A stretch of 64,000 nucleotides of DNA from a virus (Duplodnaviria; Heunggongvirae; Uroviricota; Caudoviricetes), in the IMG/VR virus record IMGVR_UViG_3300012359_000001, positions 38,417 through 102,416 of that record; one strand, 5' to 3'. This document shows positions 1 through 64,000 of the stretch, piece after piece. The number at the start of each line of letters is the position of its first letter. Within the stretch, counting starts at the first letter, position 1. Both the position numbers and the translations under genes were made by a program. A model generated the notes under the pieces. The model saw only the letters and a program-made list of their open reading frames with translations, searched no databases and was not told where the DNA came from.

Positions 1-1311
1 TGCAAGCAGATCAGGGATCGCCATATGATTTGTACAGACTTGATAGGTTGCCCCTCCATCAATACTTGTCTCTATGATAAGAGGGCTTACAGCAATTGAG
101 GATTGCCCTGAAGAGGGTTGTGTGTATGCGGGAGATGTCCACGAGATGAGCGATGATTTAGCAATACCCGCGCCACTGATGCTATACGCAGATGATACCC
201 GATTGCCAGTGTGATTATAGGCTGTGACTACGCTCACAGACGTACTATAATACCCAAGTGTCGAGATGACAAAGTTCTGTGAAAGGGAAGAAGAGAAGAT
301 AGTGGTACGAGTTGTCCCGCCTGATGTCTTGATAGTTGCAGATCGCACGTAGGCAGTATACGTCCCGCCTGCATCCCCTTCTAGTCCAATGGTCACTTGT
401 CCAATGGTTAGACCCGCTAAATCTTCATTGTTTGTACTGAGTTGGATCACCCGATGCATCCACATATCATTCGCGTAGCCTGCTAGATTTGCTCCTGCAT
501 GTGATATAAAGCCGTATTGATCTCGAAAGTTCCTATCCCTCAAGTTTGATCCATCAGTAAAAATCAGGTCAAGCCCACAAGAAATAGCAGGAGAGGTTGA
601 AGACACAAACACATCGTAGATTAACTGATCGCCTGTGTTGAGGGTGATACCTCCACCGGTACTTATCTGTGCATAGTAGTAGAGGTTGTTCCCAACGCTT
701 GCGGCAGCAGTGCCAACGATCTTGATTGCGCTGGTTGAGGAGAGAATGAGGGTATTGTTGGAGGCTGAAACATTGGTAAGCGTGCCCGTTGTAAAGTTTG
801 CAGTAGTGGTTTCTGTCGTTGTTGCGGTGCTCCCTGCAAGAGAAAGTTCAAGCACCCCACTCGTGGCTGTGAGATTAGTCAGGGTGCCTGCTCCAAAGGT
901 GGCAGCACTGTTATCATGACGTGTTGCATAGTTGGCTGTGACGCCCTCAGCAGCAAGATATTTCGCGTGCAGATCCGTCACCACGTCACCCGCAAGAGTA
1001 CCCGTAAAGTCAGCTTGCAAGCATTGACGTTTTGAGGCAAGATAGGTTTTATCCTTACAGATGATATCCCACATCTTATTCGGTTGCGGGTTGAGAAGTC
1101 TGGGAGCGGCTGAGTCAATGTAGCCTGCAAACTGAAGACCGAGCACGCTATCCGTAATAGTTACCGCCATATTTTGCATGTAGGCAGCCGTACCCGCGTC
1201 ATCACGTACCGTAAACTGTGCAGTAGAACGCTGTGCCTCTTTATCCGATATCTGGATACTATCGACAAAGATAGAAACGTTAGAACCGGCAACGGATACG
1301 GTTATTGCCAT
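1..1311 (-). CDS. Phage tail protein, distal-tail (Dit)-like, N-terminal domain plus long extension. Partial: the C-terminus runs past the window start.
   Basis: Manual reverse translation from ATG at 1309-1311 gives an open frame to position 1 (at least 436 aa). The N-terminus MAITVSVAGSNVSIFVDSIQISDKEAQRSTAQFTVRDD resembles the siphophage tail component N-terminal domain. It lies directly downstream of the tape measure gene in operon order. A GGGGG RBS is present. Confidence 0.5.
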   Translation of the reverse strand, partial: MAITVSVAGSNVSIFVDSIQISDKEAQRSTAQFTVRDDAGTAAYMQNMAVTITDSVLGLQFAGYIDSAAPRLLNPQPNKMWDIICKDKTYLASKRQCLQADFTGTLAGDVVTDLHAKYLAAEGVTANYATRHDNSAATFGAGTLTNLTATSGVLELSLAGSTATTTETTTANFTTGTLTNVSASNNTLILSSTSAIKIVGTAAASVGNNLYYYAQISTGGGITLNTGDQLIYDVFVSSTSPAISCGLDLIFTDGSNLRDRNFRDQYGFISHAGANLAGYANDMWMHRVIQLSTNNEDLAGLTIGQVTIGLEGDAGGTYTAYVRSATIKTSGGTTRTTIFSSSLSQNFVISTLGYYSTSVSVVTAYNHTGNRVSSAYSISGAGIAKSSLISWTSPAYTQPSSGQSSIAVSPLIIETSIDGGATYQVCTNHMAIPDLLA

Positions 1312-1328
1312 ACCAGCACCCCCTGAAC

Positions 1329-1357
1329 TTGCTTTATAGGCGGGTTTGTGGTATAAT
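1329..1357 (+). promoter_or_regulatory. Sigma70-like promoter for the HNH gene: TTGCTT, 17-nt spacer, TGgTATAAT.
   Basis: -35 TTGCTT at 1329-1334. 17-nt spacer. Extended -10 TATAAT at 1352-1357. An AAGGAG RBS sits before the ATG at 1431. Confidence 0.4.
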
Positions 1358-1430
1358 TGAGAGGTGAAATAATTTTGCTCAGCGAGTGCTGATACACCCC
1401 TGAGCGTGATGACAAGGAGTAGACCTTATC

Positions 1431-2126
1431 ATGACTAGAGTATACCACCGTACACTTCCCGATGCGACCTCGAAAATTTGTTCTTTGTGCGGTATTGAAA
1501 GACCTCTTGATGATTTCTCGAAAGACCGGAGACAAGGCCGAGTGTCGAGATGTAAAATATGCAAAGCTGCCCCACGTGTTCAAAGAACATTCTCCTTCGT
1601 AAAAACATGTTATAGATGCAAAGTGGAAAAGTCCCTTGATGAGTTTGCGATCAGCAAAGAAAAGAAGGATGGACGTTGTTCCCTCTGTAAAGCATGTAAG
1701 AATGCAGACTTCCAGCGTACTAAAGAGCAGACGAAAGAAAAACGGGATGCTTATGCTGTTTACTACCATCAAACTCATTACGAGGAAAACCGTGAGAAAG
1801 AAAATGCTAGATGTCGTAAATGGCATAGAAATAATCCAGAATGGGCAATAGAGAATGTTGCCAAACGGCGCGCACGTCTCTTGAATGCGGCTATCATTGA
1901 AAAGATTGACTACAACTTTATCAATGAGCGAGATAATTTCACTTGCCACATTTGCGGTAAGAGTATCGATGAGAAACAAGGTATCCACTATGATCATGTT
2001 ATTCCACTTGTACGTGGGGGATGTCATACCCATAACAATATCAAAATGTCTCACGCAACCTGTAACCTGAGAAAAGGGAAAAAGTTGATGGAAGAGTTGA
2101 CTGAATATAAAAGACGCGGGGTGTAA
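1431..2126 (+). CDS. HNH homing-type endonuclease
   Basis: The C-terminus HYDHVIPLVRGGCHTHNNIKMSHATCNLRKG is an HNH motif. Multiple CxxC pairs occur upstream. It is on the opposite strand to the flanking tail genes. Confidence 0.8.
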   Translation: MTRVYHRTLPDATSKICSLCGIERPLDDFSKDRRQGRVSRCKICKAAPRVQRTFSFVKTCYRCKVEKSLDEFAISKEKKDGRCSLCKACKNADFQRTKEQTKEKRDAYAVYYHQTHYEENREKENARCRKWHRNNPEWAIENVAKRRARLLNAAIIEKIDYNFINERDNFTCHICGKSIDEKQGIHYDHVIPLVRGGCHTHNNIKMSHATCNLRKGKKLMEELTEYKRRGV

Positions 2127-2131
2127 AATTA

Positions 2132-4747
2132 TCATTTGACCACCCCCGTTACAAGCCGTATTTCTTGTGCAAAGTGAGGTCCGAGTGCCTGTGCCAGTTG
2201 CCGACCATCAACCATGAGGTTAATCGTTACACTGCCGTTACCGCTCCCGCCTCCTGATCCGTTGAGGCTTCCCCCGATAGGTGTCAGCAGATGGTTCATG
2301 GAGTCAGAAAGAATGGAAGAGTTATTCATGCCCTCTGCAATCTGCTCAGGGATGAGAGAGCCTTGCTTGACGAGATCACGCAACGGGCCGACCTTTGCAG
2401 GGGAATGAGGTAAGTGCGAGGAGATGAATGCGCCGACATCAGAAATAGCACTTCCCACAGCACCGATAGCCCCACGTATCCCGTTGGCTATGGCGTTGAC
2501 GATATTGGCGCCAGCATTAAGAGCAGCACCAGCCACGCCTCCCAGGATACCTAATACCTGACCAAGTATAGGCGCGAGTGCTCCTGCCGCTCGTCCTGGT
2601 GCCTGTGCGAAAAAGTTGACAACTCCTGTAATGAGTTGTTGCACTTTGGCGGTGGATTGTGCAGCAAGATTGAGAAACACACTTCCGATTGCCGATAGAA
2701 TACCAATGACCGCGCTTACGGCACGCCCTGGCAAGCCTGCAAAGAACTGTACAATGGCATTGATCATATCCGGTACAATCGAATGTCCTACAATCGCGTT
2801 TGCAAGGTTCGTGAAAATGCCCACGATGGTTGTCCAGAAACCTGTTACAAAGCCAACAACCGCGCCAACACCTGCCTGAAACACCCCTTTGATCGTATTC
2901 CAGAAACCTGTGATGACGGTGCCTATCCCATCGAATATCGTGCCTATATCCTGTCCTAACTTAGAAAAGTTGCCAGTCACCAAATCGACAAAGAAGGTGA
3001 TGATACCAGTCACGATTTTTATTGCACCTGAAACAATCTGAACTACCCCCGCGAAGGCAGCAATCAAGCCAGTCAAGAAGCCAGCGAAGCCCTTGATCAG
3101 ACCACCGAGTATGCTGATCAGTAAGATGATTGCAGTAACAACGATCCCCCCGATAATCTTTCCTAGTGTCATCAGCGTAGGCATGAGTGGCTGGATCGCA
3201 ACTACGAGATTGTTCCAGATAGGGATGAGTTGACCGCGAATGGTTGCTACGAGTTGATCCCATACAGGTTTAAAAGTAGACATCAAAAATGTTCCGACTG
3301 ACTGTAGGAAGGGCAAAACATACGTTTGTATCACTATACCGATTTGTTGCATAGCAGGGATGAAGTTTGCCGTGATGATTGCCCAGAGTTGCTGAAATCC
3401 CTTGACGAGATTATCAATAAACGCCTTGAAGGGAGCAGAGGTTGAGTAGAAATGCATGAAAATAGCCACGAGACCCGCAACTGCCGCGCCGATTAATAAG
3501 AAGGGCCACGTGGCAACTACCACCGAGACTGCAAGGGAGGCAAAGGCGGGAACAAGAATTGCCGCCACAATCGCACCGAGACCCGCAAGAATAGGAATGA
3601 TGACTTGTGCGTGTTGATGGAAGAAGAGTAGCACATCGTTGACTGCATGTCCTGAAGAAACCCAATTCGCAAATCCTGAGATTACCGGGGTGATTGCACC
3701 TAATATCCGTCCCAGGACTGGTAAGAGAAGCGTCCCTATTCCGATCTGTAACGCATTGACCGCCTGATGCGCCTGATCCATCTGGAAGTTAAATGTCTTC
3801 TGTACTTCTTCCCACCCAAGTACCGCGCCTGATCCACCCTTCATGGCTGCATTCAACTTTGCAATATTCTGCTCGGTTGTCTTAAGGCTATCACCTGTGA
3901 GCATAGCTGCAAGTTTTAACCCGACCAACCCACCCATGATGTTTTTTAAGGCCGTGACATTTTCAACACTACCAGCAGGAAACTTCTTGCCCACGTGATC
4001 TTCAATCAGTTGTAGGGCTTGTGGGAGTCCCTTATTGACAAGTGTATCTTTGACCTGTTGTGCGGAAAGTCCAACTGCATTCATCGAGTTTACCGCAATG
4101 CCGGAAGGAGATTGGAGCGCAACGAGTACGTGTGCAAGGTTCGTTGCTGCAATGTTACTACTCATACCCGCATTGGTCATCGTATCAATGGCACCGGCAA
4201 CTTGAGGGAAGGAGATACCCATAGCGCTAGCAATAGGTAGTACACGACCCATTGAAGCACTCAACTCCTGCAAGGTCGTTTTGCCATTCTGAACCGTCAC
4301 AATAAGTCCGTTCATGGCGTTACTTGCTTGACTAACAGGCATGTGGTATGCGGTCATCGTGGTCGTAAGTGCCCTGGCAACCACATCAAGATCGGCATTT
4401 TCAGACTTTGCCCCCTTTGCAGCAACACTCAAGACGCTGAGAGCTGCCGCGCCATGATTGCCAGCACTCTCCACAAAGTACATGCCCTTTGCCAGTTGCT
4501 CAGTGGAGGTACCTGTTTCTACACTCATCTTGAGAATGCCAGCACTGACCATTGCTATATTCTTACCTAGTTCGCCTGCACTTGTCTGAAGACGTGTCAT
4601 CGACGCCTGAAAGTCCCCTGCCTTCTTGACCGACTCGCCGATAGCCATACCGACACCCGCAATACCTGCAACCACAAGCGCCGCGCCTGATGAAAAGCCG
4701 CTTACTTCAGCTCCAAAATGAACCATCACGGACCCCAACAAGGGCAT
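2132..4747 (-). CDS. Tail tape measure protein
   Basis: 871 aa, Gly/Ala-rich with long hydrophobic stretches. The N-terminal region resembles the TP901-type tape measure core. It sits between the chaperone and distal tail genes. Confidence 0.85.
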   Translation of the reverse strand: MPLLGSVMVHFGAEVSGFSSGAALVVAGIAGVGMAIGESVKKAGDFQASMTRLQTSAGELGKNIAMVSAGILKMSVETGTSTEQLAKGMYFVESAGNHGAAALSVLSVAAKGAKSENADLDVVARALTTTMTAYHMPVSQASNAMNGLIVTVQNGKTTLQELSASMGRVLPIASAMGISFPQVAGAIDTMTNAGMSSNIAATNLAHVLVALQSPSGIAVNSMNAVGLSAQQVKDTLVNKGLPQALQLIEDHVGKKFPAGSVENVTALKNIMGGLVGLKLAAMLTGDSLKTTEQNIAKLNAAMKGGSGAVLGWEEVQKTFNFQMDQAHQAVNALQIGIGTLLLPVLGRILGAITPVISGFANWVSSGHAVNDVLLFFHQHAQVIIPILAGLGAIVAAILVPAFASLAVSVVVATWPFLLIGAAVAGLVAIFMHFYSTSAPFKAFIDNLVKGFQQLWAIITANFIPAMQQIGIVIQTYVLPFLQSVGTFLMSTFKPVWDQLVATIRGQLIPIWNNLVVAIQPLMPTLMTLGKIIGGIVVTAIILLISILGGLIKGFAGFLTGLIAAFAGVVQIVSGAIKIVTGIITFFVDLVTGNFSKLGQDIGTIFDGIGTVITGFWNTIKGVFQAGVGAVVGFVTGFWTTIVGIFTNLANAIVGHSIVPDMINAIVQFFAGLPGRAVSAVIGILSAIGSVFLNLAAQSTAKVQQLITGVVNFFAQAPGRAAGALAPILGQVLGILGGVAGAALNAGANIVNAIANGIRGAIGAVGSAISDVGAFISSHLPHSPAKVGPLRDLVKQGSLIPEQIAEGMNNSSILSDSMNHLLTPIGGSLNGSGGGSGNGSVTINLMVDGRQLAQALGPHFAQEIRLVTGVVK

Positions 4748-4828
4748 AAGCGGCTTTACCTTTCTTTAGTACAATACCTTATCCTAAGTGTATTTAAGTG
4801 TAAATCTCAACCAAAGCTAGTTTCCCAC

Positions 4829-4993
4829 CTACGTCTTTTGTGCGTCTTTGATGCGTCGGGCTTTTATCTCAAAGTAGGCTTTCCACTCAAGGACTTTGCT
4901 TGCGGGTATCTGTGCTAGCATCAAATCGGGATCGATGTAGCCGAGCCGTTCCGCGATGTAGTAAGCGTCGAATCGATCACCGTTCCCCTCAAG
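4829..4993 (-). other. Predicted programmed -1 ribosomal frameshift site and GT-like C-terminal extension
   Basis: The minus strand reads GAA GAC GAA AAA AAA GAC (A8 run, plus-strand T8 at 4986-4993). A -1 shift opens a 53-codon extension, ...AYYIAERLGYIDPDLMLAQIPASKVLEWKAYFEIKARRIKDAQKT, ending at TAG (4829-4831). Confidence 0.55.
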
Positions 4994-5514
4994 TCTTTTT
5001 TTTCGTCTTCTAAATCTTCCTTGTTGAAGCCGTTCAGGGCCATAGCCGGTTCCGCTACCAGTTCAAGGACTTCCCCTGGCATGGCTTTATTCATGGCGTC
5101 ACGGTCAAGCGGTTGAAAGACTAACTCGCCTGCATGTGGATGGTCATAGGTGTAGGGATGTGTGAGCGCCTGTTTGTCTCGGTTGTACTGTGCCAGTGAC
5201 TTGTCATACTTTGCCTGATCACGTTCAGAAAAGTTGTCAGGGATAGGATCAGGCTTGATAGGCTGCTCAGGAGGACAATCAGGATCAGGGTAGTGCAGTG
5301 AGCGTACGAACAGTTCTGCATACATCACTTTGATGTCTACACGTCCCGTTTTCTGATTGATACTATTGTTGAGTACTTCCCCCTTTTCATCTCCCATCAA
5401 TTCCCTGATGGTAAACCACCCGCCCAACCGTTCAAGGTATACGGCTTGTTGCTTGACTTTGACCTGTCGATTAAGCACATACTCACGAACATCAATAAAA
5501 TCTGACATACACAC
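4921..5514 (-). CDS. Tail assembly chaperone (G-like product)
   Basis: 197-aa ORF directly upstream of the tape measure gene. It contains an A8 slippery run (see the frameshift feature). Confidence 0.6.
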   Translation of the reverse strand: MCMSDFIDVREYVLNRQVKVKQQAVYLERLGGWFTIRELMGDEKGEVLNNSINQKTGRVDIKVMYAELFVRSLHYPDPDCPPEQPIKPDPIPDNFSERDQAKYDKSLAQYNRDKQALTHPYTYDHPHAGELVFQPLDRDAMNKAMPGEVLELVAEPAMALNGFNKEDLEDEKKDLRGTVIDSTLTTSRNGSATSIPI

Positions 5515-5520
5515 TCATTT

Positions 5521-6174
5521 CTAGACCGCATAAAAGGGGCCGGTAATCTGGAACTCTAAATCTTCCGTCACCACTTTATCAATTGCTGATTTAATGCTCA
5601 TTTTGCTATCGAAGATATAGCCCTCTAGTCTGTTGCCAGCAGGAGTCACACACGATGCAACAAGAGGCGTGCCAGCCGTGACGTAGGAGAACACTGTCCA
5701 GGTTAACTCATCTACCCACCAATTTTTTAGTTTCATACTGCCCTTCATCACGGTTGGAGTGAACACTCTAGCGCGTGATCCTCCAATGCCTGTGAGAGCA
5801 GTCGTATCTTCAAGTTGCCACTCACCATCAAAGTCCCACTCCGCTACGTTGGCAAGGGTCGTATAGGGCAAATACTTTCCTACTGTAATGCGTGCTGAAG
5901 GGGTTGCACCAGTTACAGCAGCAGGGAAGGTTACTTTGCCTCCCACGTATTGTACTGAGAGCGGTATGACTGTACCCCAGGAAGTTGACCCATCAGGTGA
6001 GGTTTGAAACGTCATGGCTGTACTGGAGTCCCAATAGCGATAGGCGGCATTGGCACTACTCACCAGAAACGTGGTGTGATCCCCGCTATCCTGTAAGGGA
6101 AAGTTTGCAGAGAGCGAGACCGCCGGTATTGATGTGATAAGCAAACTAGAATTAATTGCCGCTGTAGCGCCCAT
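5521..6174 (-). CDS. Major tail (tube) protein, paralog 2
   Basis: 217 aa. The C-terminus MSIKSAIDKVVTEDLEFQITGP is shared with the adjacent 132-aa protein. It occupies the usual major tail protein position upstream of the chaperone. Confidence 0.55.
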   Translation of the reverse strand: MGATAAINSSLLITSIPAVSLSANFPLQDSGDHTTFLVSSANAAYRYWDSSTAMTFQTSPDGSTSWGTVIPLSVQYVGGKVTFPAAVTGATPSARITVGKYLPYTTLANVAEWDFDGEWQLEDTTALTGIGGSRARVFTPTVMKGSMKLKNWWVDELTWTVFSYVTAGTPLVASCVTPAGNRLEGYIFDSKMSIKSAIDKVVTEDLEFQITGPFYAV

Positions 6175-6192
6175 ACTATCACCTCTTGCTGT

Positions 6193-6591
6193 TTATGCCG
6201 CGCTTATGGTTGACGTAGGCTGAAGCTCGATATCATCGGCTATTGCCTTATCAACGGCAGCCTTAATACTCATCTTTGCGACGTAGCAGGTCATGCTATA
6301 CGTCGTGTTCGTCGCACCATTAGCAGGACTAAACGTCATGGTAAGCAAGGTAGGAGGTGAGGCAAAGAACGCATTCTGAATGGCTAGTTGACCATTGGTA
6401 TCAGTCATGTCATAAAATACTTTTGCCTTGATGCTTCCCTTGTACAGCGTAGGCAAATACTGACGCCCTCGCTGTCCCATGACAGACACTTCTTCCATCT
6501 GGTTCTCAAAGTCAGCATCCACCTCCTGTACCTGTGCGACGGTCGCGCTAGATACTTTTAATAGTGCCTGATATGCAGCTATTGCACCCAT
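6193..6591 (-). CDS. Major tail (tube) protein, paralog 1
   Basis: 132 aa. The C-terminus MSIKAAVDKAIADDIELQPTS is paralogous to 5521-6174. Confidence 0.5.
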   Translation of the reverse strand: MGAIAAYQALLKVSSATVAQVQEVDADFENQMEEVSVMGQRGRQYLPTLYKGSIKAKVFYDMTDTNGQLAIQNAFFASPPTLLTMTFSPANGATNTTYSMTCYVAKMSIKAAVDKAIADDIELQPTSTISAA

Positions 6592-6606
6592 AACACGTCA
6601 TTCTCC

Positions 6607-7047
6607 TTATAGGTTTTCTTGCGAAAATAGATGGTAACGCGCTACGAGATGCTGAGAAATACCATCGGGGTCTTGTACAAAGTTGGCAGTATCAAACCAC
6701 GTCCCTACATGCACTTGGGCAGACAACACCAACGATTGACGATGTAACAGGCGTGTCAAGCTTCCCAGGATACTTTGCAGTTGCTTAAAGCCCCTGGTTT
6801 GTGACCATCCATGCAAGGTGTAGATACCATCGTAGCCACGCGCATTCACGGTTCCCATACAGTCCATCGGGCTTTCATAGGTTTCTCCTATGGTCACGAA
6901 AGGGAAGATTTGTGGCTGTGGAACAGACGACGCATCAAAGACGCCTTTGAGGATTGCCATCAGTGTTGCATCACCCGTCAGGCGTGTGTAAAATGCCGTT
7001 TGCACGGTTCCTGTCGCTGTCCCTATCGCGGTCATATCGCGTGACAC
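6607..7047 (-). CDS. Tail terminator / tail completion protein (DUF3168-like)
   Basis: 146 aa. Sits between the gp10-like and tail tube genes. Sequence is of the general tail terminator type. Confidence 0.4.
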   Translation of the reverse strand: MSRDMTAIGTATGTVQTAFYTRLTGDATLMAILKGVFDASSVPQPQIFPFVTIGETYESPMDCMGTVNARGYDGIYTLHGWSQTRGFKQLQSILGSLTRLLHRQSLVLSAQVHVGTWFDTANFVQDPDGISQHLVARYHLFSQENL

Positions 7048-7364
7048 TCCTCAATCAGTGTTTGGCTTGCGTCAAGAAAGGCCGGGTAAAGCGTTGGTTG
7101 AGCCGCCATATGAATCGTTCCCAACTCCACAAAAAGTGAATGCAGCACATCATTGATCGTCGAGCTGGACAATGGTCCATTATTGATTGCTTCAAATCCA
7201 TCTCGCATTTCTCCTGTATCTACTGGACAGATAGCTTGCGCGTATTCTTGGCAGTTGACTGCCGCTCGTTGTACCGCATCATCAATACGTTCGTGTGCAA
7301 GTTCCTGGGTGCGTGCAAGATTGGTAAGTGCTTCAGAGATCCCCGTTGCGCCGATACTCAGCAT
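7032..7364 (-). CDS. HK97 gp10-family head-tail assembly protein
   Basis: The PVDTGEMRDG motif is typical of the HK97 gp10 family. 110 aa. Confidence 0.55.
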   Translation of the reverse strand: MLSIGATGISEALTNLARTQELAHERIDDAVQRAAVNCQEYAQAICPVDTGEMRDGFEAINNGPLSSSTINDVLHSLFVELGTIHMAAQPTLYPAFLDASQTLIEECHAI

Positions 7365-7567
7365 TATCCATCACACTCCTCTACTCGTCGTTTGTAGTCA
7401 GAGGGGCCAGGACGTTTGACAGGAATATTCCCTTGCTGTCGTAATTCCTTGAGCAAAGACTGTTCCAGTTCGTCTCGTACCACTTCGCGGATATACGCCT
7501 CCACCCGTTGCTGTAAGGGACCACCGGTAAGTGCAACCTCGATCGGGACAATAATCTTCTCTGCCAT
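7364..7567 (-). CDS. Hypothetical small protein
   Basis: 67-aa ORF with stops and starts abutting its neighbours. Confidence 0.3.
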   Translation of the reverse strand: MAEKIIVPIEVALTGGPLQQRVEAYIREVVRDELEQSLLKELRQQGNIPVKRPGPSDYKRRVEECDG

Positions 7568-7578
7568 GCCCTTGCCTC

Positions 7579-8001
7579 CTAACTGAGTGTTCCACTTGCC
7601 TGTAACTGCTCACACACCATCTCGATATTCGTCAACGCTTCCTCAATAATATCTACAGAGCGAATGTTGTAGATATGATTTTTGTGCAATATTCTCATGG
7701 TATCGGTAATATCGAGATCTGACCGATAGCGAATAAGTACCCGTTTCCAGAATACTGGATAGACCTGTCCAGCCTGCCACGACTCAATCCCTTTCCACGA
7801 TTTGATCTTTGCCCATGTACTTATGACTGTTACCCATATTCGTGTAACCCCTCCCTGGCTATCACTCACATCTTGCGGTGTCTGGATAGTTATTCGCTTG
7901 TTGTATGCACCTGATCCCGTTGTTGCTCTCGTATTCGTAAGAATCGCATCAGGCATCGGCATACTCCACTCTTGCAGGGATGCTGCACTCAATGGCGGCA
8001 A
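7579..8001 (-). CDS. Head closure / head-tail adaptor protein
   Basis: 140 aa. The C-terminal pattern ...IYNIRSVDIIEEALTNIEMVCEQ matches the head-tail joining family. Confidence 0.5.
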   Translation of the reverse strand: MPPLSAASLQEWSMPMPDAILTNTRATTGSGAYNKRITIQTPQDVSDSQGGVTRIWVTVISTWAKIKSWKGIESWQAGQVYPVFWKRVLIRYRSDLDITDTMRILHKNHIYNIRSVDIIEEALTNIEMVCEQLQASGTLS

Positions 8002-8233
8002 TGTCTACACGTTCGGTATGCCCCTGCTTCCTGAGTGTCTTGGGAGGGACATAGAGGTGTAGTCGTGCCTTATTTTCCTTATTGTGTACAGCAATGTCGA
8101 TTTCAACTCGCGTCACATTGACAATCTCTTCTCCTGTATCTACATCGTAGACATGCACTGACCAGGGTTCAAGATGCGCCCCCGCCTCAATCCTGATCCG
8201 CTTACCTACTAAGTTGTCATGTGTGCCTATCAT
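7949..8233 (-). CDS. Hypothetical small protein, member of a three-copy family (RIRIE...DVDTGEEI...VEIDI)
   Basis: KRIRIEAG...VYDVDTGEEIVNVTRVEIDIAV is shared with ORFs 19982-20281 and 20515-20859. Confidence 0.35.
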   Translation of the reverse strand: MIGTHDNLVGKRIRIEAGAHLEPWSVHVYDVDTGEEIVNVTRVEIDIAVHNKENKARLHLYVPPKTLRKQGHTERVDIAAIECSIPARVEYADA

Positions 8234-8278
8234 CGTATCCTCGCTTAGATGCTTGCTACTTTCAAGATACTCTCCTAC

Positions 8279-8929
8279 TCAAATCCAATCCACCCGATGA
8301 CTCAGCAACTTTGCTTCAATCTCTTGCATCTGTGCAGGATTGCCCCCGCCTTCACGAAATTGATAGTAGTAGGAAACTAACTCGTACACGGCTTGAAGTG
8401 CATCAGGTGCGGCTTGATAGGAATACACAGGATCGTAGCCTGCATAATATTGAAACATCCAGAAATTGCTCGTAACCGGATCTTGCACGAACAGGCGTGC
8501 AGGTTCTTGCGTATCATCAATCCAGGTCGGTCCTGTAAACACAGTCCAATCCTCAAAGGCAGTTACTTTGGTTTGAATGACTATGGGTCGTGATGCCTGC
8601 ACAGGTGGCATACTCAGGTCATAGTAGTATTGAGCGACACCGAACGGGTTCGCCCCTAACTGTTCCTGGAACTGGTACCAATTTACTCCCCCTACAATTG
8701 GTCCTGACAAGGTACCGCCTGTTGGACGTTCAATAGTGACGACTTGCTGTATCTGTTGTGAGGCAAAGGCACGATGGGTAAGCGTCTCAGCACGCGCACG
8801 CGCACGTACAATCATCCTGGCAATCACTGCATCATCGTCAGGAAAATCGACACGTAGGTATGCTTTGGCATCAGTCAAGCTAATAGGCTCTATTGATGGT
8901 TGAGTGATCACCTTGCATGCGCTACTCAT
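8279..8929 (-). CDS. Head-tail connector (gp6-like)
   Basis: N-terminus EPISLTDAKAYLRVDFPDDDAVIARMIVRARARAETLTHRAF matches the gp6-like connector family pattern. Confidence 0.6.
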   Translation of the reverse strand: MSSACKVITQPSIEPISLTDAKAYLRVDFPDDDAVIARMIVRARARAETLTHRAFASQQIQQVVTIERPTGGTLSGPIVGGVNWYQFQEQLGANPFGVAQYYYDLSMPPVQASRPIVIQTKVTAFEDWTVFTGPTWIDDTQEPARLFVQDPVTSNFWMFQYYAGYDPVYSYQAAPDALQAVYELVSYYYQFREGGGNPAQMQEIEAKLLSHRVDWI

Positions 8930-9155
8930 CTACCGCCTTGATCTCGACATTGAACTTCTGTCCAAGTTGAGCGTCATGAAACACTTTTGCAGCAGCAGGG
9001 TTGACAATGAGCAATTCAAGTGTTCCATTCGGGGTTGCAGGTCCGAATGGTTCGCCCTGCACTGGTACAAACTTGAAATTTGTTGCTTCTCCTGATGGGT
9101 GATACATGATACGCTTTGCCTCTACAAGATGGAATTGCGCGAGAACACTACTCAT
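8922..9155 (-). CDS. Hypothetical protein
   Basis: 77-aa ORF in the head module. Confidence 0.3.
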   Translation of the reverse strand: MSSVLAQFHLVEAKRIMYHPSGEATNFKFVPVQGEPFGPATPNGTLELLIVNPAAAKVFHDAQLGQKFNVEIKAVDE

Positions 9156-9459
9156 GTTGTGTGAATACCTCCAATGTGTCTACATGCACCTGATAGCGAC
9201 CACGCTGTACCTCAATCCCTGCACACTCTACTTTTCGGTAGGACGGGTCGTCAGGATGTATTTGAACGCTATAGCGCGGTGTGATTTCTGATGGGTAGAA
9301 CTCTTCAGCGACAGGCGGGAACTCAGCAGCATCAAGCAGTAAGAGCAACGTATCCCCAAAGTCCCGTTCTTGCTGTACCGCCAGTACCTTGCAATCATCA
9401 GGCATCAGTAACATCCCCGCTAATACTTTGAGACTAATCCTGAGTAACGCCTGTCCCAT
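9148..9459 (-). CDS. Hypothetical protein
   Basis: 103-aa ORF in the head module. Confidence 0.3.
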   Translation of the reverse strand: MGQALLRISLKVLAGMLLMPDDCKVLAVQQERDFGDTLLLLLDAAEFPPVAEEFYPSEITPRYSVQIHPDDPSYRKVECAGIEVQRGRYQVHVDTLEVFTQHE

Positions 9460-9481
9460 GTACGTAGTACCCCTTTTACGC

Positions 9482-10030
9482 TTATTCTTCAGTGAATTCT
9501 ACGTTAATGTCAAAAGCCGCACCTGTAGTTGTAACGCCATTCAGGTTAATCGCAATGACTTCAGCGATACCACGAATCACTGGTGCCTGGGCAGGTCTAT
9601 CACCAAAGGTCAAGAATAACTTCTCAGGTCCGGTGGTAGCGGTTGCAGGGGCAGACAGGTACACATAAGCAACTTTGATGTTCCCGATAAGCGTCCCTGT
9701 GGTGGGATTGGCTGTATAGGCAAGAACTGTTGCTGTAGCCGCCCCACTTGCGCTATCATGCGGTACAATCGTTGGCGCTGTGCTGGTGCCAACAGTATTT
9801 GCCACCGAGCGTTTCAAGAGGACAATCTGAACAGGGACCGCCGTTGTCGATTGTCCTGAAATCTCGATACGGGTAATCCTGACGGTCTTCGTTGCCGATC
9901 CGGTGATAGTAAAAATGTCGGTTGCGCTTGCAGCAGTCACCAGACCAGTGATACTTGCTGAGTACGTTGCTTTCAGTCCGTCAACAGGCGCTATGCTGTT
10001 GGGAGGTACCGACGGTACAATAACTGGCAT
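9482..10030 (-). CDS. Hypothetical structural protein (Thr/Ala/Ser-rich, possible decoration or Ig-like)
   Basis: 182 aa with T/A/S-rich composition. Located just downstream of the capsid gene. Confidence 0.4.
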   Translation of the reverse strand: MPVIVPSVPPNSIAPVDGLKATYSASITGLVTAASATDIFTITGSATKTVRITRIEISGQSTTAVPVQIVLLKRSVANTVGTSTAPTIVPHDSASGAATATVLAYTANPTTGTLIGNIKVAYVYLSAPATATTGPEKLFLTFGDRPAQAPVIRGIAEVIAINLNGVTTTGAAFDINVEFTEE

Positions 10031-10056
10031 ATCTTTTCCTCTTTCTTACAGGGCTG

Positions 10057-10515
10057 CTAGACTGCTGAAGGCATAACGCGGGGTTCGCCCTCGATCCATA
10101 CCGCGTCATACGCCGCGCCCGTTGAGCCTGAAGCGGTGACATCACACCTGACAAAGCGTTGCGCTCCAATGTAGCCAATTCTCTGATTAAAAGCGGTAGC
10201 CGCGCTACTAATCGCTGTCGGCTGTGCATTCCCTACTTTGACCGGTGTATGGTCAGTGGCGCTCGTAGCTTTCCAGGCAATCAGATCAGTGGTTGCAACG
10301 GTGGTCCACGAACCGGGGCTTCCACTCCCATTATCAGGCGCTTCCTCAATCAGAAAAGTGTGCGTCCCATCCGTCCAGGTACCAGTCATGATGTACAGGG
10401 TAGCCGCATTAAAGCCAGCAAGATCTACCGTCGTACCCGCCGCAACCGATGTCTTATTGACCGCCGCGCCGAGTGCGTTGACGACTGTGCCTAGCTTTGA
10501 AACATTATCTCTCAT
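10057..10515 (-). CDS. Hypothetical structural protein
   Basis: 152 aa, Gly/Thr/Ala-rich, downstream of the major capsid protein. Confidence 0.4.
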   Translation of the reverse strand: MRDNVSKLGTVVNALGAAVNKTSVAAGTTVDLAGFNAATLYIMTGTWTDGTHTFLIEEAPDNGSGSPGSWTTVATTDLIAWKATSATDHTPVKVGNAQPTAISSAATAFNQRIGYIGAQRFVRCDVTASGSTGAAYDAVWIEGEPRVMPSAV

Positions 10516-10560
10516 ATTGTATTTTCTCCATGTAAGTGAGCATGCTACAAAACAGGCATA

Positions 10561-11940
10561 TCAGGAAACACTAACTTTTAGGACCCTGAACGCTTCGGGG
10601 AGCGTTACATCTCCTCCTACCCGCATACGGGCAATAAAGCCCACCATGCCGGAAGACGCGTATAACTCGTTTAACTGGCGTAAATTCATATTTACCCTGT
10701 CCACGATGAGATAATGTGAAAAGTCACCTACGATGATAGGATACGCATTAGCAGCTATTTCCGGTGCATCCGGTATCTCGATGTACGGCCTATCGTAGAT
10801 GGTTGAAGGAAGATTACTTGCTCCAAACGGTTGCCAGATCGCACGATTCATGGAGTCTTTAAACAGGCGGATCGAGTTGAGTGTGCTACGTGAGAATGCC
10901 CAGGTGACATTCGCGGCGTAGGCAGACTTGAGATCCATAAGCAAGTTCAGTACGGCATCTGCACTGAGGTTCGCGGCACTGCCTGACGGGACATAGGGGA
11001 TAGCGTCGGTGACATTGTTTTTTCCGGCACTCCCACCTGCATAACTGGAGCTGGCTTTAATCGGGTAACTGAGGATGCCACGCGGCTTGCCTACACCGTT
11101 ACCAGCCACGAATGCCTTACTCTCCAATTGCGCGAAGTTGAGTCCTAGCCTCTCCTTGATAAAAGCTTCCAGATCGAACATGCTGTCTTCCATGTTTTGC
11201 TCTGAAATCCTCATCAGACCACGCGCCTCATGCACCGGAATGTTCAGCATGCCAAAGCTCGTCTCATTGCTGTCAGAAAAGTTTGCCTGCTCAGTTGCCC
11301 AATACGCACTCGTGTCATTGATGAGCGCTGGCATCTGCACTTTTTCCCCGTTAGTCTGCATGACGCGACACACCTGACGCATCGGGGAGATCAAAATTTT
11401 ATATGCCTGCAATTCGGCAACGAAGTCGGTAGAAGCGAAGAAGCCGCCTGTTGTGGCATCGCCAGCGTACAGGGCTTTCTTCTCAGGCGGCATCATGTCA
11501 GAAACAATGTACTGCTTTTCCTCATGAGAGAGTTGCGCAAGATCGCCTTTGCGTTTGATGGCTTTCAAAAAAGCGTTACGAGCAGGGTGCGATTTGCGCT
11601 TCAGTGGAAAGGCTTTGCGTTGAAGTGTCTGCATGATGTCCGATGTACGTAAGAAGTGCAAGTTCATGCAAGGCAGAGGTGCATCGTCGTCAAACTCTCC
11701 TTCAGTGAGAGAGGGAGGGCGCAACGCTTCAACTTTGGCTTTATTGACTTCATCCATCAGTTCATTGATGCGACCGTTGAGACCATCAATGGCTGATTTG
11801 TATTCAGCAGGCATGGCACCTGACTTTGAAGTCAGGTTCTCACCTAGCTTTTTTTGTTCGGAGTCAAGAGTATCTACACGGCTTCGTAAGTCTGCGGAAA
11901 CTTTATTGACTTCCTCCATGATATCCGTAAGTGTCGGCAT
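10561..11940 (-). CDS. Major capsid protein, HK97 family
   Basis: N-terminal coiled region followed by an HK97-like core. Start moved to the ATG at 11940, which has an AGGTAAGGA RBS; the track start at 11970 is GTG and abuts the protease stop. Confidence 0.85.
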   Translation of the reverse strand: MPTLTDIMEEVNKVSADLRSRVDTLDSEQKKLGENLTSKSGAMPAEYKSAIDGLNGRINELMDEVNKAKVEALRPPSLTEGEFDDDAPLPCMNLHFLRTSDIMQTLQRKAFPLKRKSHPARNAFLKAIKRKGDLAQLSHEEKQYIVSDMMPPEKKALYAGDATTGGFFASTDFVAELQAYKILISPMRQVCRVMQTNGEKVQMPALINDTSAYWATEQANFSDSNETSFGMLNIPVHEARGLMRISEQNMEDSMFDLEAFIKERLGLNFAQLESKAFVAGNGVGKPRGILSYPIKASSSYAGGSAGKNNVTDAIPYVPSGSAANLSADAVLNLLMDLKSAYAANVTWAFSRSTLNSIRLFKDSMNRAIWQPFGASNLPSTIYDRPYIEIPDAPEIAANAYPIIVGDFSHYLIVDRVNMNLRQLNELYASSGMVGFIARMRVGGDVTLPEAFRVLKVSVS

Positions 11941-11969
11941 GCATTTGTCCTTACCTGTGTACAAGTACA

Positions 11970-13550
11970 CTAACTAATGCGTAACGCCCGTAGCGAGTCC
12001 AGCATTGCTGTTAGTTCTTGCTCGTTCACAGTGTCTTGTTCGGACGAGTGTGGTTGAGCACCGCGTGCATCGTCATGCGAGGCGGTTTTCCCTTCTGGCT
12101 TATCAGGAGTGCCAGGGTCGGTTCCATAGGCAGGCTCACTGCCTTGTAGAATGGTGGCTAAATCATCGGCAGCATTCATAATTGCTGACTTGTGGCTCTT
12201 TGCCATATCGTGCAAGGTATCGATGTGTGACTGTATTTTTTCTGAGGTGGTCTTACTGATAGCGCGTCCAGCTTTACGCGCAATACGTCGGCTACTAGCC
12301 ATACCATAGTAACTGCCATAGTTGGGCTTGCTCTCAGATCCGTACTGTATGAGGTTGTCGGCATCAGAACGAGAGTAACTATTCTCTTCCAGGTAGTCAG
12401 ATAAGCTGTACTCAATGGCCTGATCAACCCACTTCATCACGGCGTCATTGAAGGCAGTAAGCGCAGATTGCACGTCAGGCTTTGGCTGATCCCCGATTTT
12501 AAAGGCATCAAGGACCGCACAAGAAAGCGCGCACACGAGCACATCTTGCCAGTCTTCAAGCAAATCTTCACAACTTTCCTCTGCAAAATGTTCTTCAAAT
12601 GTTTTACGTTGTCTGTCCATTGTGCTTCCTTTGTCTTTCCAGGGTGGCTCTAATGGTGTGTCGTCGCCATATTTAGCATTTATCCGGTTGTAGAGAGTTT
12701 CGACTTTTTTCTTCATACCGCCGCTGTCTGAACTTGAGTCAGCCCCACGGGCACCTTGAAGGGCATTAGCAACCGCTTTAACGCCTCCCACGCAAATATG
12801 AGGTGAAGTGTCTGCATACCAGAAAGGATAAGAATAACTTCCCTTCTGCTGAACATCCCCGTTGACACTCATAAAATATTTTTTAGCGAGTGTCGTATTG
12901 ATTGACCCATCGTCTTTTTCACATACTGCCCATATTTGCTTCTTTGCCTTTGCTCCATCCCAGACTTCATCACGTGGTCCGATTGGCCCTGAGGTGTTGC
13001 CACACACGGTTTTCGTATCTATAGATTTCACATCAGTAACGATTGCCAATGTATTCATTGGGAATGTAACGATCGAGCCTTCCCACAGTCGCACTTCAAT
13101 CAGGTCTCGTACATTCTTGTCTTCAACTTTGACCCAACTAGATTGAAGCACGTCATAGCCCATACTCTGATTGAAGATATAGCCCTTCTTGAGTGCACTA
13201 TAGGCTTCACGCCCCTGCTGTACATCCAGGTCAATTTGTAGTTCTACAAACAAACCAGTTGCATCCTCGCGTGCCTCAGTGTACCCACCTATAGGTTGAT
13301 CAGTTGAGTGCTGCCACAGGAGGGGGAAGAGGTACTTCATTTCGTGTTTTTGTTTGTACTCATACTTGTTGGCAAGCGTGCGCTTGAATGCGTTAGGAAG
13401 GACACGATCGCCCCCATCGTCAATATTGTCAAAGGTCGAAAGGTACCCACGTACAATCCCTTGTTCATCGTCGAACTCTTTGACCTTGAAGGGAAAGGCC
13501 TTGTGCTCTCGTATGATCTCCCTGGTTTTGCTCATGCTTCCACCTCCCAT
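11970..13550 (-). CDS. Prohead protease (HK97/U35 family) with a roughly 340-aa C-terminal extension, possibly a scaffolding domain
   Basis: VRGYLSTFDNIDDGGDRVLPNAFKRTL is the U35 prohead protease signature. A long acidic C-terminal region follows. No separate scaffold gene lies between it and the capsid gene. Confidence 0.7.
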   Translation of the reverse strand: MGGGSMSKTREIIREHKAFPFKVKEFDDEQGIVRGYLSTFDNIDDGGDRVLPNAFKRTLANKYEYKQKHEMKYLFPLLWQHSTDQPIGGYTEAREDATGLFVELQIDLDVQQGREAYSALKKGYIFNQSMGYDVLQSSWVKVEDKNVRDLIEVRLWEGSIVTFPMNTLAIVTDVKSIDTKTVCGNTSGPIGPRDEVWDGAKAKKQIWAVCEKDDGSINTTLAKKYFMSVNGDVQQKGSYSYPFWYADTSPHICVGGVKAVANALQGARGADSSSDSGGMKKKVETLYNRINAKYGDDTPLEPPWKDKGSTMDRQRKTFEEHFAEESCEDLLEDWQDVLVCALSCAVLDAFKIGDQPKPDVQSALTAFNDAVMKWVDQAIEYSLSDYLEENSYSRSDADNLIQYGSESKPNYGSYYGMASSRRIARKAGRAISKTTSEKIQSHIDTLHDMAKSHKSAIMNAADDLATILQGSEPAYGTDPGTPDKPEGKTASHDDARGAQPHSSEQDTVNEQELTAMLDSLRALRIS

Positions 13551-14155
13551 AGTGAGCGGGTTGTGTGTTGTGGTACAGGGGTGTCGATTGCGCGTGCAAT
13601 ACGTCCGAACTTTTGAAACTCTTGTATGAACTTGTGTTCGTGAGGTCCGAGATAGACAATAGCAAGAGGGTACCCAAAGTGTTGAGTAGTGCCATCCGGT
13701 CGATCAAACTTTATGTAACCACGATGGAAACATATAGGGTAGTCATAGAGAGGCTGAAACCATACGCAAGAAGAATTGCCGCCGCAAAGAAGAATTGCTT
13801 GACTTGTACGTCCCTCAACATATTCATGTAAAAGCTTCTGTGTGAATACCTCTTGAAACCCATATGTAGACCCTAAAAGTTCTGGGCGTATACGCCCATA
13901 GGGGGGATTGAGCCACACGTTACCCTTCCATTCCTTACCTAACCCATCATCCTCTTTCGTGTAATAGCGTGCCGCCTTGACCGTTCTATTGGCAAGTTCA
14001 CAGGAGGCAGGGTCTAAATCTATCGAACCCATAACACGCCTTGCGGCATCAACATATGGAGCAGGAGTAAACCACTCATTATCTTTGCTTGCTTGCGCTG
14101 GTAGAGACATGACATCAAACAGTGTTGCCATATCACTCTCTCGAACTATCTGCAT
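13532..14155 (-). CDS. dam: DNA N6-adenine methyltransferase (phage Dam family)
   Basis: WFTPAPYVDAARRVMGSIDLDPAS plus NVWLNPPYG (motif IV NPPY). Confidence 0.75.
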   Translation of the reverse strand: MQIVRESDMATLFDVMSLPAQASKDNEWFTPAPYVDAARRVMGSIDLDPASCELANRTVKAARYYTKEDDGLGKEWKGNVWLNPPYGRIRPELLGSTYGFQEVFTQKLLHEYVEGRTSQAILLCGGNSSCVWFQPLYDYPICFHRGYIKFDRPDGTTQHFGYPLAIVYLGPHEHKFIQEFQKFGRIARAIDTPVPQHTTRSLWEVEA

Positions 14156-15858
14156 GTTGCCTCCATAAACTCTCGATACGGGTTGTTCACCGGACGGTAC
14201 CCTTCTCCATATGCAGCACTCTTGCTCTTATCTACAGCTTTCAACACACAACGACAATGAGGATGTGCGACAGGGACGCGGTTCCCACTCGGAAACTTAG
14301 AACCAACCTCACGTATCACCCGATCATTCTTCTGACATCGCTCACAAGAAAGTGAGTTGGCTAGCCATTGGATATGCGTCACACCCTGCTCTCGTAGTAC
14401 CGCAAGTTGTTGTTCCTCACTATCGTCGAGATACATCAGTTCCTTCTCGTCATAGTCAGGTCTGTAGTGTTTTTGAGGCGGCATTGATTCAGGGACAGGC
14501 GCTTCATCCCCTGGTTGCGGCAACACGGGATCGTTCGCATCAACCGGCTCATGGATGGCTTGTGGTGCTCTTGCGGGGGTAGTGAGTGATTGCAACGCAT
14601 ACTCCATCAACTTATCGGCAGGGATGAGCACTTGACCGATACGATACACGTTACCTTCTGGCACCTCTGGCAAGCCCTGTAGCACCCTGGCTTCATTGAG
14701 CAGGCACGCGCCTTGCATATAGGACTGTACAGCGCGTTGGGCTTGTGCTGTCTTCTGTGCCTGTACCATCTCCTGTATGACCTCGACACTTTCCTTGTCA
14801 TAGTAGAGATAGGCACCGCTATTCTTGAGGTCAGGGTACATCGGCACCAGCCAGTTATTCCACATGCCATACAAGTCGTCTAAGTCAGGAAATATCGCCT
14901 CAGTGTAACTAGCGGCTTTGGCTTCCATCATGTTGTTGTAGGTAGAGCTGCTGGTATCGCCAATGAGTTGCGGCGGCATGTTGTAAATATTGGCAATCAA
15001 GATCGCGTTATACTTGATACTCTCCAACCAATCCAGTTCAGCAGGAGGCAAGCCCATGCTTTGCCATGTCAAGCCTGCATCAAGAATAGGCGGCACGCCA
15101 GCATTACGCGATCCGCTTAACTTCTCTTTCAAGAGTTGCTGCAACCGAGTGCGATCATTGAGCGAAAGCGCTGTAGGCACCGTCCAGGCACCACTAGGAC
15201 GAGCACTATTCTGCACCAGTGCGAGATCCCACTTCCTTGTACCGGTTTGCATGTCAATGAGGATAGCAGCAACCTCGATAGGACTCATGCCAAAGTAAGG
15301 ATTGTCTGGATTGAAATATTTTGTATGACCAATATTCTCAGCCGCAATAGGCTGGTCCATCGCTTCATACTTGTAGGCAGAGACACCACGCACTTTATCA
15401 GGGATAGGCGCTACTCTGTCAGGACGTAAGCACCACAACTCGTCAGGAGGTCCGTTCTTCGCACGAATGGCATACTGGAAATTATTACCAGATATCAGTT
15501 TGTAGGCAAGGCACGCCTCACGATACGCTACCCCTGATTGCTCATTGTTGGGCTTGTTGAGCCTGTCAAGAAGAGGGTGTTTCTCTATCTTCTTTTGCTT
15601 TGTTTCATCGGTATATAGCAAAGGTGGGATAGAGCCGCCATTACGCGAAATGTAGCCTACGCATTTCCATACTGTGTTATCAGTGTATCCCTCTTTTGCA
15701 AAGGAGCGGTAATTTCTCGGCATCGTGACCGGTTGAGGCGCGTTCCCATACGCAACCAGACCAGAATAGGCAGGGTTGGCCTTTTGCTCTTGCCAGTCGG
15801 TATGCGTAGGGTTGAAGAAGGCATGGAACCGTTGCTTGAGGCTAACCACGTGTACCAT
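14146..15858 (-). CDS. Portal protein with a C-terminal MuF/SPP1 gp7-like head morphogenesis motif
   Basis: Large portal-like body. The C-terminus ...NRVPVAHPHCRCVLKAV matches the HxxCRC motif of the MuF family. Start placed at the ATG at 15858 after an AAGGAAGG RBS, downstream of a terminator hairpin. Confidence 0.7.
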   Translation of the reverse strand: MVHVVSLKQRFHAFFNPTHTDWQEQKANPAYSGLVAYGNAPQPVTMPRNYRSFAKEGYTDNTVWKCVGYISRNGGSIPPLLYTDETKQKKIEKHPLLDRLNKPNNEQSGVAYREACLAYKLISGNNFQYAIRAKNGPPDELWCLRPDRVAPIPDKVRGVSAYKYEAMDQPIAAENIGHTKYFNPDNPYFGMSPIEVAAILIDMQTGTRKWDLALVQNSARPSGAWTVPTALSLNDRTRLQQLLKEKLSGSRNAGVPPILDAGLTWQSMGLPPAELDWLESIKYNAILIANIYNMPPQLIGDTSSSTYNNMMEAKAASYTEAIFPDLDDLYGMWNNWLVPMYPDLKNSGAYLYYDKESVEVIQEMVQAQKTAQAQRAVQSYMQGACLLNEARVLQGLPEVPEGNVYRIGQVLIPADKLMEYALQSLTTPARAPQAIHEPVDANDPVLPQPGDEAPVPESMPPQKHYRPDYDEKELMYLDDSEEQQLAVLREQGVTHIQWLANSLSCERCQKNDRVIREVGSKFPSGNRVPVAHPHCRCVLKAVDKSKSAAYGEGYRPVNNPYREFMEATCR

Positions 15859-15870
15859 CCTTCCTTGAGC

Positions 15871-15914
15871 AAATAAAAAAGGTCGCATCCTCCACACAAA
15901 GTAGAGTAGCGACC
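15871..15914 (-). terminator. Rho-independent terminator (minus strand) upstream of the portal start
   Basis: GGTCGC...GCGACC stem (15881-15914) followed on the minus strand by TTTTTTATTT (15871-15880). Confidence 0.45.
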
Positions 15915-15993
15915 TAGCAGGCATAAGCGCCCTAGCAGTCTTATTGCTTGTAGTATAACATACAAGCAACCATTAATGTCACACTATCTGCAA

Positions 15994-16353
15994 CTATTTC
16001 TCTTTTGTTTCTATCACAATGGATAATCTACATTTCCCTTGCGTATCTACCATCCGGAGTTCCAACTTATCTGGGAGCATAATACGAAATCTTGCGGTTG
16101 TGGTACGGGGGAATAACTCTTGATACGTGGTGCCATCTGGAAACTTAACAATGACATCCTCATCAGGAAAAGTGTCAATCGTTGTACATCCGTGTTCTTC
16201 AAGGATAGCCAACATCTTCAAAATGTCTTTGTAGTACTGCGAACTTGCAGGATTGGAAATCATCAATTCGCTATGGAGCGGCTTGATGGACTCTAACTCT
16301 TCAAACATACGAGCGTCAAGAGGATTATTTTCTGGATTGTTGGTATCAGACAT
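15994..16353 (-). CDS. Hypothetical protein (accessory island)
   Basis: 119-aa ORF. Confidence 0.35.
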   Translation of the reverse strand: MSDTNNPENNPLDARMFEELESIKPLHSELMISNPASSQYYKDILKMLAILEEHGCTTIDTFPDEDVIVKFPDGTTYQELFPRTTTARFRIMLPDKLELRMVDTQGKCRLSIVIETKEK

Positions 16354-16425
16354 GATAGGTTCCTCCCTGTTATTTTCTTCGGTCTAAGCATAACAGGAAA
16401 GTGTGTGTTTTGCAGCAATCAAGGG

Positions 16426-16647
16426 CTATATCCATTTGAAGTAACTATCGATATTCTCAGAAGTAAACATGATACGGATAACAGCCTCATTGTAGGTTCC
16501 GGCCAGCACGCCATCGTGTAGCACGTCCACATAGGCCACTGCATGCCATTGATGATTGAGTGCTGCTGTACCCATTTGTTGCTGAAGAGAGTTGCGTGTG
16601 GTGTATCCTCTGGCTTGCAGGGCTTCCTCAAATTCTACTATGGTCAC
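16426..16647 (-). CDS. Hypothetical protein
   Basis: 73-aa ORF. Confidence 0.3.
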   Translation of the reverse strand: MTIVEFEEALQARGYTTRNSLQQQMGTAALNHQWHAVAYVDVLHDGVLAGTYNEAVIRIMFTSENIDSYFKWI

Positions 16648-17120
16648 TCCTCACCTGCCTTGAACGTCTTGTACTCTTGCAGCCACTTCAACGCATCCTC
16701 ACGATCACTACACTCATGAAATTCCTCTATAAAATATTCAGCATCACAGAGTAGCCTATCACGCTCAACAAAGCGGCTATCAAACTCCATCACACCCTGT
16801 ATCAATTTGAACTTTTCATCACCCTCACCTTTCACGAACAACTGCACATCTTCAGGATAAACCCACTTGATTGTGCTGAGATGCTTCTGAAATGCTGCAA
16901 GGTTGAAGTAATTATATGCGCCCACGTACACATGACATTGCAATGACTTTGACCCGCCATACCAACCACACGGTAACTCCTGAGCGTGCAGTCCAACGAG
17001 CGGATTATCAGGAATGCTATAATGCTCTGTGTCTGAGAAGTACTGATTGACCTCTGCAATGCGTTCCTCTTCATCCTCCATACCTGATATGTGGAGCAAC
17101 AGGCTAGTAACACAACTCAT
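16644..17120 (-). CDS. Hypothetical protein
   Basis: ORF trimmed to the internal Met at 17120 to avoid overlap with the next gene. Confidence 0.3.
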   Translation of the reverse strand: MSCVTSLLLHISGMEDEEERIAEVNQYFSDTEHYSIPDNPLVGLHAQELPCGWYGGSKSLQCHVYVGAYNYFNLAAFQKHLSTIKWVYPEDVQLFVKGEGDEKFKLIQGVMEFDSRFVERDRLLCDAEYFIEEFHECSDREDALKWLQEYKTFKAGEE

Positions 17121-17124
17121 GGCT

Positions 17125-17376
17125 TTAATTTCTCCAGGACGTGATATCTGGTATATTTTCAACTTCCATAGGATCTTCCAGATCGTACCGTCTATCTCCC
17201 TCTGCAAGTCTATTGAGGGTATGCTTCACCAGATCATAGGCACGTTGAGCAATAGTCTCTTCCCACTCAGCACGCCAATCATCCTGAAAAGGCGTTTCAA
17301 CCGTGATAACACTCGCCTTCAATAGTTCGTCTAACAGCAACTTCGCAAAACCTGAAAAATGTGTGTCACGCTCCAT
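17125..17376 (-). CDS. Hypothetical protein
   Basis: 83-aa ORF. Confidence 0.3.
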   Translation of the reverse strand: MERDTHFSGFAKLLLDELLKASVITVETPFQDDWRAEWEETIAQRAYDLVKHTLNRLAEGDRRYDLEDPMEVENIPDITSWRN

Positions 17377-17578
17377 GCTGTACCTCCTCTTGTCCCTTCA
17401 GATAACACGACTGGCACCAATAATCGACGCTCTCTAGTTTATCGTCTTCAGCACGATTGAGGACACCAACGACAACCACCGCTAACGCTCCACAGACGCA
17501 CTCTAGACGCCCACCGCCACGTAACATCACAATGACTGGTTGCCACTTGCTATCCCCTTCAGTATCCTTCTCATTCAC
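17366..17578 (-). CDS. Hypothetical Cys-rich small protein
   Basis: 70 aa with CVCG and CQSC pairs. It abuts the IS left end. Confidence 0.3.
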   Translation of the reverse strand: MNEKDTEGDSKWQPVIVMLRGGGRLECVCGALAVVVVGVLNRAEDDKLESVDYWCQSCYLKGQEEVQHGA

Positions 17579-17584
17579 ACGAAC

Positions 17585-18895
17585 CTCCGTTCAGGAAGCC
17601 CTACGGCTTCAGCCAAGGGAGGAATGAACGGCTTCCGCAGAAGCATTATTGCGTATTGACGATATCCCTCTAAGTGTGCTATAATACTGACATGAAACAA
17701 ACCATGCTCTTGAAACTGGCACCATCGCCAGAACAACAGAACGCCCTGCTTGAAGTCATGCATGCCTTTAATGATGCGTGTAATATGATCGCGCAAGTGG
17801 CATACGATGAACAACTTGCCAACAAGTTCAAGTTGCAAAAGTTGGTCTATGCCACCGTACGCAAGGACTTCAAGTTGTCGTCTCAGTTGGCAATACGCGC
17901 AATCAGCAAAACGGTGGAGTCCTACAAGCATGATAAGAGCATCAAAGTTTCTTTCCGCCGTGAGGGTGCAATCACCTATGACGAGCGGGTAATGTCCTTC
18001 AAAGGGTTGAATGAAGTCTCCCTGCTCACTCTGCAAGGGCGTGTGTTGGTTCCGTTTCGTATCGGCGGCTATCAGGAGTCTCGACTTGACCAAATCAAGG
18101 GGCAGGCCGATCTTCTCTTGAAGGGAAATACCTTCTATCTTGCAGTCACCCTGGACGTGCCAACTCCTGAACCCTATCAACCGTCTGAGACGTTGGGTGT
18201 TGATCTCGGTATTATCAACCTTGCTACCGCGTCGGATGGTGAGACGTTTAGCGGACAGGCGATTGAGCATACCCGCATACGCATGCTCTCGTTGCGAACA
18301 CGTTTGCAGAAGGTTGGCACGAAGTCCGCAAAGCGCCACCTCAAGAAACTTTCCGGTCATGAGAAACGGTTTCATCGTAACACGAATCATGTGATCTCCA
18401 AACATCTGGTACATAAAGCGAAAGTCAATGGACAAGAACTCGCGATTGAAGACTTAAGGCACATTCGTAAGAATGCAACGGTTCGGAAGTCTCAGCGCAA
18501 TCGACACGCCTCCTGGTCCTTCTGGCAACTGCGCTTCTTCCTCTCCTACAAGGCGGCGCTTGCGGGTGTTCCCTTGCACGTGGTAGACCCGCGTAACACG
18601 TCTCGAACGTGCCATGTGTGCGGACACTGCGAGAAAGCGAACCGCAAGAGTCAAGCCCTGTTCCTCTGTAAACAGTGCGGCATGTCGATGAACGCTGACA
18701 TCAACGCCGCAATAAACATATCTAGGGCTGAAGTCATGCAGCCTATGGCATCGGGACGCGCCCAGGTGCAAGCCGTTGGGTTTTAACTCAGGCGGTCATG
18801 ACTCTTGCGCTCCCTCTCCATACCGTTCAGGAAATTTACCCTTTGCCGTCTCTCTCTGGGGATAATCTGAAATATTCCCTATCAGTGGAGCAGAG
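17585..18895 (+). mobile_element. IS200/IS605-family element carrying only tnpB (IS1341-like). Boundaries approximate.
   Basis: Subterminal hairpins at 17600-17650 (GAAGCC..GGCTTC; GCTTCcgcaGAAGC). tnpB at 17692-18786. The motif CCGTTCAGGAA is repeated near both ends (about 17590 and 18832). Confidence 0.55.
17692..18786 (+). CDS. tnpB: TnpB (IS605 OrfB) RuvC-like RNA-guided nuclease family
   Basis: RuvC-I LGVDLGI, RuvC-II AIEDL, zinc finger CHVCGHC...CKQCG, and RuvC-III NADINAAINI. TATAAT sits 12 nt upstream of the ATG. Confidence 0.85.
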   Translation: MKQTMLLKLAPSPEQQNALLEVMHAFNDACNMIAQVAYDEQLANKFKLQKLVYATVRKDFKLSSQLAIRAISKTVESYKHDKSIKVSFRREGAITYDERVMSFKGLNEVSLLTLQGRVLVPFRIGGYQESRLDQIKGQADLLLKGNTFYLAVTLDVPTPEPYQPSETLGVDLGIINLATASDGETFSGQAIEHTRIRMLSLRTRLQKVGTKSAKRHLKKLSGHEKRFHRNTNHVISKHLVHKAKVNGQELAIEDLRHIRKNATVRKSQRNRHASWSFWQLRFFLSYKAALAGVPLHVVDPRNTSRTCHVCGHCEKANRKSQALFLCKQCGMSMNADINAAINISRAEVMQPMASGRAQVQAVGF

Positions 18896-18981
18896 ATAGC
18901 AAATGCGTGTAATATCTCCTGCCGAATATGCTCTACTGCGTCAAGCCATTCCTGCTCGCCTGCATCTGAAAATGTTGCTCT

Positions 18982-19194
18982 TCAGTCATGCGGTACGCGC
19001 CCTCTCTCTAATCGTTCCATCTCCTCTAATTCTTGCCATTGTCGCTCAATCCATTCGCGTGTGTAGCGTTCCACCTCACCACGATCTGACTTACAGCGTA
19101 CCTCCACATAACACCGTCCATTCTCAATACACAACGTAAAGTGAGTTGTCCCCCAAGTCGGGCATCGTACAGGGAGACGCTTGTTGTCAGTCAT
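18982..19194 (-). CDS. Hypothetical Cys-rich protein
   Basis: ORF trimmed to the internal Met to avoid a 73-nt overlap. Confidence 0.3.
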   Translation of the reverse strand: MTDNKRLPVRCPTWGTTHFTLCIENGRCYVEVRCKSDRGEVERYTREWIERQWQELEEMERLERGRVPHD

Positions 19195-19472
19195 GATAGG
19201 TACACATTCCCATTCTTCACAACGGAATGCAAGAGCGTAACGCTTGCTCTGTTCTCTGTCCAACTGGAAACATTGCTCACGGTGAGATATAGCGTACTCA
19301 CAGTATACCCGATCGTTGGCTTGAATGCTGTGTATCCGTCTCTACGCATCGCTATGGATCTTCTCACGTACTCTGAGACAGTTTCATGCTGTTGTGTAGA
19401 GACGTTCCTGATAGCTTCCATCTCATCATTAGGCAACCGAAATGCAATTATGTTTGACTTCTGCTCACTCAT
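19191..19472 (-). CDS. Hypothetical protein with a ribbon-helix-helix-like N-terminus
   Basis: IIAFRLPNDEMEAIRNV...YVRRSI resembles RHH DNA-binding motifs. Confidence 0.3.
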   Translation of the reverse strand: MSEQKSNIIAFRLPNDEMEAIRNVSTQQHETVSEYVRRSIAMRRDGYTAFKPTIGYTVSTLYLTVSNVSSWTENRASVTLLHSVVKNGNVYLS

Positions 19473-19699
19473 GCGCTACACAACCTCTCTGCTATGGCTT
19501 GATTGAGATCACGTACATACCCTTCAGCAATCCAGAAAAGATAGTCACGATGATCATTATTCTTGACATACTCTCGTAGTATCATCCAGTTGACACCAAT
19601 AATACCGCCGCCGATATACTTTCTTATCCGCAACACCCCTGCAAAGGCAGATACCTCAAATCCTTGCTCATGGAAGTAGGTAGCCAGCGCTTCAATCAT
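19469..19699 (-). CDS. Hypothetical protein
   Basis: 76-aa ORF. Confidence 0.3.
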   Translation of the reverse strand: MIEALATYFHEQGFEVSAFAGVLRIRKYIGGGIIGVNWMILREYVKNNDHRDYLFWIAEGYVRDLNQAIAERLCSA

Positions 19700-20025
19700 G
19701 GGATTATTCCCTTATCAGCCATCCGTTTCGTCAACTCGCCACCATCAATAGTACAAATACATATCGGATGTTCAGGCGGTACCTCTGCTTGCTCAGCAAT
19801 CTCAATCAAGCGGTCAATATAAAACCGCGCCTTCTTGAGATCAGCAATCCCATCCTTCCGTTGCCAGCGAGAAACATACTTGATGATATTGCCCTCATGA
19901 AAGCCTATCCCGTTTGCCTCTATGTAGCACAATGGGTCAATCTTCATGGTCCGATAGTGCTGGCTGTCAGGCGGGATTGCATCAGTCATGTTCACCCCAC
20001 ACGTGCTTATTCCACTCATCCTCAA
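19696..20025 (-). CDS. DUF3310-like phage protein
   Basis: NGIGFHEGNIIKYVSRWQRKDGIADLKKARFYIDRLIE matches the DUF3310 pattern. Confidence 0.5.
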   Translation of the reverse strand: MRMSGISTCGVNMTDAIPPDSQHYRTMKIDPLCYIEANGIGFHEGNIIKYVSRWQRKDGIADLKKARFYIDRLIEIAEQAEVPPEHPICICTIDGGELTKRMADKGIIP

Positions 20026-20281
20026 CAGGCGGCGGGTCTATCGCTTGCCCCTCGTCAGGCTTGCCGCAACAGGGACAGATGTGTTGTATCTCAGCATCGG
20101 CAATCAGATCAAGCACAGTACTGTAGCAAGTCAGTTTTGCCGTGATGAGTTGGTTCGCGTTGAAATCAATCTCCACACGAAACACATTGTCGATACTCTC
20201 CCCTGTATCGGCGTCAGTGACTCTTGCCTTGTAGCCGACAGTGTCCTCGCTTGCAATACGTACACGTTTCAAGGCTTTCAC
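19982..20281 (-). CDS. Hypothetical protein, family copy 2 (KRVRI...DADTGESI..VEIDF)
   Basis: Paralogous to 7949-8233 and 20515-20859. Confidence 0.4.
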   Translation of the reverse strand: MKALKRVRIASEDTVGYKARVTDADTGESIDNVFRVEIDFNANQLITAKLTCYSTVLDLIADAEIQHICPCCGKPDEGQAIDPPPVEDEWNKHVWGEHD

Positions 20282-20284
20282 TCC

Positions 20285-20515
20285 TTACGACTCTGCATCA
20301 ACCCACTCTATACATGTTGCCCCGCTTGCGCTAACAGTCTCTTGCATAATCGGCTTTGGTCCTAATTTTCCTTCACTCCATCGTAATGAGTACCCTTCAG
20401 GGGTCATAAGGAACTCTAGAATATCCTCTGGTGAGTGTCCTAGCGACTCTACCCATGACGCAAGATAGGGATAGCATTTCAATGTGTGCAAAGGTGGCAC
20501 GTGCAAAATAGCCAC
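20285..20515 (-). CDS. Hypothetical protein
   Basis: 76-aa ORF. Confidence 0.3.
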   Translation of the reverse strand: MAILHVPPLHTLKCYPYLASWVESLGHSPEDILEFLMTPEGYSLRWSEGKLGPKPIMQETVSASGATCIEWVDAES

Positions 20516-20859
20516 TATAGGAGACTCCTTTTCTGGATATACTCAGCATTCCACTTCTCATAGGCTACTAAATCAATCTCCGGATCTGCTACACGCAACT
20601 TCCCCATGATAGGCTTACGGTCATCGTCTAACCAGTCACCCGTTGAGAGGATAGCGCCCTTCTCGTCTGTCTCATAGTAGGTTAGCTCTGCCTCATTGAG
20701 TTCCCCAGGGCGTAGATAGATGACAATACAAGCCACATGAGGAACAAACTCACCTGTATCGAGATCCCATACAGAGATGCCATACCCGCATTCAGCATGA
20801 GTACCTTTTCCCTCGATACGTATTTTTCTCTTGTAGTGAGACTGCTGCTTGTCACTCAT
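20515..20859 (-). CDS. Hypothetical protein, family copy 3 (RKIRIEG...WDLDTGEFV)
   Basis: Paralog. Start set at the internal MSDKQQ; the longer upstream extension is hydrophobic and may be a signal peptide or membrane anchor. Confidence 0.4.
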   Translation of the reverse strand: MSDKQQSHYKRKIRIEGKGTHAECGYGISVWDLDTGEFVPHVACIVIYLRPGELNEAELTYYETDEKGAILSTGDWLDDDRKPIMGKLRVADPEIDLVAYEKWNAEYIQKRSLL

Positions 20860-21136
20860 TGACAATACTCCCCTTATTGAAAACAGGGATACACCCACAA
20901 ACGAGAGCATAATCAGCCACTTGAGCCAGCGTAATATCAGGCTTAGGTGAGTTCTCCCACTGCATAATCTTGCGAGAGGAAGCACCCATTCGCAATGCAA
21001 CTGTTTCTATTGGCAAGCAGGAGGCAATACGTACTTCCCGTAATCTTTCCATCAGGAAGCAAGTCAAGCAGTCCTGACTCATAAATACTTCCTTCGCTCT
21101 CGCTTCTTCCGTCGTTGCATTCGCCGCTTGACACAC
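20852..21136 (-). CDS. XRE-type HTH protein
   Basis: IETVALRMGASSRKIMQWENSPKPDITLAQVADYA is a helix-turn-helix. The true start is probably an internal Met (about 21052). Confidence 0.4.
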   Translation of the reverse strand: MCQAANATTEEARAKEVFMSQDCLTCFLMERLREVRIASCLPIETVALRMGASSRKIMQWENSPKPDITLAQVADYALVCGCIPVFNKGSIVNE

Positions 21137-21393
21137 TTCCTGACTTTACGAGAGGGGAGCACATACGCTTTACTACAATGCCGCCACCACTTCATTGTAC
21201 GATAGGTTCTTGCGGGTATCATCCATTGTACAGGTGCCTCAGTCTTGAGATCACTTGCTAAACGTAACACATCGTCGGCAGTAAGGCTGCATCCTGAGAT
21301 CCTGTAGTCACTTGCCAGATCGTAGACTGTTTCGTCATCCATACCTCTATGATACACGTCTATAGCCAATCGAGTTAATGCTTGCTCGTTCAA
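21079..21393 (-). CDS. Hypothetical protein with a strongly basic C-terminus
   Basis: C-terminus KVRKCVKRRMQRRKKRERRKYL. Confidence 0.3.
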   Translation of the reverse strand: MNEQALTRLAIDVYHRGMDDETVYDLASDYRISGCSLTADDVLRLASDLKTEAPVQWMIPARTYRTMKWWRHCSKAYVLPSRKVRKCVKRRMQRRKKRERRKYL

Positions 21394-21396
21394 TGA

Positions 21397-21768
21397 TTAT
21401 TCCTTTGTACTGTCAGGAAAAAATGAGAGGTCTAATGCACATTCCCCATGTCCGATTGAGATGGTATAGGCGATTCTCCCATACCTTCTGTGCGTAGGTT
21501 CACCGATTTGTCTGATTGCATACCCGTCAGTTATTTCTCTGATAACATCCTCTGCTGGTGAGAGGGTTTCAGACCAGGGGATAGCGATGAGATCAAAGTC
21601 TTTTGCAAGGCTCCCATGAACAGCAAGTGCGTACCCATGCCTTTGAAATATCTTTGCCAGTTCAGGGTACAGCGCGGCGGCATACACGGGCGCATAGTTC
21701 GGCTTAATCTGCTCAGCCTCTTTCATCTCATCATTCGTCTCCATAGCCATGTGACGACGCCCAGGCAA
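21397..21768 (-). CDS. Hypothetical protein
   Basis: 123 aa. Overlaps the terL start by 38 nt. Confidence 0.35.
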   Translation of the reverse strand: MPGRRHMAMETNDEMKEAEQIKPNYAPVYAAALYPELAKIFQRHGYALAVHGSLAKDFDLIAIPWSETLSPAEDVIREITDGYAIRQIGEPTHRRYGRIAYTISIGHGECALDLSFFPDSTKE

Positions 21769-23110
21769 ACGGGTCTATCCGTTCAATCTCTGCAATCGTT
21801 GGTATCAGTACGGTTGTTGAGGTGACTTCTTCACCTCTCAATGGGACATTAGGACAAAACTTGTACGCGCATAAGTAGCGTTCACAATCTTTTGCATGAT
21901 CAAACTTCTTCACTGGTGCTTCATTCACTTTTTTACCATTAGAGGTATCCCAGATGTAATTCTCAAATTCAGCTTCAGAGCAAATAGGCAAACTTTGTTT
22001 CTGTAGCACCGGATCGACTTCTACTAGACTATCCCGTAAGAAGTACATGCCTGCTCGTCCGTTGGCATTCGGGCGTAATCTTGCTTGCATTTCTTGTATA
22101 CCCACTGACACCGCTTTGTTTGCAGCCAGGGTGCTATATCCAGTATAGCGTTCAAGCGTAGCGCGGTCTTCAGCATTATGATCGCAAATAATTGCAGATG
22201 GAGGTGGTTCACCCTGTGTTATCTGCATGATCAGTTTTGCGTGGTCTTCTACTAGTGTACCGGTCTTATAAATCTCATGGTAGCGGTACAGTTCGTCGTC
22301 GGGTGACTCGGCCCAGGCTTGCCATACAAACGGGTTGCGAAAGCCAAAGTCTACCACCCAATAACGCGGCCAATCGGCAGGGATATCAAAACGGTTGACA
22401 ATGTGCAGAGCAGGGTTCCATTCCTCCTCATACACCATACCCTCAGAGCTGGCCCAGATACCTTTACGCAACCGTAAGTACAGCACCCCTGATAACGCGT
22501 CTAACGTGGCAAGGTCTTCAGCAGTGCAGGCAGGGTTATCTTCATGCTTGCTATCAAGGAGCAACGTCTTACCCGCGTCACAGCGTTGTTTGAGCCAATG
22601 GTTAGCAGGACCAGGGTTACAGTCTCCAAGCAATTGCTGGTAGGGCATGACGTGATTACGTAGTCGTGATGTGAGGCTTTCCCAATCCACTTGATCCAGT
22701 TCTATCGCCTCTTGCGGATAGATAAAATCCCACTCTGATGACATGATCTTTTGTGGATCATCTAACCCGCCCACGGCTATGATACTCCCGTTGGGATACT
22801 CATATTGCTGATCAGTCACATTGAAGCGTATCAGGCTGCCGAGCCAGCCTTGCGGTAATACCTTCGTCTCATACGTCACCATAGCGGTTTGTGTGAGACT
22901 TTTGCGCGTTTTACGTACCATCAAGCCGCGCATACCCTTATACTTGTCAGCACAGTAATGCAGCTTTTCTATGGCACACCTAGATTTTCCAGTATTTGCC
23001 GCTCCGCACAAAAGCAACTCCCTACGAGCTGAGCGCCATGCTTTAAGAGCACCGCCGAAGGGTTGATACGGGCGCTTCTCTTTGACGTAGGAAGAGGCAA
23101 GAGTGATCAC
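21731..23110 (-). CDS. terL: Terminase large subunit
   Basis: Walker A-like LLCGAANTGKS near the N-terminus. 459 aa with a C-terminal nuclease-like region. The small subunit gene lies immediately upstream. Confidence 0.85.
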   Translation of the reverse strand: MITLASSYVKEKRPYQPFGGALKAWRSARRELLLCGAANTGKSRCAIEKLHYCADKYKGMRGLMVRKTRKSLTQTAMVTYETKVLPQGWLGSLIRFNVTDQQYEYPNGSIIAVGGLDDPQKIMSSEWDFIYPQEAIELDQVDWESLTSRLRNHVMPYQQLLGDCNPGPANHWLKQRCDAGKTLLLDSKHEDNPACTAEDLATLDALSGVLYLRLRKGIWASSEGMVYEEEWNPALHIVNRFDIPADWPRYWVVDFGFRNPFVWQAWAESPDDELYRYHEIYKTGTLVEDHAKLIMQITQGEPPPSAIICDHNAEDRATLERYTGYSTLAANKAVSVGIQEMQARLRPNANGRAGMYFLRDSLVEVDPVLQKQSLPICSEAEFENYIWDTSNGKKVNEAPVKKFDHAKDCERYLCAYKFCPNVPLRGEEVTSTTVLIPTIAEIERIDPFAWASSHGYGDE

Positions 23111-23613
23111 TTCTCAATACCATCCTGAGCAGGGTCAAAGGTGTACTCTTTGGGGAGCGTTTCAACCGTGATATGTTGCCTGTCTCGATATTCACTCATT
23201 CTGGATTTGGCGTGAAAGATCAAAAGAGTGTCGCTTTTCTCTCGATAGGTGAGCGGCTTCCCATCTGCACCATACACCAGTTTGCCTTGCGCAACCACAA
23301 ACCGTTCCTCTCCAAACATGCCACGCCTGAATATCTCAGCACGTATAGCATCGTCAACATCGGCTTTTGCAAGGGCGTACTTCATGTTGAACGCTTCATC
23401 ATGCTCTGCCCACTTGTGAACCGTTGAACGGTCAATGCCAGCAGACATGCAGGCCGCTCGTACATTGCCGTTGGAGGCAAACGCTTTCAAGAATTTCTCT
23501 TGTGTCTCCGCAACTTCTTCTTTGGTGAGTCTTACCCCTTTGCGGCGTACTGATGTACGTACATGGCTACGTGCGTTTTTTGTGTGTGTTGACGTGTTGG
23601 TGTGATCAGACAT
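23107..23613 (-). CDS. terS: Terminase small subunit (HTH)
   Basis: NVRAACMSAGIDRSTVHKWAEHD is an HTH typical of terS. Start set at the ATG at 23613 with a GAGAGGG RBS. Confidence 0.6.
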   Translation of the reverse strand: MSDHTNTSTHTKNARSHVRTSVRRKGVRLTKEEVAETQEKFLKAFASNGNVRAACMSAGIDRSTVHKWAEHDEAFNMKYALAKADVDDAIRAEIFRRGMFGEERFVVAQGKLVYGADGKPLTYREKSDTLLIFHAKSRMSEYRDRQHITVETLPKEYTFDPAQDGIEK

Positions 23614-23675
23614 AAAACTACCCTCTCGTATGCATACTATTGCCAGTATAGACGAGAGGGCAAAGAACAAACAAA

Positions 23676-24104
23676 TTAAAATGAGAATGGATGCTGTATC
23701 TGACGAGGGGCAAACACTATCTCCTCTGGCACCTCGAAGAGTGTTTGCCTCCCTCGATAGGGCACAAATGGTAATGCGAGTGGGTGGGACAGTACCCACC
23801 CGTAGAGGCCGCAAAACCAGGGACTTGCGTTCTCTGTTACAATATCCACCAGATCGACAATTCCAATGATCCCGCCTGTCGGGTGGTGCTCACTCCTGAA
23901 TTGTACAAAGGTTTTTTCATCAATAATCCGCGCTATTTGCTCGTATCCTTCAGGATCAATCGTCTTACTGGCGTGTATCAACAACGGTCCTCGGTAGGGA
24001 GTAGTCCAGGTACGGTTCTCTATATGCTTCCACCCCTTTATGATGACGGAAGCCCACGGCTGACGGACGCTAATACAGCGAATACAGCGAATACGCATAC
24101 ACAC
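23676..24104 (-). CDS. ASCH domain protein
   Basis: ISVRQPWASVIIKGWKHIENRTW...GPLLIHASK matches the ASCH pattern. The N-terminus is encoded by a 9-bp tandem repeat. Confidence 0.55.
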   Translation of the reverse strand: MCMRIRCIRCISVRQPWASVIIKGWKHIENRTWTTPYRGPLLIHASKTIDPEGYEQIARIIDEKTFVQFRSEHHPTGGIIGIVDLVDIVTENASPWFCGLYGWVLSHPLALPFVPYRGRQTLFEVPEEIVFAPRQIQHPFSF

Positions 24105-24107
24105 TCT

Positions 24108-24172
24108 CCTTTCTACGGATAATAGAGAGAAGGGAGGAAACTGCTCCCTTCTCTCTATTATCCGTAGAAAGG
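24108..24172. repeat. Perfect 29-bp inverted repeat with a 7-nt loop (65-nt hairpin or cruciform)
   Basis: CCTTTCTACGGATAATAGAGAGAAGGGAG (24108-24136), loop gaaactg, then the exact reverse complement at 24144-24172. Confidence 0.9.
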
Positions 24173-24179
24173 TACCAGA

Positions 24180-25355
24180 CTAACGGGCAGCGTCCATTTG
24201 CATAACTACCGCCTCAAACCCAGGAACACGGTCAAGCGTGAGAGAGGATGCATGATGTTTCGTTGTCCAGGCACAATAGAGCATCGACGCAGGTGCAACA
24301 CTACACACATCAATCAGGTATTGGTAGTTGTAGATACCTTCCAACTCCTTGCCCTCAGTCGCCGCACTCACCAACACACTCATTGGCTCAACCATCCCAT
24401 CCCGTTTTGCTTTCACGTTGAGCGTTCCGTCATGTGGATACAGCCGAACGATGTTGCTATTGTCTTTCGCAATCGGCGCAATAGCAAGCAACGCAGCCTT
24501 GAGTGATGTACTTTCGACAAGAAGCGATGTCTCAAGATCGTCTGTTTTAGGAATAATCTGCTCGTAGCGCGGATAATTCGCCTCAATTTCACGAATATGG
24601 GAGGTGAGTATTCCGCAAGTGAGTGTCGCAAAAGCAGAGGAGAGAGAAGACAACGTGATCTCCCCTTGTTTGGGCATCCGTTTTACCATCTCAAACAAGG
24701 ATCGGGCAGGGAGTAATAGATCACGATCCCAACTCCCCGCACCTACAAGGGTTTCGCGCATCAAGTGAAGACGATGTTGATCACAGGCTACAAGAGTAAG
24801 TACGTCTTGACGTAAACGGAAGAGTATTCCACTAAAAACAGGGCGGGTATCATCCTCTGCCGCCGCAGGGTAGACTGCGTTCACCATCTGCCGAAAGGTA
24901 GCAACTGGCAGACTCACACACGACTCGGGCAGACGGTTCTCCTCTTTCACGGATGGCTCAAAGGGATACTCATCTGCATCAATCGTGGGAAGTGAGACGG
25001 TCATGTCTGCCCCGCTAATGAGCACACTATCCTCTTGAGCGACAAGCGTAAGCGTGGATTTCTTCAAGGGTTTGATAATATCTAGTAACTCTTTATAGTT
25101 GACAGTGAACACTCCATCGCTCTGTACGTAGGCGGCAAGTTCTACTTTTGAGTAGACTTCCAGGTTGGTCGCGGCAATCGTAAGAAACGGATGACGTGCC
25201 TCGATCTTGACATTTGTAAGAATAGGGAGCGTTGAACGTTTTGCAAGTGCAGATGAGATGCTAACAAGCGCATCTGCCAGCACTTTTTGATCAATCGTAA
25301 AAGTTGTAGGGGATGCGACAGGGAGAACAGTCTCTTTCATCGTAACTGTAGTCAT
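24180..25355 (-). CDS. dnaN: DNA polymerase III beta subunit (sliding clamp)
   Basis: FTIDQKVLADALVSISSALAKRSTLPILTNVKIEA...LTIAATNLEV and an overall three-domain clamp pattern. 391 aa. Confidence 0.85.
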   Translation of the reverse strand: MTTVTMKETVLPVASPTTFTIDQKVLADALVSISSALAKRSTLPILTNVKIEARHPFLTIAATNLEVYSKVELAAYVQSDGVFTVNYKELLDIIKPLKKSTLTLVAQEDSVLISGADMTVSLPTIDADEYPFEPSVKEENRLPESCVSLPVATFRQMVNAVYPAAAEDDTRPVFSGILFRLRQDVLTLVACDQHRLHLMRETLVGAGSWDRDLLLPARSLFEMVKRMPKQGEITLSSLSSAFATLTCGILTSHIREIEANYPRYEQIIPKTDDLETSLLVESTSLKAALLAIAPIAKDNSNIVRLYPHDGTLNVKAKRDGMVEPMSVLVSAATEGKELEGIYNYQYLIDVCSVAPASMLYCAWTTKHHASSLTLDRVPGFEAVVMQMDAAR

Positions 25356-25405
25356 TAGGGTTCCTTCTTTTCTTGTAGTATAGGAAACTTCTTTTCTCTA
25401 CACGT

Positions 25406-25511
25406 AGTATATCATACGTACGTATATGTGTCAAGTGGCTTTACAGGCGGTTTTTGCGGTACTTTGAAAAACCATTTAGAGGTTGACAAACGTACGTATA
25501 TGTGGTAAGGT
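25406..25511. promoter_or_regulatory. Divergent promoter pair, each with the same palindromic operator (ACGTACGTATATGTG) in the spacer
   Basis: Minus strand: TTGACA (rc of 25429-25434), 17-nt spacer, TATACT (rc of 25406-25411). Plus strand: TTGACA 25483-25488, 17-nt spacer, TAAGGT 25506-25511. Operator copies at 25416-25430 and 25490-25504. Confidence 0.5.
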
Positions 25512-25532
25512 AAGAGAGAGGAGAGGTGCACC

Positions 25533-25721
25533 ATGAAAACAGGGCGAACCAAAGTCTATGCCGACGCACAGCCATTTGATATAAAAAATCTTTCTGCCGA
25601 TCTGAAGAAGAAGTTTGAGGAAGGGCAAGTTCGATACAAAGAAAGGACAGGGCAAGAAATGACGAGACGGGGATATCTTGAGCATTTGCTCAGAACACAC
25701 CCCGAATTGCAGAAGGACTAA
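25533..25721 (+). CDS. Hypothetical small protein
   Basis: 62 aa with a strong GAGAGGAGAGG RBS, downstream of the plus-strand promoter. Confidence 0.4.
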   Translation: MKTGRTKVYADAQPFDIKNLSADLKKKFEEGQVRYKERTGQEMTRRGYLEHLLRTHPELQKD

Positions 25722-26419
25722 ATTCGTATACGTCCGTGGTCATGCCAAAGGTGCTGTCGCTTCCAAGCGTGATTACGGACTGGTTCACGATACATCCTCC
25801 CTTTGAAAGACACGACGCCCTCACGCGCCTGCTCATCAAAGTAGTAGTCCTCGCTATCCCACGGTGTACGCCCCTCACGCTCAGGTGCCAGCAGTAACTC
25901 ACCTTCCACCAACTTCTGCATACAGGATGACTGTCCGACGCAAAAATGTCCGATTCGACGCTTTCCGTAAACCGCTAATGACTTGAACGCTAGCCATAAC
26001 CCTGCGGCAGTATCCCCAATGTAAAAGGGTAGATAAGGACCATATTCCAGCCAACTTCGGCATTGTGCCAGCATATCAAAGGACACTTCCCCTACTTCAC
26101 TGCGTAGTGACACCCACACACATTGCATTTCATCGGCTAATTGCGCAGGGTCAACGTCCCACTTTTCTAGCGTCTGTGGGCGAAAGTTATCAAGCACGAT
26201 ATCAGGATAATCCAGGGGATGCAGATCAAGAAGCGAGAGGATATTCTTCTCTTCCATCTGCTTACCCGCATTAATCCATTCCCACAACTCATCACCCTGG
26301 CGCAAGCCAAGTATCGGATCTTTGCCAGTATGCCACTTTGTAACTTCGCATCCCTGCTCGGCCAAGATCATGCCAGCGTAGGCAACGCTTACATAATTGC
26401 CCAATTCAAGAACGCGCAT
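25718..26419 (-). CDS. CoA-transferase family III (CaiB/BaiF)-like protein, short form
   Basis: N-terminus MRVLELGNYVSVAYAGMILAEQGCEVTKWHTGKD aligns with the CaiB/BaiF N-terminal fold (kVLD..G..aGP....LA..GA.ViKiE). It is only 233 aa, against about 400 aa for canonical enzymes. Confidence 0.45.
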   Translation of the reverse strand: MRVLELGNYVSVAYAGMILAEQGCEVTKWHTGKDPILGLRQGDELWEWINAGKQMEEKNILSLLDLHPLDYPDIVLDNFRPQTLEKWDVDPAQLADEMQCVWVSLRSEVGEVSFDMLAQCRSWLEYGPYLPFYIGDTAAGLWLAFKSLAVYGKRRIGHFCVGQSSCMQKLVEGELLLAPEREGRTPWDSEDYYFDEQAREGVVSFKGRMYREPVRNHAWKRQHLWHDHGRIRI

Positions 26420-26756
26420 ACTGCAACACCTCCTGTACCTGATTATCAGGAGTACAGTATACGACGGTCACACCACTGAACACTTCTTCCTGACGATAGG
26501 CAATCACAATACACGTATCTCCCACTTCACCAAGACGAGCGCCGCCGCCATTGAGAGTAAACACACCCTCCTCAGATGGCAGGGCATATGTTACCCACCT
26601 GTTGCCATTCGAGAGGTTGACAATATGTACTTGCTCATAGGGATCGATGCCTGCAATCTTAAGCAAAGAGGCATCGATACTCGCCGAGCCATGATACCTC
26701 AAACTTTTATCGGTTACGTACAGATTATGGAGTTTTGCACTTACAAACGTTTTCAC
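26406..26756 (-). CDS. panD: Aspartate 1-decarboxylase (pyruvoyl-dependent)
   Basis: MKTFVSAKLHNLYVTDKSLRYHG|SASID...NGNRWVTYAL...NGGGARLGEVGD aligns along the full length of PanD. The Gly-Ser self-cleavage site and the Lys9, His11, Arg54, Thr57 and Tyr58 equivalents are present. Confidence 0.8.
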   Translation of the reverse strand: MKTFVSAKLHNLYVTDKSLRYHGSASIDASLLKIAGIDPYEQVHIVNLSNGNRWVTYALPSEEGVFTLNGGGARLGEVGDTCIVIAYRQEEVFSGVTVVYCTPDNQVQEVLQYARS

Positions 26757-26915
26757 GTAACAACCTTCTACTATTGTTCAATGGCTCTACATGTTGCGAG
26801 ATACTAGAATTCACCAACCATCGCGGGAGGAAAGACGCATGGATTGTGTCACTTCCTCAAAAAGTTGTCGTAGCATCTCCTGAGCCACTTTACCACACAG
26901 AGAACAAATATTCTC

Positions 26916-28193
26916 CTACTTGATGGGTGGAGCGTACTCAAAAGTAGCAGTTCCCAGGCGGCGGTACTGTGCTTGCCGCCCTCGCAAAACCGGATCGGCA
27001 GTTTTTGAGCTAGAGAGTGATGCCACATTCGTGTAAGAACCATGATGACTCTTCTGCATATTCAGAGCATCGCGCTTCTTGTCTAAATGGTCGTCTAGGC
27101 AGACTAGACGACCAGAGTTACTGTGATACAACATTTTCTGGTTCTTCTTCCACCTCGACGACTCTGACGCAGGCGATGGACCCGATGCATCCACGCCACA
27201 TTGCTTCCAGCGAGGGCTACGTGAGTAGTATGCAATCATAGCAGGATGGGCAACCGTATTATGGTAGCGATAGCCACGCTCATACAAATACTGGCCGAGC
27301 CAATCATCAAAACGTCCACCTAAACCTAAACCTTGATAATCAGGACGAACGACTAAGCGGTGCCCTTGCTTGATATTTCTGGTTTTCGGATGAGGAAGGT
27401 GCAAATAGGAAGAGAACGCTACGCACTCGCCTCCAATGAAACCAGCAAAGCATTGGGCCGCAGTATGGAGTACTCCACTTAGATAGTGATACTTGCTAAA
27501 CAGTCTCCATGCGGTTTTATCACACTGATAGATGCGGAACTCCAATTCTGGATGTCGTTGAAGTAACCTCCAATTGAAGGTATTAGTATGCGGCTGGTAC
27601 ACCCAATCAGGTTGTAACCAATCAAGCACATCATAATGGCACGTTACCGCGACCAATTGTTTTCCCGATTTGCGCACACTTTTCTGGATGCTGTGCGAAG
27701 CAACCTGCGCTACCTGCCGATCGACGACGCTGGTAAACTCATCAAGGACAATGAGATTCTCTGGTTCTAGTAACGCACGAGCCGCAGTGACACGGAACTG
27801 TTCACCCATGCTGAGTACAGCGTAGGGACGCATCCAGTTAGGAGGAGAACCAAAGCCGACACCGCACAACGATCCGGTGATATCCTTGATCGAAAGTCCT
27901 TTAGGCATTGCATCAACCACACTTTTATCAACGGGCCAGTCATCATAACCGATACGAACACAATCACCATAGAGAGCACGCGCAACCGTTGTTTTGCCAC
28001 TACCAGAGGGTCCAACAATAAGCCCGATGGACCAATCCTTTTGGTTGAGCGGCAAGTCAATATCCCAAGACTCAATAGATCGTTCTGAAATCGGGATATC
28101 GAATAAACTCTCTAATTGTTGTATACGTGCCGTTCGTTGCACGGCACATTCTTTCACGATATGCGCTTGCATTACAGTACCAGTGCCCGACAT
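26916..28193 (-). CDS. ABC-type ATPase nucleotide-binding domain fused to a GNAT-like acyltransferase domain
   Basis: Walker A GPSGSGKTT, signature-like LSMGEQ, Walker B LIVLDEFTSVVD, H-loop VTCHYD. C-terminal HRLVVRPDYQGLGLGGRF resembles GNAT motif A. Confidence 0.55.
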   Translation of the reverse strand: MSGTGTVMQAHIVKECAVQRTARIQQLESLFDIPISERSIESWDIDLPLNQKDWSIGLIVGPSGSGKTTVARALYGDCVRIGYDDWPVDKSVVDAMPKGLSIKDITGSLCGVGFGSPPNWMRPYAVLSMGEQFRVTAARALLEPENLIVLDEFTSVVDRQVAQVASHSIQKSVRKSGKQLVAVTCHYDVLDWLQPDWVYQPHTNTFNWRLLQRHPELEFRIYQCDKTAWRLFSKYHYLSGVLHTAAQCFAGFIGGECVAFSSYLHLPHPKTRNIKQGHRLVVRPDYQGLGLGGRFDDWLGQYLYERGYRYHNTVAHPAMIAYYSRSPRWKQCGVDASGPSPASESSRWKKNQKMLYHSNSGRLVCLDDHLDKKRDALNMQKSHHGSYTNVASLSSSKTADPVLRGRQAQYRRLGTATFEYAPPIK

Positions 28194-28783
28194 GTAATCC
28201 CCTCTCCCTGAAAGCGATCTAAGAGCACCAATTGCTCTTGCTCATTCTGGCAATCAATGATAATACCCCATCGCTCGGCAACGTCTGTTTGTTCAGCATT
28301 CCCCTCCTCTGGTAACTTGTCAGCATTTCTCCCTATCACCTCATCACCCAAACCCTCCAACATTTGCCGCAATGTCTCATCATCGCTACCAAGTGTCACC
28401 AGATCGTACCCTGCGTTTTGTTGTTCGGTAAGCAATTCTGCTAAAAGCGCATCATCGTCTACAGCATCCGCACTCAGGAGGTTATCGGCTACAATATAGG
28501 CATTGCATTCTAAATCAGAAAATGTTGGAGGCAGGATCGTTGCGTGAAGTTGGCTCATTTTGAGTTGTTGCGCCGCTTCGACCACACCATGACCTGCAAG
28601 GATCGTGTATGACCCATTCCCCTCATCCCTGCACACAATATCGCGCATCTGCCCGAAGCGTTCAAGACTCATCTTGATTTTATGTACTTGTTCGGGTGGA
28701 TGCGAACGGAAGTTCCGCTCAGATGGGTAGAGGGCAGCAACGGACACCTGATAATGCTCTTTGACAATCTCTTGCTCGATCAT
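28172..28783 (-). CDS. ParB-like nuclease domain protein
   Basis: LYPSERNFRSHPPEQVHKIKMSLERFGQMRDIVCR...YTILAGHGVVEAAQQL is a ParB/Srx fold pattern. Confidence 0.55.
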   Translation of the reverse strand: MIEQEIVKEHYQVSVAALYPSERNFRSHPPEQVHKIKMSLERFGQMRDIVCRDEGNGSYTILAGHGVVEAAQQLKMSQLHATILPPTFSDLECNAYIVADNLLSADAVDDDALLAELLTEQQNAGYDLVTLGSDDETLRQMLEGLGDEVIGRNADKLPEEGNAEQTDVAERWGIIIDCQNEQEQLVLLDRFQGEGITCRALVL

Positions 28784-28786
28784 ACC

Positions 28787-29005
28787 CTACTCCTGCTTTG
28801 CTGGTTCCTCTGTCGCTGGTTGCTGTTCTTCATCTCCCACAACACGCTTCACTTGTCTGCGTAATGTCTCAAAATGCGGCATGATCTGTTTTGCCTCTTG
28901 ATGCGCGTACTCTCCCATACCTGCAAACATATTGTGTGCCTCACGATAGAGGATATCTAATCGTGCATGCAATCGTTTCAATTGTTGTTTTAACTCTTCA
29001 TTCAT
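28787..29005 (-). CDS. Hypothetical protein
   Basis: 72-aa ORF, predicted coiled. Confidence 0.3.
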   Translation of the reverse strand: MNEELKQQLKRLHARLDILYREAHNMFAGMGEYAHQEAKQIMPHFETLRRQVKRVVGDEEQQPATEEPAKQE

Positions 29006-29358
29006 ACTGTATCCTGTCGTGTTGCCCGTAACTCTACAAGTAACGCTTTGATATCACATATTTCTTTCTCTGCTAGTCGGTTCACCATTGCATCATGCTC
29101 CACCGTACACCTGTCTCGCTCAGCCTGCTTATTCTCTGACATCAGGACAAAAATACTTAGGAATATCGCCTCAAGACTTACGGATAAGGTCAAGAACGAG
29201 AACGGGTACGCATCGAACCGCCAGAGTGTGAATGTGTTCAACACAATCCAGAAGAGGAACACAAAGAAATTAATTGCTAGAAATGCAATCGATCCACAAA
29301 AGACAGCAATCCATTCAGCAATCCGCTCACTCTTACTCACCTCCGGTGCCTTAATCAT
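29002..29358 (-). CDS. DUF1003-like membrane protein
   Basis: Two TM segments and ...FDAYPFSFLTLSVSLEAIFLSIFVLMSENKQAERDR match the DUF1003 pattern. Confidence 0.45.
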   Translation of the reverse strand: MIKAPEVSKSERIAEWIAVFCGSIAFLAINFFVFLFWIVLNTFTLWRFDAYPFSFLTLSVSLEAIFLSIFVLMSENKQAERDRCTVEHDAMVNRLAEKEICDIKALLVELRATRQDTV

Positions 29359-29462
29359 CCCTTATACTTTCAGCAATGCAGGCGGGACAGTCCAGATACA
29401 AGAAGCATTACCCACAACACTATCCCGCTACATCTAGCATACAGTCAGGCACAAAGCGTTGC

Positions 29463-29762
29463 TCATTCCTCTTGCCTCACCGTTGCTTCAAAGTGCAAAC
29501 CAAACACCGTTACACCGCCTGGGCAAAATGCCAATATCGCTACAGCCTCACAGAACCGGCCCATCATTTTACCGGTTTGCCCCTTTACGTAATAGAGCAG
29601 GCTATCCCCTTTTTCTCCCAGGACGAAACCGAATTTTTGCGCTTCCTCAAGGTGATATTCAGTCGGACCTCCCATCTGCTGCAAGTCAAATATCGCTATT
29701 GGCACGAGTGCAGAGAGAGTACAGCGTATGAGGTGTAGTTTTGTGGCGTTGTTATCGATCAT
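29463..29762 (-). CDS. Hypothetical protein
   Basis: ORF trimmed to the internal Met MIDNN. The upstream part overlaps a structured intergenic region. Confidence 0.3.
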   Translation of the reverse strand: MIDNNATKLHLIRCTLSALVPIAIFDLQQMGGPTEYHLEEAQKFGFVLGEKGDSLLYYVKGQTGKMMGRFCEAVAILAFCPGGVTVFGLHFEATVRQEE

Positions 29763-29927
29763 ACTTTCATGATACTGAACAGGAAAAGCAAGAAAGCAGT
29801 ATTGCAAAAATGGACAAAAAAAAGAGAGAGAGCAGGCATCTGGTACCCACACTCTCTTTTTTTTCTGGCAGATAGTAGCGAAAGGAATAATCATGTACAA
29901 CCAAAGTCAGTATAGCCGATACAACAA

Positions 29928-29967
29928 AAGAGAGAGGTGTTGCCAGATCGCACCTCTCTCTTTTTCT
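29928..29967. terminator. Bidirectional rho-independent-like terminator hairpin
   Basis: AAGAGAGAGGTG, loop ttgccagatcg, CACCTCTCTCTT, then TTTTTCT. An A-rich run precedes the stem. Confidence 0.5.
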
Positions 29968-30144
29968 CAAGGACCAATTGTGAATAACATGACGTAAAGC
30001 AATTCCCTTATTCAGCATACCAAACACCACAAAAGCGACCTGGAAAGATTGTTCTCCCAGGTCGTGATATCATTGGCTATTTTGCTGCAACTATTATCGT
30101 TCTACGGGTACGTTTACGAGGTCGTGTGTTTTACCGCCAACACT

Positions 30145-30615
30145 TCATGGGCAAGCTGTAGGGAAATACCTGCTTTTTTTTGCAAGTCGCTCAGGCGTAA
30201 TCTCTGGGTAAAGTTTCATGATGACAGAGACTCTACTTCCTAATTCACCTTTTATTAATGGTGAGCTATTTTTAGCCTGCCCTGTTTTTGATTTGCTTTC
30301 AAAAATGGACTGAAAATCTTTGTAAGTGAAAGACTTTGCAACATCCAGATTGAATAGACGCACCCCCAAGGAGAGGTAGTAGCGTATCCAATATTGCTCT
30401 CTTCCTTTAGCTTTCTCTATTGTTTCCACTTGCTCAAGAGTACGCATGATAAGCATGAAGCTTTCACTCTTTAGTTCCTGTATCCACTCATTCTTGTCGA
30501 TATTATTCCCGCTACACTGCACATGCTGAGAGAAGCGTTTATACACATCATCAGTAATGCCAACATAGCGTACAACATCGTTGCGAGGATCGATCAGGAC
30601 GTAAACAGCAATCAT
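30145..30615 (-). CDS. GIY-YIG homing endonuclease
   Basis: VYVLIDPRNDVVRYVGITDDVYKRFSQH is the GIY-YIG motif. Confidence 0.75.
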   Translation of the reverse strand: MIAVYVLIDPRNDVVRYVGITDDVYKRFSQHVQCSGNNIDKNEWIQELKSESFMLIMRTLEQVETIEKAKGREQYWIRYYLSLGVRLFNLDVAKSFTYKDFQSIFESKSKTGQAKNSSPLIKGELGSRVSVIMKLYPEITPERLAKKSRYFPTACP

Positions 30616-30627
30616 AGCATTGTCTCC

Positions 30628-30924
30628 CTACTCAAAACCCATATCGTCTAACAGGCTACTTGCAGCATCTCTTGCAGCATCAGTCACAACAACCCCTGAA
30701 ACTTTTGCCTCATGCTTTTTCTTCAGTTTACGATCAACTTTCTTCTTTGAGGCAGGCTTTCTTTCCTCGTCTGCCTCATCAGTGTAGGCAAGAATGGAAG
30801 CGGATTTAATGAGTACCCGCAACGGAATGGCTGACTTCTCAGCATGTTCTACCATCCGTTGCGCTGCCTGATTATCCTTTGGCAGTGCAATCTCAACATA
30901 CCAGTACTTCTCATGGTCTTTCAT
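30628..30924 (-). CDS. Putative ParR-like centromere-binding adaptor
   Basis: 98-aa basic/acidic protein immediately downstream of the parM-like gene, the canonical parMR order. Confidence 0.35.
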   Translation of the reverse strand: MKDHEKYWYVEIALPKDNQAAQRMVEHAEKSAIPLRVLIKSASILAYTDEADEERKPASKKKVDRKLKKKHEAKVSGVVVTDAARDAASSLLDDMGFE

Positions 30925-30927
30925 GTT

Positions 30928-31998
30928 TTACGCCCTCCGCAATGCGCGGCGCTGTCCGATCTGGTCTGCAAGAACGGCATACCCGCGAGCATTCGCTTTC
31001 TCAGGATCGGCTATCTGCACAGCGTTCTTGATGATTTTTTGTAGCGATGAATGGAAGTAGTACGCGCCGCCGCCGCAATGCAGCACTGATTTAAAGCTAG
31101 AAGCTACTTTGCCGCTCTGGTTACTCCACACACTAGAGATTTTTGCATTCTTCTCATCACCAGTTTCCTTGATAGCGGCTTTGACCCACTGCTGCAAATC
31201 TATCCCTGAAACTTGTATTCCATCAGCATACAGTTCTGGATAGGCACCAATATTGATACTTGCACGAAGGACAGCCTGCATTTCTGGCTCTGAGAGTTCA
31301 CGCCCGTATTTCGCCTCAAACTTTGTGCTCAACCGATAGAGGGCATTATTGACGCCGATCTCGAAACTATCGCACTGCTCAGTATGTGCCTTGTGTCCAT
31401 CAAAGCGAAGCATGTTGGTCGTGAGCGATCCGCTATCAACTATTCCTATCGTACTGGTCTTATCAAAACCGTGATAGATAGCAGCTCCCGCGCCCTCCAT
31501 GAACACCTTGACCGTCTCGACGCTGATCGCCATATCACGCCCATTGAACTGATAGCGATACACGCCGGTTAACTCTTCAACGATCTTGCTAGACTGTTCC
31601 TGGTAAGCACGCAAAGGAACGCCCATAACCAGATTGATGGAGAACTCCTGTATCCCAGGCCATATCTGCGCGGCAGCCAGCGAAGCAAAGCACATGATAG
31701 AAACCTGAGTACGTTTGTTGTGATAGCGGTGCTTGTCTTTAAAATCTGAAGTTGGGTTAAGTCCCTGCTCAGCAAGATCAGACAAAAAGTACACTGATCC
31801 GTCATATTCCACCATCAACTCGTTAGGATTGATGGTTTCACCGAGTCCACTGCCAGATTTCAGGGATTGATACTTCTTTAAGTTCCCTTCCGAGATGAGG
31901 CTTGACGCGTCGAACTCCAATAATCTGCCAGTATCCGTCATAACAGCGATATTTGTACGCTGATTGCCCCTGTCGAAGCCTAAATTCAATGTTTTCAT
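30928..31998 (-). CDS. parM: Actin-like ATPase, ParM/StbA family
   Basis: Phosphate-1 LGFDRGNQRTNIAV, phosphate-2 IVDSGSLTTN, adenosine HCGGGAY. Confidence 0.7.
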   Translation of the reverse strand: MKTLNLGFDRGNQRTNIAVMTDTGRLLEFDASSLISEGNLKKYQSLKSGSGLGETINPNELMVEYDGSVYFLSDLAEQGLNPTSDFKDKHRYHNKRTQVSIMCFASLAAAQIWPGIQEFSINLVMGVPLRAYQEQSSKIVEELTGVYRYQFNGRDMAISVETVKVFMEGAGAAIYHGFDKTSTIGIVDSGSLTTNMLRFDGHKAHTEQCDSFEIGVNNALYRLSTKFEAKYGRELSEPEMQAVLRASINIGAYPELYADGIQVSGIDLQQWVKAAIKETGDEKNAKISSVWSNQSGKVASSFKSVLHCGGGAYYFHSSLQKIIKNAVQIADPEKANARGYAVLADQIGQRRALRRA

Positions 31999-32019
31999 AG
32001 TGATTATGCCCTTTCTTTT

Positions 32020-32125
32020 GTACCGAATAATATTGAACTATACGGTATAGTTCGTTACTTTTTACCAGGATACCACAAAAATACCGAACTATCAAGTACT
32101 TTCCTGAACAGTTCGGAACTGATAA
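32020..32125. repeat. Centromere-like (parC-like) repeat array upstream of parM
   Basis: Palindrome GAACTATACgGTATAGTTC at 32035-32053. Related CCGAACTA and CAGTTCgGAACTG (32108-32120) repeats. Confidence 0.45.
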
Positions 32126-32395
32126 AATGGCCTAGTATAAGACAACACCTTTGTTTATGGAAAAATAAAATGCTGCATAGTTTGCAGCACATTACCTTCT
32201 ACCCAGTCTCTTTATCCCCTCAACATCTGATGAACCCGACCTACAACAAAACCCACAATACACACCAGCGATACAAGCGTACATACCGCCTGTACTGGCG
32301 CTACCACTGGCTTGATGTCAGGAACAAGCTAGATCGACACAATGAGCAGGGCGGCAATAACTCCTGTCATTTGCGCTAGCCTGAGCACTGGATTG

Positions 32396-32587
32396 TTATG
32401 CATATCGGTCCTCCACAATCGCACTCAGTACCCACCACACGAGCGCCATACCCGCTATAATGGGTACAACGAACGCCACTACACTCTGTTCAGCCGGATA
32501 CGCCCACAACAGGACCAGCAGGATTGCCAGCCAATTGAGGCACTGCTTGTAGAGTTCATCCATCTGTACGCTTAATCTGTTATGCAT
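32396..32587 (-). CDS. Hypothetical small membrane protein
   Basis: 63 aa with two hydrophobic segments. Confidence 0.3.
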   Translation of the reverse strand: MHNRLSVQMDELYKQCLNWLAILLVLLWAYPAEQSVVAFVVPIIAGMALVWWVLSAIVEDRYA

Positions 32588-32634
32588 TTTGATTTATCCT
32601 CTCTGTTCGGTTGTTATCCACAAGTTATTCACAC

Positions 32635-33204
32635 TTACGCTCTTCTCTTGAGTCCACATTGCTCTAGAACATAGGCGGCGTGGCGACGATAGCGGCTATT
32701 GGTGATACCCATTTTCGCCAGGGCATCATTCACATTGCCAACTTTCCGGTACCAATATTGCAGGTCATCATGTAAATTTTCTGGTAAAAACTTGTCATCT
32801 CCTCTAGGGATATACCCATCACGAGAAGAGTCGGGTCTATTTTTCACTTCCAGTGCTGCAACGGCTTGAATGGCTATTTGACGAGAAGCCTGCACTTGCA
32901 ACTTTTTAATCTCTTTGAGTGCTAATCTATGGGTAGCATTTGTAAGAGGTTCACTTAACGTCTCAAAATGTTTAATCCAATAAGCCTCTCGCTCAAGGGA
33001 AAATTGATAGTTTCCAACTTGTTCCAGTGTCTCCATAATGACCATGCGATTGAGCGCACGCAGTTCAAAAATCCAGGCATTCTTTACAAAACTGCTGCCC
33101 TCTCCGTTAATATGCTGAGTAAATCGCTGGTAGACATCAGTTGTTTGACCGACATAGTGAACGGTGTAGTCTCGCGGATCTACCAGCGCGTAAATGGTAT
33201 ACAT
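32635..33204 (-). CDS. GIY-YIG homing endonuclease (second copy)
   Basis: IYALVDPRDYTVHYVGQTTDVYQRFTQH. The C-terminal module ...SRYRRHAAYVLEQCGLKRRA is shared with the upstream ATPase. Confidence 0.75.
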   Translation of the reverse strand: MYTIYALVDPRDYTVHYVGQTTDVYQRFTQHINGEGSSFVKNAWIFELRALNRMVIMETLEQVGNYQFSLEREAYWIKHFETLSEPLTNATHRLALKEIKKLQVQASRQIAIQAVAALEVKNRPDSSRDGYIPRGDDKFLPENLHDDLQYWYRKVGNVNDALAKMGITNSRYRRHAAYVLEQCGLKRRA

Positions 33205-33205
33205 G

Positions 33206-35044
33206 TTATGCGTCCTTCTTCTTTAATCCCAACTCTGCAATCACGACTCTTGCATGCTGTCGATAACGGCTATCGGCTTGACAAAACTTCAGGCTTTTAT
33301 CGATGTTGCCAGTCATTTCATACCCTTTTGCGAAGAGTGCAATCTGTGTTTGGTTGAGTTGTGGCTGTGCGTCTGAGTGCGTCGTATGCGCTGGCTTCTC
33401 ATCTGGACGCACAGGACGTTGTACCGACGCACTGACTATTTCAGCTAAAATGAGACGATAATCAGCCTCAGAGATGCTGGTCAAGGCTAGAATGTCACTA
33501 TCAAGAAAACCAGCTTCACGCATTTTACGTATCGCTTCTACCTTGCCCATTGCACTGACAGAAGGCTCTAATCGCTGTACCGGTTGCGCAGAACGTTTTG
33601 TCAAGCAAGGGTTGCGTAACCGCTCAATCCCTGGTGTCTCGCTATAATCCTTTGACTCCCGCTTATCAAACTGAACCACCATTGGCTGTAAGGTGAAACC
33701 GAACACAACCGCTCTCCCAGGTGAGAGCATATTGATCTCCTCACGTGTAGCAACCTTTGCGTCAATTTCCTTCTCGCAGGCATCCAGGTCGTTTCGTTCA
33801 ACGTGCCGCGCAAAGATACGTATCTGGCAACTCTTGATCGCCCACTTGGCAATATAGGTCAAACTCTGTGTTGCAAAACCTACGGTATAGCCTGCTGATC
33901 GTCCATTGCTCACCAGCGTAAAGTACGAGTTGTTCAGTTCGTTGAGAAGTGGTTTATTCTCTCTGGCTTCAGGTGGAAGCAAGTCGATCTGTTGCGGCAG
34001 GTAGAGTTGCGCTTCATCTAGCAAGAGCCAGCAAGGGAGTAGCGTGCTGCCAGGAGGAAGCCCGTTCGCCATATCTAACTTGCGTTGCCTGATTGCATAG
34101 CGCATAAGCGACTTCCCAACTGCCGCTACAATTTCAGCCTTTGGCAACCACTTATCATCAGGGCCACCGTAGGAGGGAAGATTGACAATGGCAACACAAC
34201 GCTCCTCCATGACCATCCAGACAAACTCATCGACATTTTTGAGAGTCAGTTCAAAGAATTTGGGTACTCCTGCCATTTCAGCAGAGCCAGCATGGATGCC
34301 ATCAATAAAAGGCAAATCCAGAATAGGCGGGTATTCGCCCTTATGGTCAAGCACAATGATGGGAGCGCCACATTTGCCGCCTTGCTCAATAATGCGCCCC
34401 ATGAGTTGTGACTTGCCTGATCCCTGGACAGCACAGGCGACAAACCCTTTGCCGCTAATCTGATTGAAGTGAGGGTCAAACCTCTGTCCAGCTTTTACCA
34501 CTTTCCCCAGGACAATTGTTTCGTCGTGAGGGTAGGAAGGGAATACTGGCTCGTACACATCCTCCTTATCGTCCTCAAGTGCCTGCACAACAACCGGTCG
34601 GTCATCCTTCGGTTTTGCTACACTCTCAACAACTCTCTCATCAAGCGCGTATTCTAGTGGGGGTGTCGTCATCCCAACCAGTCGCATGAGTTTTGCTTTG
34701 ACTGATTGATCTTTGAACAACTCTTCTTCATCTTCAGGGGAAAGTGCCTCAACGACCTTTTCAGCAGTGATCTGTACTTGCTCTATATCCCCGCCAGGGG
34801 TAAGAAATGCCTGCTTGACCATTGAACCGGCATGAACGAGTTCACCAGAAAACAACCCCGCAATGACGGTACCTGCTATCCCGAAAAACGCGACGGTGCC
34901 ATTATGCGCAACCGCGTCAACAAACATAGAACTGGCAAATGCGCTGGTAGTAAGTATCACCCGCCCCTTAGAAACGTTACGCAAGTAAGAAGGGAGCATT
35001 GACTGCCCCCCACGCTTTGGTAGAATTTTCTCATTGTCTGTCAT
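33206..35044 (-). CDS. HerA/FtsK/VirB4-superfamily (DUF87-like) ATPase with an N-terminal hydrophobic region
   Basis: Walker A AVQGSGKSQLMG followed by IIVLDHKGEY (HerA-like). Walker B WLLLDEAQ. C-terminus ...DSRYRQHARVVIAELGLKKKDA. Confidence 0.55.
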   Translation of the reverse strand: MTDNEKILPKRGGQSMLPSYLRNVSKGRVILTTSAFASSMFVDAVAHNGTVAFFGIAGTVIAGLFSGELVHAGSMVKQAFLTPGGDIEQVQITAEKVVEALSPEDEEELFKDQSVKAKLMRLVGMTTPPLEYALDERVVESVAKPKDDRPVVVQALEDDKEDVYEPVFPSYPHDETIVLGKVVKAGQRFDPHFNQISGKGFVACAVQGSGKSQLMGRIIEQGGKCGAPIIVLDHKGEYPPILDLPFIDGIHAGSAEMAGVPKFFELTLKNVDEFVWMVMEERCVAIVNLPSYGGPDDKWLPKAEIVAAVGKSLMRYAIRQRKLDMANGLPPGSTLLPCWLLLDEAQLYLPQQIDLLPPEARENKPLLNELNNSYFTLVSNGRSAGYTVGFATQSLTYIAKWAIKSCQIRIFARHVERNDLDACEKEIDAKVATREEINMLSPGRAVVFGFTLQPMVVQFDKRESKDYSETPGIERLRNPCLTKRSAQPVQRLEPSVSAMGKVEAIRKMREAGFLDSDILALTSISEADYRLILAEIVSASVQRPVRPDEKPAHTTHSDAQPQLNQTQIALFAKGYEMTGNIDKSLKFCQADSRYRQHARVVIAELGLKKKDA

Positions 35045-35059
35045 ACTCCCTCTCCTTTC

Positions 35060-35593
35060 TTATGCCTTTTTCCAGGCGATACTCAACAAATGCATTCCGA
35101 TAGTTCCGAAGAACCCGACAATAAAACTAGTGACGATAGCGAATCCCCACCGGCCTGCCTCACCACTTCCGAAGCTTCCATACTGGTGATCAGTCCAGGC
35201 ATTGAAGAAGGAGATCACTACGACACAGCCAATAAACACCTTTGCCATAATCGGACCTGATTTGCTTGCGGCGTCATGGAGCACTTCATATCCAATGATG
35301 AGTCCCAGGATAACCAATTCAATCCCCCAGGCAAAAACGGATGATCGGGCTTCCGTTGAACTCATGTTGCCGGTAATCAGACCTGGAAGCTGAAGCATGA
35401 TCAGCCAGTTCGGGTGATAGACATCAATTTGACCTGAGTTGGTGATATAGGCTTCATTGGTCTGGATTTGCGTCATGATGCCAACAACCCACATCACTAA
35501 AAATCCTGCCGCCACGGTCCCAACAAAAAGAGCAGGATGTCCTTTTTTTGCTGTACTGGTTCGTGCTGGTGTCTGCTGTACTGGTTCTGCCAT
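35060..35593 (-). CDS. Integral membrane protein (about 4 TM)
   Basis: 177 aa with several long hydrophobic segments. Immediately upstream of the ATPase. Confidence 0.45.
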   Translation of the reverse strand: MAEPVQQTPARTSTAKKGHPALFVGTVAAGFLVMWVVGIMTQIQTNEAYITNSGQIDVYHPNWLIMLQLPGLITGNMSSTEARSSVFAWGIELVILGLIIGYEVLHDAASKSGPIMAKVFIGCVVVISFFNAWTDHQYGSFGSGEAGRWGFAIVTSFIVGFFGTIGMHLLSIAWKKA

Positions 35594-35674
35594 GAGATAA
35601 TCCTTTCATTTTGAGAATGTCGATCGAAAATCGTGTATACTAGTGGTGACTGTTACCCTACAAGGAGAAACTAC

Positions 35675-35878
35675 ATGGACAATCTGTTTGATACGCTGTA
35701 TGAGATGCTTGCAGAAGTGTCCCATCAACAAAAAATGGCTGCACTCTCTGTCGCTCACTGGCTCATACATCTGATCGATCGTGTCTACGATGACACCGCT
35801 GAGAGAGAAATACCGGTCTATATCCCGTTACATCCCATGACTTCAGGAGAAATAGACCGCGTAAAACCAAAAGAATAA
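35675..35878 (+). CDS. Hypothetical small protein
   Basis: Start set at MDNLFDTLYE after an AAGGAG RBS. Confidence 0.35.
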   Translation: MDNLFDTLYEMLAEVSHQQKMAALSVAHWLIHLIDRVYDDTAEREIPVYIPLHPMTSGEIDRVKPKE

Positions 35879-36026
35879 CTACTCTTGCCAATGGCGATAC
35901 TTCTCAGTAAGACCGTTCTCTTGTGTAGGATGGTCCCACTCTTTATTCTCGAATGCGCCACATGTGCCATATCGTGCAGGATAACAATAACGATTGCCAG
36001 TACTTGCAGAAGAAACATGGTACCTC

Positions 36027-36260
36027 CTACCAGGACATCGTGATATCATTGCGGGTCACACTACGCTGTTTCTGGATGGTGTCGATGCTGTGCTGAAGCT
36101 GTTGCCCTGTATTGGAAAGGGTACGACGGATATTCTGATACCAGTCTGCCGTTTTACTGACATCCCCGTTTGTGGGAGCAGTGAACACGATCATAAAAAT
36201 GACAATGATCGCAAAGACAGTGCCGATGAGGGGGCCGCAGCCAGATTTCTTTTGTTGCAT
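36027..36260 (-). CDS. Hypothetical small membrane-anchored protein
   Basis: N-terminal hydrophobic segment LIGTVFAIIVIFMIVF. Confidence 0.35.
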   Translation of the reverse strand: MQQKKSGCGPLIGTVFAIIVIFMIVFTAPTNGDVSKTADWYQNIRRTLSNTGQQLQHSIDTIQKQRSVTRNDITMSW

Positions 36261-36382
36261 ATGGTCCTTCTTTCTTTTGTTGTGCCAGGACCATCAGATA
36301 TACTGAGGATGCTGGCAAGTTCGGGTTAAAACGCTTTGCCGGTGCCTGCTAGGTGTTGTCGCACTCTGGCAGGTATTTGCTG

Positions 36383-37153
36383 TTACTTCCAGTAGTCTAT
36401 TTTTTCAGACATCCTGTACTCAAAACGAGTTGCATCTGCAATAGTTCGATGCAAGGCAACCACTGAATTATCAACAGAATAGTTGATACGACGCACTTCA
36501 AAGACAGGCTGAAAACGAGCCAGTTTTAATGTCTCGCACTCAGCAAATGTTGGTGGACGGGACTGGATGGTAAGATCGGTATGGTCAACTGATACACCGT
36601 ACTTCTGTTTGATAGCAAGCATCGTATCGAAGCCAGGGTCTTGACGCATCTGCTCTACAAAAACACTGGCAAGCGAAACCGGATACCAGATATGACCAAT
36701 CCTCAACGGTTGCTCATCTGTTCCCTGTAACCGTGATCGATGCACAACGTGAACACCTTCAGGGATAGCAATGTCTCCGTCTCTTTTCATAAAAAGAATA
36801 GCCACATCAGGAGGCATCGATGCAATCACAGGATCAACCAGGTTTTCTTCCACCGTCTTCAACCCTAATTTTTGTAAATGGGTTATAAAATTTGGCGTCA
36901 GACCAGGGAGAATGATCCGCAATTGTGCAACCTTGTAACGGTTACCAGCAACAGGAACAACAAGTCCTTCAGATCGTAGGATGAGCAACGCATTTGTAAC
37001 AGTCACGCGTATAGTTTTCCACTCTTTCGCAATAGAGGCGATAGAGGGAAGTATCCCTTCATTTCCGTAGTCTCCATTTTTAATCCGACTACGAAAATCA
37101 TCAGCTATCTGCTCAACTAGCGTCCCCCCTTCAGTATCACTCACTTCTTTCAA
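36383..37153 (-). CDS. GntR/HutC-family transcriptional regulator
   Basis: N-terminal GntR HTH (SIASIAKEWKTIRVTVTNALLILRSEGLV) plus a UTRA-like C-terminal domain. Confidence 0.7.
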   Translation of the reverse strand: MKEVSDTEGGTLVEQIADDFRSRIKNGDYGNEGILPSIASIAKEWKTIRVTVTNALLILRSEGLVVPVAGNRYKVAQLRIILPGLTPNFITHLQKLGLKTVEENLVDPVIASMPPDVAILFMKRDGDIAIPEGVHVVHRSRLQGTDEQPLRIGHIWYPVSLASVFVEQMRQDPGFDTMLAIKQKYGVSVDHTDLTIQSRPPTFAECETLKLARFQPVFEVRRINYSVDNSVVALHRTIADATRFEYRMSEKIDYWK

Positions 37154-37335
37154 GTCCTCTCTTAAACCTTGATATTAACTTCTCGATATGTTATACTCAA
37201 TATACCAGAGACAAAGCAGGTTTGTCAAGGGATTTTAGACAAAAAAAGAACTGATACGCAAATATCAGTTCCCTTATGACTCTGCAACACCTATGTCCTG
37301 AGAAAACGAGAGTGTTGCATTGAAAGGATTGTATC

Positions 37336-37560
37336 ATGCTTCGAGTTCCCACATCAAGCGCCTCTTCCACTCAGATTGAACGTCAGATCGAGACTGATTT
37401 ACGTCAGCATCTTGAAGACACCCCTCTTTTCTGGATTATCCGTAGCAATCGCTCTGTACAACGAACCTGGAATGAGTTGACTGAAACTGAACGTCAACAG
37501 ACTCAGGAAGCGCAAGTGCGAGCGCAGTATATTGCATTGTTTAATCCCTGTAACTGGTAG
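37336..37560 (+). CDS. Hypothetical protein
   Basis: 74-aa ORF downstream of a TTGATA, 17-nt spacer, TATACT promoter-like element at about 37172-37200. Confidence 0.35.
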   Translation: MLRVPTSSASSTQIERQIETDLRQHLEDTPLFWIIRSNRSVQRTWNELTETERQQTQEAQVRAQYIALFNPCNW

Positions 37561-37570
37561 GAGGTGGGGG

Positions 37571-37735
37571 ATGTACGTTCTAGAACGTGACGAGGAAGAC
37601 GCTACTCTCGACATGGGGAGCATTGCATTATTCATTGGCGGGTTAGATACCGTCAGCCTTGAGAACCTGGGAGCATTGATTGTATCGCTTGACCAGCAAG
37701 GCATTGAACAATTCGAGATCGAAACCACGCGGTAA
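37571..37735 (+). CDS. Hypothetical small acidic protein
   Basis: Start at MYVLERDEED after a strong GGTAGGAGGTGGGGG RBS. Confidence 0.35.
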   Translation: MYVLERDEEDATLDMGSIALFIGGLDTVSLENLGALIVSLDQQGIEQFEIETTR

Positions 37736-37739
37736 CGTT

Positions 37740-37776
37740 GGGGGTGAGTGACTATGCTCACCCCCTTTTTTATTTT
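37740..37776 (+). terminator. Rho-independent terminator
   Basis: GGGGGTGAG, loop tgactatg, CTCACCCCC, then TTTTTTATTTT. Confidence 0.7.
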
Positions 37777-37803
37777 CTTAGTAATCGCTGTAGGGGAGTT
37801 GAT

Positions 37804-38433
37804 ATGGAAGCGGACGAGTTGCCCGTAAAGAAAGCGAGAAAGCCTGATAAGAGGAGTCAGGAGCGTGGTGTATTCCCAGGCTTCAGGAGGCCCGATAGTG
37901 CTTATTTCAGTTTGCCGAATGAGTGGACAGATATCACAGCAGATATTCAGAGTTTGGCAGAATTAAAAATAGTCGAATACATTGCACGTCATACTTGGGG
38001 CTTCAATGAGTATGGAGGAAAGAAGCATATCACAACCGACGAGTTCATGCATGGCAGGTTAAAAGGCAAGGATACCCGCATGGATAGAGGTACGCAGTTA
38101 AGCGATAGGGGAGTGAAAGACGGTATAGAACTTGCTGAGAAGCATGGTTACATCGTTATCACAACTGACGAGAGCGACAAAGCACGCATCAGAAAGTACT
38201 ACGGTCTCAAGATGCTCCCTGTTGAAGTAGATGGGAAGAAACTTCCTACCAATACCTCACCAGATAGGAAGAGTCTTCCTCCCGCTAGGAACAAACTTCC
38301 CACTGGACAGGAGCACTCTTCCTATCGATCTAAGATAACCACTACAGACACACACCTGAAGAAAACCATTTCTGTTCCTCAATCACTTTCAATGGAAGAA
38401 ATAATCAGACGACAGAAAGAAGCCGCAAAATGA
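37804..38433 (+). CDS. Replisome-organizer-like replication protein (N-terminal winged-helix region)
   Basis: LAELKIVEYIARHTWGFNEYGGKKHITTDEFMHGRL resembles phage replisome organizer N-terminal domains. It immediately precedes the DnaC-like loader gene. Confidence 0.45.
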   Translation: MEADELPVKKARKPDKRSQERGVFPGFRRPDSAYFSLPNEWTDITADIQSLAELKIVEYIARHTWGFNEYGGKKHITTDEFMHGRLKGKDTRMDRGTQLSDRGVKDGIELAEKHGYIVITTDESDKARIRKYYGLKMLPVEVDGKKLPTNTSPDRKSLPPARNKLPTGQEHSSYRSKITTTDTHLKKTISVPQSLSMEEIIRRQKEAAK

Positions 38434-39095
38434 GAGATAATCCCTACGAAGAATTAATGCAACGGCAGGAGAGACAGCGTAAGCAGCAATCGTGCGTCAG
38501 GTGCTATACATGGCTGAGAGAAGACCTGGACATCTTACGAGAGAAAACATTCGAGAACTACCAGCGTGATCTCTTCCCATCGGCCTATGACCGCCTCCTG
38601 GCATTTACTCAGCATAAAGACGAACAAGACGTGGCGATTGCACCCCGCGAGAACTTTATCATCTTTGGAGGATATGGAACTGGCAAAACACACCTGCTTA
38701 CAGCGACACTGAACAAATTGTGCAAGAGGCTGGTACCGTGCCGCTTCATGACCGGTCAAGGTTTGTTTGATGCTATCACCAGGGCCATCGGGAACCATGA
38801 ACAGTATCAGGGATACCTTGATGACGCCGGCAGTATACCCGTGCTGGCAATCGATGACATTGACAAGGTTCACATACCAGCAGCAACCAGAGGGACTGAA
38901 GATAACTTTCAGGTCAAGACGTTCTTCGCTATTCTCAATAAGCGCTACATGAAGAGACTGCCAACGCTCATCACGACCAATGCAATGGATATCACCCCGT
39001 ATGTAGGAGGTGCTTCGTTCTCACGATTGAAGGAATGCGGCAACTTTGTAAGCATGGAAGGGAAGGATTTTCGAGATAGCCTGATCCACTGGTAG
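38430..39095 (+). CDS. DnaC/IstB-like helicase loader ATPase
   Basis: Walker A IIFGGYGTGKTHLL. Walker B VLAIDDIDK. Confidence 0.7.
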   Translation: MRDNPYEELMQRQERQRKQQSCVRCYTWLREDLDILREKTFENYQRDLFPSAYDRLLAFTQHKDEQDVAIAPRENFIIFGGYGTGKTHLLTATLNKLCKRLVPCRFMTGQGLFDAITRAIGNHEQYQGYLDDAGSIPVLAIDDIDKVHIPAATRGTEDNFQVKTFFAILNKRYMKRLPTLITTNAMDITPYVGGASFSRLKECGNFVSMEGKDFRDSLIHW

Positions 39096-39144
39096 AAACA
39101 GAGGAAGGAAGCAGAGATATCACACTCTGCTTCCTTCGTTGTTA

Positions 39145-39603
39145 TCAATCGCGGGATCGTTGCTTCTTCGGATCGAGGGAGACCACAAGATAGCCCATGT
39201 TGATCAGCGATTTCACGTCAATCCCGAACGGGCGAATCTTGAGGCGTATCCGTCCTAAGAGATTGCGGATAGGACGGATAACCACATCTACCTCTTTATT
39301 GTCCACACCCCATATCACCCTTTCTCGACACTTTTCGATACTCTTGCCAGTCATAACCGACAAGATCTCTTCGTACTGGCTGTAGTCAGGGTAGGATTTG
39401 AGCATCACATCAAGCACATACATCTCACCAGGGCTGAGCAGTTGTTGATGGATAGGAGTAGCATCTTCAATATTAATCAGTGAGATGATACCAAACTCGA
39501 AGTTAAGCCAGAGTTGATGATGCTCTGGCAATAACAGCATAATATTTTTGTAGCAAACAATCTTTTGTGTCTCTATCGGCTGAGCGGCAGGAGCGTGGTT
39601 CAT
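39145..39603 (-). CDS. Hypothetical protein, possible regulator
   Basis: ORF with start set at MNHAPAAQ, abutting the upstream gene. Confidence 0.3.
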   Translation of the reverse strand: MNHAPAAQPIETQKIVCYKNIMLLLPEHHQLWLNFEFGIISLINIEDATPIHQQLLSPGEMYVLDVMLKSYPDYSQYEEILSVMTGKSIEKCRERVIWGVDNKEVDVVIRPIRNLLGRIRLKIRPFGIDVKSLINMGYLVVSLDPKKQRSRD

Positions 39604-39818
39604 CGTCCCACCTCGCGCCTGACTTCTATTGCCCACCCTTCAATATGCACTACAAACGGGGATATATCGTCATGGGCACGAAACTGGATATGATCGAGGA
39701 TACCGCTAGGGTGTGACTCCCAGGTCTCATGCTCGAAAGTGAGTGAAAAGGGATGGTCACACGTCACATCCCAGATATTCCCTTCAGCAATCGGTATTCG
39801 CTTAACAGTAAAGTTCAT
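39600..39818 (-). CDS. Hypothetical protein
   Basis: 72-aa ORF in an operon of abutting genes. Confidence 0.3.
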   Translation of the reverse strand: MNFTVKRIPIAEGNIWDVTCDHPFSLTFEHETWESHPSGILDHIQFRAHDDISPFVVHIEGWAIEVRREVGR

Positions 39819-40051
39819 ACCGTCGCCTCGCTCTCAAGAAGTGAGTACTGCACGTTGTCGAGGATGACCGTCACTACCTCGAATAGTTCGTCAGGCAAAA
39901 ACGGGCGTGTGCTCTCTAATGCCTGTGAAAGTATTTCAATCAGCGGGATATCGGGGTGAGAAAACGCCAGATTATTTAAGGCGTCTCGTGATTGCAGGCG
40001 TCGGACCTGCTCAACGACAGGAGAATGCTGTAGAATATTTACGCTGGACAT
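39815..40051 (-). CDS. Hypothetical protein
   Basis: 78-aa ORF. Confidence 0.3.
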   Translation of the reverse strand: MSSVNILQHSPVVEQVRRLQSRDALNNLAFSHPDIPLIEILSQALESTRPFLPDELFEVVTVILDNVQYSLLESEATV

Positions 40052-40122
40052 GAAACGATCCTTTCTTGTCTGGTAGTGTTGGAGTAGATTTCGACTACTC
40101 CAACAGCTTCATTTTTGTGATG

Positions 40123-40497
40123 TCACGCTTGCAATTCGCGTAGCTCGCGTGCGAACGTTTCTGCCATTGCATTCTGACGAGGATCGCCAGTTGCAACGAA
40201 AGCGTTACGCCATTCGCGCCATACAGGAATTGCAACAGAGACATCACCTTCCCCTGGATCGAGTTGAGCGGCGATTGTTGCCAACTCTTCACAGGTCTTT
40301 CTACGGGCGGCAATACGCACATCGTCTTCGTTCTGTGGTGCAGCCAGCACAAACCACGCGGATGCAAGATCCGCAAGGGACAGATCTTCAGGGATATATG
40401 ACTGCAACTGTACCAGAGTACCTGCCGTGGCATTGGCACGCGGGGAAGGCTGCAACTGAGATCGGACATCTTCAACGAACTGCTCAAAGTTTTCCAT
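40123..40497 (-). CDS. Hypothetical protein
   Basis: 124-aa ORF. Confidence 0.35.
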   Translation of the reverse strand: MENFEQFVEDVRSQLQPSPRANATAGTLVQLQSYIPEDLSLADLASAWFVLAAPQNEDDVRIAARRKTCEELATIAAQLDPGEGDVSVAIPVWREWRNAFVATGDPRQNAMAETFARELRELQA

Positions 40498-40524
40498 AAT
40501 TTTTGCTCACTTTCTTTGGTAGTG

Positions 40525-40773
40525 TTAGACATTTTGCTCAGAAGTTCTGAGCAGTTCTCGTACGTATTCTTCGTCGGAAGACCATGCATCAGGATCTTTC
40601 TCAAGTTTTGAGACAATTGCCGTTGCTGCCTCTATCTCAGTATCAAAACTTGAGTAATATGTATTCAAATCACAAAGACGTGCTCCCCATTCAGGGGTCT
40701 TCTCATGAATTTTTAGTTCATGAGATCCGGTATCATCATCATTCCAATAGCGATCAGTCACACAATAACTCAT
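40525..40773 (-). CDS. Hypothetical acidic protein
   Basis: 82-aa ORF. Confidence 0.3.
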   Translation of the reverse strand: MSYCVTDRYWNDDDTGSHELKIHEKTPEWGARLCDLNTYYSSFDTEIEAATAIVSKLEKDPDAWSSDEEYVRELLRTSEQNV

Positions 40774-40790
40774 GATATTTTCGCCTTTCT

Positions 40791-41324
40791 TTATGCCGCT
40801 AACTCTTCGCTAGCAGCACACTTCTCAACTATTTTCTGTAGGAGTATTCCTTTGCTCCAACTTTCAATAAATGCTAATGCCACAAGACCAGCATTAAACT
40901 GCATTTCGACTTCACTCCACACGCGCCCATTGGCTTCAGGCAAACCTGCGTCTTCCCCGTACAGTGCATGGAAAGAGACTTGCCCAACAGACGTTTCGAT
41001 ATAGACAATACCGTCAACTTGCCAACACTCAGGATGGAATGCCGTTGCAAGATTGATAAGTACTGGCTTATGTTCGTACAATTCACAGTCATAGCATTTT
41101 GCCGCACAATTACAGCAATTGGCTAAAACTGCTAGTCCATCTGGACTTTCAAGGAAACACTCTACATAGTCAGTCAGATCGAAGTACGCCAATATTTCGA
41201 GAGCCACTGAACGTAGTTCCTCGCGGTCTTCTTCCACTTGCGCCATCTCTGCCTGCATCACTTGCAAGTCAGACTCGGATTGTTCACATTCTCGATGGAA
41301 TGTATTGCGTTCAGTGGCTCTCAT
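40791..41324 (-). CDS. Hypothetical Cys-rich protein
   Basis: 177-aa ORF with a CCNCAAKCYDC cluster. Confidence 0.35.
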   Translation of the reverse strand: MRATERNTFHRECEQSESDLQVMQAEMAQVEEDREELRSVALEILAYFDLTDYVECFLESPDGLAVLANCCNCAAKCYDCELYEHKPVLINLATAFHPECWQVDGIVYIETSVGQVSFHALYGEDAGLPEANGRVWSEVEMQFNAGLVALAFIESWSKGILLQKIVEKCAASEELAA

Positions 41325-41327
41325 GAC

Positions 41328-41657
41328 TTACTCCTCTGGAAACAATTCATCCAACATTACTTTATTGGCAAAGCCAAAGATTTTTGCCACTTCATGCCCC
41401 TCCCACGGGGTACAAAAATCTTGCCAGGGTGTAGCGTAGATGTCTTCCTCAGGCAACTTCCTCCATATGGGTGTGTGTGTCTCGATATCGAGACACACAC
41501 CATAGGCACCATGACTCTCGAAATCGATACGAGCTTCACCGTTCACATAGGCAAAGCCGTTTTCAAAATCAAAATCCTTGAGCCACTCCTCGGGGAAAGC
41601 ACAGGGAGCCATTCCCTTGAAACAGGATATAAATTGACGAGCCATTTTACTTCTCAC
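41328..41657 (-). CDS. Hypothetical protein
   Basis: 109-aa ORF. Confidence 0.3.
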   Translation of the reverse strand: MRSKMARQFISCFKGMAPCAFPEEWLKDFDFENGFAYVNGEARIDFESHGAYGVCLDIETHTPIWRKLPEEDIYATPWQDFCTPWEGHEVAKIFGFANKVMLDELFPEE

Positions 41658-41919
41658 TTCCTTTGTTGGCTTGCGCTTTCTCGCTCAGCCAGTCTCGTAT
41701 TTCAACATCTTTCATTGGTAGCAGCAATCGATAAATGCCGGTTATTGCTGCTTTTTTTGCCAGATCTACACAATTCTGGTCTGTTGGTTCCTGACCATAC
41801 TGCTGTAAAATCATGCGTAAGAGTGCCATGTCTTCCGCTTTGATGTAAAGGCTGATTGTCTTGCCGGTATCAGCCTTCTTAGCGTAGGTATTGCCTTCAG
41901 GCGCTCCGGTGCCAGCCAT
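41647..41919 (-). CDS. Hypothetical protein
   Basis: 90-aa ORF. Confidence 0.3.
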   Translation of the reverse strand: MAGTGAPEGNTYAKKADTGKTISLYIKAEDMALLRMILQQYGQEPTDQNCVDLAKKAAITGIYRLLLPMKDVEIRDWLSEKAQANKGSEK

Positions 41920-42203
41920 TACTCCTCCGCGCCATCTTCGTCTTCATCGGTGGTATATCCGAGCGCGTTTATGACGCGCACAGCGTCCGTTACGCAACTA
42001 ACGAACACATATTCAACATCTTCTGCTGGCGTACCACCGTAGATATTGCCACGCCTCTCTTGAGGATCAAAGTCAAGATTGGCATCACGTAACGCATTGT
42101 AGACTTTCTGCATATCAACAGATGTGGCATAGTGGTTGCGATAAATCTCAATCTCTGTAAGCATTGTCATATATCCTTTCAACTTCTGTACTCTCAATTC
42201 CAT
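41919..42203 (-). CDS. Hypothetical protein (first gene of the leftward early operon)
   Basis: 94-aa ORF next to the divergent promoter region. Confidence 0.3.
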   Translation of the reverse strand: MELRVQKLKGYMTMLTEIEIYRNHYATSVDMQKVYNALRDANLDFDPQERRGNIYGGTPAEDVEYVFVSCVTDAVRVINALGYTTDEDEDGAEE

Positions 42204-42318
42204 ATTAGAATACTAACAGATTTCTAACAGATTGTCAATGCTTTTCCGTACCAGTTTCCGTACTTGCTTCCTGCTCAACTTGAAATCACTATTTATTCAT
42301 CCTTTTCTATAGCCACGA

Positions 42319-42347
42319 TTGACAAATGGACAACTCACAATTATACT
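42319..42347 (+). promoter_or_regulatory. Sigma70-like promoter: TTGACA, 17-nt spacer, TATACT
   Basis: TTGACA at 42319-42324. 17-nt spacer. TATACT at 42342-42347. Direct repeats CTAACAGATT x2 and TTCCGTAC x2 lie upstream at 42215-42270. Confidence 0.5.
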
Positions 42348-42404
42348 TTGTTGTAACAAATGTAGTACAAGATTGTAATGTATGTAGCAAGGGAGGAGTA
42401 TTTT

Positions 42405-43004
42405 ATGCAACCGAAGTATATTGAACTGTTTTACAATGATCTCGTGAGTGTTGCGCTACGAGAGATAGTTAGTGGGTATTACTGGCAGGGGCATCCTGTT
42501 GAGGTGGCATTGCAAGTATTAGAGCAACAAGCAAGAGAGCGACATCTCGTCTTTCGTACCACTGGCACTACTTCATACTTTCGCCTTATTCCTATTGAAC
42601 AGACAATGCTCCCATCAAAGAGGAGTATACTCATTATTGGTCGTGAGAAGGTCATGAGTGCCTTGCTCTTTTTGATGCTCATCCGCGGCGGGTATACTGT
42701 CTCAACAACCTCTGACGTAGCTGAGGTTGCGTTATTGAGCCATACGTACAGACCTGATCTGATTATTTATGATCTGGATACAATTTCACTAGAAAGTATT
42801 GAGTTGTGTATTGCTGATATTCCGCAACTCGCCATGAGTAGTACGCGTATTGCAGGACTCAAGAAGCCATTCACGCAACAAAAGTTATTGCATGAAGTAG
42901 AACAAATATTCAAGGAGAACGGACATGGAAGGGACAGAAAAGATATTCAATGCATTGATGCAAACCGTCCGTCGAGAGGAACAAGACGGGCACCCATTAG
43001 ATAG
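42405..43004 (+). CDS. Protein with a receiver (REC)-like domain lacking the acidic pocket (pseudo-receiver)
   Basis: SILIIGREK..(GR replaces the DD pair)..PDLIIYDLDT...KKPF fits a CheY-like fold. GGGAGGAG RBS before the ATG at 42405. Confidence 0.45.
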   Translation: MQPKYIELFYNDLVSVALREIVSGYYWQGHPVEVALQVLEQQARERHLVFRTTGTTSYFRLIPIEQTMLPSKRSILIIGREKVMSALLFLMLIRGGYTVSTTSDVAEVALLSHTYRPDLIIYDLDTISLESIELCIADIPQLAMSSTRIAGLKKPFTQQKLLHEVEQIFKENGHGRDRKDIQCIDANRPSRGTRRAPIR

Positions 43005-43167
43005 AGATCATCCTGTTGAGCAATTCCTGAGCAAAATGGAATATCAAGCAGGCTTAGATGGATGGATATACAAAGAGGCGCAACCTGGATATTTTCAACT
43101 CGTGGGGATGGATGAAGAGGAGTTTGAGGCATTCAAGCAACTGGTATCGGGCAACATCCATCCATGA
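42925..43167 (+). CDS. Hypothetical protein (overlaps the previous gene's 3' end in another frame)
   Basis: 80-aa ORF. Confidence 0.25.
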   Translation: MEGTEKIFNALMQTVRREEQDGHPLDRDHPVEQFLSKMEYQAGLDGWIYKEAQPGYFQLVGMDEEEFEAFKQLVSGNIHP

Positions 43168-43193
43168 TAGATAGGTACTTTTGGCATCGGTAT

Positions 43194-43835
43194 CTATACT
43201 GAGTAAGAGAGTTGCACGAAAATACCTGTCAAAAGATTAACACGTCCTCTACCTCCTTGTGTCCAGAGTGTACCAATTCCAACACGGAAGAGATCACCCT
43301 GTCCTCTTGCCTGATAGAAGGATTGCATCTCACATATGAGTGGTAGTAACTCCCCTGTATGCCTGATATAGCCCTTGACTTCCCACCCTTGAATTGTAGG
43401 TACCCATACATAGGGCTTGCTGTGATACTCATCCCACAACCGGTATGCCATACCGGTTGTCCATTGTTGCCGTTGTCGAACAATGCTGGCTTTTCCATCT
43501 GTAATCGGCTTCTCACAACACAAGTCCATCATAGCCGCCCACTCAGGACGGATTGCATCAAGCCACTGCACATATTGCTCTACACTATATTTGTACTCGC
43601 CTCCCCACTTCTTTGCGGCAACGAACCCTCCACAGTCAGCGGCAATATGGGTCATGCAGTCAGGTAAGCGAGGGACCGGTATACGTCCAATGACGTGATC
43701 GGTTGGCAAGCCACGTTTCTCTTGATTGCGTAAGGCACTGCCAGCCCAGGACGATGCTGGCAACAGAGCGCAAGGGATGAGACTGTACTTGCCTATCTCC
43801 CCACAAGAGACGGTTGGATAAAATGTGATGCTCAT
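43194..43835 (-). CDS. Hypothetical protein with weak tRNA-guanine-transglycosylase/DpdA-like motifs
   Basis: HIAADCGGFVAAKKW versus the TGT motif LTDSGGFQ. GQGDLFRVGIGT versus GxDMFDCVxPTR. Low-confidence resemblance only. Confidence 0.3.
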   Translation of the reverse strand: MSITFYPTVSCGEIGKYSLIPCALLPASSWAGSALRNQEKRGLPTDHVIGRIPVPRLPDCMTHIAADCGGFVAAKKWGGEYKYSVEQYVQWLDAIRPEWAAMMDLCCEKPITDGKASIVRQRQQWTTGMAYRLWDEYHSKPYVWVPTIQGWEVKGYIRHTGELLPLICEMQSFYQARGQGDLFRVGIGTLWTQGGRGRVNLLTGIFVQLSYSV

Positions 43836-44152
43836 ACCTTTGCCCCTGGCAACGTTGCCCCGATGCCTAGCAATTCGTTGAGGGCATACCAGCGATCGTG
43901 CATCTCTGTGTAGTCCAATCCTTCCAATCGTTTTCTCGCATTTGCTTGCTTATGAAACGAAAGGGTACTCAGCAATACCCCAAAAAACTCACCACACTGG
44001 CAAGGAGTGGCATTACCGAGTGTTGTTATCCCATTAGGAATTACAAAAACCATGAGGCCCTCAGCGTCTTCGTACGAGTATTTCGGACCCGTCCCGTTGA
44101 CACACTGCCCCTTGAGCCACTTTCCATTGTGTCCCTGAATTGCAGCCATCAC
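43832..44152 (-). CDS. Hypothetical protein
   Basis: 106-aa ORF. Confidence 0.3.
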   Translation of the reverse strand: MMAAIQGHNGKWLKGQCVNGTGPKYSYEDAEGLMVFVIPNGITTLGNATPCQCGEFFGVLLSTLSFHKQANARKRLEGLDYTEMHDRWYALNELLGIGATLPGAKV

Positions 44153-44541
44153 GCGACCCCCTTCGTGCCATACATCCCGCCGTACTCCTGCTCCAACTTT
44201 GCCGCAACCATCTTGGCATGCTCAGGGGTTGCACGCTCGCAATAGGCAAGCCAGTTATGATAGCCTTGCCTGATGAAGAACCCGCCTGCATCCTCCTCTT
44301 CCATACGCTTTGTTTCCCCATTCCACCGTTTTTGTGTGAATATCATTTCCAACTCAGGGCATCCATAATAGCGTGCCTGTTCTAGCAACCGTGCAGCATG
44401 TGCATGTTCCTTGCAAAAGCCGCTCTCACCTGCTGTATTGGTACAGGCTGTGATGCGCCGTGGAAAGACGGTAGAAGGCTGCGTGATCTCGAACTGGCAG
44501 CACGACTCTTGCTTGATTGCTACTCCAAAGAGGTATTTCAT
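44149..44541 (-). CDS. Hypothetical Cys-rich protein
   Basis: 130-aa ORF. Confidence 0.3.
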   Translation of the reverse strand: MKYLFGVAIKQESCCQFEITQPSTVFPRRITACTNTAGESGFCKEHAHAARLLEQARYYGCPELEMIFTQKRWNGETKRMEEEDAGGFFIRQGYHNWLAYCERATPEHAKMVAAKLEQEYGGMYGTKGVA

Positions 44542-45290
44542 GCCTCTTGCTCACTTTCTGGCATATCCCACGGTGGGGTATCATCTTCATTGGTTACAGG
44601 TGCCTGCTTGCGCAACTCTTCGCTGACATGCTGTAACTGCATTCGTTTAAGTCGAGAGGCAGCCTGCACTACAGACCTTGCTTGCGTCACTTCGTCACGA
44701 GAGAGGATATACATCGCCTCCTCACGGCATCTTAAAACGGCAGGGTGTAACTCAGGAGGCACATCAAGAGACTGATTAGGAACAGGTTTCTGAGCAGTAA
44801 AGGCAAGGAGTAATTGGTACAGCATTCGTGTATCTTCTCTCGTAAAATCATCGGGCGCAATAATGCCGCATACGTGAGAAGTAAGGCTTGTTGCCTCAAG
44901 GAGAAGCCCAACAAGTAGATCCTCCCAGGTCTGCACGGTCACTTTCTTGTTTTTGCGTACCACCGTTGGATCAGGGTATAAAGCGTGCCCTGTCTTATCC
45001 ATGAGATCAGATTGCTCCACTTTGGAATGGAAGTGTTCATGACACGATTCGCAAAGCGTGGTTAAGTCATTCAAGTCTTCGCGCCCACGTCGTTGGTATG
45101 TGCGATGATGCACCTCTAACTTTTCATTGCTATAACAAAGTCGGCAACGATGATCATCACGGATAAGCGTTTGTTTCCGTTTCTCTGCCCATTCAGGCGT
45201 TCGTAAGTACTCGGCATACGGCATACGTGCTAACTGCTCTTTGCGCTGCTCATTAACAGTCAAACGAGAGAACCATTCAGGATCATTCAT
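44538..45290 (-). CDS. HNH endonuclease domain protein
   Basis: DDHRCRLCYSNEKLEVHHRTYQRRGREDLNDLTTLCESCHEHFH is an HNH motif. Start probably at MNDPEWF (45290). Confidence 0.7.
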   Translation of the reverse strand: MNDPEWFSRLTVNEQRKEQLARMPYAEYLRTPEWAEKRKQTLIRDDHRCRLCYSNEKLEVHHRTYQRRGREDLNDLTTLCESCHEHFHSKVEQSDLMDKTGHALYPDPTVVRKNKKVTVQTWEDLLVGLLLEATSLTSHVCGIIAPDDFTREDTRMLYQLLLAFTAQKPVPNQSLDVPPELHPAVLRCREEAMYILSRDEVTQARSVVQAASRLKRMQLQHVSEELRKQAPVTNEDDTPPWDMPESEQEA

Positions 45291-45637
45291 TATGCAACCT
45301 CCTGTATTTCTAATGCCGCCATTGCTAACGCCGTGATACATTCATCACTTCCCATCAATGTAATCTGCACTGCGTACCAGGGACCAGCCTCAATCGAGTA
45401 GTACTTGACTTCATCAAGAGTGATATCGGTCAAAGCAGGGAAGCCACGTGAAGAGAGAATGTCAAGGAAATCTCCACGTATCCGATGTTCCGTACACCAG
45501 CACATCCCGGCGCAATCTCGATAGACCACCTCTGGTACATCCATCTCAAATTGCTGCAAGGTGTCTTTATCACACCGCATACACTCGCCTGGACGCTCAA
45601 TCTCTTGTAGTTTTCTCCGTATTTCAGTGATGTTCAT
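45290..45637 (-). CDS. Hypothetical protein
   Basis: 115-aa ORF. Confidence 0.3.
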   Translation of the reverse strand: MNITEIRRKLQEIERPGECMRCDKDTLQQFEMDVPEVVYRDCAGMCWCTEHRIRGDFLDILSSRGFPALTDITLDEVKYYSIEAGPWYAVQITLMGSDECITALAMAALEIQEVA

Positions 45638-45647
45638 GGTTGACCTC

Positions 45648-46973
45648 TCAAACCGTTAAGGGATAACACATTGTCTCATCCGCTTTGAAGTACAGGGACA
45701 CCGTACCAGTTGGCCCATTGCGATGTTTTGCTATCTGTAATTCCATCACATTCGAGTTTTCAGAAGGTCGGTTTTCTAGCGCGGCATAATAATCATCCCG
45801 GTAAATCGTCAATACCACATCAGCCGTTGCCTCAATATCCCCGCTATCCCGTAAGTCTGAAAGGATCGGGCGTTTGTTGCCGCGTGACTCAACTGAACGT
45901 GAGAGCTGAGAGAGGACTATTACTGGCAGGTTAAATTCTTTCGCAAGGTTTTTTAACTCAAGGACAATACGCCCGACCTCATGCACCCGGTTATCGTTTT
46001 TGTGCTCCTCTGGCTTGATCAAGCCGAGGTAGTCCACCAGCACCAGATCGACCTTCCCTTGCGTCTGGATGAGGCGGCGCAACTGGCTCCGTATTGAGAC
46101 AACCGGATTGCCAGAAGTATCATTGATGTAGAGTGGCAACTGTGCAAGGTTCTTTGCGCAAGCTAGAACTGACGCCCACTGATCGCTCTCAATCCATCCA
46201 CTGCGTAGCCTCTGCATGTCTACCTTGCTTTCCATGCTCATGAGGCGGCGCATCAGTTGCTTGCGTCCCATCTCAAGGCTGAAGACTGCAACGCGTTTTC
46301 CCCGGCATGCCGCATTGTAGGCAATGGACATCCCCAGGCTGGTTTTTCCTGATCCCGGTCTGCCTGCCAGAATGATCAGGTCCGTATCTTGCAACCCGCA
46401 AAGAGGATTATCCAGGTCGTCATAACCCGTTGGCACACCGGTTATTCTCCCTTTGTTGGACTGCAAAAACTCCAACTCCTTCAGGTATTCTGGCATGAGG
46501 TCTGCCGTGGATTGAAATTCTGCATGCGCAGAATACTCTGAAATCCCGTAAAGGATTTCCAGTGACCGTTCAATGGGATCGCCCTCTTGATCGTATCCAG
46601 CTTGAGCGATATCAGCCGCCGCCTGAATGACTTTACGCCCAATTGCGGTCCGTCTGACAATATCTGCATAGACCGTCACATCACGAACCGTCATCACGTT
46701 TTCCATCAAGTCTGCAAGGTACTTCGGACCGTCATCAAGCGTATCCATCACATCTCGACGGTACAACTCATCAGTGACACTAATCAAGTTGGGGCTTATC
46801 CGACGTGTGATAAGTGACCGGTACACCTCGAAGATAGTTCGGTGGGCATCACGATAAAACATGTCAGGGGTGATCGTTTCTGCAATCTTGTCATAACTTC
46901 GTGACTGAAACAGGATGCATCCTAACAATGCCTGCTCCGCTTCAAGGTTATGTGGCAATCGAGGCTCTTTCAT
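45648..46973 (-). CDS. dnaB: Replicative DNA helicase, DnaB family
   Basis: N-terminal LPHNLEAEQALLG. Walker A AGRPGSGKTSLG. Walker B LVLVDYLGL. The SQLSR and KHRNGPTG motifs are present. Confidence 0.85.
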   Translation of the reverse strand: MKEPRLPHNLEAEQALLGCILFQSRSYDKIAETITPDMFYRDAHRTIFEVYRSLITRRISPNLISVTDELYRRDVMDTLDDGPKYLADLMENVMTVRDVTVYADIVRRTAIGRKVIQAAADIAQAGYDQEGDPIERSLEILYGISEYSAHAEFQSTADLMPEYLKELEFLQSNKGRITGVPTGYDDLDNPLCGLQDTDLIILAGRPGSGKTSLGMSIAYNAACRGKRVAVFSLEMGRKQLMRRLMSMESKVDMQRLRSGWIESDQWASVLACAKNLAQLPLYINDTSGNPVVSIRSQLRRLIQTQGKVDLVLVDYLGLIKPEEHKNDNRVHEVGRIVLELKNLAKEFNLPVIVLSQLSRSVESRGNKRPILSDLRDSGDIEATADVVLTIYRDDYYAALENRPSENSNVMELQIAKHRNGPTGTVSLYFKADETMCYPLTV

Positions 46974-48505
46974 TGTGCAGCCACTTTCTTCTCGCAACTC
47001 TCGCGCATCTCGCGCATCTTACGCTGTAAATCGGTTTCAGGTCGGCGTGTTGTTTTGACGGTCGTATTGCCTACTTGGATTTCAACCTGCTGCACCTCTT
47101 TTGGTTTGAGGTCAGCAAGCAGATCCCAGGAGTTAGCAATTGCCTCAAGTTTTACCCGTTTGCCCTGTCGCTTCAATTCAGCGGCTATGAGCAATGCATC
47201 CTTGAGCGTTCCCTTGAGCCTGAAAAGGATAATTTTGACACTCGATACTTCCCACTTGCTGAGTGAGCATGGCCCGTAGATGCTCTGATCCCAATTGTCA
47301 ATAAATTCGAGCACTGGAAGGGTAATACCTTTGACTTCTGGCATTTGATCTTTGATCAACTCAGTGAGCAGGCTAATCCGTTGGCGACGTGCCAACTCTT
47401 CAGGAGAAAGTACAGGGTGTTGCTGCACTGCTGGCTTGACTTGTAGGGGTAACGCTGGCTGGTCATACATCAGCACTTCAACCGCTACCGTACCATTGCG
47501 GGGGAGATCGCTAGGGATCGGTAAGACTTGCTCAGAAAGTGGCTTCATCGTCGCTTTGCCTTGCTTGCTCGGTTGTGCTGATACGGCTTGCTGGCTATAC
47601 GACGATGAAGCACTGGAAGAGACAGGAACGAGAGATGCTTGTGTCGATGCTACATCTTCTGAGGTTGAATGTCCCGCCTCTACTGCCATTATACCGGGAG
47701 TGCAAGTTATGGGAGGTTGCGCGACCGGATATACCGCTTCACGATGCGAACCTGCCTGAAGGGGATTGGCTTGCGCATCCTTTCCAACTTCAACTCCCTG
47801 ATCGCTTTGTGGAGCATTTCCTGTCTCAGCAGAATAACTATCGTGAGGATACCCATTGCTAGCATCCAGGTTATCACCAGATTGATCAGTAGTTGCACCA
47901 TTGCCGTGTGTCTCCTCAAGACTTGAAGATAACTCTGCCTGATTGATTATAGCGTCCTGAGAAAAAAGTGAGGGTGTTTTTGGTTGCGTGTCACTACTGT
48001 TGGTTACTACCACACCCTCTCTCGTAGTGTTTCTTGTTACGTGTGTTTCTTGTATGTTACCTGAGGTAACTACCCCCCTTGCTGAAAAGTAACTACCCCC
48101 CTGGTTACTCTGAGTAACCACCTCGTTACCTGAAGTAACTACCTCAATGGCTTTTTTAAACCGCAATTTGTAAATGGTTGTGTCCTTACTTCCGGTAATC
48201 GCCTCTCGTTTTTCTGAGACAATGCACCCCTTTTTCTCAAGTCCTTTGAGAGAGGCTAAGATGAGGCGATTATGTCCGATACCGCAACCAACGTTGAGCA
48301 CCTTGCCCTCTTTTGTCTTGATGCCCTCTTTGAACTGGCTGAGTGAAATAGCATCAGCATTCTTGCCAAATCCGAAGGTCCGACGAATGATATACATGAG
48401 TACTTTCAGTTCGTTGCCCGTAAGTATTTTGAGGAGGAAGTCAAAAACGTAATCGGGTACGGCTGTCGTTCCTGGTGTGTCAAATCCTTCAAACTGTTCG
48501 CTCAT
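46970..48505 (-). CDS. Replication initiator / replisome organizer with internal iterons
   Basis: N-terminus FDFLLKILTGNELKVLMYIIRRTFGF... is a winged-helix rep-organizer type. The Ser/Thr/Gln-rich middle is encoded by repeats. Confidence 0.5.
   Translation of the reverse strand: MSEQFEGFDTPGTTAVPDYVFDFLLKILTGNELKVLMYIIRRTFGFGKNADAISLSQFKEGIKTKEGKVLNVGCGIGHNRLILASLKGLEKKGCIVSEKREAITGSKDTTIYKLRFKKAIEVVTSGNEVVTQSNQGGSYFSARGVVTSGNIQETHVTRNTTREGVVVTNSSDTQPKTPSLFSQDAIINQAELSSSLEETHGNGATTDQSGDNLDASNGYPHDSYSAETGNAPQSDQGVEVGKDAQANPLQAGSHREAVYPVAQPPITCTPGIMAVEAGHSTSEDVASTQASLVPVSSSASSSYSQQAVSAQPSKQGKATMKPLSEQVLPIPSDLPRNGTVAVEVLMYDQPALPLQVKPAVQQHPVLSPEELARRQRISLLTELIKDQMPEVKGITLPVLEFIDNWDQSIYGPCSLSKWEVSSVKIILFRLKGTLKDALLIAAELKRQGKRVKLEAIANSWDLLADLKPKEVQQVEIQVGNTTVKTTRRPETDLQRKMREMRESCEKKVAAQ
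47995..48145. repeat. Origin-like iterons (RGTAACYACC direct repeats plus inverted GGTTAC copies) inside the initiator gene
   Basis: GGTAACTACC 48065-48074. AGTAACTACC 48089-48098 and 48134-48143. AGTAACCACC 48113-48122. GGTTACT copies at 48003 and 48103. Confidence 0.5.
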
Positions 48506-49374
48506 GCTACACGCCCACTTTCTACTTTTTTCTTTGCCGTTGGAACGATCAAACTTTGCAATGTAGAGGTATCCCACAAACCATCTTGTGAAGTGGGAGC
48601 GAAGCAACCGCAACCGCCCCAATCGTTTTTGTCATAACTGGTATCGCCAGCTTCTAATCTCAATCGGAAATCATGCAGTGAGAGAGGATAGGCAACACCG
48701 TTCACACGCTCTCTGAGGATCGTGACGTTTTTTTCCAGGTACGTCCGTATCTCTTCCTCTTTTGTCTCCCATACTGCGTATCGATCTGGTAGCGTGTAGT
48801 AGAGGTGCGCCCAATGGGCCATGCCAGCCTTGACGCAACCCCCGCCACAATTATTGTGGCTAAACCCCAGTGTGTAGAGCCTGGGAACTGCAATGCCGAT
48901 CTTTTCCAGGTACTCTGCAATATCACACTTTTGTACGTAGGGCTTCTCGCAAAGCGGAAACCAGACCGGTTGCGGTGCCAGAGAAGCCGTGAGACGGTCA
49001 ACACGGTGCATCTCTGTCCAGTCCATACCAAAGACACGAGTGTAGGTTACAGGCGCGTAGCGTTCGTTGAGCACCTTGTCTATCAATTTTCGTTTGAGGA
49101 TTTTACTGCAAGGTGCCGCGCTTTGCATGGTGATACAGCGCTCGTCATGCATCACTTGCCAGGGTGTACGTCCGTCTGCAACGCGTTCTATGGTGATACC
49201 GAAGTAGCGTTCCTGGTCATCAAGGAACCGGTACAGGTCTTCATCTTCAATGAGGGTGTCAGCGAATATGGCGCGTGTGCGTTCTTTGCCGTATCGCTCT
49301 AAGGTTCGTCTCAAGGCTTCAAATGAGGTAAGCCCACCTGAGACATTGACAATGTATATCTGTGTATCAGACAT
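48502..49374 (-). CDS. PAPS reductase-like / PP-loop ATP pyrophosphatase family protein
   Basis: IYIVNVSGGLTSFEALRRTL is PP-loop like. C-terminal Cys cluster DWGGCGCF. Confidence 0.6.
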   Translation of the reverse strand: MSDTQIYIVNVSGGLTSFEALRRTLERYGKERTRAIFADTLIEDEDLYRFLDDQERYFGITIERVADGRTPWQVMHDERCITMQSAAPCSKILKRKLIDKVLNERYAPVTYTRVFGMDWTEMHRVDRLTASLAPQPVWFPLCEKPYVQKCDIAEYLEKIGIAVPRLYTLGFSHNNCGGGCVKAGMAHWAHLYYTLPDRYAVWETKEEEIRTYLEKNVTILRERVNGVAYPLSLHDFRLRLEAGDTSYDKNDWGGCGCFAPTSQDGLWDTSTLQSLIVPTAKKKVESGRVA

Positions 49375-49510
49375 CTAACTGTCCTATCTTGACTAACTAT
49401 CCCATCTACCCTTGACACCTTTTGGCATCTCTGGTACACTGATAGTGCAATACGTTTAAGGGGCAAACCTGAAGCAAATGGAATTATCCTTCAGGTTTGC
49501 CTTTAATCGT

Positions 49511-49738
49511 TTACGCGGGACTCTTCCTCGCTGCCCACTGTTCCAGACGATAGAAATCGTCTGTACTGATTTTGCGGCAGTCGTAGCGTTCCCCATACTC
49601 TGCCAACAACTCTAACTCCGCTTCACGCTTCTCGATCTGAGTTGATTGGAACATCTCAACCTTGCCCGTAAACGGGTCGAGGTACGAGACTGGATATATG
49701 CCTGGACGGAAGATGTAGTACAGTTTCATCTTTTTCAT
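49511..49738 (-). CDS. Hypothetical protein
   Basis: 75-aa ORF. Confidence 0.3.
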   Translation of the reverse strand: MKKMKLYYIFRPGIYPVSYLDPFTGKVEMFQSTQIEKREAELELLAEYGERYDCRKISTDDFYRLEQWAARKSPA

Positions 49739-49962
49739 GCCCCATCTTCTGGATCATAGGCAAACCACCTGATAATCTTGCCTGCATGTACATCCCCTTC
49801 CACCTGGACAGACTTGAGGTAATAACCTGCTTCGCTCACAGGCATGGTTTCTTGCTGGCGCAACTGATCGAACATTGCCATTGCTGCTTGATGGGTGAGG
49901 ATATCACCATTCTGGTTTGTCTCTCCGTAAACCGCAATGATCGTGCAAATTTCTGGCATCAT
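49735..49962 (-). CDS. Hypothetical protein
   Basis: 75-aa ORF. Confidence 0.3.
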   Translation of the reverse strand: MMPEICTIIAVYGETNQNGDILTHQAAMAMFDQLRQQETMPVSEAGYYLKSVQVEGDVHAGKIIRWFAYDPEDGA

Positions 49963-49980
49963 GCATTTCCTCCTTCAAAC

Positions 49981-50157
49981 AAAGTCGACAAGACGGACGC
50001 TACTGGCTTTGATGGCGCTATGCCGGTTACTGGTTGTCCAGTAGACCCATAAACGCTCACCCTCCGGCGTCTCCCAGGACCAACGGACAATCCCGTATTG
50101 TCTTCCGAAGTGTCTGCACTTCTTGACAACCTTATTGTCTCGTTGATACATACTCGC
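49981..50157 (-). CDS. Small Cro-like first gene of the leftward early operon (58 aa, not in the ORF track)
   Basis: Manual translation: MYQRDNKVVKKCRHFGRQYGIVRWSWETPEGERLWVYWTTSNRHSAIKASSVRLVDFV. It sits divergent to the XRE repressor-like gene. Confidence 0.25.
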
Positions 50158-50197
50158 CGCTTGCCTTTCTGTGTTTCCTTTGTCTGTTATGTAAACA

Positions 50198-50260
50198 TTG
50201 ACAAATCTCTGTCTAATCGTGTATGCTATGTTGCATACGATGTAACTACCTGATTATACA
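50198..50260 (+). promoter_or_regulatory. Rightward promoter region with an operator-like palindrome
   Basis: TTGCAT 50231-50236, 17-nt spacer, TTATAC 50254-50259. An upstream TTGACA at 50198-50203. Palindrome GTATGCtatgttGCATAC at 50221-50238. Confidence 0.4.
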
Positions 50261-50302
50261 TCAAACGATATTACCTGTCAAGGAAAGAAGGAAGAAAAAG
50301 CG

Positions 50303-50590
50303 ATGCCGAGAAAAAGTGAGATGCAACTGAGTCCAGTGGGTGTAAAGATCCATGCAGTTCGCGTGCGTAAAGATATTATGCTAACGCAAATAGCGCGTAA
50401 GGCTGATCTACAGTACACTCAGGTGTACCGGATCATGCATGGATTGTCAAACCCATCTTACAGCAGTCTCTTGAGGATATGTAAAGCGCTTCAATGCACG
50501 CCCCATGAAACATCCGAAATATTCTCAGCAACCCCGTTTCGTGCTCCTACTCAAGATGAACTGGAATGTGACCCTGTTATTGCTGCCTGA
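50303..50590 (+). CDS. XRE-family HTH regulator (CI-like repressor candidate)
   Basis: VKIHAVRVRKDIMLTQIARKADLQYTQVYRIMHGLSNPSYSSLLRICKALQCTPHE is an HTH_XRE pattern. Confidence 0.65.
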   Translation: MPRKSEMQLSPVGVKIHAVRVRKDIMLTQIARKADLQYTQVYRIMHGLSNPSYSSLLRICKALQCTPHETSEIFSATPFRAPTQDELECDPVIAA

Positions 50591-50632
50591 GAGGACTAAC
50601 CATCCTCTCCATCCCTCCCCTTAAAATACCTG

Positions 50633-50995
50633 CTATCTTTCTAGTCTACTCGCTTGTTCCAAGTAGGTTTTGAAAGAAGTTCTTTCCCTTTTTTCGGTAC
50701 GTATACGCCCAACAACCGCGTTATATCCGTGAGGCCAGAGGGTGTCGTGATGGAGAATAGCCCGATATTCTTGTTGCCGCATCTCAAAATGTGTTGCGTA
50801 AAACGCGAGTGGCTCTATGCTGAAGTGCTCAATTCCATACTTCAACATATCTTGATAGAGAGGTTTTTGATTGGCGCGGTAAGTTTCTCGACAATGTTGC
50901 AACCATCTCTTAGACAATTGGTGCTCGGTGCTTCCAATGTAGAGCATTCCAGTGGCATGGTTGGTAATTTTATAAACGACGAAGTTTTTTCTCAT
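50633..50995 (-). CDS. GIY-YIG endonuclease (third copy)
   Basis: FVVYKITNHATGMLYIGSTEHQLSKRWLQH. Start set at MRKNF. Confidence 0.6.
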   Translation of the reverse strand: MRKNFVVYKITNHATGMLYIGSTEHQLSKRWLQHCRETYRANQKPLYQDMLKYGIEHFSIEPLAFYATHFEMRQQEYRAILHHDTLWPHGYNAVVGRIRTEKRERTSFKTYLEQASRLER

Positions 50996-51142
50996 AGCAT
51001 CTCCTTCGTCATTTGGATAACGGCGTATTCTTTTTGGCATGTAACTCTCCTCGTATATAAGGTCTTACCTCAACAATAAATATATCCGTTACCGATACAG
51101 TTGTGAGTGGTGTATAGTAGAGAGAGTCAGCACATCTCTGGG

Positions 51143-51183
51143 ATATGCCCATCGTTTACACAACCACTAAACGATGGGCATAT
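51143..51183. repeat. 16-bp perfect inverted repeat hairpin
   Basis: ATATGCCCATCGTTTA, loop cacaaccac, TAAACGATGGGCATAT. A second imperfect outer inverted repeat (CCGTTACCGATACAG / CTGTTATCGGTATAC) nests around it. Confidence 0.85.
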
Positions 51184-51263
51184 TGCTGTTATCGGTATAC
51201 TGAGAGCGCAATAGAAATCGTCGCTTCCAAGAGCGCGCATCTGGGAGTGACATTCTGTTTCAA

Positions 51264-51698
51264 CTACTTGTCCCTGAAGACAAGTAGTTCCAGTTCGTCA
51301 ATGGTGAAGCACACGCCTCCACACGGATCTCCCCATCCATCAGGGCGTACACGCCAGGGGTGCGGGTATCCGGGCTGATAGCTGTACACGTACCCTTCAA
51401 GTCCTCTTAGACCGCTCTCAGGCGCTACAATGCGTACTCTGGCACGTAAATCCCTGCAACGGTCGCACTCATCCTCGCTATCGTGTTTCTCGTATTGCCA
51501 CTGATTGTAGGCTTGTTCCAGTTGCAGCACGCGATGCCCACGCTCTTTGATGGTCAGTTCAATGTGCAAGTCAAGGTCACGCCTGCTGATCGTTCCATCC
51601 GTGACTTCTCCCACGTCTTCCCAGTCGTCAGGGATAGCCTCACCCCAACCTTGCAGAATGTTCACAGCCTCGTCTATGGTTATGTGTTCGTTGTTCAT
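51264..51698 (-). CDS. Hypothetical protein
   Basis: 144-aa ORF. Its 3' end overlaps an 11-bp inverted repeat (AACTACTTGTC/GACAAGTAGTT). Confidence 0.35.
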   Translation of the reverse strand: MNNEHITIDEAVNILQGWGEAIPDDWEDVGEVTDGTISRRDLDLHIELTIKERGHRVLQLEQAYNQWQYEKHDSEDECDRCRDLRARVRIVAPESGLRGLEGYVYSYQPGYPHPWRVRPDGWGDPCGGVCFTIDELELLVFRDK

Positions 51699-51975
51699 TC
51701 TTTCTCTTTTCTTCTGTATCGATAGATATCTATCATATAGTACCGTTCTACAGTTTACGCACTTCGTGTACGTTAAATACTATTGTGTAAACGCTCCTCG
51801 ATAGGCCAGTATCACCAGAGTAGAGATGACCACTGCACCGATGATAGCGACAATGAGGAGGCAAATAAGTTCTTTTCTGCTCATACTTTCAGTATATTTT
51901 TGCGCATTGCACATTTGAGAATACTGGTTGCTTCTCGTTGAGATAGATATAGTGGAGGTAAAGGAGAAAGTCTGT

Positions 51976-52131
51976 ATGGTGCAGTGGGTTCTTTTGCCAG
52001 TGGTTGCCGGTTTTCTACTTCTTGGTCTCACGGTCCTGATACTCGCGCCGATCTATTTGCCATACGTCAAGCAGGTCGTACGTGCTATCAGGGAGCGAAT
52101 AGTTGAAATGAAAAATATGTGGAGAGAGTAA
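51976..52131 (+). CDS. Small single-pass membrane protein (partner of the SPFH gene)
   Basis: MVQWVLLPVVAGFLLLGLTVLILAPIYLP... GGAGGTAAAGGAG RBS. The next gene starts 1 nt after its stop. Confidence 0.4.
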   Translation: MVQWVLLPVVAGFLLLGLTVLILAPIYLPYVKQVVRAIRERIVEMKNMWRE

Positions 52132-53004
52132 ATGACGAAATATTGTTCGTATGCTGTTGTTGGGTTTGTGCTTCTCGTTGCCTTATCCTGGTTTCTTGTT
52201 GCCAATTTTACCTACAAAGTGGATGCAGGCAAAGTTGGACTGCTCATCAACTACACGCAAAAGGAGAAGAACGGATCGCCTCATGTGACGGTTATCCCTC
52301 AATCATCTTTTATCTGGTATAACTCATGGAACAGCCAAGCGGTCTTTGAATATCCGATCGCACTACAAACGCTTACGCTGGTAGCGAACGCTCAGGAGGG
52401 ACAGCAGCAGGGAGATGACTCAGTAACGTTTGTGACTCAGAACGGGATACCGCTCAAAATAGATGTCACGGTACAATGGCGCGTAACCAACCCGGCACAA
52501 CTCTATTTCCTCATGCCAGGGGTGCCGCTGGACGGGGATTTCAACCATGACGTCTCCACCAAGCTGGTCAGGCAGAGTGTGATCCATGCCCTCAATCAAT
52601 CAGGGTCAGCGTACCAATGGCAAGAGGTGTCAAGCCACGAAGACCTGATTGAGAAAAATATGGCAATGGAGCTGTACCCTCTGCTTGACAAATATGGCAT
52701 TACCGTTGAGCAGATCGCACTCGGTCAACCGCATTACTCTCGACAGCAACAGGCGGCAATTGATAATGTCGCGCGTGCTCAGCAGGAGACACAACAGGCG
52801 CAATTCCTCAAGCAAAAAGCGGAGTATGAAGCACAAGCCAATCAGATAACAGCGCAAAGTCAGGCGCAACAAATACGTGTCATTAACGAGCAATTGGCAA
52901 AAAGTCCAGACTACTTAAAATATCTCCAAGTGAAGGAGTGGGATGGGCATCTTCCTGCAACGCTCGTCAATGGCAATAATCCTGTCTTCACAGCAAGCAA
53001 ATAG
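52132..53004 (+). CDS. SPFH/band-7 (stomatin/prohibitin-like) domain protein
   Basis: N-terminal TM, then KVDAGKVGLLINYT...IPLKIDVTVQWRVTNPAQLY (SPFH core), then a Gln/Ala-rich coiled C-terminus. Confidence 0.7.
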   Translation: MTKYCSYAVVGFVLLVALSWFLVANFTYKVDAGKVGLLINYTQKEKNGSPHVTVIPQSSFIWYNSWNSQAVFEYPIALQTLTLVANAQEGQQQGDDSVTFVTQNGIPLKIDVTVQWRVTNPAQLYFLMPGVPLDGDFNHDVSTKLVRQSVIHALNQSGSAYQWQEVSSHEDLIEKNMAMELYPLLDKYGITVEQIALGQPHYSRQQQAAIDNVARAQQETQQAQFLKQKAEYEAQANQITAQSQAQQIRVINEQLAKSPDYLKYLQVKEWDGHLPATLVNGNNPVFTASK

Positions 53005-53115
53005 TTGAGATTGACAGGCAGAAACGGCATGAGCTAAAATACGGTCTCTCATAATATGAGAGACGATAGCACAAGAAAAGGGGTAACACTACCACACCTC
53101 CCTACTCCACTTGTG

Positions 53116-53391
53116 CTATTTTTGTTGGCTTGATGCCCGTTCGAGTATCTCCCAGGGAGGTGTCAAGTCCTTGTATTTGTACTCCCTGTAGTGAGGCACT
53201 TCTTCCGTTCCCTCTAAGTGCTCGGCGCATACCAGTACTTCTCGGTACCGTTTCTCCTCAATCCCTGTGAGGTTCTTTCCGGTTGCGCCCACGACCATGC
53301 GTCTAAAATGGATAGGCACGATCGAGAGAGGACCGCCAGTTGGCTTGCATAGATTACAGCATCCCATTACTACCTTATTTTTTACTGCCAT
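53116..53391 (-). CDS. Hypothetical Cys-containing protein
   Basis: 91-aa ORF. Confidence 0.3.
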   Translation of the reverse strand: MAVKNKVVMGCCNLCKPTGGPLSIVPIHFRRMVVGATGKNLTGIEEKRYREVLVCAEHLEGTEEVPHYREYKYKDLTPPWEILERASSQQK

Positions 53392-53403
53392 GTCATGCCT
53401 CTC

Positions 53404-53880
53404 TCAACGCGTTATCTCATAGGTCTGCTCGAAGATGGTACGGGCGATAACTCGCATATCTCCATCCTCTCCTTGTTTTCCATTCCAGGTAATCATTCCA
53501 CCGTTTGCGTTCTCGCATGTCCAGGTTTCACCCTTTGAGATGAGTGCAAACGGGAATGAGATGTCAAAACATTGAATAGCCTTTGGGTTGCGCATGAGGT
53601 AGAGGCGATACCCTTCAGCATCCTCCTCACTTATTGGGTAACGATCTCGCTCAAGTGATTGCTGTGAGGTTGTCCAGCGTTCACCGTCCGGACCTATACA
53701 GATACATCGCTCGGTAGTGAGATCGTGTCTGCGTCCCTCAAGATCGTAGAAGAAAGGTTCATATGCAATATCTTCTTCAGTGACTTGTTTTATTTTCGTG
53801 GGTACCGACTTGATATAGGGGAGCGAAGTGTACGCACGTAGAACTTGCTCGATACTCAGGACAGTTATTTGATCTATCAT
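53404..53880 (-). CDS. Hypothetical protein
   Basis: 158-aa ORF. Confidence 0.35.
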   Translation of the reverse strand: MIDQITVLSIEQVLRAYTSLPYIKSVPTKIKQVTEEDIAYEPFFYDLEGRRHDLTTERCICIGPDGERWTTSQQSLERDRYPISEEDAEGYRLYLMRNPKAIQCFDISFPFALISKGETWTCENANGGMITWNGKQGEDGDMRVIARTIFEQTYEITR

Positions 53881-53895
53881 CAGGTGTTTCCCTTG

Positions 53896-54270
53896 TCATA
53901 CCACGTATAACGGTATCTCATATATGGCTTCAAAAAGTTTTTTAGTACGCACGAAGTCCTTTGTAATGTATCCTTTGGCATCCTCAATTCGTACTTCACC
54001 TGTCGCCACGACCTTGTACCGGAAGTCAGCCGTGTAGACTCCAATCTTGTGACCGTTGACGACCAGAGGAAACTTTGGTTGTAGTTCCAGGTCGGTGATT
54101 TCACCAGCAACAAGCAGCAGTTTCAACTCACAGTACCGACGCCCTTCAAGCTGGCTAGGGAAACGATGATTGTCAATCGTGACTGGCTTGCTGTTGTATT
54201 TCATAATTTCAGCATATTCCTCTTGCGCAAATGGCAAGAAAGTGACCTCCCATAGTTGGGAGGTCTTCAA
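53896..54270 (-). CDS. DUF1064-like phage protein
   Basis: RRYCELKLLLVAGEITDLELQPKFPLVVNGHKIGVYTADFRY resembles the DUF1064 pattern. Confidence 0.45.
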   Translation of the reverse strand: MKTSQLWEVTFLPFAQEEYAEIMKYNSKPVTIDNHRFPSQLEGRRYCELKLLLVAGEITDLELQPKFPLVVNGHKIGVYTADFRYKVVATGEVRIEDAKGYITKDFVRTKKLFEAIYEIPLYVV

Positions 54271-54899
54271 TGTTACTCGTCTTCATCAGTATTGCGTTCA
54301 AAGTACGATGGTACTGACTCGAATTGATCGACATGATGGAGCCAGAGCAAGTATTGTTGCTGTTCTGTCATGGCGTCAATTCGTTGCAATTCGTACTCTT
54401 CATCCAACGTTGTGCTGTCTTCAGTGTAGGGAGGCATTAGAGTACCCTCCCATGATAGATGTTATCAGCGTCTTCAGCAGACACTAGACCTTCGTTGTAG
54501 AAGTCGCCCAACAAGGCCACTTCTACAACATCCTCTTTACAGGGACATGCAGGATCAGTACAAAACTGATGCTCGCTATGGTCATCTGGATTACTGGCAG
54601 GTTCGTAGTCCATGTGCTATTATTCTCCTGAATAGTCTATGCGTACGGTTTACGGATTATTCAAAAGAGGCGCAAGAAATTAGCCCTTTCTGCGCCTCTT
54701 GCCACAAAGAGATACATCCTCATCAATCAAGCAAACTCCCGTATTTTTGATGCTTCATTGTTGCATGCAACTACGTCAAAGTAGGCATACCATGAATAGG
54801 GTGGGAGTTGCTGATGCGGTATCCCTCACGCAGACATTCTCTTGCGAAAGCGCCTGAGTCAAGGAGCGGCGCAATGGGCACGCCGCATACCCTTTTCGA

Positions 54900-55091
54900 C
54901 TAAGTGGAAGAGACGAAATCTACCTCTACCCATTGCGGATTGAGATGGATTGACTTTCCTTGATGATCAAAAACGAGCCAGATCAATCCATCAGCCTCAT
55001 ATATACCCTCTTCGTTGCGGACAATGGTTGCCGTCTCTCCTTCGTAGAGTTCTCGACTGCCGACGATCTGTACACGCTGTCCAGGTTCCAT
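54900..55091 (-). CDS. Hypothetical small protein
   Basis: 63-aa ORF. Confidence 0.3.
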   Translation of the reverse strand: MEPGQRVQIVGSRELYEGETATIVRNEEGIYEADGLIWLVFDHQGKSIHLNPQWVEVDFVSST

Positions 55092-55178
55092 GTATTCGCC
55101 CTTTCTTGTAGCGGATTATGCCGCCTTTCGCCTCAATCGTTTCCTTTTGTTGATTGAAACGCTTTTGACGGCGCGAAT

Positions 55179-55385
55179 TCATAACTTCGCGTAATATTCA
55201 ATCGCCTGGGGGATCGCGGCGGCGTTGATCTCGCTCACGTCTCCACCGTCTGAACGCACCTGATTGATGATGCCGAGTAGCCGTTGCAGGCTTGTTACAT
55301 CGCTTGATCCATTGATGAGATCAGCCAAAAACAAAGCGGTGTTACGATTGACTGCATCCTGAAACGCTTCAGTGGTTGTATCCAT
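55179..55385 (-). CDS. Hypothetical small protein
   Basis: 68-aa ORF. Confidence 0.3.
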   Translation of the reverse strand: MDTTTEAFQDAVNRNTALFLADLINGSSDVTSLQRLLGIINQVRSDGGDVSEINAAAIPQAIEYYAKL

Positions 55386-55965
55386 GTGTTTATTTTCCTT
55401 TTCCTATTTCGAGAGAAGGTCTCTCGTCTCCACTCACTGTTGCCAATGAGCAAGGACGAGAGAGCAGATCGTTACAACCTGCCCACTCGAAAATCTATGT
55501 GTTCCATACAAGCTCACTAGGCTTTATGGCTTGCATCCATACATCGGCGTTCTACTTACCACAGTGCCGATCTGAACCGTGAATGTTGCGGCGGTATGAT
55601 CCCATTTCTCTACCCATTTCAAGGCTACCCATTGCCGTCCCACGGATAGGTATGCCGATGCGTTCAATTAGCCGTTACAATCCTCATCGTAACAGGTCGC
55701 ATCTAGCAGGAAATAGTGCTTGTCTATCAGGGTTCCCGTAGGAAGTCGTGTGATTGTTCATAACCCCGATATGGTATTCAGTTGGTAAGGTGCAACTGAG
55801 GAGAAGCGGGAGCTGTCTGCGACTTGATGCCTAGTAAAGCCTATCTTGCGATGACTTTCAAATCTCCTCAGTGAACTTGATACTATTTAATTATGTATCT
55901 TGAGTCCGTTAAAAGTCAAGTGATTTATGACGAAATTTATCATATAACAGAAAATACACAGGAAA

Positions 55966-55983
55966 GACCTTGTAAATTTACAA
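55966..55983. promoter_or_regulatory. Perfect 18-bp palindrome CCTTGTAAATTTACAAGG upstream of the GntR-family gene (GntR-box-like operator)
   Basis: Sequence read directly. It lies about 70 nt upstream of the ATG at 56056. GntR operators are typically GT-N-AC palindromes. Confidence 0.5.
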
Positions 55984-56055
55984 GGGAACAGTTATGATAT
56001 AAAGAGTCAATGAGTTTATCAGCAAATTTCGTCACAGAAATAGAGGAGCAAGAAT

Positions 56056-56772
56056 ATGCCAGTAGGAAAATACGTTGCATTAGCAACTGAATTAGAGAAA
56101 GATATCCACTCTGGAAAATATGGTCAAGAAGGTGGCTTGCCAAGTGTTATTGAATTGGCCGAGAAGTGGGGAGCGGCTATCAATACGGTGAAAAGTTCGC
56201 TGGCACTCTTAGAGGGTAAGGGTATCATCGAAAAGCGAGGAAGCAACTACTACGTCAACAAGATTGATATTGTCATGACGCGGCATGTGCCTGCCGCAAC
56301 TGCACGTCTGCCGCGTGGTTCCTTTTGTAGAAATATCAGTGACGTGACCGTAGATGCCTTCCCCTCCTACCTTGTAGTAAAGATAGATGCTTCCTCTCCT
56401 GGGCAGGCACCACACCGTACACAGGTTTCAGGAGAGTTCGTTGACGGAAAAGAGCGACCAATCATGGTCGCTTCCCGTTACTACCTTCTTGCGCTTACCC
56501 CTGAGCAGGTCAACCGACTAGAGGATGCAACTTATGATCCAATGTGGGATGAGTCTGATGTGCCAGTTAGTCTAGTAGCACATAATATATCGTGCGCACG
56601 ACTAGCCACAGAAGAGGAGAGAACCTTGCTTCATCTCCCTAATCCATCTGCTGTTACCAATCTCTTTGAGGCAATCTATGATGCGCAAGGCAATGTACTC
56701 ATGGCTCAAGAGGTCGTAGTGTCTCCTGCATACGACCTCCATCATAGATACCCATTCATGAACCGCCCGTAA
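56056..56772 (+). CDS. GntR/HutC-family transcriptional regulator (second copy)
   Basis: N-terminal GntR HTH (LPSVIELAEKWGAAINTVKSSLALLEGKGII) plus a UTRA-like C-terminal domain. Confidence 0.7.
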   Translation: MPVGKYVALATELEKDIHSGKYGQEGGLPSVIELAEKWGAAINTVKSSLALLEGKGIIEKRGSNYYVNKIDIVMTRHVPAATARLPRGSFCRNISDVTVDAFPSYLVVKIDASSPGQAPHRTQVSGEFVDGKERPIMVASRYYLLALTPEQVNRLEDATYDPMWDESDVPVSLVAHNISCARLATEEERTLLHLPNPSAVTNLFEAIYDAQGNVLMAQEVVVSPAYDLHHRYPFMNRP

Positions 56773-56904
56773 AGGGTACAGCGATAGATTGACAAATGGA
56801 CATTCAGCAATTGAGGTAGTTTCCGGACTGCCTCTTTTTTGTTGACCTGACTCTTGTGTCATATCACTGGTAGGTTGCCATAGTCAGGTCTGCCGTTTTC
56901 GTAT

Positions 56905-57004
56905 ACAAGATGCAGCTTTTCACCAATTGATGAGGTTATCGACAGGTTGTCAAGGGAAAGCTGTCGATAACCTCATCAATTTATAGCACAAGATGCAGCT
57001 TTTC
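56905..57004. repeat. Composite element: 17-bp direct repeats flanking a 21-bp perfect inverted repeat
   Basis: DR ACAAGATGCAGCTTTTC at 56905-56921 and 56988-57004. IR AATTGATGAGGTTATCGACAG 56925-56945 and its reverse complement at 56961-56981 (15-nt spacer). Confidence 0.85.
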
Positions 57005-57101
57005 TGAAAAACCTGGATTTTAGGAAACGGTCGGGGTATACTAAGAAAAATAGCTGCATTTTGCAATACGGGAAGTGCCAGCTTTACAAGGAAGGTCCGG
57101 C

Positions 57102-57620
57102 ATGAGTAGACAAAAGAGTGAGTGGCCCGATAAAACGGAAGTGCCAGAAAGCCAGTATGTTACCGTTACGATGATATCACGGCGTACAGGACTTTCAAGG
57201 GCAATTATAAGAGGAACTATAGAACGCGGTGAGTTATCAGGGGTAAAAGTATCATCAAAGTACAATAGTAGCGGATTTGAGTGGAATGTACGATTAGAGG
57301 ATGCAGAGACATACATACAAAAGCTGGCGCTTGAAGCTGGCGATTTTCCTCAAGAGGCAGAGGAACCACCTGAAAAGCTGGCGCTCGAAGAGGAAAAGCT
57401 GGCGCTCCCTGAAAATGTGTCTCCTCGACTCCTCGGCACACCTGAAGAGTGTGGTTGCTGCGGACTAGATACCGGAAATATCTTAGGTGATATCAACGGG
57501 CTTACGCGTGAACAGTACGGCTATCTTTGCCATAAGTGCTACAAACTGGTACAGATGTTTCATGCAGATACGCAACGCATGGAAAAGGTGCTTGCTTATT
57601 TGAAGATAACACGAAAATAG
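57102..57620 (+). CDS. Hypothetical DNA-binding protein (N-terminal HTH-like, C-terminal Cys cluster)
   Basis: VTVTMISRRTGLSRAIIRGTIERGEL is HTH-like. The C-terminus has CGCCGLD...LCHKCYKL. Start set at MSRQKSEW. Confidence 0.35.
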   Translation: MSRQKSEWPDKTEVPESQYVTVTMISRRTGLSRAIIRGTIERGELSGVKVSSKYNSSGFEWNVRLEDAETYIQKLALEAGDFPQEAEEPPEKLALEEEKLALPENVSPRLLGTPEECGCCGLDTGNILGDINGLTREQYGYLCHKCYKLVQMFHADTQRMEKVLAYLKITRK

Positions 57621-57714
57621 ACCTCCTATGCGGCAAACACGAGAGGTCTTTCCTGGTGTAGGAACCATGTTCATTGTACCAACCAGACAATGAATACAAT
57701 CAAAAGGAAATGGA

Positions 57715-58800
57715 ATGAAGACAAGTAAGAAGAAGTGGAACGAACCATCAACACCGGTCATGCCTCAGCAGCAAAATGCGTGGCATCCGGTAACAGTTCG
57801 AGAACTAAGAGAGCAACGGGAGCGTTTTAATATCGATCCTCCTTTTCAACGGAAACAAGCATGGAACCGTCGGCAATGTCAGCAACTCTATGAGACGATG
57901 TTCCAGGGACGACCGATAGGGACACTTGAAGGGTATCGTGAGAATACAGCGATGGAGGGCGGAACCGTCTTTGGTATTATTGATGGACACCAGCGCATTA
58001 CGGCTATTCTGCGCTTCGTTGATAACAATATTAAAACCTGGACGTATCCTCAAAAGTTGCAACTCTTCCCAGGTTCCGAAGCGCCGAAACAGCCTGGACG
58101 ATTTTTCAGAGATCTCGATGTGAATGCAAGGAACTACTTTCTTGACTATCGGGTGGATATCAACCTTATCCCAAAGATGACTGACCACGAATTAGTTGAA
58201 CGGTTCCTTGAGATACAGTGTCATGTGCCGCTCTCGCCTGCTGAACGATTGTATGCCTATCCTAGTAAAGCGAAGGAACTAGCAAAGCGGATCGGCTCAC
58301 ACTTACTTTGGGATGGGTTCTATGCAGGAGAACGGCATAGAGGACAGGTTTTTCAAAGTTGCCTCTGTCTTCTGGCAATTGAACTGCAAGGCGGTATTGC
58401 CGATCTACGAGGTCAAAGCGTGTACATCAATAGCCTTGCGTGCGGGAAGCGTGACGATGAGATTACAACCACAGTAGAGCAGAGAGTGAGAGGGCATTTG
58501 GATGAGGTGTGTTTACTCTTTTCAGGGATGCAGTTCACTGACAGGATAGCCAGCGTGGTCATGTATCAAGCTGTGATGAAGTTGAAAGAGTGCGGATATC
58601 AAATAAAAACAACCGATCGCGGGAAACTGACAACCTGGATACTGAACATCATCAATGAGTCAAAGCAGGTAATGGGGATACCTGTCTATAACCAGCCAAT
58701 CCAACGCCTCCTTTACGCTTCATCTCAAAAAGTATTCTGGGAACATAACCTGAAAGTGGTGTTGCGGCTAATGGATATACCTGAATCGCAAGAGGGATAA
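57715..58800 (+). CDS. DUF262 (ParB-like, GmrSD N-terminal type) domain protein lacking an HNH/DUF1524 domain
   Basis: FQRKQAWNRRQCQQLYETMFQGRPIGTL...VFGIIDGHQRITAIL matches the DUF262 pattern (DGQQR with His). No His-Me nuclease motif in the C-terminal 200 aa. Confidence 0.55.
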   Translation: MKTSKKKWNEPSTPVMPQQQNAWHPVTVRELREQRERFNIDPPFQRKQAWNRRQCQQLYETMFQGRPIGTLEGYRENTAMEGGTVFGIIDGHQRITAILRFVDNNIKTWTYPQKLQLFPGSEAPKQPGRFFRDLDVNARNYFLDYRVDINLIPKMTDHELVERFLEIQCHVPLSPAERLYAYPSKAKELAKRIGSHLLWDGFYAGERHRGQVFQSCLCLLAIELQGGIADLRGQSVYINSLACGKRDDEITTTVEQRVRGHLDEVCLLFSGMQFTDRIASVVMYQAVMKLKECGYQIKTTDRGKLTTWILNIINESKQVMGIPVYNQPIQRLLYASSQKVFWEHNLKVVLRLMDIPESQEG

Positions 58801-58940
58801 TCACCGGGGAGCGACGTTACGTCGCTCCCCTTCTCTTTTTGCCAATTATCAAATCATCAACGCTTGTTTCTTGTATATTGATACTCTTCAATATATGCTT
58901 GATGCATAACCATTGTTCAGGTATTGAGGAGGATACGAGT

Positions 58941-59108
58941 ATGTTTGTCGATGGATACGTTCTACTGACTATTTCGATTATGGCGTTCTGGTTTCTTGTG
59001 TGGGGGTATACCTGGATATTTTACCCATGTAAATGTCAATGCGGGAAAAGGATATGGACGCGTCGGGCCATGAAGAAACATTTGGCAACGAAGCATATTT
59101 GGGATTGA
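58941..59108 (+). CDS. Small membrane-anchored protein with a C-terminal C2H2-like motif (paralog A)
   Basis: TM LLTISIMAFWFLVWGYTWIF followed by CKCQCGKRIWTRRAMKKHLATKH. GAGGAGGA RBS. Confidence 0.4.
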   Translation: MFVDGYVLLTISIMAFWFLVWGYTWIFYPCKCQCGKRIWTRRAMKKHLATKHIWD

Positions 59109-59117
59109 CCTGCACCA

Positions 59118-59435
59118 ATGCTACCCTCTCTCTCATCGTGCTATGAGCCTGCTACGGCGTGGCATTATTTTGTGCTAGGCATTTTGCCTCTCTCCATCAG
59201 TACAGGCGGTGTGTTGCCTGTTATGTGTCGTGCAATGAGCAGTGTGTATCATGGAAGTATGCTACTCACCATTCTGCAATATCTCATCGATACTATAGCG
59301 CTTATCTCCATGTGGTACTGGATACGCCGCTTGTTCAGACCGTTTCGCTGTGGCTGTGGAATGACCTTCTGGACGGTCAAACGGGCGCTTATCCACATGG
59401 GGACGACACACCGCTATACCCCTGAACAGCATTAG
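59118..59435 (+). CDS. Small membrane protein with a C-terminal C2H2-like motif (paralog B)
   Basis: TM segments followed by RCGCGMTFWTVKRALIHMGTTH, which parallels paralog A. Confidence 0.4.
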   Translation: MLPSLSSCYEPATAWHYFVLGILPLSISTGGVLPVMCRAMSSVYHGSMLLTILQYLIDTIALISMWYWIRRLFRPFRCGCGMTFWTVKRALIHMGTTHRYTPEQH

Positions 59436-59623
59436 CACCTCCCTCCAATACGAATATTCCCATGAAAAACTGGCGTCAAACCTGCTAAAAGCCTTGACTT
59501 ATTGTTGGAAGAGTGGTATTATTAATACATAGAAGAGAGTACATGGTAAATGACGTCGGAGGGCAAAACCTGCTCACTTCGGACGTCATTTACCAGTACA
59601 AGAGCGAGAGAAAAGGAAACGAA

Positions 59624-59984
59624 GATGACAACTACAAAAACCTGCACACGTTGCAACGGAACTGGCACATACAGTTTCAACTTGAAAGATGGCACCGTTT
59701 GCTACGGATGTAGCGGGTCTGGTGTGGTTGCAGTGACCTCCAAAGGGAAGAAAATCAAAGCGACTAGCACGCTTCGTAATGCACAGATCGGGGATACGAT
59801 TGAGGCAGGCAACATTTACGAAGTAATCTCTATCGCCGATGTCGTTGACCCCAAAGCTGGCTCTACTGATATTGCTGATATTCTCAATCATACCCCTTAC
59901 AATCAACAGGTCATCGGTAAGAATATCGTTTCAGGGAAGTACGCGAAGTTCTATCGCTACTCCTCACAACAGGAGGTGAAATGA
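59624..59984 (+). CDS. Hypothetical protein with an N-terminal zinc-ribbon (CxxCxGxG x2)
   Basis: CTRCNGTG...CYGCSGSG. Confidence 0.4.
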
Positions 59985-60244
59985 ACCTTGACCACTACGC
60001 TGATCTGACGGACTCGGTAGGAGCTGCAAGCATCCTGGCTAGAAAGTTTGGCGGTTCCTACTCAGTAGAAGCGTTGCGGCAACTGGTAAAGAATGACAGG
60101 ATCAGGTGTTTGATTTTCGAGGGCGGCGTACTTACTGAGAGGCATCCAGGCAAGAATACCAGGGGAAGAGATGTATTCTTTCTCAGGAGTGACATAGAGG
60201 CGTTAGAGCGTCCCAGGCGAGGACGACCGGAAAAGCAAGTATAG
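59981..60244 (+). CDS. Small HTH protein (excisionase/AlpA-like candidate)
   Basis: DSVGAASILARKFGGSYSVEALRQLVKNDRI is an HTH. Basic C-terminus RRGRPEKQV. Confidence 0.35.
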   Translation: MNLDHYADLTDSVGAASILARKFGGSYSVEALRQLVKNDRIRCLIFEGGVLTERHPGKNTRGRDVFFLRSDIEALERPRRGRPEKQV

Positions 60245-60260
60245 CAATTGGCAAGTATCA

Positions 60261-60292
60261 GGAGTGGGATAACAACCCACTCCTTTTTGTGT
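60261..60292 (+). terminator. Rho-independent terminator
   Basis: GGAGTGGG, loop ataacaa, CCCACTCC, then TTTTTGTGT. Confidence 0.65.
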
Positions 60293-60343
60293 ACCTTGCA
60301 AAGAATACTAGTATCTGCCTGCTATACTAGTCTCAGATGCACA

Positions 60344-60667
60344 ATGGACGAGAGGAGATATTTTATATTGACTCAAGATCAAATCATGTACCTTCTCATT
60401 CTCCTGAGCACGCTCTTGTCCTGTTCCCTCTTGCAAATCTATCAGACGGAAAAGCAACTTGACTGCCTGATAGAGCGGCAGAAAGAACTACAACGCTTGC
60501 TCACACCACTGGATGAATATATACGTTATTGTGAAGCAGTGGAAGAAGAGTATAGCGATGAAGGGTTTGAGGAGTATCTCCTTGAGCGAGGTCTATCTTT
60601 ACCTGTATGGAGATATGCACTCATGAATTATAGAGTTACTGTTGAAAGTGGAAGGGAATCATCATGA
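60344..60667 (+). CDS. Hypothetical membrane-anchored protein
   Basis: Start at MDERRYF. TM segment MYLLILLSTLLSCSLL. Confidence 0.35.
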   Translation: MDERRYFILTQDQIMYLLILLSTLLSCSLLQIYQTEKQLDCLIERQKELQRLLTPLDEYIRYCEAVEEEYSDEGFEEYLLERGLSLPVWRYALMNYRVTVESGRESS

Positions 60668-61137
60668 AATCAACTGAGCAAGAAGAAATTAAGCAATTCG
60701 TGGAAAAGTTTGGTCCTGGTGCAAGAACTTGGCAAGAGCAACAAATATGCCGTATGCTCCAACTTGGCATCTCTCCACCGCACCATCTGGAAATGCGGGT
60801 GAGAGTGGAAAAGGGGGATCTCTTTGAGATGGTACAGGATGCAGCAAACTTGTTCCTCTCCACTTTTTACCTGTATCCAACTTCTATCGCGCTTCATCCA
60901 ACGGTTGCATCCTTGATGGAGGTAGCAGAAAAGACGGTTACGGCCACGCTACGCAACACTGCAAGCGACTTCACTGAGAAACTGCTAGGGAAGGGTTTCA
61001 CGGCGCGGTCTATTCACATCGAGAAGGATGATAGTCTGCAACTATACGAGTGTGCTGTGCGCTTCTCTTTTGACGTTGATAAGAACATTGATACTATTTG
61101 CGATGTCATCATGCGTTCCCTGGAAAACATGCAATGA
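60664..61137 (+). CDS. Hypothetical protein
   Basis: 157-aa ORF. Confidence 0.35.
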   Translation: MKSTEQEEIKQFVEKFGPGARTWQEQQICRMLQLGISPPHHLEMRVRVEKGDLFEMVQDAANLFLSTFYLYPTSIALHPTVASLMEVAEKTVTATLRNTASDFTEKLLGKGFTARSIHIEKDDSLQLYECAVRFSFDVDKNIDTICDVIMRSLENMQ

Positions 61138-61278
61138 TCTCCTTCAATCCTACATGCTACGTAGACACACAGAGAAGCCTGTAGGTCAGGGTGATGATAC
61201 AATGCTCTATTATATCAATCAAGATACGATAACAGGTGCTAGTGCGCGTCTATAGCACAGAAAGTAGGGTGCAGAGAA

Positions 61279-61562
61279 TGGCAATCAGTGTTTGCTCAGG
61301 GTGCAATGAAGTATTCAACTCGGTGGGAGCGTTTGACCTGCACAGAGTCGGTACATATAGCCGATTGCTGTACAGGGAACGAGCTGATGGGACATTGAGT
61401 AGATCTGTTATTGGTCGCTCTACCTTTGCACGACGTTGCCTTTCGTCAGGGGAGATGCTGGAGAACGGGATGCTCAGGAACGAACGGGGCAGATGGATCG
61501 GACAAGAATACAACGGACCTGCCTACAAAAAGAAAGTGGAGGAGAATCATGTCAGAACTTGA
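61279..61562 (+). CDS. Hypothetical protein with an N-terminal CxxC
   Basis: Start at MAISVCSGCNEVF. Confidence 0.3.
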
Positions 61563-61815
61563 AGAAGATATTCTTGCAACATTACGATGCATTGTGAACG
61601 CTATCTTACCTGTCTTGCAACAAGCCTATAGTGCCTGTTATCTGGTGTATCGTGATACCGGTATGCCCTATGGAGATACGTTTGATGGATGTATGCAATG
61701 GGTACGTGAGATGCTACAACGCGATGGTAATGAGCAAGAGATTGAACGGATACGGCAATTGTATGAGGCAATAAGGGGTATACAGAAAGTGGAGGAGGAA
61801 GTCACACATGGATGA
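61549..61815 (+). CDS. Hypothetical protein
   Basis: Start at MSELEEDIL after a GTGGAGGAG RBS. Confidence 0.35.
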   Translation: MSELEEDILATLRCIVNAILPVLQQAYSACYLVYRDTGMPYGDTFDGCMQWVREMLQRDGNEQEIERIRQLYEAIRGIQKVEEEVTHG

Positions 61816-62011
61816 AACAATAGAGCATTCACACGAGATGCAAGATCTACACAATGAGGCAATCAATACCGTCTATCGGTTTATTGCGATAGACACCAGT
61901 CATATCATCGGACCTGATGCGCTTTTCCATTTGGGTTTGTATTTTGCTGGTGTTCAAGGGTTGATTAGGAAAAGTAGTGAAGGGCGATATGGGAACAAAA
62001 GAAACCTATAG
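61808..62011 (+). CDS. Hypothetical protein
   Basis: 67-aa ORF. Confidence 0.3.
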   Translation: MDETIEHSHEMQDLHNEAINTVYRFIAIDTSHIIGPDALFHLGLYFAGVQGLIRKSSEGRYGNKRNL

Positions 62012-62792
62012 CATTGTGGAGGCTGCCATGTATCTGGGCCTCACTGAAGGGAACACGAAACCAATCTACGCAGCAATCTATGCCAACAAGATACTCGCGG
62101 TAAAAGAGAACGTAGGCGGGAAAATAGTCTGGGTGATCGATGGAGAAAGCTTAGCTGAGTACAAATCACAGTTAGGAAACGGGCCACGCAAGAAGCCTGC
62201 TGAAGTCGCTGTACAGGAGAAGCAACCGGTACCAGTAGCGCATCCTGTCCGAAGAGAGGCACCCGATGATAGTACCTTGCTCCCTCGTGCTATCACCTCA
62301 CTCTTTCAATTCTTGTCTGACCACCATCTATCCAACGATGTGCGATCGATACAGAAAGTAGTAGAACACTTGCATATCTGGGAAGTACAAACGGCAAACA
62401 CGCCTGTACAAATTGTCATTGCAGGTGAACGCGTAACCGTCCTGGCAGATGAGTACCAACGAGAGTTAGAGGCACAGGTGCAGGAGTTGAGAAGCCACCT
62501 GAGAGAAGCAGAGACGCGCCTGTCCTACTATACACGCAAGGCACAGGAGCGAGTGTTGACTGAGTATCACTATCCCCTCACGGTCCTTGTGGAGTCACAC
62601 GTTGATGGTTTTCTGGTATGGTCCAAACAGTTTCCCTTTGCCGCAAGGGGGCAAACAGAGGGGGAAGCGTTGGCCGCATTCAGAAGGATGATCTGGGGCT
62701 ACGCATCCTGGCTACGCACGCATGAGAGAGAGTTAGCGAATGGGATGCGAGAGCAATTTGGAATGCTCAAGAATTTGCTCGTTGAAGATTAA
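61989..62792 (+). CDS. HTH protein with a central coiled region and a C-terminal HicB-like (UPF0150-type) domain
   Basis: SIVEAAMYLGLTEGNTKPIYAAI is HTH-like. The C-terminus YHYPLTVLVESHVDGFLVWSKQFPFAARGQTEGEALAAFRRMIWGYASWL resembles HicB-family antitoxin folds. Confidence 0.4.
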   Translation: MGTKETYSIVEAAMYLGLTEGNTKPIYAAIYANKILAVKENVGGKIVWVIDGESLAEYKSQLGNGPRKKPAEVAVQEKQPVPVAHPVRREAPDDSTLLPRAITSLFQFLSDHHLSNDVRSIQKVVEHLHIWEVQTANTPVQIVIAGERVTVLADEYQRELEAQVQELRSHLREAETRLSYYTRKAQERVLTEYHYPLTVLVESHVDGFLVWSKQFPFAARGQTEGEALAAFRRMIWGYASWLRTHERELANGMREQFGMLKNLLVED

Positions 62793-62793
62793 C

Positions 62794-62865
62794 CTACCCT
62801 TGATGCCATACATAATCCACTGTGTGTATGTCCGTACTTCCTTCAACAATTGGCATCAAGGGTAG
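62794..62865. repeat. 15-bp perfect inverted repeat with a 42-nt loop between convergent genes
   Basis: CTACCCTTGATGCCA at 62794-62808 and TGGCATCAAGGGTAG at 62851-62865. Confidence 0.8.
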
Positions 62866-62871
62866 TTACTG

Positions 62872-63054
62872 CTACCAGCGGTGGCGTCTGTGATGGCGGT
62901 GGCGTCTTCTATGACGCCCGTACTCGTCGTAATCCCAATACCATCCATCGTCGTCGTCCCAATCGTCGTCTCCCCAATCACGACGATACCCGCCTGTAAC
63001 TTGAGCCAGTTCTGTATCGCTTAACTCAAGCATTTCATATGTTTCTTCCATCAT
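62872..63054 (-). CDS. Double-glycine-leader precursor peptide (bacteriocin/RiPP-like) with an unusual bipartite core
   Basis: MMEETYEMLELSDTELAQVTGG | YRRDWGDDDWDDDDGWYWDYDEYGRHRRRHRHHRRHRW. The leader fits the L(-12), E(-8), L(-7), V(-4), GG consensus. AAGGAGAAA RBS. Confidence 0.55.
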   Translation of the reverse strand: MMEETYEMLELSDTELAQVTGGYRRDWGDDDWDDDDGWYWDYDEYGRHRRRHRHHRRHRW

Positions 63055-63462
63055 TTTCTCCTTTTCAAAGTGGGGGATTCTCCTCTTCTCTTCTATTAGG
63101 AATGGAAAGGAAGAATCCCGTCTCAGGTATTCGCTGTCTCTTTTCGAGACTCCTTATAGCATACACAGCCATATGCCAAATGTCCATTGAGCATCTGTCA
63201 ATTTATGAATAAGACGCCCACAACGACGGTACGCATCCTGTAATCCTGGGGTGTTCTTCTGTATGATCTGCAATGAAGGAGGCTGTATTGTGGCTGTCAG
63301 ACGGTTATCCTTGTGCTGTAAGCCAACAGAGGCTTACACGTCTCTTTTATGAGACATCAAACTTCTTTGTCTTTCTCTTGCCAGTGAAGCACGGTCAACC
63401 TCGAACGTTCCGTGTTGAGGCAAGTGTTTGTGTCTGTGCATTCAAGCGTAAGGTAGCGACAA

Positions 63463-63524
63463 ACAACAAGAAACCACCTATCAGTAAATCTGAGCGACAA
63501 CAGAGATAGGTGGTTCTTTGTTGT
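63463..63524. repeat. 20-bp near-perfect inverted repeat hairpin
   Basis: ACAACAAGAAACCACCTATC at 63463-63482 and GATAGGTGGTTCTTTGTTGT at 63505-63524 (one mismatch, 22-nt spacer). Confidence 0.8.
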
Positions 63525-63676
63525 AATTAATCGTCGTAATGGCTCAAAGGCACCTCGCAATCTAGGACGTATACATGCTACAAATAGTATAACATGTTTG
63601 GGCTTTTCGTCTTGTGCGTTCTTTTCAACCATTTCCCCTTTTGCTATACTGATAGAAAAGTGTGTGTGAGGTGGCA

Positions 63677-63955
63677 ATGCGCAACCATCAATTCGAGATC
63701 CCTGAACAGGCTGCAAGTCTCCATATGAGAGAAGTTATTCTTTGGACGAATGGCAACTGTATGGTTTTCGACGATAAGGGGCAACAGATGTGTGAGTTCC
63801 AGGGGATATTTGAGAATGCTGCTCCTCGTATCAATGCGGTCTTTTCTGGCAACTGGCAGTACGGGGATTGGAGACGTGGGATCATACAAAGTGTTCCATT
63901 TGAGCAGGTAATGTTCACAGAGAATGGAGTATATCGGTGGACATCGGAACCGTGA
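63677..63955 (+). CDS. Hypothetical protein
   Basis: Start at MRNHQFEIPE after a GAGGTGG RBS. 92 aa. Confidence 0.4.
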   Translation: MRNHQFEIPEQAASLHMREVILWTNGNCMVFDDKGQQMCEFQGIFENAAPRINAVFSGNWQYGDWRRGIIQSVPFEQVMFTENGVYRWTSEP

Positions 63956-64000
63956 TAGTGTTTGCCGCATCTGTGGGTTTATTTATCTGGCTGGTAGTCA

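Follow-up and report, generated by a model that had tools for sequence, protein, structure and literature searches.

A probable tnpB-only IS200/IS605 element of the AmaTnpB clade between the terminase and portal genes of an uncultured phage

The 64,000-nt stretch of DNA analysed here (the window) carries what is, with high probability, an intact, non-autonomous member of the IS200/IS605 insertion sequences, of the tnpB-only (IS1341) type and the AmaTnpB clade, inserted 3′ of a TCAC tetranucleotide in the genome of a phage whose host is probably a Ktedonobacteria-like member of the Chloroflexota; for its transposition and homing, a mechanism is proposed below. The element is ordinary, and it reveals no new kind of system. 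It is one more case among many phage-borne TnpB elements, and its main value lies in annotation: base-precise ends, a transposon-adjacent motif (TAM), a scaffold and a guide can be offered for a TnpB of the AmaTnpB clade in an uncultured phage, probably one of Ktedonobacteria.

Results

Table 1. Coordinates of the insertion sequence, its predicted parts and the neighbouring phage genes, in window positions
Feature	Position	Strand	Remarks
Whole insertion sequence	17579-18802	+	1224 bp; IS1341-type (tnpB-only) IS200/IS605, probable; ends from the family alignment
TCAC, target and putative TAM	17575-17578	+	Directly 5′ of the left end
Left-end subterminal imperfect hairpin	17587-17631	+	Outer stem CCGTTCA (17587-93) / TGAACGG (17625-31); inner stem 17599-17603 / 17615-17619
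Sigma-70-like promoter in the left end	17656-17685	+	TTGACG, 18 nt, TGnTATAAT
tnpB coding sequence	17692-18786	+	364 aa, ATG start; predicted RNA-guided endonuclease
Predicted mature omega RNA scaffold	~18702-18802	+	~101 nt; 5′ end set by the AmaTnpB alignment only
Omega RNA helix H5	18725-30 / 18739-44	+	GGGCTG / CAGCCT; compensatory changes
Omega RNA helix H7	18746-51 / 18766-71	+	Compensatory changes
Omega RNA pseudoknot	18733-38 / 18797-802	+	H5 loop GTCATG with the last six bases of the element, CATGAC
Right-end subterminal hairpin (H8) and invariant terminal TCATGAC	18773-18802	+	H8 is 18773-80 / 18788-94, 8 nt from the terminus; covarying
Predicted guide segment of the omega RNA	18803-18822	+	16-20 nt, TCTTGCGCTCCCTCTCCATA; starts TCTTGCGCTCCCTCTC; phage DNA flanking the right end
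Phage gene abutting the left end	17366-17578	-	70 aa; GTG start is the reverse complement of CAC in the TCAC TAM
Nearest real gene on the right	18982-19194	-	70 aa; start coupled to the stop of the upstream gene by an ATGA overlap
Portal	14146-15924	-	
TerL (large terminase)	21731-23110	-	47% identical to TerL of Streptomyces phage Dagobah

The window is phage DNA, and the same TnpB protein is present on the ENA contig DNA_vOTU_6973. The minus strand of the window carries tape-measure-like, capsid, protease, Dam and portal genes, small genes, TerL, TerS, and DnaB and RepO-like genes, and amid these minus-strand genes tnpB is one long plus-strand open reading frame, antisense to the phage late operon between TerL and portal (Table 1). 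A preliminary description of the sequence had put it on the opposite strand of the accessory region between terminase and portal, and there it lies, with every neighbour on the minus strand. GC skew shifts at the element, from values near -0.2/-0.3 to near 0, a change that fits a gene lying on the opposite strand.

The TnpB protein matches Pfam PF07282 (Cas12f1-like_TNB; E 1.9e-22, 79.6 bits against a cutoff of 26.3), Pfam PF01385 (OrfB_IS605; 33.8 bits, cutoff 30.5) and NCBIfam NF040570 guided_TnpB ("RNA-guided endonuclease TnpB family"; 165 bits, cutoff 100), and also PHROG transposase families. The nearest solved structures in the PDB are TnpB and Cas12f, with which the RuvC and zinc-finger motifs align. 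The RuvC D-E-D triad, comprising D171 (in GVDLG), E253 (in AIEDL) and D336 (in NADINAA), is invariant in 17 homologues of 69-100% identity, as are the 4 cysteines of the CCCC zinc finger in the TNB domain (C307, C310, C326 and C329). With the models passed and these residues invariant across the 17 homologues, the earlier claim of a complete tnpB with all three RuvC motifs and the zinc finger is borne out for the open reading frame as a whole. From a different perspective, the gene might be taken for a nuclease-dead, TldR-like derivative or an IS607-type TnpB, which would serve as an RNA-guided regulator and not as part of an IS200/IS605 element, and in this respect the IS607_TnpB and IS200_TnpB "exception" models of NCBIfam are both weak matches, at 71 and 69 bits (the former, NF038280, reaches 70.9 bits where 350 are required, and the latter falls far under its cutoff). 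However, the D-E-D triad is complete and does not vary among the homologues, tnpB has no serine recombinase gene beside it, and the guide predicted below is the flank beside the transposon end. TCAC, the lack of a target duplication, the two hairpins and the kinship with AmaTnpB, an active nuclease, are all in keeping with IS200/IS605; a regulator of this sort is already contradicted and must be regarded as extremely improbable.

The extent of the element was defined by alignment of its relatives: 25 related loci were retrieved, and 15-17 could be aligned at both flanks for boundary definition. On the left, the flank alignment shows family similarity beginning straight after TCAC in 17 of 17 loci, with upstream DNA that differs from locus to locus, and in all 17 the TCAC is located 16-19 nt 5′ of a conserved GGAAGC. 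On the right, ...GG(T)TCATGAC is common to every aligned locus and divergence sets in from the next base on; here phage DNA resumes at 18803, right after the terminal TCATGAC. The last four bases of the element, TGAC, are one base off the TCAC TAM. Profiles of the left and right ends, run with nhmmer, each have one match in the 64,000-nt window, at this element. There is no target-site duplication when the flanks (...CATTCAC on the left, TCTTGCGC on the right) are compared, no terminal inverted repeats were detected at the element termini by repeat search, and no TnpA was found within the window; all of the aligned relatives are tnpB-only as well. Moreover, the element has two traits of the IS1341 group, a subterminal hairpin at each end and a site of insertion just 3′ of a fixed tetranucleotide serving as TAM. 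The preliminary assignment to a TnpB-only IS200/IS605-type element therefore stands, based on the lack of TnpA in the window, the TCAC, the hairpins and the ends conserved in 15-17 loci. The span originally given, 17585-18895, needs correction, since the alignments give 17579-18802: the left limit had been set 6 nt inside the element and the right limit 93 nt too far out.

The insertion point falls exactly between the Shine-Dalgarno sequence and the GTG start of the 70-aa gene at 17366-17578. The original Shine-Dalgarno of this gene, GGAGAGGGAG (18810-18819), is carried on the minus strand of the guide region, and when the flanks are joined in silico, giving ...CTTCTCATTCAC followed directly by TCTTGCGCTCCCTCTCC..., the minus strand reads GGAGAGGGAG-CGCAAGA-GTG, with the Shine-Dalgarno 7 nt from the GTG. 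Because joining the flanks yields a normal Shine-Dalgarno-to-start arrangement, this constitutes independent support for both junctions. In its present position the gene is preceded by a substitute Shine-Dalgarno, GGAGG-TTCGT-GTG (the reverse complement of 17579-17588), in which GGAGG corresponds to 17584-17588 and is thus inside the left end of the element. Since other members of the family do not conserve this GGAGG, its presence may reflect either chance or selection after insertion.

Beyond the right end comes intergenic DNA of the phage that is not part of the element, 179 nt in all (18803-18981). For the minus-strand gene at 18982-19194, a search of 1.84 billion representative proteins gave homologues with identities of 58% (E 2e-19) and 53% (E 6e-14), and for this reason the public call of a plus-strand open reading frame at 18903-19139 is probably spurious. 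A degraded second copy of the element in this flank was considered, an idea prompted by two exact repeats, one of 11 nt (17587/18823) and one of 13 nt (17774/18903), and was rejected as unsupported: matches of similar length are scattered window-wide, and local alignment was no better than for the best shuffle. The position of the 11-mer repeat (17587/18823) is odd.

The hairpins at both ends that had been proposed to flank tnpB are supported by covariation. For the left end (alignment A4, 14 loci), 6 of the 7 outer-stem pairs are changed on both sides, pairing holds in 88% of cells, and the covariation score was reached by none of 500 shuffles. In the left-end promoter, a promoter scan found 11 of 12 positions matching, with an extended -10, and ATTGAC, TATAAT and the 6-nt gap from the -10 hexamer to the ATG are kept across the family and in AmaTnpB. 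With the ATG only 6 nt past the -10 hexamer, the tnpB mRNA would be leaderless.

It was the TCAC motif predicted here that pointed to AmaTnpB, whose element is reportedly one of those described by Altae-Tran and colleagues in 2021. The TAM of AmaTnpB, from Alicyclobacillus macrosporangiidus, has been experimentally determined as 5′-TCAC (Nety et al. 2023, PMC10278001), and AmaTnpB cuts its own mRNA into omega RNA (PMC10278001); the processed form consists of catcgctgcggtgaacattcgccgTAGGGCTGAAGTCATGCAGCCgtacgcggtatagcgcaggctacaaCTGCAAGCCccgccctttagggctgGGGTTCATGAC plus a 20-nt guide (PMC10278001, supplementary file). For the present family, a consensus fold was derived from the last 230-260 nt of 15 elements (alignment A3). 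Across these 15 loci, pairing extends to 95% of cells, and 15 pairs have changes on both sides; none of 500 shuffles scored as high as observed, and slid controls were paired at 35-43%. Inside helix H7, this element has a short GGG/CCC hairpin, where other family members have a 30-nt hairpin insertion. For the pseudoknot, the support is one compensating double change, GTCAAG/CTTGAC at locus L007, and pairing of this kind with bases beside the guide is a known characteristic of the guide RNAs of TnpB and Cas12 (PMC10097598). Helices farther upstream (18620-18710) vary by wobble only and are weaker. No Rfam family matches the omega RNA region, and third-codon conservation gave too weak a signal to place the 5′ end of the RNA. 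A long-range pairing between 18643-58 and 18794-809 was discarded because it enters the non-conserved guide and is absent from relatives. On this comparative sequence evidence, the 3′ part of tnpB together with the right end is predicted to code for a structured RNA, conserved in the family and related by homology to the validated omega RNA of AmaTnpB.

The predicted guide comprises the bases from 18803 on, because family sequences diverge directly after TCATGAC. There is no other TCAC-plus-guide site in the window, where the sole match with 3 mismatches (53201) is preceded by CACT. The preliminary description had put the omega RNA at 18650-18890; its location over the tnpB 3′ end and right end was correct and its start roughly right, but the predicted RNA ends at 18802, about 90 nt earlier. 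Likewise, the predicted guide is indeed drawn from the adjacent right flank, not from the 16 nt past 18895 but from 18803-18818/22, so that with the original placement the wrong guide and target would be named.

Homologues of this TnpB are numerous, with more than 5000 in a large protein set. The best match other than the protein itself has 79% identity, and the named sources are metagenome-assembled genomes of Chloroflexota or Ktedonobacteraceae; since the closest relative is at 79% protein identity, there is no basis for claiming recent mobility. The 3 nearest relatives (78-79%) have mobile-element or phage-like surroundings, with integrase, GIY-YIG, HNH and ParA genes. TnpB is common in phages, as judged by 505 catalogued phage records that match the protein. 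No near-identical DNA was found in catalogued phages, none of which gives any match at the DNA level. No element-free site emerged when IMG/VR was searched with TnpB, with the protein on either side of it and with the DNA of the flanks: portal-related phages (up to 70% identity) have a different and much shorter terminase-portal region, and homologues of the 18982-19194 gene have unrelated genes downstream. One related phage contig (L027) has another member of the TnpB family together with a complete IS605, and the Y1 TnpA present there belongs to a different element. The preliminary description had named, as findings that would count against it, the lack of an omega RNA-like structure and the lack of further copies. 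What was found is a covarying structure that shows homology to the omega RNA of AmaTnpB, and more than 5000 homologues, among them 15-17 alignable loci, all with conserved ends.

No second copy of the element was detected in the window. This single copy, along with the lack of close copies elsewhere (best match 79% in protein), the direction of transcription against the phage late operon, and the case of one family member (L011) with a premature stop at codon 15, could be accommodated by the notion of a decaying relic, with tnpB or the omega RNA non-functional and the element merely tolerated between genes. However, the open reading frame is full length, as in relatives, the catalytic and zinc-finger residues are all intact, and so are the promoter, both hairpins, the covarying RNA helices and the terminal motifs, which makes a relic quite improbable.

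Discussion

The mechanism that we propose for an intact element of this type begins with the left-end promoter, which would drive a leaderless tnpB mRNA, and with TnpB, which would trim the 3′ part of its own transcript to leave about 100 nt of omega RNA, with the adjoining 16-20 nt of phage flank (18803-18822) as guide. The TnpB-omega RNA complex would then cleave DNA in which TCAC is followed by TCTTGCGCTCCCTCTC. This is the joint that would be left by TnpA excision, and phage genomes that lack the element should have it as their uninterrupted site; in either case, recombinational repair from an element-bearing copy would restore or spread the element. The occupied locus should escape cleavage, since its TCAC is followed by the left end instead of the target, and the DNA that matches the guide has TGAC in front of it instead of TCAC. 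For transposition, a Y1 TnpA would have to come in trans, from the host or from a co-resident element. A role of TnpB in homing or retention has been established for IS605 elements (PMC10055086; reviewed in PMC13565253), and the same review (PMC13565253) discusses TnpA-independent spread of IS605 among plasmids and, as a possibility, among co-infecting phages.

It is also conceivable that the element is an immobile passenger kept for competition, with a fixed-guide TnpB that cuts insertion-free co-infecting relatives (marker exclusion, or non-restorative homing, in the manner of the free-standing homing endonucleases of T-even phages) and with no transposition involved. From this perspective, a window without TnpA is what one would expect, the guide by construction targets the uninterrupted phage site, the 3 nearest relatives at 78-79% are in mobile-element or phage-like contexts, a related phage has a member of the same TnpB family, and the TnpA-independent spread of IS605 discussed in PMC13565253 would offer a precedent. 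However, the ends retain all features for TnpA-dependent mobility (hairpins, TCAC and TGAC), and no element-free sibling phage was found. Moreover, the biochemistry would be identical to that of the main explanation, with the biological role alone differing. We consider an immobile competitor of this kind possible and, on balance, doubtful. More speculative still, and in our estimate rather unlikely, is the idea that the element is the RNA-guided counterpart of a phage homing endonuclease, one that would cut TCAC followed by TCTTGCGCTCCCTCTC in insertion-free siblings during mixed infection and copy itself and flanking markers without TnpA, and that would be tolerated because the left-end GGAGG replaces the displaced ribosome-binding site of the phage gene. 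In any case, TnpA-independent homing between co-infecting phages is a moderately interesting possibility, and TCAC plus TCTTGCGCTCCCTCTC provides a concrete site for asking about it.

Comparison with known systems

For the preferred explanation, an intact tnpB-only element mobilizable by a TnpA in trans, the closest point of reference is AmaTnpB. The two have the same TAM, TCAC, experimental there and predicted here, and the same left-end layout, namely GGGAGGAA, TTGAC (TTGAAC in AmaTnpB), about 17-18 nt, TATAAT, 6 nt and ATG. They also have the same omega RNA blocks: TAGGGCTGAAGTCATGCAGCC, an identical 21-mer, then TGCAAGCC, G(G)TTCATGAC and the terminal TCATGAC. In AmaTnpB the guide comes directly after ...GGTTCATGAC, as it comes directly after TCATGAC here, and in the N-terminal 114 aa, the only part that can be compared, the proteins share 56% identity. 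The differences are in the setting, a Firmicutes chromosome there and a metagenomic phage with Chloroflexota/Ktedonobacteraceae relatives here, and in the scaffold, where the H7 insert is not alike and the length is 106 nt there versus a predicted 101 nt or so here. The ISDra2 TnpB of Deinococcus radiodurans (PMC10097598) is more distant in sequence (E 1.4e-9) and has the same RuvC D-E-D triad and CCCC zinc finger, the same overlap of the scaffold with the tnpB 3′ end and right end, a pseudoknot with the nucleotides just 5′ of the guide, and a guide of 16-20 nt taken from the flank. Unlike the present element, ISDra2 uses the TAM TTGAT, not TCAC, and has its own TnpA.

At the level of classification, the IS1341 group (tnpB-only, as defined in PMC13565253) has the same lone tnpB, the same lack of terminal inverted repeats and of target duplication, and the same hairpins at both ends and fixed tetranucleotide beside the insertion; nothing essential differs, and this copy merely happens to be in a phage. 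The same kind of gene, annotated as a TnpB "transposase", is found in the genomes of cultured phages, including Thermus phage MN1, Rhodothermus phage RM378 and Lactobacillus phage iLp1308. The MN1 protein is the best phage match, yet is only 38% identical over the full length, and the RM378 protein is 48% identical in a partial match covering 59% of the query. Finally, by analogy with the free-standing homing endonucleases of the T-even phages (SegF, SegB and the Mob genes), the expected outcome of a mixed infection would be the same, with the element-free co-infecting allele cut and then repaired from the element-bearing genome. The difference is in the means, since recognition is by protein in the T-even enzymes, whereas here it would be RNA-guided and the gene lies within a transposon with defined ends.

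Insertion site and flanking genes

The element lies exactly between the original Shine-Dalgarno sequence and the GTG start codon of a single phage gene, the minus-strand gene that abuts its left end. That Shine-Dalgarno, GGAGAGGGAG, is now found beyond the element's right end, while the GTG, read as the reverse complement of the window, has stayed beside the left end. The left end itself contributes a new GGAGG that precedes the GTG by 5 nt, and this motif is not present in the other members of the element's family. These features fall within window 17575-17588 and 18803-18819.

On the right flank, 2 overlapping ORFs are found on opposite strands. The minus-strand ORF has genuine homologues (58% identity, E 2e-19), and an ATGA overlap couples its start to the gene upstream; the plus-strand call is probably spurious. 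An exact 11-nt direct repeat, CCGTTCAGGAA, has one copy in the left-end hairpin, on its 5′ arm, and the other 21 nt past the right end. Since 11-nt matches are common throughout the window, the repeat is likely due to chance. The placement of the copies, close to both element ends, is nonetheless odd. Elsewhere, the phage also encodes 4 further proteins, listed in the table.

Window coordinates of features in and around the element and of other phage genes
Feature	Window position	Strand	Remark
Original Shine-Dalgarno GGAGAGGGAG	18819-18810	-
GTG start of phage gene	17576-17578	-
CCGTTCAGGAA, first copy	17587-17597
CCGTTCAGGAA, second copy	18823-18833
ORF, 78 aa	18903-19139	+	Public gene call on the contig
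ORF, 70 aa	18982-19194	-	Overlaps the 78-aa ORF
Actin-like (ALP/Alp7A) protein	30928-31998
GmrSD N-terminal-domain protein	57715-58800
GntR/UTRA regulator	36383-37153
SPFH/Band 7 protein	52132-53004

Omega RNA forms and possibly degenerate relatives

Family members carry 2 forms of the omega RNA (right-end alignment A3, columns 201-245; window 18752-18765). The short form, a GGG-ACGCG-CCC hairpin, is shared by the window element and related loci L005, L007, L011, L017, and L027; at the same position, the hairpin of the other form, which covaries, is longer by about 30 nt, and in bearers of this long form the tnpB stop comes earlier relative to the right end. More helices are predicted at 18620-18710, ahead of the point where the processed omega RNA is inferred to begin. 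Their variation consists almost solely of G-U wobble changes, and they could reflect structure in the mRNA or arise as an artefact of conserved coding sequence.

In L011 (1501-2615), tnpB has a stop at codon 15 while the ends and omega region are conserved; this member is possibly a pseudogene that still produces the omega RNA. On the IMG/VR viral contig L032 (5480-5560, minus strand), a hairpin resembling the left end (91% identity over 47 nt) stands alone: it is preceded by ATCAC and has no tnpB. It could represent a miniature derivative or else a remnant.

TnpB elements in a related phage

A 95-kb phage contig, related through its portal (56% identity), encodes a TnpB of the window's family at 74% identity (L027:10001-11897; L028:105-2001). 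An ORF6N/BstA_C-domain gene directly follows it, and in L027 the called ATG of this gene falls within the element's terminal TCATGAC. A complete IS605-type element is present on this contig as well (L027:1-1551), with a Y1 TnpA and a different TnpB of 428 aa, only 28% identical to that of the window.

Follow-up and report, generated by a model that had tools for sequence, protein, structure and literature searches.

This locus raises the question of whether four adjacent phage genes, each with a likely role in handling acyl groups or DNA, form a functional unit and, if so, which molecule they modify. The window, which is the whole 64,000-nucleotide stretch analysed, is part of a ~102-kb viral contig. 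An earlier note, made from the sequence, had proposed that the four genes build an acyl group from aspartate and CoA and transfer it to a macromolecule, possibly DNA.

The locus and its proteins

An ORF check of the window places all four genes on the minus strand at exactly the coordinates first proposed (25718-28783; Table 1), flanked as described by the sliding clamp gene (DnaN) and a membrane protein (DUF1003). Two gene pairs overlap: ParB-like with the start of ABC-GNAT (22 nt), and the stop of PanD with the CoA-transferase-like gene (14 nt). A gap of 159 nt separates ABC-GNAT from PanD. The four domain calls were right (Pfam and PHROG matches, with which the structure models agree). Two features that bear on the target, the ASCH gene and the terminase context, had escaped the earlier note. 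The terminase genes (21731-23613) provide the context of a 'ParB-terminase locus' and lie outside the enzyme set. A Dam gene is also present in the window.

Table 1. Positions in the window of the four genes, their domains and neighbouring features
Feature	Position	Strand	Length or residues	Remarks
Dam	13535-14227			
Terminase large subunit	21731-23110	-		Terminase_3 (Pfam, source contig)
Terminase small subunit	23107-23613	-		Sf6_terminase, weak (Pfam, source contig)
ASCH (PUA-like) domain protein	23676-24104	-		Pfam ASCH, 25.9 bits
DnaN	24180-25355			Flank of four-gene cluster
CoA-transferase III-like	25718-26419	-	233 aa	
PanD	26406-26756	-	116 aa	
ABC-ATPase + GNAT fusion	26916-28193	-	425 aa	
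GNAT domain	27195-27551	-	~aa 215-333	
ABC domain	27579-28172	-	~aa 8-205	
ParB-like	28172-28783	-	203 aa	
DUF1003 membrane protein	29002-29358			Flank of four-gene cluster

PanD matches PF02261 (99.4 bits, E 1.5e-28) and solved PanD structures in the PDB (E 5e-15), while its TIGR00223 score (79.6 bits) is below the NCBIfam equivalog cut-off of 106. It has all the E. coli catalytic residues (K9, H11, Y22, G24-S25, R54, T57, Y58, N72; G24-S25 is the self-cleavage site of the E. coli enzyme). Catalytic residues are 91-100% conserved among 34 module PanDs, which carry W55 and a GGGA motif compared with F55 and GAAA in E. coli. We take it to be a pyruvoyl-type aspartate 1-decarboxylase, predicted to be active, and propose it as the source of β-alanine.

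The CoA-transferase-like protein matches PF02515 (35.5 bits; cut-off 23.3) over residues 1-96 only. It belongs to a family of ~230-aa proteins (at least 251 clusters) in which G135-D136-T137 and N78, part of an ENFRP-like motif, are invariant. The top Foldseek PDB matches of its structure model (pLDDT 91.9) are all family III CoA-transferases or racemases (Rv3272, Frc, MCR, CaiB/BaiF, SUGCT), with a query TM of 0.56-0.61 and a target TM of 0.34-0.41; solved members have 344-428 aa compared with 233 aa here. D136 aligns, with weak alignment statistics, to the catalytic D169 of E. coli CaiB. The protein is truncated and comprises the large domain only. In family III dimers the small domain and C-terminal part complete the active site; lacking both, the protein may not work as a conventional transferase. 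Family III also includes racemases using the equivalent Asp. Alignment (by eye) shows no His at the racemase catalytic His position and a nearly invariant Arg at 106. On chromosomes of Actinobacteria, this short CoA-transferase is found beside a non-homologous PLP-dependent amino-acid decarboxylase, outside any GNAT or DNA context. This pairing supports a chemical coupling of decarboxylase and CoA-transferase. We propose that the phage protein is a β-alanine:acyl-CoA CoA-transferase; β-alanyl-CoA is a real metabolite, the product of a β-alanine CoA-transferase (PMC10266731).

The ABC-GNAT fusion matches phrog_11143 (E 5e-95), ABC_tran (36.5 bits) and Acetyltransf_1 (25.2 bits). Invariant in its ABC domain are the Walker A motif GPSGSGKT (K67), the signature LSxGEQ (S128, G130, E131), Walker B with the catalytic Glu (D151, E152), the D-loop (S155, D158) and the H-loop (H186). 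In the GNAT domain, motif A (Q287-G288-x-G290) is invariant in the family alignment and the canonical Q-x-x-G-x-G CoA-binding motif is retained. The C-terminal tail includes a ~55-aa low-confidence insertion and a conserved F-E-Y-x-P end. The ABC domain resembles the nucleotide-binding domains of transporters, ABCE1 and ABC-F rather than the DNA-handling Rad50/SMC/UvrA types, and the best structural matches of the GNAT domain are small-molecule acetyltransferases. Family comparisons rejected its membership of the Mom family. CoA-transferase-linked GNATs differ from others at seven positions between aa 277 and 328 (for example, N312 occurs in 95% of them against 3% of others), a contrast confounded by relatedness. 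From general GNAT topology rather than model mapping, the seven positions would presumably fall near the β4/α3/β5/α4 cleft. Judged by their residues, the ABC-GNAT, PanD and CoA-transferase-like enzymes look active.

For the ParB-like protein, the Pfam ParB_N score (21.9 bits) is below the cut-off of 26.3, but PHROG ParB families and a methyltransferase ParB domain are matched at E 1e-23 to 6e-24. It consists of a ParB/Srx N-terminal domain and a conserved small C-terminal domain, with no recognisable HTH in its 203 aa, and has Val in place of Arg in the family consensus aGH.R. The earlier label 'ParB-like nuclease' is retained in its first part; nothing points to nuclease activity. Phage DNA methyltransferases (phrog_498; PADLOC MTase_II) carry this ParB type at their N-terminus. 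Its closest tested analogue is a ParB activator required by a phage DNA-modifying enzyme, a thymine dioxygenase, on double-stranded DNA (PMC13229309).

The ASCH gene, the second one downstream of the cluster, immediately precedes the small terminase gene, and its product scores above the Pfam cut-off of 21.2. The octapeptide G-x-K-x-x-E-x-R is present as GWKHIENR; across 18 ASCH proteins linked to the module, its K, E and R show conservation of at least 80%. The motif residues are reported to be essential for N4-acetylcytidine (ac4C) amidohydrolysis (bioRxiv 10.64898/2026.02.27.708502; YqfB, PMC6972931). Those ASCH proteins that have been tested remove the acyl group from ac4C in tRNA or nucleosides, not in DNA (same sources). 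The phage protein is probably a reader or eraser of an acylated base.

Conservation of the gene order

The identical gene order is found in Rhodococcus phage Jace, in an Actinomyces urogenitalis prophage and, beyond these, in ~26 distinct loci of viruses or prophages. In Jace the module corresponds to gp85-88; all four proteins are matched, and the three with tblastn identities share 52-58% with those of the window. ABC-GNAT is directly upstream in 31 of 38 unique CoA-transferase-like loci (those with at least 1.7 kb upstream), with PanD intervening in 26 of the 31. Among viral loci with sufficient flank, ABC-GNAT is present in 31/31. The PanD and CoA-transferase-like genes always lie between ABC-GNAT and ASCH or terminase, with overlapping frames. 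Recurrence of this order at dozens of independent loci goes far beyond what chance would give, and the four genes are a conserved functional unit. The gene-neighbourhood check suggested at the outset therefore finds the cluster conserved elsewhere, and the proposal does not fall on that ground. Six unique loci include the CoA-transferase-like and ABC-GNAT genes with no PanD; by these, either PanD can be dispensed with or an acid other than β-alanine may sometimes be the substrate.

The ParB + ABC-GNAT core is itself very common, and only ~2-3% of such loci carry the PanD + short CoA-transferase add-on. ParB of this type is present in 70/80 ABC-GNAT-anchored viral loci and is fused to ABC-GNAT in a single chain in 11 of the best 150 representative clusters; in one representative (P0445), ABC-GNAT is joined to TerL. 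As the neighbouring genes overlap, part of these fusions could be artefacts of frameshifts or of gene calling. At one locus (L075), an unrelated family I CoA-transferase follows ABC-GNAT. In other phages the next genes downstream of ABC-GNAT are mostly small or large terminases, and some have no recognisable small terminase between ABC-GNAT and TerL. In 14/48 unique loci, ASCH and the CoA-transferase-like gene are no more than 1.5 kb apart; among ABC-GNAT loci, ASCH occurs in 18/80.

Part of this has been anticipated. Aravind's group (Iyer et al., 2013) independently predicted by computation that ParB + ABC-GNAT upstream of terminase acylates DNA bases (PMC7824862, PMC4738411), and the concept of a 'ParB-terminase large subunit locus' has been published (PMC4738411). 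Tenacibaculum phage pT24, which they name as an exemplar, is also a match of a window protein. In the literature searched we found no experimental study of the core, no report of a modified base in any ABC-GNAT carrier phage and no description of the add-on. The suggestion that the whole module was undescribed must thus be narrowed: the core had been predicted, and the new part is the PanD + short CoA-transferase add-on to it.

A candidate acylation system and its alternatives

The best reading remains that an acyl group made from aspartate and CoA is transferred to a macromolecule, most likely DNA. Specifically, we suggest, with a probability of roughly 0.45, that the cluster encodes a system for post-replicative acylation of nucleic acid, with its own supply of an unusual acyl donor, acting on the phage's own DNA, most likely at the replication/packaging junction just before packaging. 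PanD would convert L-aspartate to β-alanine. The CoA-transferase, whose fold and catalytic Asp are seen and for which gene linkage suggests β-alanine as substrate, would move CoA onto it from host acetyl-, succinyl- or propionyl-CoA, giving β-alanyl-CoA. The GNAT would then attach β-alanyl to a DNA base through an exocyclic amine. The ASCH link would favour N4 of cytosine, as would the example of TmcA, in which a GNAT coupled to an ATPase acetylates cytidine in tRNA; the Mom precedent would instead suggest N6 of adenine. The ABC domain would dimerise on ATP and, with the ParB-like partner, open double-stranded DNA bases to the GNAT, a role modelled on the ParB that activates phage thymine dioxygenases. 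The ASCH protein might read or trim the acylated base. Most ABC-GNAT systems, without the PanD and CoA-transferase steps, presumably use a host donor such as acetyl-CoA.

Acyl-CoA is the predicted donor because of the GNAT Q-x-x-G-x-G motif, the family I CoA-transferase at L075, the signature of linked GNATs and the known existence of β-alanyl-CoA. DNA is most likely the target because of the frequency of ParB and its fusions, the position upstream of terminase, the ASCH motif, the Mom and ParB precedents and the Aravind prediction. The analogy with Mom, drawn in the earlier note, is good for a GNAT acting on double-stranded DNA, which is established by experiment, but fails for donor type and family membership: Mom takes glycine from Gly-tRNA, not an acyl-CoA (PMC13219725), and the window GNAT is outside its family. 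Points against the DNA acylation reading are the ABC domain type, the absence of the GHxR-box Arg from the window ParB, the incomplete CoA-transferase, the PanD-less loci and the ASCH precedents on RNA and nucleosides.

With the same donor chemistry (β-alanyl- or another acyl-CoA), the GNAT might have a target other than DNA: RNA (host tRNA, as a TmcA-like N4-acylcytidine), a phage or host protein (terminase, portal, ParB itself or RNA polymerase) or a small molecule. Characterised GNATs act mostly on proteins and small molecules, and phage GNATs acetylating host RNA polymerase are known (PMC7824862); the substrates of tested ASCH proteins, the GNAT's structural matches and an ABC domain closest to types of which some act on ribosomes point the same way. 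We nevertheless consider this unlikely, given the nearly constant and sometimes fused ParB partner, the ParB type shared with DNA methyltransferases, and the fixed position beside terminase, with one TerL fusion. A different doubt concerns the short CoA-transferase-like protein, which might serve as a subunit that binds or hands off CoA or acyl-CoA, or as an enzyme of racemase or lyase type, the acyl group moved then being acetyl or further derived (for example, from acryloyl-CoA) rather than β-alanyl. Its short length, N-terminal Pfam match and low target TM, the racemases that use the equivalent Asp and the six PanD-less loci are consistent with this. It is made improbable by the invariant GDT aligned to the CaiB catalytic Asp, the invariant N78, the Arg at the racemase His position and the pairing with two unrelated decarboxylase types.

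Alternatively, ParB + ABC-GNAT could be a packaging or partition accessory (packaging-site recognition, DNA condensation or terminase regulation by acetylation) and the add-on a hitch-hiking metabolic cassette that boosts host pools of β-alanine and CoA independently of the GNAT. The module is always beside terminase, in some phages with no recognisable small terminase before TerL, the classical role of ParB proteins is DNA segregation, and ~97% of ABC-GNAT loci have no PanD. Against this, in viral contigs the add-on never occurs without ABC-GNAT (31/31) and is confined, with overlapping frames, to one position; linked GNATs have their own signature, strict conservation of the catalytic motif argues for real acyl transfer, and β-alanine by itself, without PanB, PanC and PanE, does not raise CoA levels. 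We find this scenario still less probable. Finally, an aspartyl or other α-amino-acid-derived group might be attached to DNA first and then decarboxylated there by the PanD-like enzyme. On-DNA decarboxylation of appended amino acids reportedly occurs in thymidine hypermodification (Lee et al., PNAS 2018, NAR 2022), and the sub-cut-off TIGR00223 score, with W55 and GGGA, indicates a divergent PanD clade. However, the residues that bind and decarboxylate free L-aspartate (K9, R54, T57, Y58, N72) are kept, PanD has a small active-site pocket that is buried where subunits meet, α-aminoacyl-CoAs are chemically unstable, and the chromosomal pairing with a PLP-dependent decarboxylase suggests that the CoA-transferase acts on a free ω-amino acid. 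This is the least probable of the alternatives.

Jace is a cultured phage, and the DNA acylation reading can therefore be tested directly. If it is true, the product would place a primary amine in the DNA groove, where it should block host nucleases and neutralise charge during packaging.

Gene content and layout of the cluster

The four open reading frames that the earlier note had placed at 25718-28783 are real, lie at these positions and are all on the minus strand. Read along the coding strand, the order is ParB, ABC-GNAT (an ABC ATPase domain fused to a GNAT domain), PanD, the CoA-transferase-like gene, a small ORF on the opposite strand, DnaN, ASCH, small terminase and large terminase. 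The ParB and ABC-GNAT genes overlap by 22 nt and the PanD and CoA-transferase-like genes by 14 nt, with a gap of 159 nt between ABC-GNAT and PanD. The two terminase genes (TerS and TerL) are situated about 2-4 kb downstream of the module, and the viral contig containing the window is roughly 102 kb long. The Dam-family gene that had been mentioned elsewhere in the phage is also present. At the DNA level, comparison of the module region with GenBank phages gave only one match, of 77 nt and at chance level.

Features in and around the cluster (window coordinates)
Feature	Position	Strand	Length	Remarks
Dam-family N6-adenine methyltransferase	13535-14227	-		PF05869 E 1.9e-11; NPPY motif; adjoins portal gene
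TnpB/IS605 OrfB (Cas12f-like)	17692-18786	+		opposite-strand insertion inside terminase-portal block
ASCH gene	23676-24104	-		between dnaN and small terminase gene; PF04266 25.9 bits (cut-off 21.2)
Near-consensus sigma-70-like promoter	25406-25434	-		TTGACA, 17 nt, TG-TATACT; 11/12 matches
CoA-transferase-like gene	25718-26419	-	233 aa	
PanD gene	26406-26756	-	116 aa	
ABC-GNAT gene	26916-28193	-	425 aa	
ParB-like gene	28172-28783	-	203 aa	
GIY-YIG nuclease gene	30145-30615	-		just upstream of module
ParM/Alp7A-like actin gene	30928-31998	-		just upstream of module
GIY-YIG nuclease gene	32635-33204	-		just upstream of module
GmrSD_N/DUF262-domain protein, phage-encoded	57715-58800	+		

A scan for promoters and terminators returned no more candidates than in shuffled sequence, and the sole notable site was the sigma-70-like promoter upstream of dnaN. 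Since this promoter-like site falls between the CoA-transferase-like gene and dnaN, it suggests separate transcription units for the four-gene cluster and dnaN. Among the other genes of the window, the GmrSD_N/DUF262 protein carries the ParB-superfamily NTPase domain of type IV restriction enzymes that attack modified DNA, and it could act as an excluder of other modified phages.

ABC-GNAT belongs to phrog_11143 ('unknown function'; E 5e-95, positions 3-335 of 357). Its ABC domain is nearest to transporter, ABCE1 and ABC-F domains rather than to Rad50 or SMC. The Walker A, signature, Walker B/Glu, D-loop and H-loop motifs are invariant and are intact in the window protein, and the GNAT domain keeps the canonical Q-x-x-G-x-G acyl-CoA motif (pyrophosphate-binding Q/R-x-x-G-x-G/A). 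The tail (aa ~335-425, window 26916-27190) contains an insertion of roughly 55 residues with pLDDT below 55, which occurs elsewhere only in two close relatives (P0122 and P0123) among 39 aligned sequences; the terminal F-E-Y-x-P motif is conserved family-wide. Some homologues depart from this architecture (P-numbers denote homologous proteins and L-numbers viral or genome loci). In P0436 (715 aa) the Walker A region of the ABC domain is interrupted by an intein (Hint and LAGLIDADG homing endonuclease), and P0374 (807 aa) and P0488 (755 aa) have large insertions at other places in this domain. In a homologue linked to PanD and the CoA-transferase (L047 6443-7675), the region C-terminal to the ABC domain is matched by neither Pfam nor the window GNAT, and the transferase domain may here have diverged strongly or been replaced.

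The window ParB scores below the cut-off of the Pfam ParB N-terminal family (PF02195, 21.9 bits against 26.3). It matches PHROG ParB families (E 1e-23), the ParB part of phage methyltransferases (E 6e-24) and the N-terminus of PADLOC MTase_II (E 5e-15); helix-turn-helix families are absent among its Pfam and PHROG matches. In the G-x-x-R box the family consensus aGH.R is replaced by AGHGV (28580-28600, residues 62-68), with Val for Arg, and the protein has thus lost the arginine that is conserved in this nucleotide-binding box. ParB, ABC and GNAT domains are joined in a single chain in 11 of the 150 best representative clusters (P0373, P0382, P0384, P0385, P0388, P0389, P0390, P0434, P0454, P0457 and P0492; E 5e-22 to 3e-53 with a ParB HMM built here). 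In addition, P0445 (856 aa) combines ABC-GNAT and a terminase large subunit (phrog_38, E 4e-43) in one chain. Because the genes overlap, part of the fusions may be frameshift or gene-calling artefacts.

PanD is a clear member of PF02261 (99.4 bits, cut-off 25; residues 3-106 on profile positions 4-113 of 115). It falls below the NCBIfam equivalog cut-off (TIGR00223, 79.6 bits against 106) which, judged from sequence, sets it in a divergent, distinct clade specific to the phage module. Its identity is 57.5% to gp87 of the Rhodococcus phage Jace and 36-43% to the remaining PanD matches in the phage collection; a single-sequence PanD search of viral contigs gave no matches. Residues K9, H11, Y22, the G24-S25 self-cleavage site, R54, T57, Y58 and N72 are all kept (E. 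coli numbering). Among 34 PanDs of equivalent modules these catalytic and substrate residues are 91-100% conserved. PanD also aligns with solved PanD structures, and the alignment with M. tuberculosis PanD (2c45) agrees on the key residues.

The CoA-transferase-like protein matches PF02515 (35.5 bits, cut-off 23.3) over residues 1-96 only (profile positions 4-109 of 366). Its AlphaFold model has a pLDDT of 91.9, and Foldseek ranks 1-19 in the PDB are all family III CoA-transferases/racemases (E 6e-9 to 3e-5, query TM 0.55-0.61, 201-229 columns); normalised to the PDB family III targets, the TM is 0.34-0.41. The protein has the large-domain fold and the (E/D)NFRP motif common to family III (CaiB, Frc, SUGCT, BaiF; PF02515). 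Those enzymes are two-domain chains of ~350-430 aa that pair as an interlocked dimer, whereas this protein has only 233 aa and ends, after residue 172, in a short β-sheet and a single helix instead. It is a truncated form, without the C-terminal segment and the small domain that the classical dimer possesses. This short form is a family in its own right, with at least 251 clusters of ~230 residues (range ~225-240 aa). A G-D-T-x-x-G-L motif containing D136 and an (E/D)NFRP-like motif are invariant in 32 homologues; in hhalign, D136 falls on D169, the catalytic residue of E. coli CaiB, but weakly (E 0.042, with a single sequence as template). The substrates of CaiB, ω-(trimethyl)amino acids, are chemically close to β-alanine.

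One homologue, P0102 (L006 843-2057, 404 aa), has an ABC domain joined straight to a CoA-transferase-like domain and lacks both GNAT and PanD. It was considered as a Rosetta-stone fusion and dropped: because of its junction (...ACHH running directly into ELGNYV...) and its occurrence on a single contig of 4.6x coverage, it has most probably arisen by deletion or in assembly.

The ASCH gene was overlooked in the first reading and accompanies the module in many loci. Its motif GWKHIENR corresponds to G-x-K-x-x-E-x-R, of which the K, E and R show a conservation of 80% or more across 18 ASCH proteins linked to the module. ASCH proteins with this motif hydrolyse N4-acetylcytidine (YqfB, PMC6972931; bioRxiv 10.64898/2026.02.27.708502). 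The window protein is thus a predicted N4-acylcytosine amidohydrolase with predicted catalytic Lys, Glu and Arg.

Distribution of the core and of its extended variant

Conservation of the cluster, which the earlier note had set as a check, is borne out: the same arrangement is found in Jace and in most loci of the CoA-transferase-like family. Among 50,697 GenBank phage records, only Jace carries relatives of all four proteins. Its gp85-88 are in the same order as in the window, and for three of them tblastn gave identities of 52-58% with the window proteins; the host of Jace is R. erythropolis RIA 643. Further loci were obtained by an alignment-based search for the CoA-transferase-like family in viral and genome collections, with neighbours scored by phmmer. 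ABC-GNAT is immediately upstream in 31 of the 38 unique loci with at least 1.7 kb of upstream sequence, and is present at all viral loci with enough flank. PanD lies between the two genes in 26 of these 31 loci. The variant also occurs in cultured lysogens, as prophages of Actinomyces urogenitalis, Alsobacter metallidurans and Nonomuraea; the A. urogenitalis prophage has the order SSB ... ParB, ABC-GNAT, PanD, CoA-transferase-like, ASCH, DUF932, TerL and portal.

A two-GNAT arrangement is found at L022-L028 and L033 (for example, L022 869-4135), with the order ParB, ABC-GNAT1, PanD, CoA-transferase-like and ABC-GNAT2. In such loci the second GNAT might have another base as its target, or the amine left free on the first adduct.

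The ABC-GNAT family itself is far larger. Clustered at 90% identity, it still counts at least 7,517 clusters, against about 251 for the CoA-transferase-like family, and 1,030 representative clusters (50% identity) at E <= 1e-30. Carriers of the core include jumbo phages and prophages of major pathogens; Lactococcus P335, Pseudomonas Komp_PAO1_1 and Burkholderia phiE255 have it in its plain form. A count over 80 ABC-GNAT-anchored viral loci, scored with stop-to-stop ORFs, gave ParB in 70, ASCH in 18, and PanD with the CoA-transferase-like gene in only 2. Most of the genes that directly follow ABC-GNAT code for terminase subunits. From these counts and the size of the ABC-GNAT family, the window carries a rare, enlarged form of a two-gene core that is itself very common. 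The PADLOC defence-system libraries gave only generic P-loop and ParB-domain matches, and the module therefore corresponds to no known defence system.

Relation to known base-modifying systems

The idea that a ParB and ABC-ATPase/GNAT pair acylates DNA reportedly goes back to Iyer, Zhang, Burroughs and Aravind (NAR 2013), who predicted it computationally. It has been restated by Iyer et al. (Viruses 2021, PMC7824862; Bioessays 2016, PMC4738411), and the same group defined the concept of the 'ParB-terminase large subunit locus' (PMC4738411). A named example of the ABC-ATPase/GNAT system, Tenacibaculum phage pT24 (PMC7824862), is matched by the window ABC-GNAT (hit H88). The window has the same two-domain protein (phrog_11143), a ParB partner, the position upstream of the terminase and the ASCH association, and is a member of this system. 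It differs in the insertion of PanD and a truncated family III CoA-transferase between ABC-GNAT and ASCH. The earlier note had proposed that the cluster builds an acyl or aminoacyl group from aspartate and CoA for transfer to a macromolecule, and had taken the module to be undescribed. The theme of acyl chemistry stands. The claim of novelty was overstated: the ParB and ABC-GNAT core had been predicted earlier, and it is the combination with PanD and the CoA-transferase that is new within the literature searched. In that literature, whose reach excluded Iyer 2013 and Krishnan 2020, no paper joins PanD, CoA-transferase, ParB, GNAT and phage, and no experimental study of the ABC-GNAT family was found.

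The analogy with Mom of phage Mu, which had also been drawn, is outdated in the form then given. Mom (PF25680) has a GNAT fold and glycylates N6 of adenine in dsDNA from Gly-tRNAGly; the product isomerises on the base to N6-carbamoylmethyl-adenine (PMC13219725). Mom and the window ABC-GNAT are both phage-encoded GNAT-fold proteins expressed with late or packaging genes, and in the Mu-like phage phiE255 the ABC-GNAT gene follows the tail-fibre genes, resembling the location of mom in Mu. The chemistry proposed for the window would be that of Mom, namely aminoacylation of an exocyclic base amine in dsDNA. However, Mom lacks three features of the window GNAT, namely the canonical CoA-binding motif, the ABC ATPase domain and the ParB partner, and for the window GNAT the predicted donor is an acyl-CoA made in situ rather than a charged tRNA. 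Membership of the Mom family was rejected, since there is no PF25680 match at E up to 0.1 (Pfam) and hhalign against a 24-member Mom alignment gives a probability of 0.8% (E 0.067, 50 columns). In Mom, the H58-Y59 dyad, R111, S124 and R151 are functionally important (PMC13219725). The invariant H236-Y237 of ABC-GNAT falls on H58-Y59 in two non-significant hhalign runs, which do not align S124 and R151.

TmcA and NAT10 (Kre33), in which a GNAT is coupled to an ATPase, make the N4-acetylcytidine of tRNA and rRNA and pair with ASCH amidohydrolases (PMC6972931; bioRxiv 10.64898/2026.02.27.708502). They resemble the window system in the fusion of a P-loop NTPase to a GNAT for the exocyclic amine of a base, and in the association of a GNAT writer with an ASCH eraser or reader. 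The TmcA ATPase is helicase-like whereas that of the window is an ABC domain, and the context is tRNA for TmcA but ParB and terminase for the window. Pfam finds only ABC_tran and Acetyltransf_1/7 and no TmcA-type domains; membership of this family was thus rejected and the likeness is functional only.

A parallel for the ParB partner comes from the 5mYOX thymine dioxygenases, which need a short ParB-like activator on dsDNA and for which the conserved NTP-binding residues of this activator are dispensable (O'Toole et al., PNAS 2026, PMC13229309). Both ParBs are short, have no obvious DNA-binding domain and are encoded next to a base-modifying enzyme (a predicted one in the window), which is an Fe/2OG dioxygenase in the 5mYOX systems and ABC-GNAT in the window. 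As the NTP-binding residues of the activator are dispensable, a window ParB without the consensus Arg would fit this pattern.

The product proposed for the window also resembles the thymidine hypermodifications in being a small amino-acid-derived group with a free amine, in requiring a decarboxylation step and in being post-replicative. Those known, reportedly from the work of Lee et al. (PNAS 2018 and NAR 2022), include 5-NeOmdU, 5-NedU, α-putrescinyl-T and α-glutamyl-T. They are made from 5-hydroxymethyl-dU through a kinase, aGPT-Pplase transferases and PLP or radical-SAM enzymes. The window module carries no genes of this pathway, and the proposed link is an amide on an exocyclic amine rather than a link at C5.

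Acyl donor, target and rival explanations

In the reading that we prefer, PanD would convert aspartate to β-alanine, a step with support at the level of sequence. The remaining steps are suggested by gene linkage and analogy. The short CoA-transferase would convert β-alanine to β-alanyl-CoA at the expense of a host acyl-CoA, and the GNAT domain would move the β-alanyl group to the exocyclic amine of a base in phage dsDNA. Access to the base would be provided by ATP-driven dimerisation of the ABC domain and by the ParB partner, and ASCH would read or trim the mark. We give this whole chain a probability of roughly 0.45.

Four observations, independent of one another, link the accessory genes to the making of the donor. 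One comes from Actinobacteria chromosomes, in which the same short CoA-transferase-like gene occurs in a non-phage operon (L052 6763-10265; L054; L056 6574-10256; L060 6595-10151). There it is flanked by a PLP-dependent group II decarboxylase (PF00282) and an aldehyde dehydrogenase (PF00171), with neither ParB nor GNAT nearby, in what may be an uncharacterised ω-amino-acid/CoA pathway. As two unrelated types of decarboxylase are thus found beside the short CoA-transferase, we argue that its acid substrate is a decarboxylation product. Another comes from other phages, in some of which ABC-GNAT is directly followed by the gene of a different enzyme, namely a family I CoA-transferase of unrelated fold (L075 4708-5274; PF01144, E 2e-34), a short-chain dehydrogenase (L125 2966-3856) or a formyltransferase (PF00551; phiE255 gp30, L002 5128-5742). 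This variety points to a donor or tailoring module that can be exchanged. The GNAT domain itself carries a signature, with seven positions (aa 277-328) that differ between CoA-transferase-linked and unlinked proteins (for example, N312 is present in 95% against 3%). In the linked proteins the seven read G277, L280, W298, L303, N312, Y323 and R328. From general GNAT topology, we presume that these positions surround the β4/α3/β5/α4 acyl-CoA cleft; shared ancestry could also have produced the contrast.

The last observation is chemical. Because β-alanyl-CoA is the aminoacyl-CoA least prone to self-cyclise, and because no tRNA is known to be charged with β-alanine, a CoA route would be the obvious way to activate this amino acid. 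The compound is a genuine, isolable thioester formed by CoA transfer, as by the β-alanine CoA-transferase of Anaerotignum propionicum (PMC10266731), whose reaction is the one proposed for the window protein.

The evidence for DNA as the target is circumstantial, and consists of the near-constant ParB, the fusions to ParB and TerL, the constant position beside the terminase and the linked ASCH gene. A target other than DNA, such as is modified by the TmcA and NAT10 enzymes, is unlikely given these associations. The truncation of the CoA-transferase-like protein leaves room for another explanation, that it is not a transferase or that it handles a different acyl group. We consider this quite unlikely; the invariant D136 and (E/D)NFRP-like motifs speak for a family III enzyme, and the chromosomal operons for an acid produced by decarboxylation.

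The position next to the terminase might also be expected of a packaging accessory that happens to sit beside an unrelated metabolic cassette. This has a low probability in our view, and the four observations described here connect the cassette to the supply of a donor. Decarboxylation might instead take place on the DNA, with PanD acting after transfer. Of the alternatives this is the most improbable, as PanD looks like a working decarboxylase for free aspartate.

Returning to the β-alanyl-CoA route, its most specific form is a tentative one and is more doubtful than the chain as a whole. It is that phages with the variant contain a new DNA hypermodification, an N-(β-alanyl) (3-aminopropanoyl) base in the form of N4-β-alanyl-dC or N6-β-alanyl-dA. 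The phage would then produce its own donor from aspartate; installation of the group would be the work of a packaging-coupled, ATP-driven ABC/ParB machine, and its proofreading or erasure that of a dedicated ASCH amidohydrolase. A Mom-like rearrangement on the base could convert N6-β-alanyl-dA to N6-(2-carbamoylethyl)-dA.

The finding is a new variant of a purely predicted system, in which the core is known by prediction and the donor add-on is new. ParB and ABC-GNAT are among the most widespread predicted phage DNA-modification systems still without a known product, and in the variant with PanD and the CoA-transferase the genes themselves, for the first time, name a particular acyl donor. A concrete donor implies a concrete mass shift, of +71 Da on dC or dA. 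As a cultured phage (Jace) and cultured lysogens carry the variant, a prediction now thirteen years old becomes directly testable.

If the proposal is true, this would be the first CoA-thioester-dependent aminoacylation of DNA and a new class of DNA hypermodification, with an amide-linked aminoacyl group derived from a CoA thioester. It would give a new role to ABC ATPases and to truncated family III CoA-transferases, and GNAT and ASCH would possibly form a writer/eraser pair for N-acyl marks on DNA. Such marks would be of practical interest in labelling DNA enzymatically and in making DNA that resists restriction and CRISPR. Extended to the thousands of plain ParB-ABC-GNAT loci, among them those in prophages of Streptococcus pyogenes, Porphyromonas gingivalis and Burkholderia, the proposal would have them mark phage DNA with N-acetyl (or other acyl) groups.

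Follow-up and report, generated by a model that had tools for sequence, protein, structure and literature searches.

Why would a tailed phage carry panD, the gene for an enzyme of the host pantothenate and CoA pathway, and what would it do with the beta-alanine? We addressed this question in a window of 64,000 nucleotides of a viral record (IMG/VR IMGVR_UViG_3300012359_000001, positions 38,417 to 102,416), in which a sequence-only reading had proposed that one open reading frame encodes an intact, phage-borne PanD serving either to boost CoA or to supply an unknown modification. That the gene is phage-encoded was borne out by the rest of the genome, which is that of a tailed phage with small and large terminase, portal, prohead protease, HK97-type capsid and tape measure genes. 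The reading frame in question is:

26406..26756, minus strand: panD, pyruvoyl-type aspartate 1-decarboxylase proenzyme, 116 aa (Pfam PF02261, PDB matches, residue alignment)

In Pfam the product matched PF02261 (Asp_decarbox) with an E value of 1.5e-28 (99.4 bits, cut-off 25), its residues 3-106 covering profile positions 4-113 of 115, and the earlier assignment as PanD along the whole length thus held. Alignment to solved PanD structures, which had been proposed as a check, gave phmmer matches in the PDB to the C. jejuni, M. tuberculosis and E. coli enzymes (E about 1e-14 to 1e-15). The processing motif reads Y21-H22-G23|S24-A25-S26-I27-D28, with G23|S24 as the predicted self-cleavage site. 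In the alignment, K8, H10, Y21, G23 and S24 correspond to E. coli K9, H11, Y22, G24 and S25, and R53, T56, Y57 and N69 to R54, T57, Y58 and N72, so that the Gly-Ser site and the Lys, His, Arg, Thr and Tyr positions named in the sequence-only reading all proved to be in place. K8, Y21, G23, S24, R53, T56, Y57 and N69 were invariant among the 39 aligned sequences (37 relatives plus the E. coli and M. tuberculosis PanDs), while H10 was kept in at least 90% of them. The presence of R53 speaks for free aspartate as the substrate, since its counterpart is the Arg to which the beta-carboxylate binds. The window PanD is 33-38% identical to the E. coli and M. tuberculosis enzymes and shares with bacterial PanDs the full-length domain, the Gly|Ser site and the equivalents of K9, H11, Y22, R54, T57, Y58 and N72; it differs from them in being phage-encoded, shorter (116 aa) and devoid of a C-terminal tail, and in having a CoA-transferase and a GNAT as gene neighbours rather than panB and panC. 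Judged by its residues, it looks like an orthodox and catalytically intact member of the PanD family.

The panD gene belongs to an operon in the order ParB-like gene, ABC-ATPase/GNAT fusion gene, panD and the gene of a 233-aa family III CoA-transferase, upstream of the terminase genes. The features are, from the first cassette gene to the terminases:

28172..28783, minus strand: ParB-like N-terminal domain protein, 203 aa, first cassette gene (Pfam ParB_N, sub-threshold; PHROG; Jace gp85)
26916..28193, minus strand: ABC-type ATPase fused to a GNAT acyltransferase, 425 aa (intact motifs of both domains)
26429..26434, minus strand: Shine-Dalgarno sequence, perfect AGGAGG, within the 3′ end of panD and 9 nt before the CoA-transferase ATG (read from the sequence)
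25718..26419, minus strand: putative truncated ("mini") family III CoA-transferase, 233 aa (Pfam CoA_transf_3, AF2/Foldseek fold, D136 alignment)
23676..24104, minus strand: ASCH (PUA-like) domain protein (Pfam ASCH, E=1.7e-5; phrog_3193)
21731..23814, minus strand: terminase genes, small about 23107-23613 and large 21731-23110 (Pfam Terminase_3, Sf6_terminase, PHROG TerS)

Since panD is on the minus strand, it lies upstream of the CoA-transferase-like gene. The overlap between the two genes noted in the sequence-only reading is real and measures 14 nt (ATGCGCGTTCTTGA), but it had been placed at the wrong end: it is the panD stop (TGA, 26408-26406) that overlaps the start of the downstream gene (ATG, 26419-26417). 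The panD start, a GTG with GAAGG 6 nt 5′ of it, overlaps no gene and is separated by a 159-nt spacer from the preceding ATPase-GNAT gene, whose own start overlaps the stop of the ParB-like gene by 22 nt. In 22 of 31 non-redundant loci the panD stop and the CoA-transferase start overlap by 4-23 nt, and in 7 more they lie within 26 nt; the tight coupling proposed earlier therefore extends to 29/31 loci, and from this arrangement the two genes appear to be almost always translationally coupled.

In 12 of 24 loci the panD and GNAT genes share 4 nt as well, and the PanZ/PanM protein of E. coli is a GNAT-fold acetyl-CoA sensor. PanM/PanZ, a GNAT-fold protein, binds and activates PanD (PMC3398536), a precedent which, together with the gene overlap, would favour PanD as a non-catalytic partner or regulator of the GNAT, or else as an enzyme decarboxylating an aspartyl group on CoA or on the target. 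We regard this as highly improbable, as the window PanD keeps its catalytic and substrate-binding residues, including the Arg for a free beta-carboxylate, not all of which a non-catalytic partner would need, and nothing in it corresponds to the C-terminal tail region of enterobacterial PanD.

The four genes together form a conserved cassette in the ParB-terminase locus, which the sequence-only reading had missed. Rhodococcus phage Jace encodes homologues of all four, with the gene order unchanged (gp85-88, 33-58% identity; ParB-like 33% with gp85, PanD 58% with gp87, CoA-transferase 52% with gp88). Prophages of Actinomyces and Alsobacter have the cassette too, as do most of the 39 IMG/VR loci (about 30 viral contigs) obtained by alignment-based scans and contigs from genomes or MAGs of Planctomycetota, Acidobacteriota (class Thermoanaerobaculia), Actinomycetota and Alphaproteobacteria. 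No close relative emerged when 20-34 kb was compared by megablast with 50,697 phage records, and IMG/VR scans with PanD alone or with the CoA-transferase alone gave no matches. The ParB/ABC-ATPase-GNAT module is far more widespread: IMG/VR has at least 600 loci of it, and its homologues in the protein collection number more than 7,500. About 90% of the ParB/ATPase-GNAT loci sampled lack panD and the CoA-transferase gene, which implies that the core works without these two, and about 10%, the window included, have them. The proposition that PanD never occurs without the CoA-transferase was true when the search was anchored on the ATPase-GNAT and false when it was anchored on PanD, which brought up 17 viral contigs with the same kind of PanD outside this cassette.

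These loci bear on the first of the two functions proposed earlier, that of an auxiliary metabolic gene by which PanD would raise host beta-alanine and thereby pantothenate and CoA, either for the infection generally or as acetyl-CoA for the adjoining GNAT. This would agree with an intact PanD that is close to PanDs of ordinary chromosomal contexts, with the CoA-related nature of all three neighbours, and with phages that have panD outside the cassette, such as Achromobacter phage 2-1, where it adjoins the DNA polymerase gene. However, a search by Pfam families found no panB, panC or coa gene within 10 kb either side of panD on the source contig, and panD is coupled to the CoA-transferase gene in nearly all loci, as described above. 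In viral loci with this PanD type the next gene encodes the mini CoA-transferase plus the GNAT, an ATP-grasp enzyme, an Amidoligase_2 or, in one context, a TauD dioxygenase, that is, mostly an acyl-activating, acyl-transfer or amide-forming enzyme. We consequently consider the CoA-boosting function improbable, and the evidence favours the other proposal, a modification. The cassette PanDs might have been taken for a separate neofunctionalised clade, because they fall under the NCBIfam cut-off (the window PanD scores 79.6 bits against the TIGR00223 equivalog, cut-off 106) and have a common NGGGARLG motif. This was ruled out by the 56-59% identity of the window PanD to PanDs whose chromosomal surroundings are ordinary and free of a phage cassette, namely those of a cyanobacterial MAG and a long metagenomic contig. 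NGAAARL-type motifs are widespread in bacterial PanDs.

If PanD makes beta-alanine, the coupled gene should tell what becomes of it. PF02515 (CoA_transf_3) matched the 233-aa protein with 35.5 bits (cut-off 23.3) over the N-terminal 96 aa only, and no family was matched in NCBIfam or PHROG. An AF2 model (pLDDT 95.1) gave Rv3272, YfdE, Frc and CaiB as best Foldseek matches, with E about 1e-9, probability 1.0 and TMq 0.6-0.68, the TM-score normalised to the targets being only 0.35-0.45. The protein has an invariant G135-D136-T137 motif whose D136 falls on Frc D169 (GDS), in an hhalign alignment whose low probability (12%) makes it a support rather than a proof; D169 of Frc and CaiB is the catalytic Asp of family III CoA-transferases. 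The model thus resembles these enzymes (Frc, YfdW/YfdE, CaiB, Rv3272, SUGCT) in fold, in the aligned catalytic Asp and in the N-terminal CoA-binding region, whereas it differs in having 233 aa rather than 350-430 aa, in aligning over only about 200-250 positions, and in lacking the full two-domain architecture along with a large part of the segment from which the interlocked dimer is built. From fold and catalytic Asp the mini CoA-transferase looks functional; with a length about 40% below that of any family III enzyme so far characterised, it might not be a transferase at all. We also considered a racemase, which is less likely because D136 has no conserved His partner. In 8 actinobacterial chromosomes the mini CoA-transferase gene lies between genes of a PLP group II decarboxylase, whose closest family is glutamate decarboxylase, and of an aminobutyraldehyde-dehydrogenase-like ALDH. 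These are the kinds of enzymes that make omega-amino acids, which links the mini CoA-transferase to such compounds independently of the phage cassette, and the neighbour genes point to beta-alanine or GABA as its probable substrate.

The ATPase-GNAT fusion has the motifs of both domains, Walker A (GPSGSGKT), signature (LSMGEQFR) and Walker B (LDEFTS) of the ABC ATPase and motif A (QGLGLGGR) of the GNAT. We compared its pocket residues among loci and noticed that G277/N312/Y323 occurred in 35 of 38 ATPase-GNATs from CoA-transferase-bearing loci and in 0 of 58 from loci without it, in counts which ignore kinship. The closest relative from a CoA-transferase-less locus, 66% identical, has A/L/C at positions 277/312/323. 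Together with the coupling of panD and the actinobacterial gene neighbours, this co-variation would link the PanD product to the GNAT, and a pocket signature that tracks the CoA-transferase would not be needed for a general CoA boost. The nearest structural relatives of the GNAT domain are generic protein or small-molecule acetyltransferases, and its match to RNA cytidine acetyltransferase was not significant (E=0.13 over 25 residues). TmcA/NAT10, the N4-acetylcytidine synthase, nevertheless offers a resemblance, though no more than that, in that it combines a P-loop ATPase with a GNAT, hydrolyses ATP in acylating the amine of a nucleobase and has a similar motif A (RLVVxPDYQGLGxG vs RIAVHPDYQGMGYG); its ATPase is of the helicase type, whereas that of the window protein is of the ABC type. 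Phage Mu Mom, which makes a GNAT-superfamily acyl modification of adenine N6, is alike in concept, in that the window enzyme too would be of the GNAT type and would protect phage DNA by acylating an exocyclic amine of a base with a donor of the acyl-CoA kind (PMC7824862). The window system has in addition an ABC ATPase domain, a ParB partner and its own donor-synthesis enzymes. Pfam and PHROGs gave no match to the Mom family, and a sequence relationship was not detectable.

The 203-aa protein matched ParB_N with E=1.9e-4 and 21.9 bits, under the 26.3-bit cut-off. Its best PHROG was phrog_498, "DNA methyltransferase" (ParB N-terminal domain), followed by ParB-like families, and in 61 of 67 viral loci the ATPase-GNAT gene comes after that of a ParB homologue. 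The small and large terminase genes, 2.6 kb downstream, form the downstream boundary of the ParB-terminase locus. An ASCH homologue is close 3′ of the CoA-transferase gene in Jace, in the Actinomyces prophage and in at least 10 other loci, usually adjacent and on the opposite strand, and ASCH is present in 21/67 ATPase-GNAT loci. Iyer et al. (2013) reportedly predicted the ParB-linked ABC-ATPase+GNAT system of phage ParB-terminase loci. The ABC-ATPase+GNAT system is known as a published prediction, and a 2021 review, which cites the 2013 prediction, calls its chemistry uncharacterised (PMC7824862); the ParB-terminase locus is likewise a published prediction and a site of DNA methylases (PMC4738411), and ParB-dependent phage DNA (thymine) dioxygenases are a precedent in it (PMC13229309). 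The window agrees with the predicted system in having ParB followed by the fusion, upstream of terminase and with ASCH nearby, and differs from it in the added pair of PanD and mini CoA-transferase and in the distinct GNAT pocket signature.

Combining these observations, we give roughly even credence to the cassette being a three-step acyl-donor pathway that ends in beta-alanylation, probably of phage DNA, rather than a stand-alone metabolic booster. In such a pathway PanD would convert L-aspartate to beta-alanine, the coupled 233-aa family III CoA-transferase would move CoA from a host acyl-CoA onto beta-alanine to give beta-alanyl-CoA, and the GNAT domain of the ATPase fusion would transfer the beta-alanyl group to an amino group of the target with the help of the ParB-like protein and ATP. 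The acceptor would most probably be a nucleobase of phage DNA that has been replicated and is about to be packaged, and the ASCH protein would be a candidate reader or eraser of the beta-alanyl mark. What the sequences show is the family and the conserved residues of each protein, the kept gene order and overlaps, and the co-variation of GNAT and CoA-transferase; the substrates, the order of reactions and DNA as the acceptor are what we infer. The ParB type, as found in the N-termini of phage DNA methyltransferases, the position upstream of the terminase genes and the association with ASCH speak for DNA as the target, as do the published predictions and the precedent of the dioxygenases. The same route from aspartate through beta-alanine and beta-alanyl-CoA to the GNAT could serve another acceptor. 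This might be RNA (tRNA included), a protein such as the terminase, the portal or a factor of the host, or else a nucleotide or other small molecule, for instance a dNTP or a signal in immunity. We rate an acceptor other than DNA as rather unlikely, given a ParB partner of a kind that phage DNA methyltransferases carry in fusion and a cassette fixed directly upstream of terminase, the home of DNA methylases and ParB-dependent thymine dioxygenases (PMC4738411, PMC13229309).

In the literature searched, no paper tied PanD or aspartate decarboxylase to ParB, GNAT or phage DNA modification. To our knowledge, no GNAT uses beta-alanyl-CoA and no beta-alanylated DNA base has been described. Amine-bearing phage DNA hypermodifications, namely putrescinyl-, aminoethyl- and aminoethoxymethyl-pyrimidines and dPreQ1, place a primary amine on the base and are built on 5-hydroxymethylpyrimidines or 7-deazaguanine. 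The product predicted here would likewise add a primary amine, but through an amide, and no hydroxymethylase, 5-HMUDK, aGPT-Pplase or DpdA was seen among the genes examined. We would tentatively propose, with less confidence than for the pathway itself, that phages with the cassette carry N-(beta-alanyl) (3-aminopropionyl) nucleobases, the donor being made on site and installed before packaging by the ParB-guided ABC-ATPase/GNAT. The PanD and mini CoA-transferase add-on gives a first concrete guess at a donor, beta-alanyl-CoA, for the ParB/ABC-ATPase-GNAT module, and this donor predicts a mass shift of +71.04 Da. If the proposal is true, the wider ParB/ATPase-GNAT family would be a general DNA-acylation machine with its donor set by a few pocket residues, donor specificity perhaps residing in residues 277, 296, 312, 314 and 323. 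It would also mean a new class of amide-linked, amine-bearing DNA hypermodification, a new use for PanD, and a minimal CoA-transferase scaffold usable for making aminoacyl-CoAs. Since the cassette is present in Jace (gp85-88), a cultured and publicly held Rhodococcus phage, the hypothesis is directly testable.

Some smaller features of the locus may be added. The window ASCH protein carries the family motif GxKxxExR, with Glu at the position of YqfB Thr24; a role as a YqfB-type amidohydrolase was set aside, as it rests on a by-eye alignment with YqfB. In the window ParB the aGh.R motif is without its consensus Arg, which counts against the proposed pathway, and residues 335-396 of the ATPase-GNAT are a disordered insertion specific to the window. 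A promoter and terminator scan gave nothing over shuffled expectation, with the exception of one strong promoter-like site before dnaN.

PanD lies in a cassette whose four genes all occupy the minus strand of the window:

28172-28783, minus strand: ParB-like protein, first gene of the cassette
26916-28193, minus strand: ABC-ATPase fused to a GNAT acyltransferase, second gene of the cassette
26406..26756, minus strand: PanD ORF, 116 aa, GTG start with GAAGG 6 nt upstream
25718..26419, minus strand: 233-aa family III CoA-transferase-like protein, directly after PanD

The PanD ORF matched PF02261 (Asp_decarbox) in Pfam over nearly its full length (E=1.5e-28) and the solved PanD structures of C. 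jejuni, M. tuberculosis and E. coli with E values of ~1e-14 to 1e-15. In both a pairwise and a 39-sequence alignment, the G24|S25 self-cleavage site of E. coli PanD corresponded to phage G23|S24, and E. coli K9, H11, Y22, R54, T57, Y58 and N72 to phage K8, H10, Y21, R53, T56, Y57 and N69. G23, S24, K8, Y21, R53, T56, Y57 and N69 are invariant among 37 relatives and H10 is kept in at least 90%, so the sequence-only reading of a full-length PanD with its processing and catalytic residues holds, also against the characterised structures. The phage protein scored 79.6 bits, below the NCBIfam panD equivalog cut-off of 106 bits, and matched no PHROG family. Two chromosomal relatives (59% and 56% identity), on an 803-kb cyanobacterial MAG contig and on metagenomic contigs of 327-392 kb, have ordinary neighbourhoods with no phage cassette nearby, and phage PanD is no farther from them than from other phage copies. 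Since these chromosomal enzymes are equally close and the Arg for the free beta-carboxylate of aspartate is kept, the likeliest reaction is the standard conversion of L-aspartate to beta-alanine and CO2. Judged by its sequence, PanD is very probably an active aspartate decarboxylase.

The same reading had the start of PanD overlapping an upstream CoA-transferase-like gene. This has to be reversed, since PanD is encoded on the minus strand: it is PanD that is upstream, and its TGA stop (26408-26406) overlaps the ATG of the CoA-transferase-like gene (26419-26417) by 14 nt, with a perfect AGGAGG 9 nt ahead of this ATG. A PanD stop/CoA-transferase start overlap of 4-23 nt was found in 22 of 31 non-redundant loci, with the two ends within 26 nt in 7 more, and a 4-nt overlap joins the stop of ATPase-GNAT to the start of PanD in 12 of 24 loci. 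Beyond the 3' end of the CoA-transferase gene the minus strand continues through a promoter-like site to dnaN, then to the gene of an ASCH-domain protein and finally to both terminase genes, the small one first. The promoter-like site is a strong sigma-70-like match just upstream of dnaN (25406-25434, minus strand; 11/12 positions, extended -10 TG) and delimits the cassette operon on its 3' side.

The Pfam match of the CoA-transferase-like protein is confined to its first 96 residues, and no NCBIfam or PHROG family matched it. An AlphaFold model built with 49 family members as input (pLDDT 95.1) gave Rv3272, YfdE, formyl-CoA transferase (Frc) and CaiB as top structural matches (E ~1e-9, query-normalised TM-score 0.6-0.68 for this predicted model), although the phage protein is ~40% shorter than any characterised family III CoA-transferase. 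Its invariant G135-D136-T137 presumably aligns to the catalytic Asp169 loop of Frc. On eight non-phage actinobacterial chromosomes (L051, L054, L055, L057, L059-L062; mini CoA-transferase at ~9001-9710) the gene lies between a PLP-dependent group II decarboxylase and an aldehyde dehydrogenase, whose closest families are glutamate decarboxylase and aminobutyraldehyde dehydrogenase. The operon opens with an IclR regulator, and in L051 a second PLP decarboxylase follows; it may represent an uncharacterised omega-aminoacyl-CoA pathway. The mini CoA-transferase thus occurs beside enzymes of three unrelated types, PanD in phages and the PLP decarboxylase and aldehyde dehydrogenase on chromosomes, all of which would yield omega-amino acids, suggesting that the carboxylate it uses is beta-alanine or GABA.

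Among cultured phages, only Rhodococcus (Gordonia) phage Jace encodes a close PanD. Its gp85-gp88 match the four cassette genes one for one and in order, with 33%, 53%, 58% and 52% identity to the window proteins. The cassette also recurs in two prophages, one of Actinomyces urogenitalis and one of Alsobacter, the latter with PanD shifted by 3 kb. A CoA-transferase profile retrieved 39 IMG/VR loci, most of which carry the cassette, and it is further present on MAG or genome contigs of Planctomycetota, Acidobacteriota (class Thermoanaerobaculia), Actinomycetota and Alphaproteobacteria. The ATPase-GNAT family is very large: the protein collection contains >7,500 homologues, and IMG/VR yielded at least 600 stretches. 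Among 67 sampled viral ATPase-GNAT loci with enough downstream sequence, a ParB gene precedes ATPase-GNAT in 61 and an ASCH homologue occurs in 21, whereas PanD and the CoA-transferase occur in only 7, both every time; in loci lacking the pair, small terminase, large terminase and portal come directly next. ParB and ATPase-GNAT are therefore the core module of the literature's ParB-terminase locus, and PanD and the mini CoA-transferase form an accessory pair placed between core and terminase. The core was reportedly predicted computationally in a 2013 study. One 404-aa protein (P0222, on a 9,365-bp ENA contig) has CoA_transf_3 and ABC_tran Pfam domains together, and may be a natural mini CoA-transferase/ATPase fusion or a gene-calling artefact.

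We compared 103 non-identical ATPase-GNAT proteins and observed that the GNAT pocket varies with the accessory pair. Gly, Asn and Tyr at positions 277, 312 and 323 of the window protein (G/N/Y) occur in 35/38 proteins with a CoA-transferase in the locus and in 0/58 without (Fisher p=4e-23, kinship among sequences ignored). In the modelled secondary structure, 277, 312 and 323 map to strands 4 and 5 and helix 4 of the GNAT fold, elements that generally line the acyl-CoA cleft of GNATs. Position 296 is Asp or Glu in 35/38 proteins with the CoA-transferase and mostly Ser in those without. Three of the 38 proteins depart from G/N/Y: one has N/N/Y, and the other two are second, paralogous copies whose loci carry G/N/Y in the first copy. 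The closest relative of the window protein lacking the accessory pair (66% identity) has A/L/C, and the largest such group has E/S/R. As G/N/Y is also kept in loci with the CoA-transferase and no nearby PanD, the signature tracks what the CoA-transferase makes, and PanD would be the supplier. In six loci (L024, L026, L028-L030, L035) two paralogous ATPase-GNAT genes flank PanD and the CoA-transferase (878-1978 and 3035-4138 in L024), the first copy with G/N/Y and the second with L/N/H, which suggests two different acylations in one phage. Residues 335-396 of the window protein (26916-27190, minus strand) hold a ~55-residue insertion, predicted to be disordered, before the conserved C-terminal FEYxPP motif; part of it is common to one relative (P0003) only and absent from the rest of 32 aligned relatives.

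A search anchored on PanD yielded 17 further viral contigs (L153, L154, L156, L160, L161, L163, L165, L169, L170, L172, L176-L182; PanD at ~5001-5350 in most) with a similar PanD, 42-55% identical, and no ParB, GNAT or CoA-transferase. The gene directly after PanD is of one of three kinds, for example:

L154, 4911-6056: ATP-grasp enzyme
L176, 5353-6222, and L178, 5314-7083: Amidoligase_2
L160, 5355-6287: TauD dioxygenase

In most of these contexts PanD's neighbour is an amide-bond-forming or acyl-activating enzyme, and in none is it a pantothenate gene, which argues, from gene content, that the beta-alanine made by phage PanD would serve as a building block and not to raise CoA. Between the two roles first proposed, CoA boosting or an unknown modification, the latter is favoured. 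In these 17 contigs PanD also lies near tail-fibre-like (Mtd_N) and VWA/metallopeptidase genes. Achromobacter phage 2-1 has an independent PanD (5989-6384 of its locus, ~40% identical) directly upstream of a DNA polymerase gene; none of ParB, ATPase-GNAT and CoA-transferase was detected in that locus.

In the pathway we propose, PanD would cleave itself at G23|S24 and decarboxylate aspartate, the mini CoA-transferase would form beta-alanyl-CoA with a host acyl-CoA, and the GNAT domain, with help from its ABC ATPase and from the ParB-like protein, would transfer the beta-alanyl group to a target amine. Translational coupling, the non-phage context and the GNAT co-variation together make it probable that PanD feeds the CoA-transferase and GNAT. 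DNA as the acceptor is close to an even call; it is suggested by the type of ParB (best PHROG, ParB N-domain of DNA methyltransferases), terminase adjacency, the ASCH association and published predictions. Phage ParB proteins have been reported to be required partners of DNA thymine dioxygenases (PMC13229309). Structure comparison returned generic neighbours for the GNAT, and its likeness to RNA cytidine acetyltransferase was not significant. Cytosine N4 would be an attractive guess, by analogy, because ASCH proteins include known N4-acylcytosine amidohydrolases (PMC6972931), although unlike YqfB the window ASCH has no obvious counterpart of its catalytic Thr. Phage PanD as such is not unique, Jace gp87 being already annotated as PanD and Achromobacter phage 2-1 having another. 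Within the literature searched, the PanD/mini-CoA-transferase donor module, the strict way in which GNAT pocket residues co-vary with it and the specific prediction of beta-alanylated DNA appear new; the last is directly testable because a cultured phage carries the cassette.

The window derives from a 102-kb metagenomic viral contig with no close relative found among 50,697 phage records. Its genes mark the genome as that of a tailed phage: both terminase subunits, portal, prohead protease, HK97-type capsid and tape measure, besides DnaB, a replication-O-like protein and DnaN. A TnpB/IS605 OrfB-type gene with OrfB_IS605 and Cas12f1-like_TNB domains (17674-18786, plus strand) sits, in opposite orientation, within the block separating large terminase from portal. 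An actin-like segregation protein (ALP_N/Alp7A-like; 30928-31998, minus strand) and a GntR-family regulator (36383-37153, minus strand) hint at a plasmid-prophage lifestyle, and two GIY-YIG genes of the early region (30145-30615 and 32635-33204, minus strand) are likely homing endonucleases. A GmrSD_N (DUF262) protein (57715-58800, plus strand) carries a domain of type IV restriction enzymes, which cut modified DNA, and is noteworthy because this phage is itself predicted to modify its DNA.
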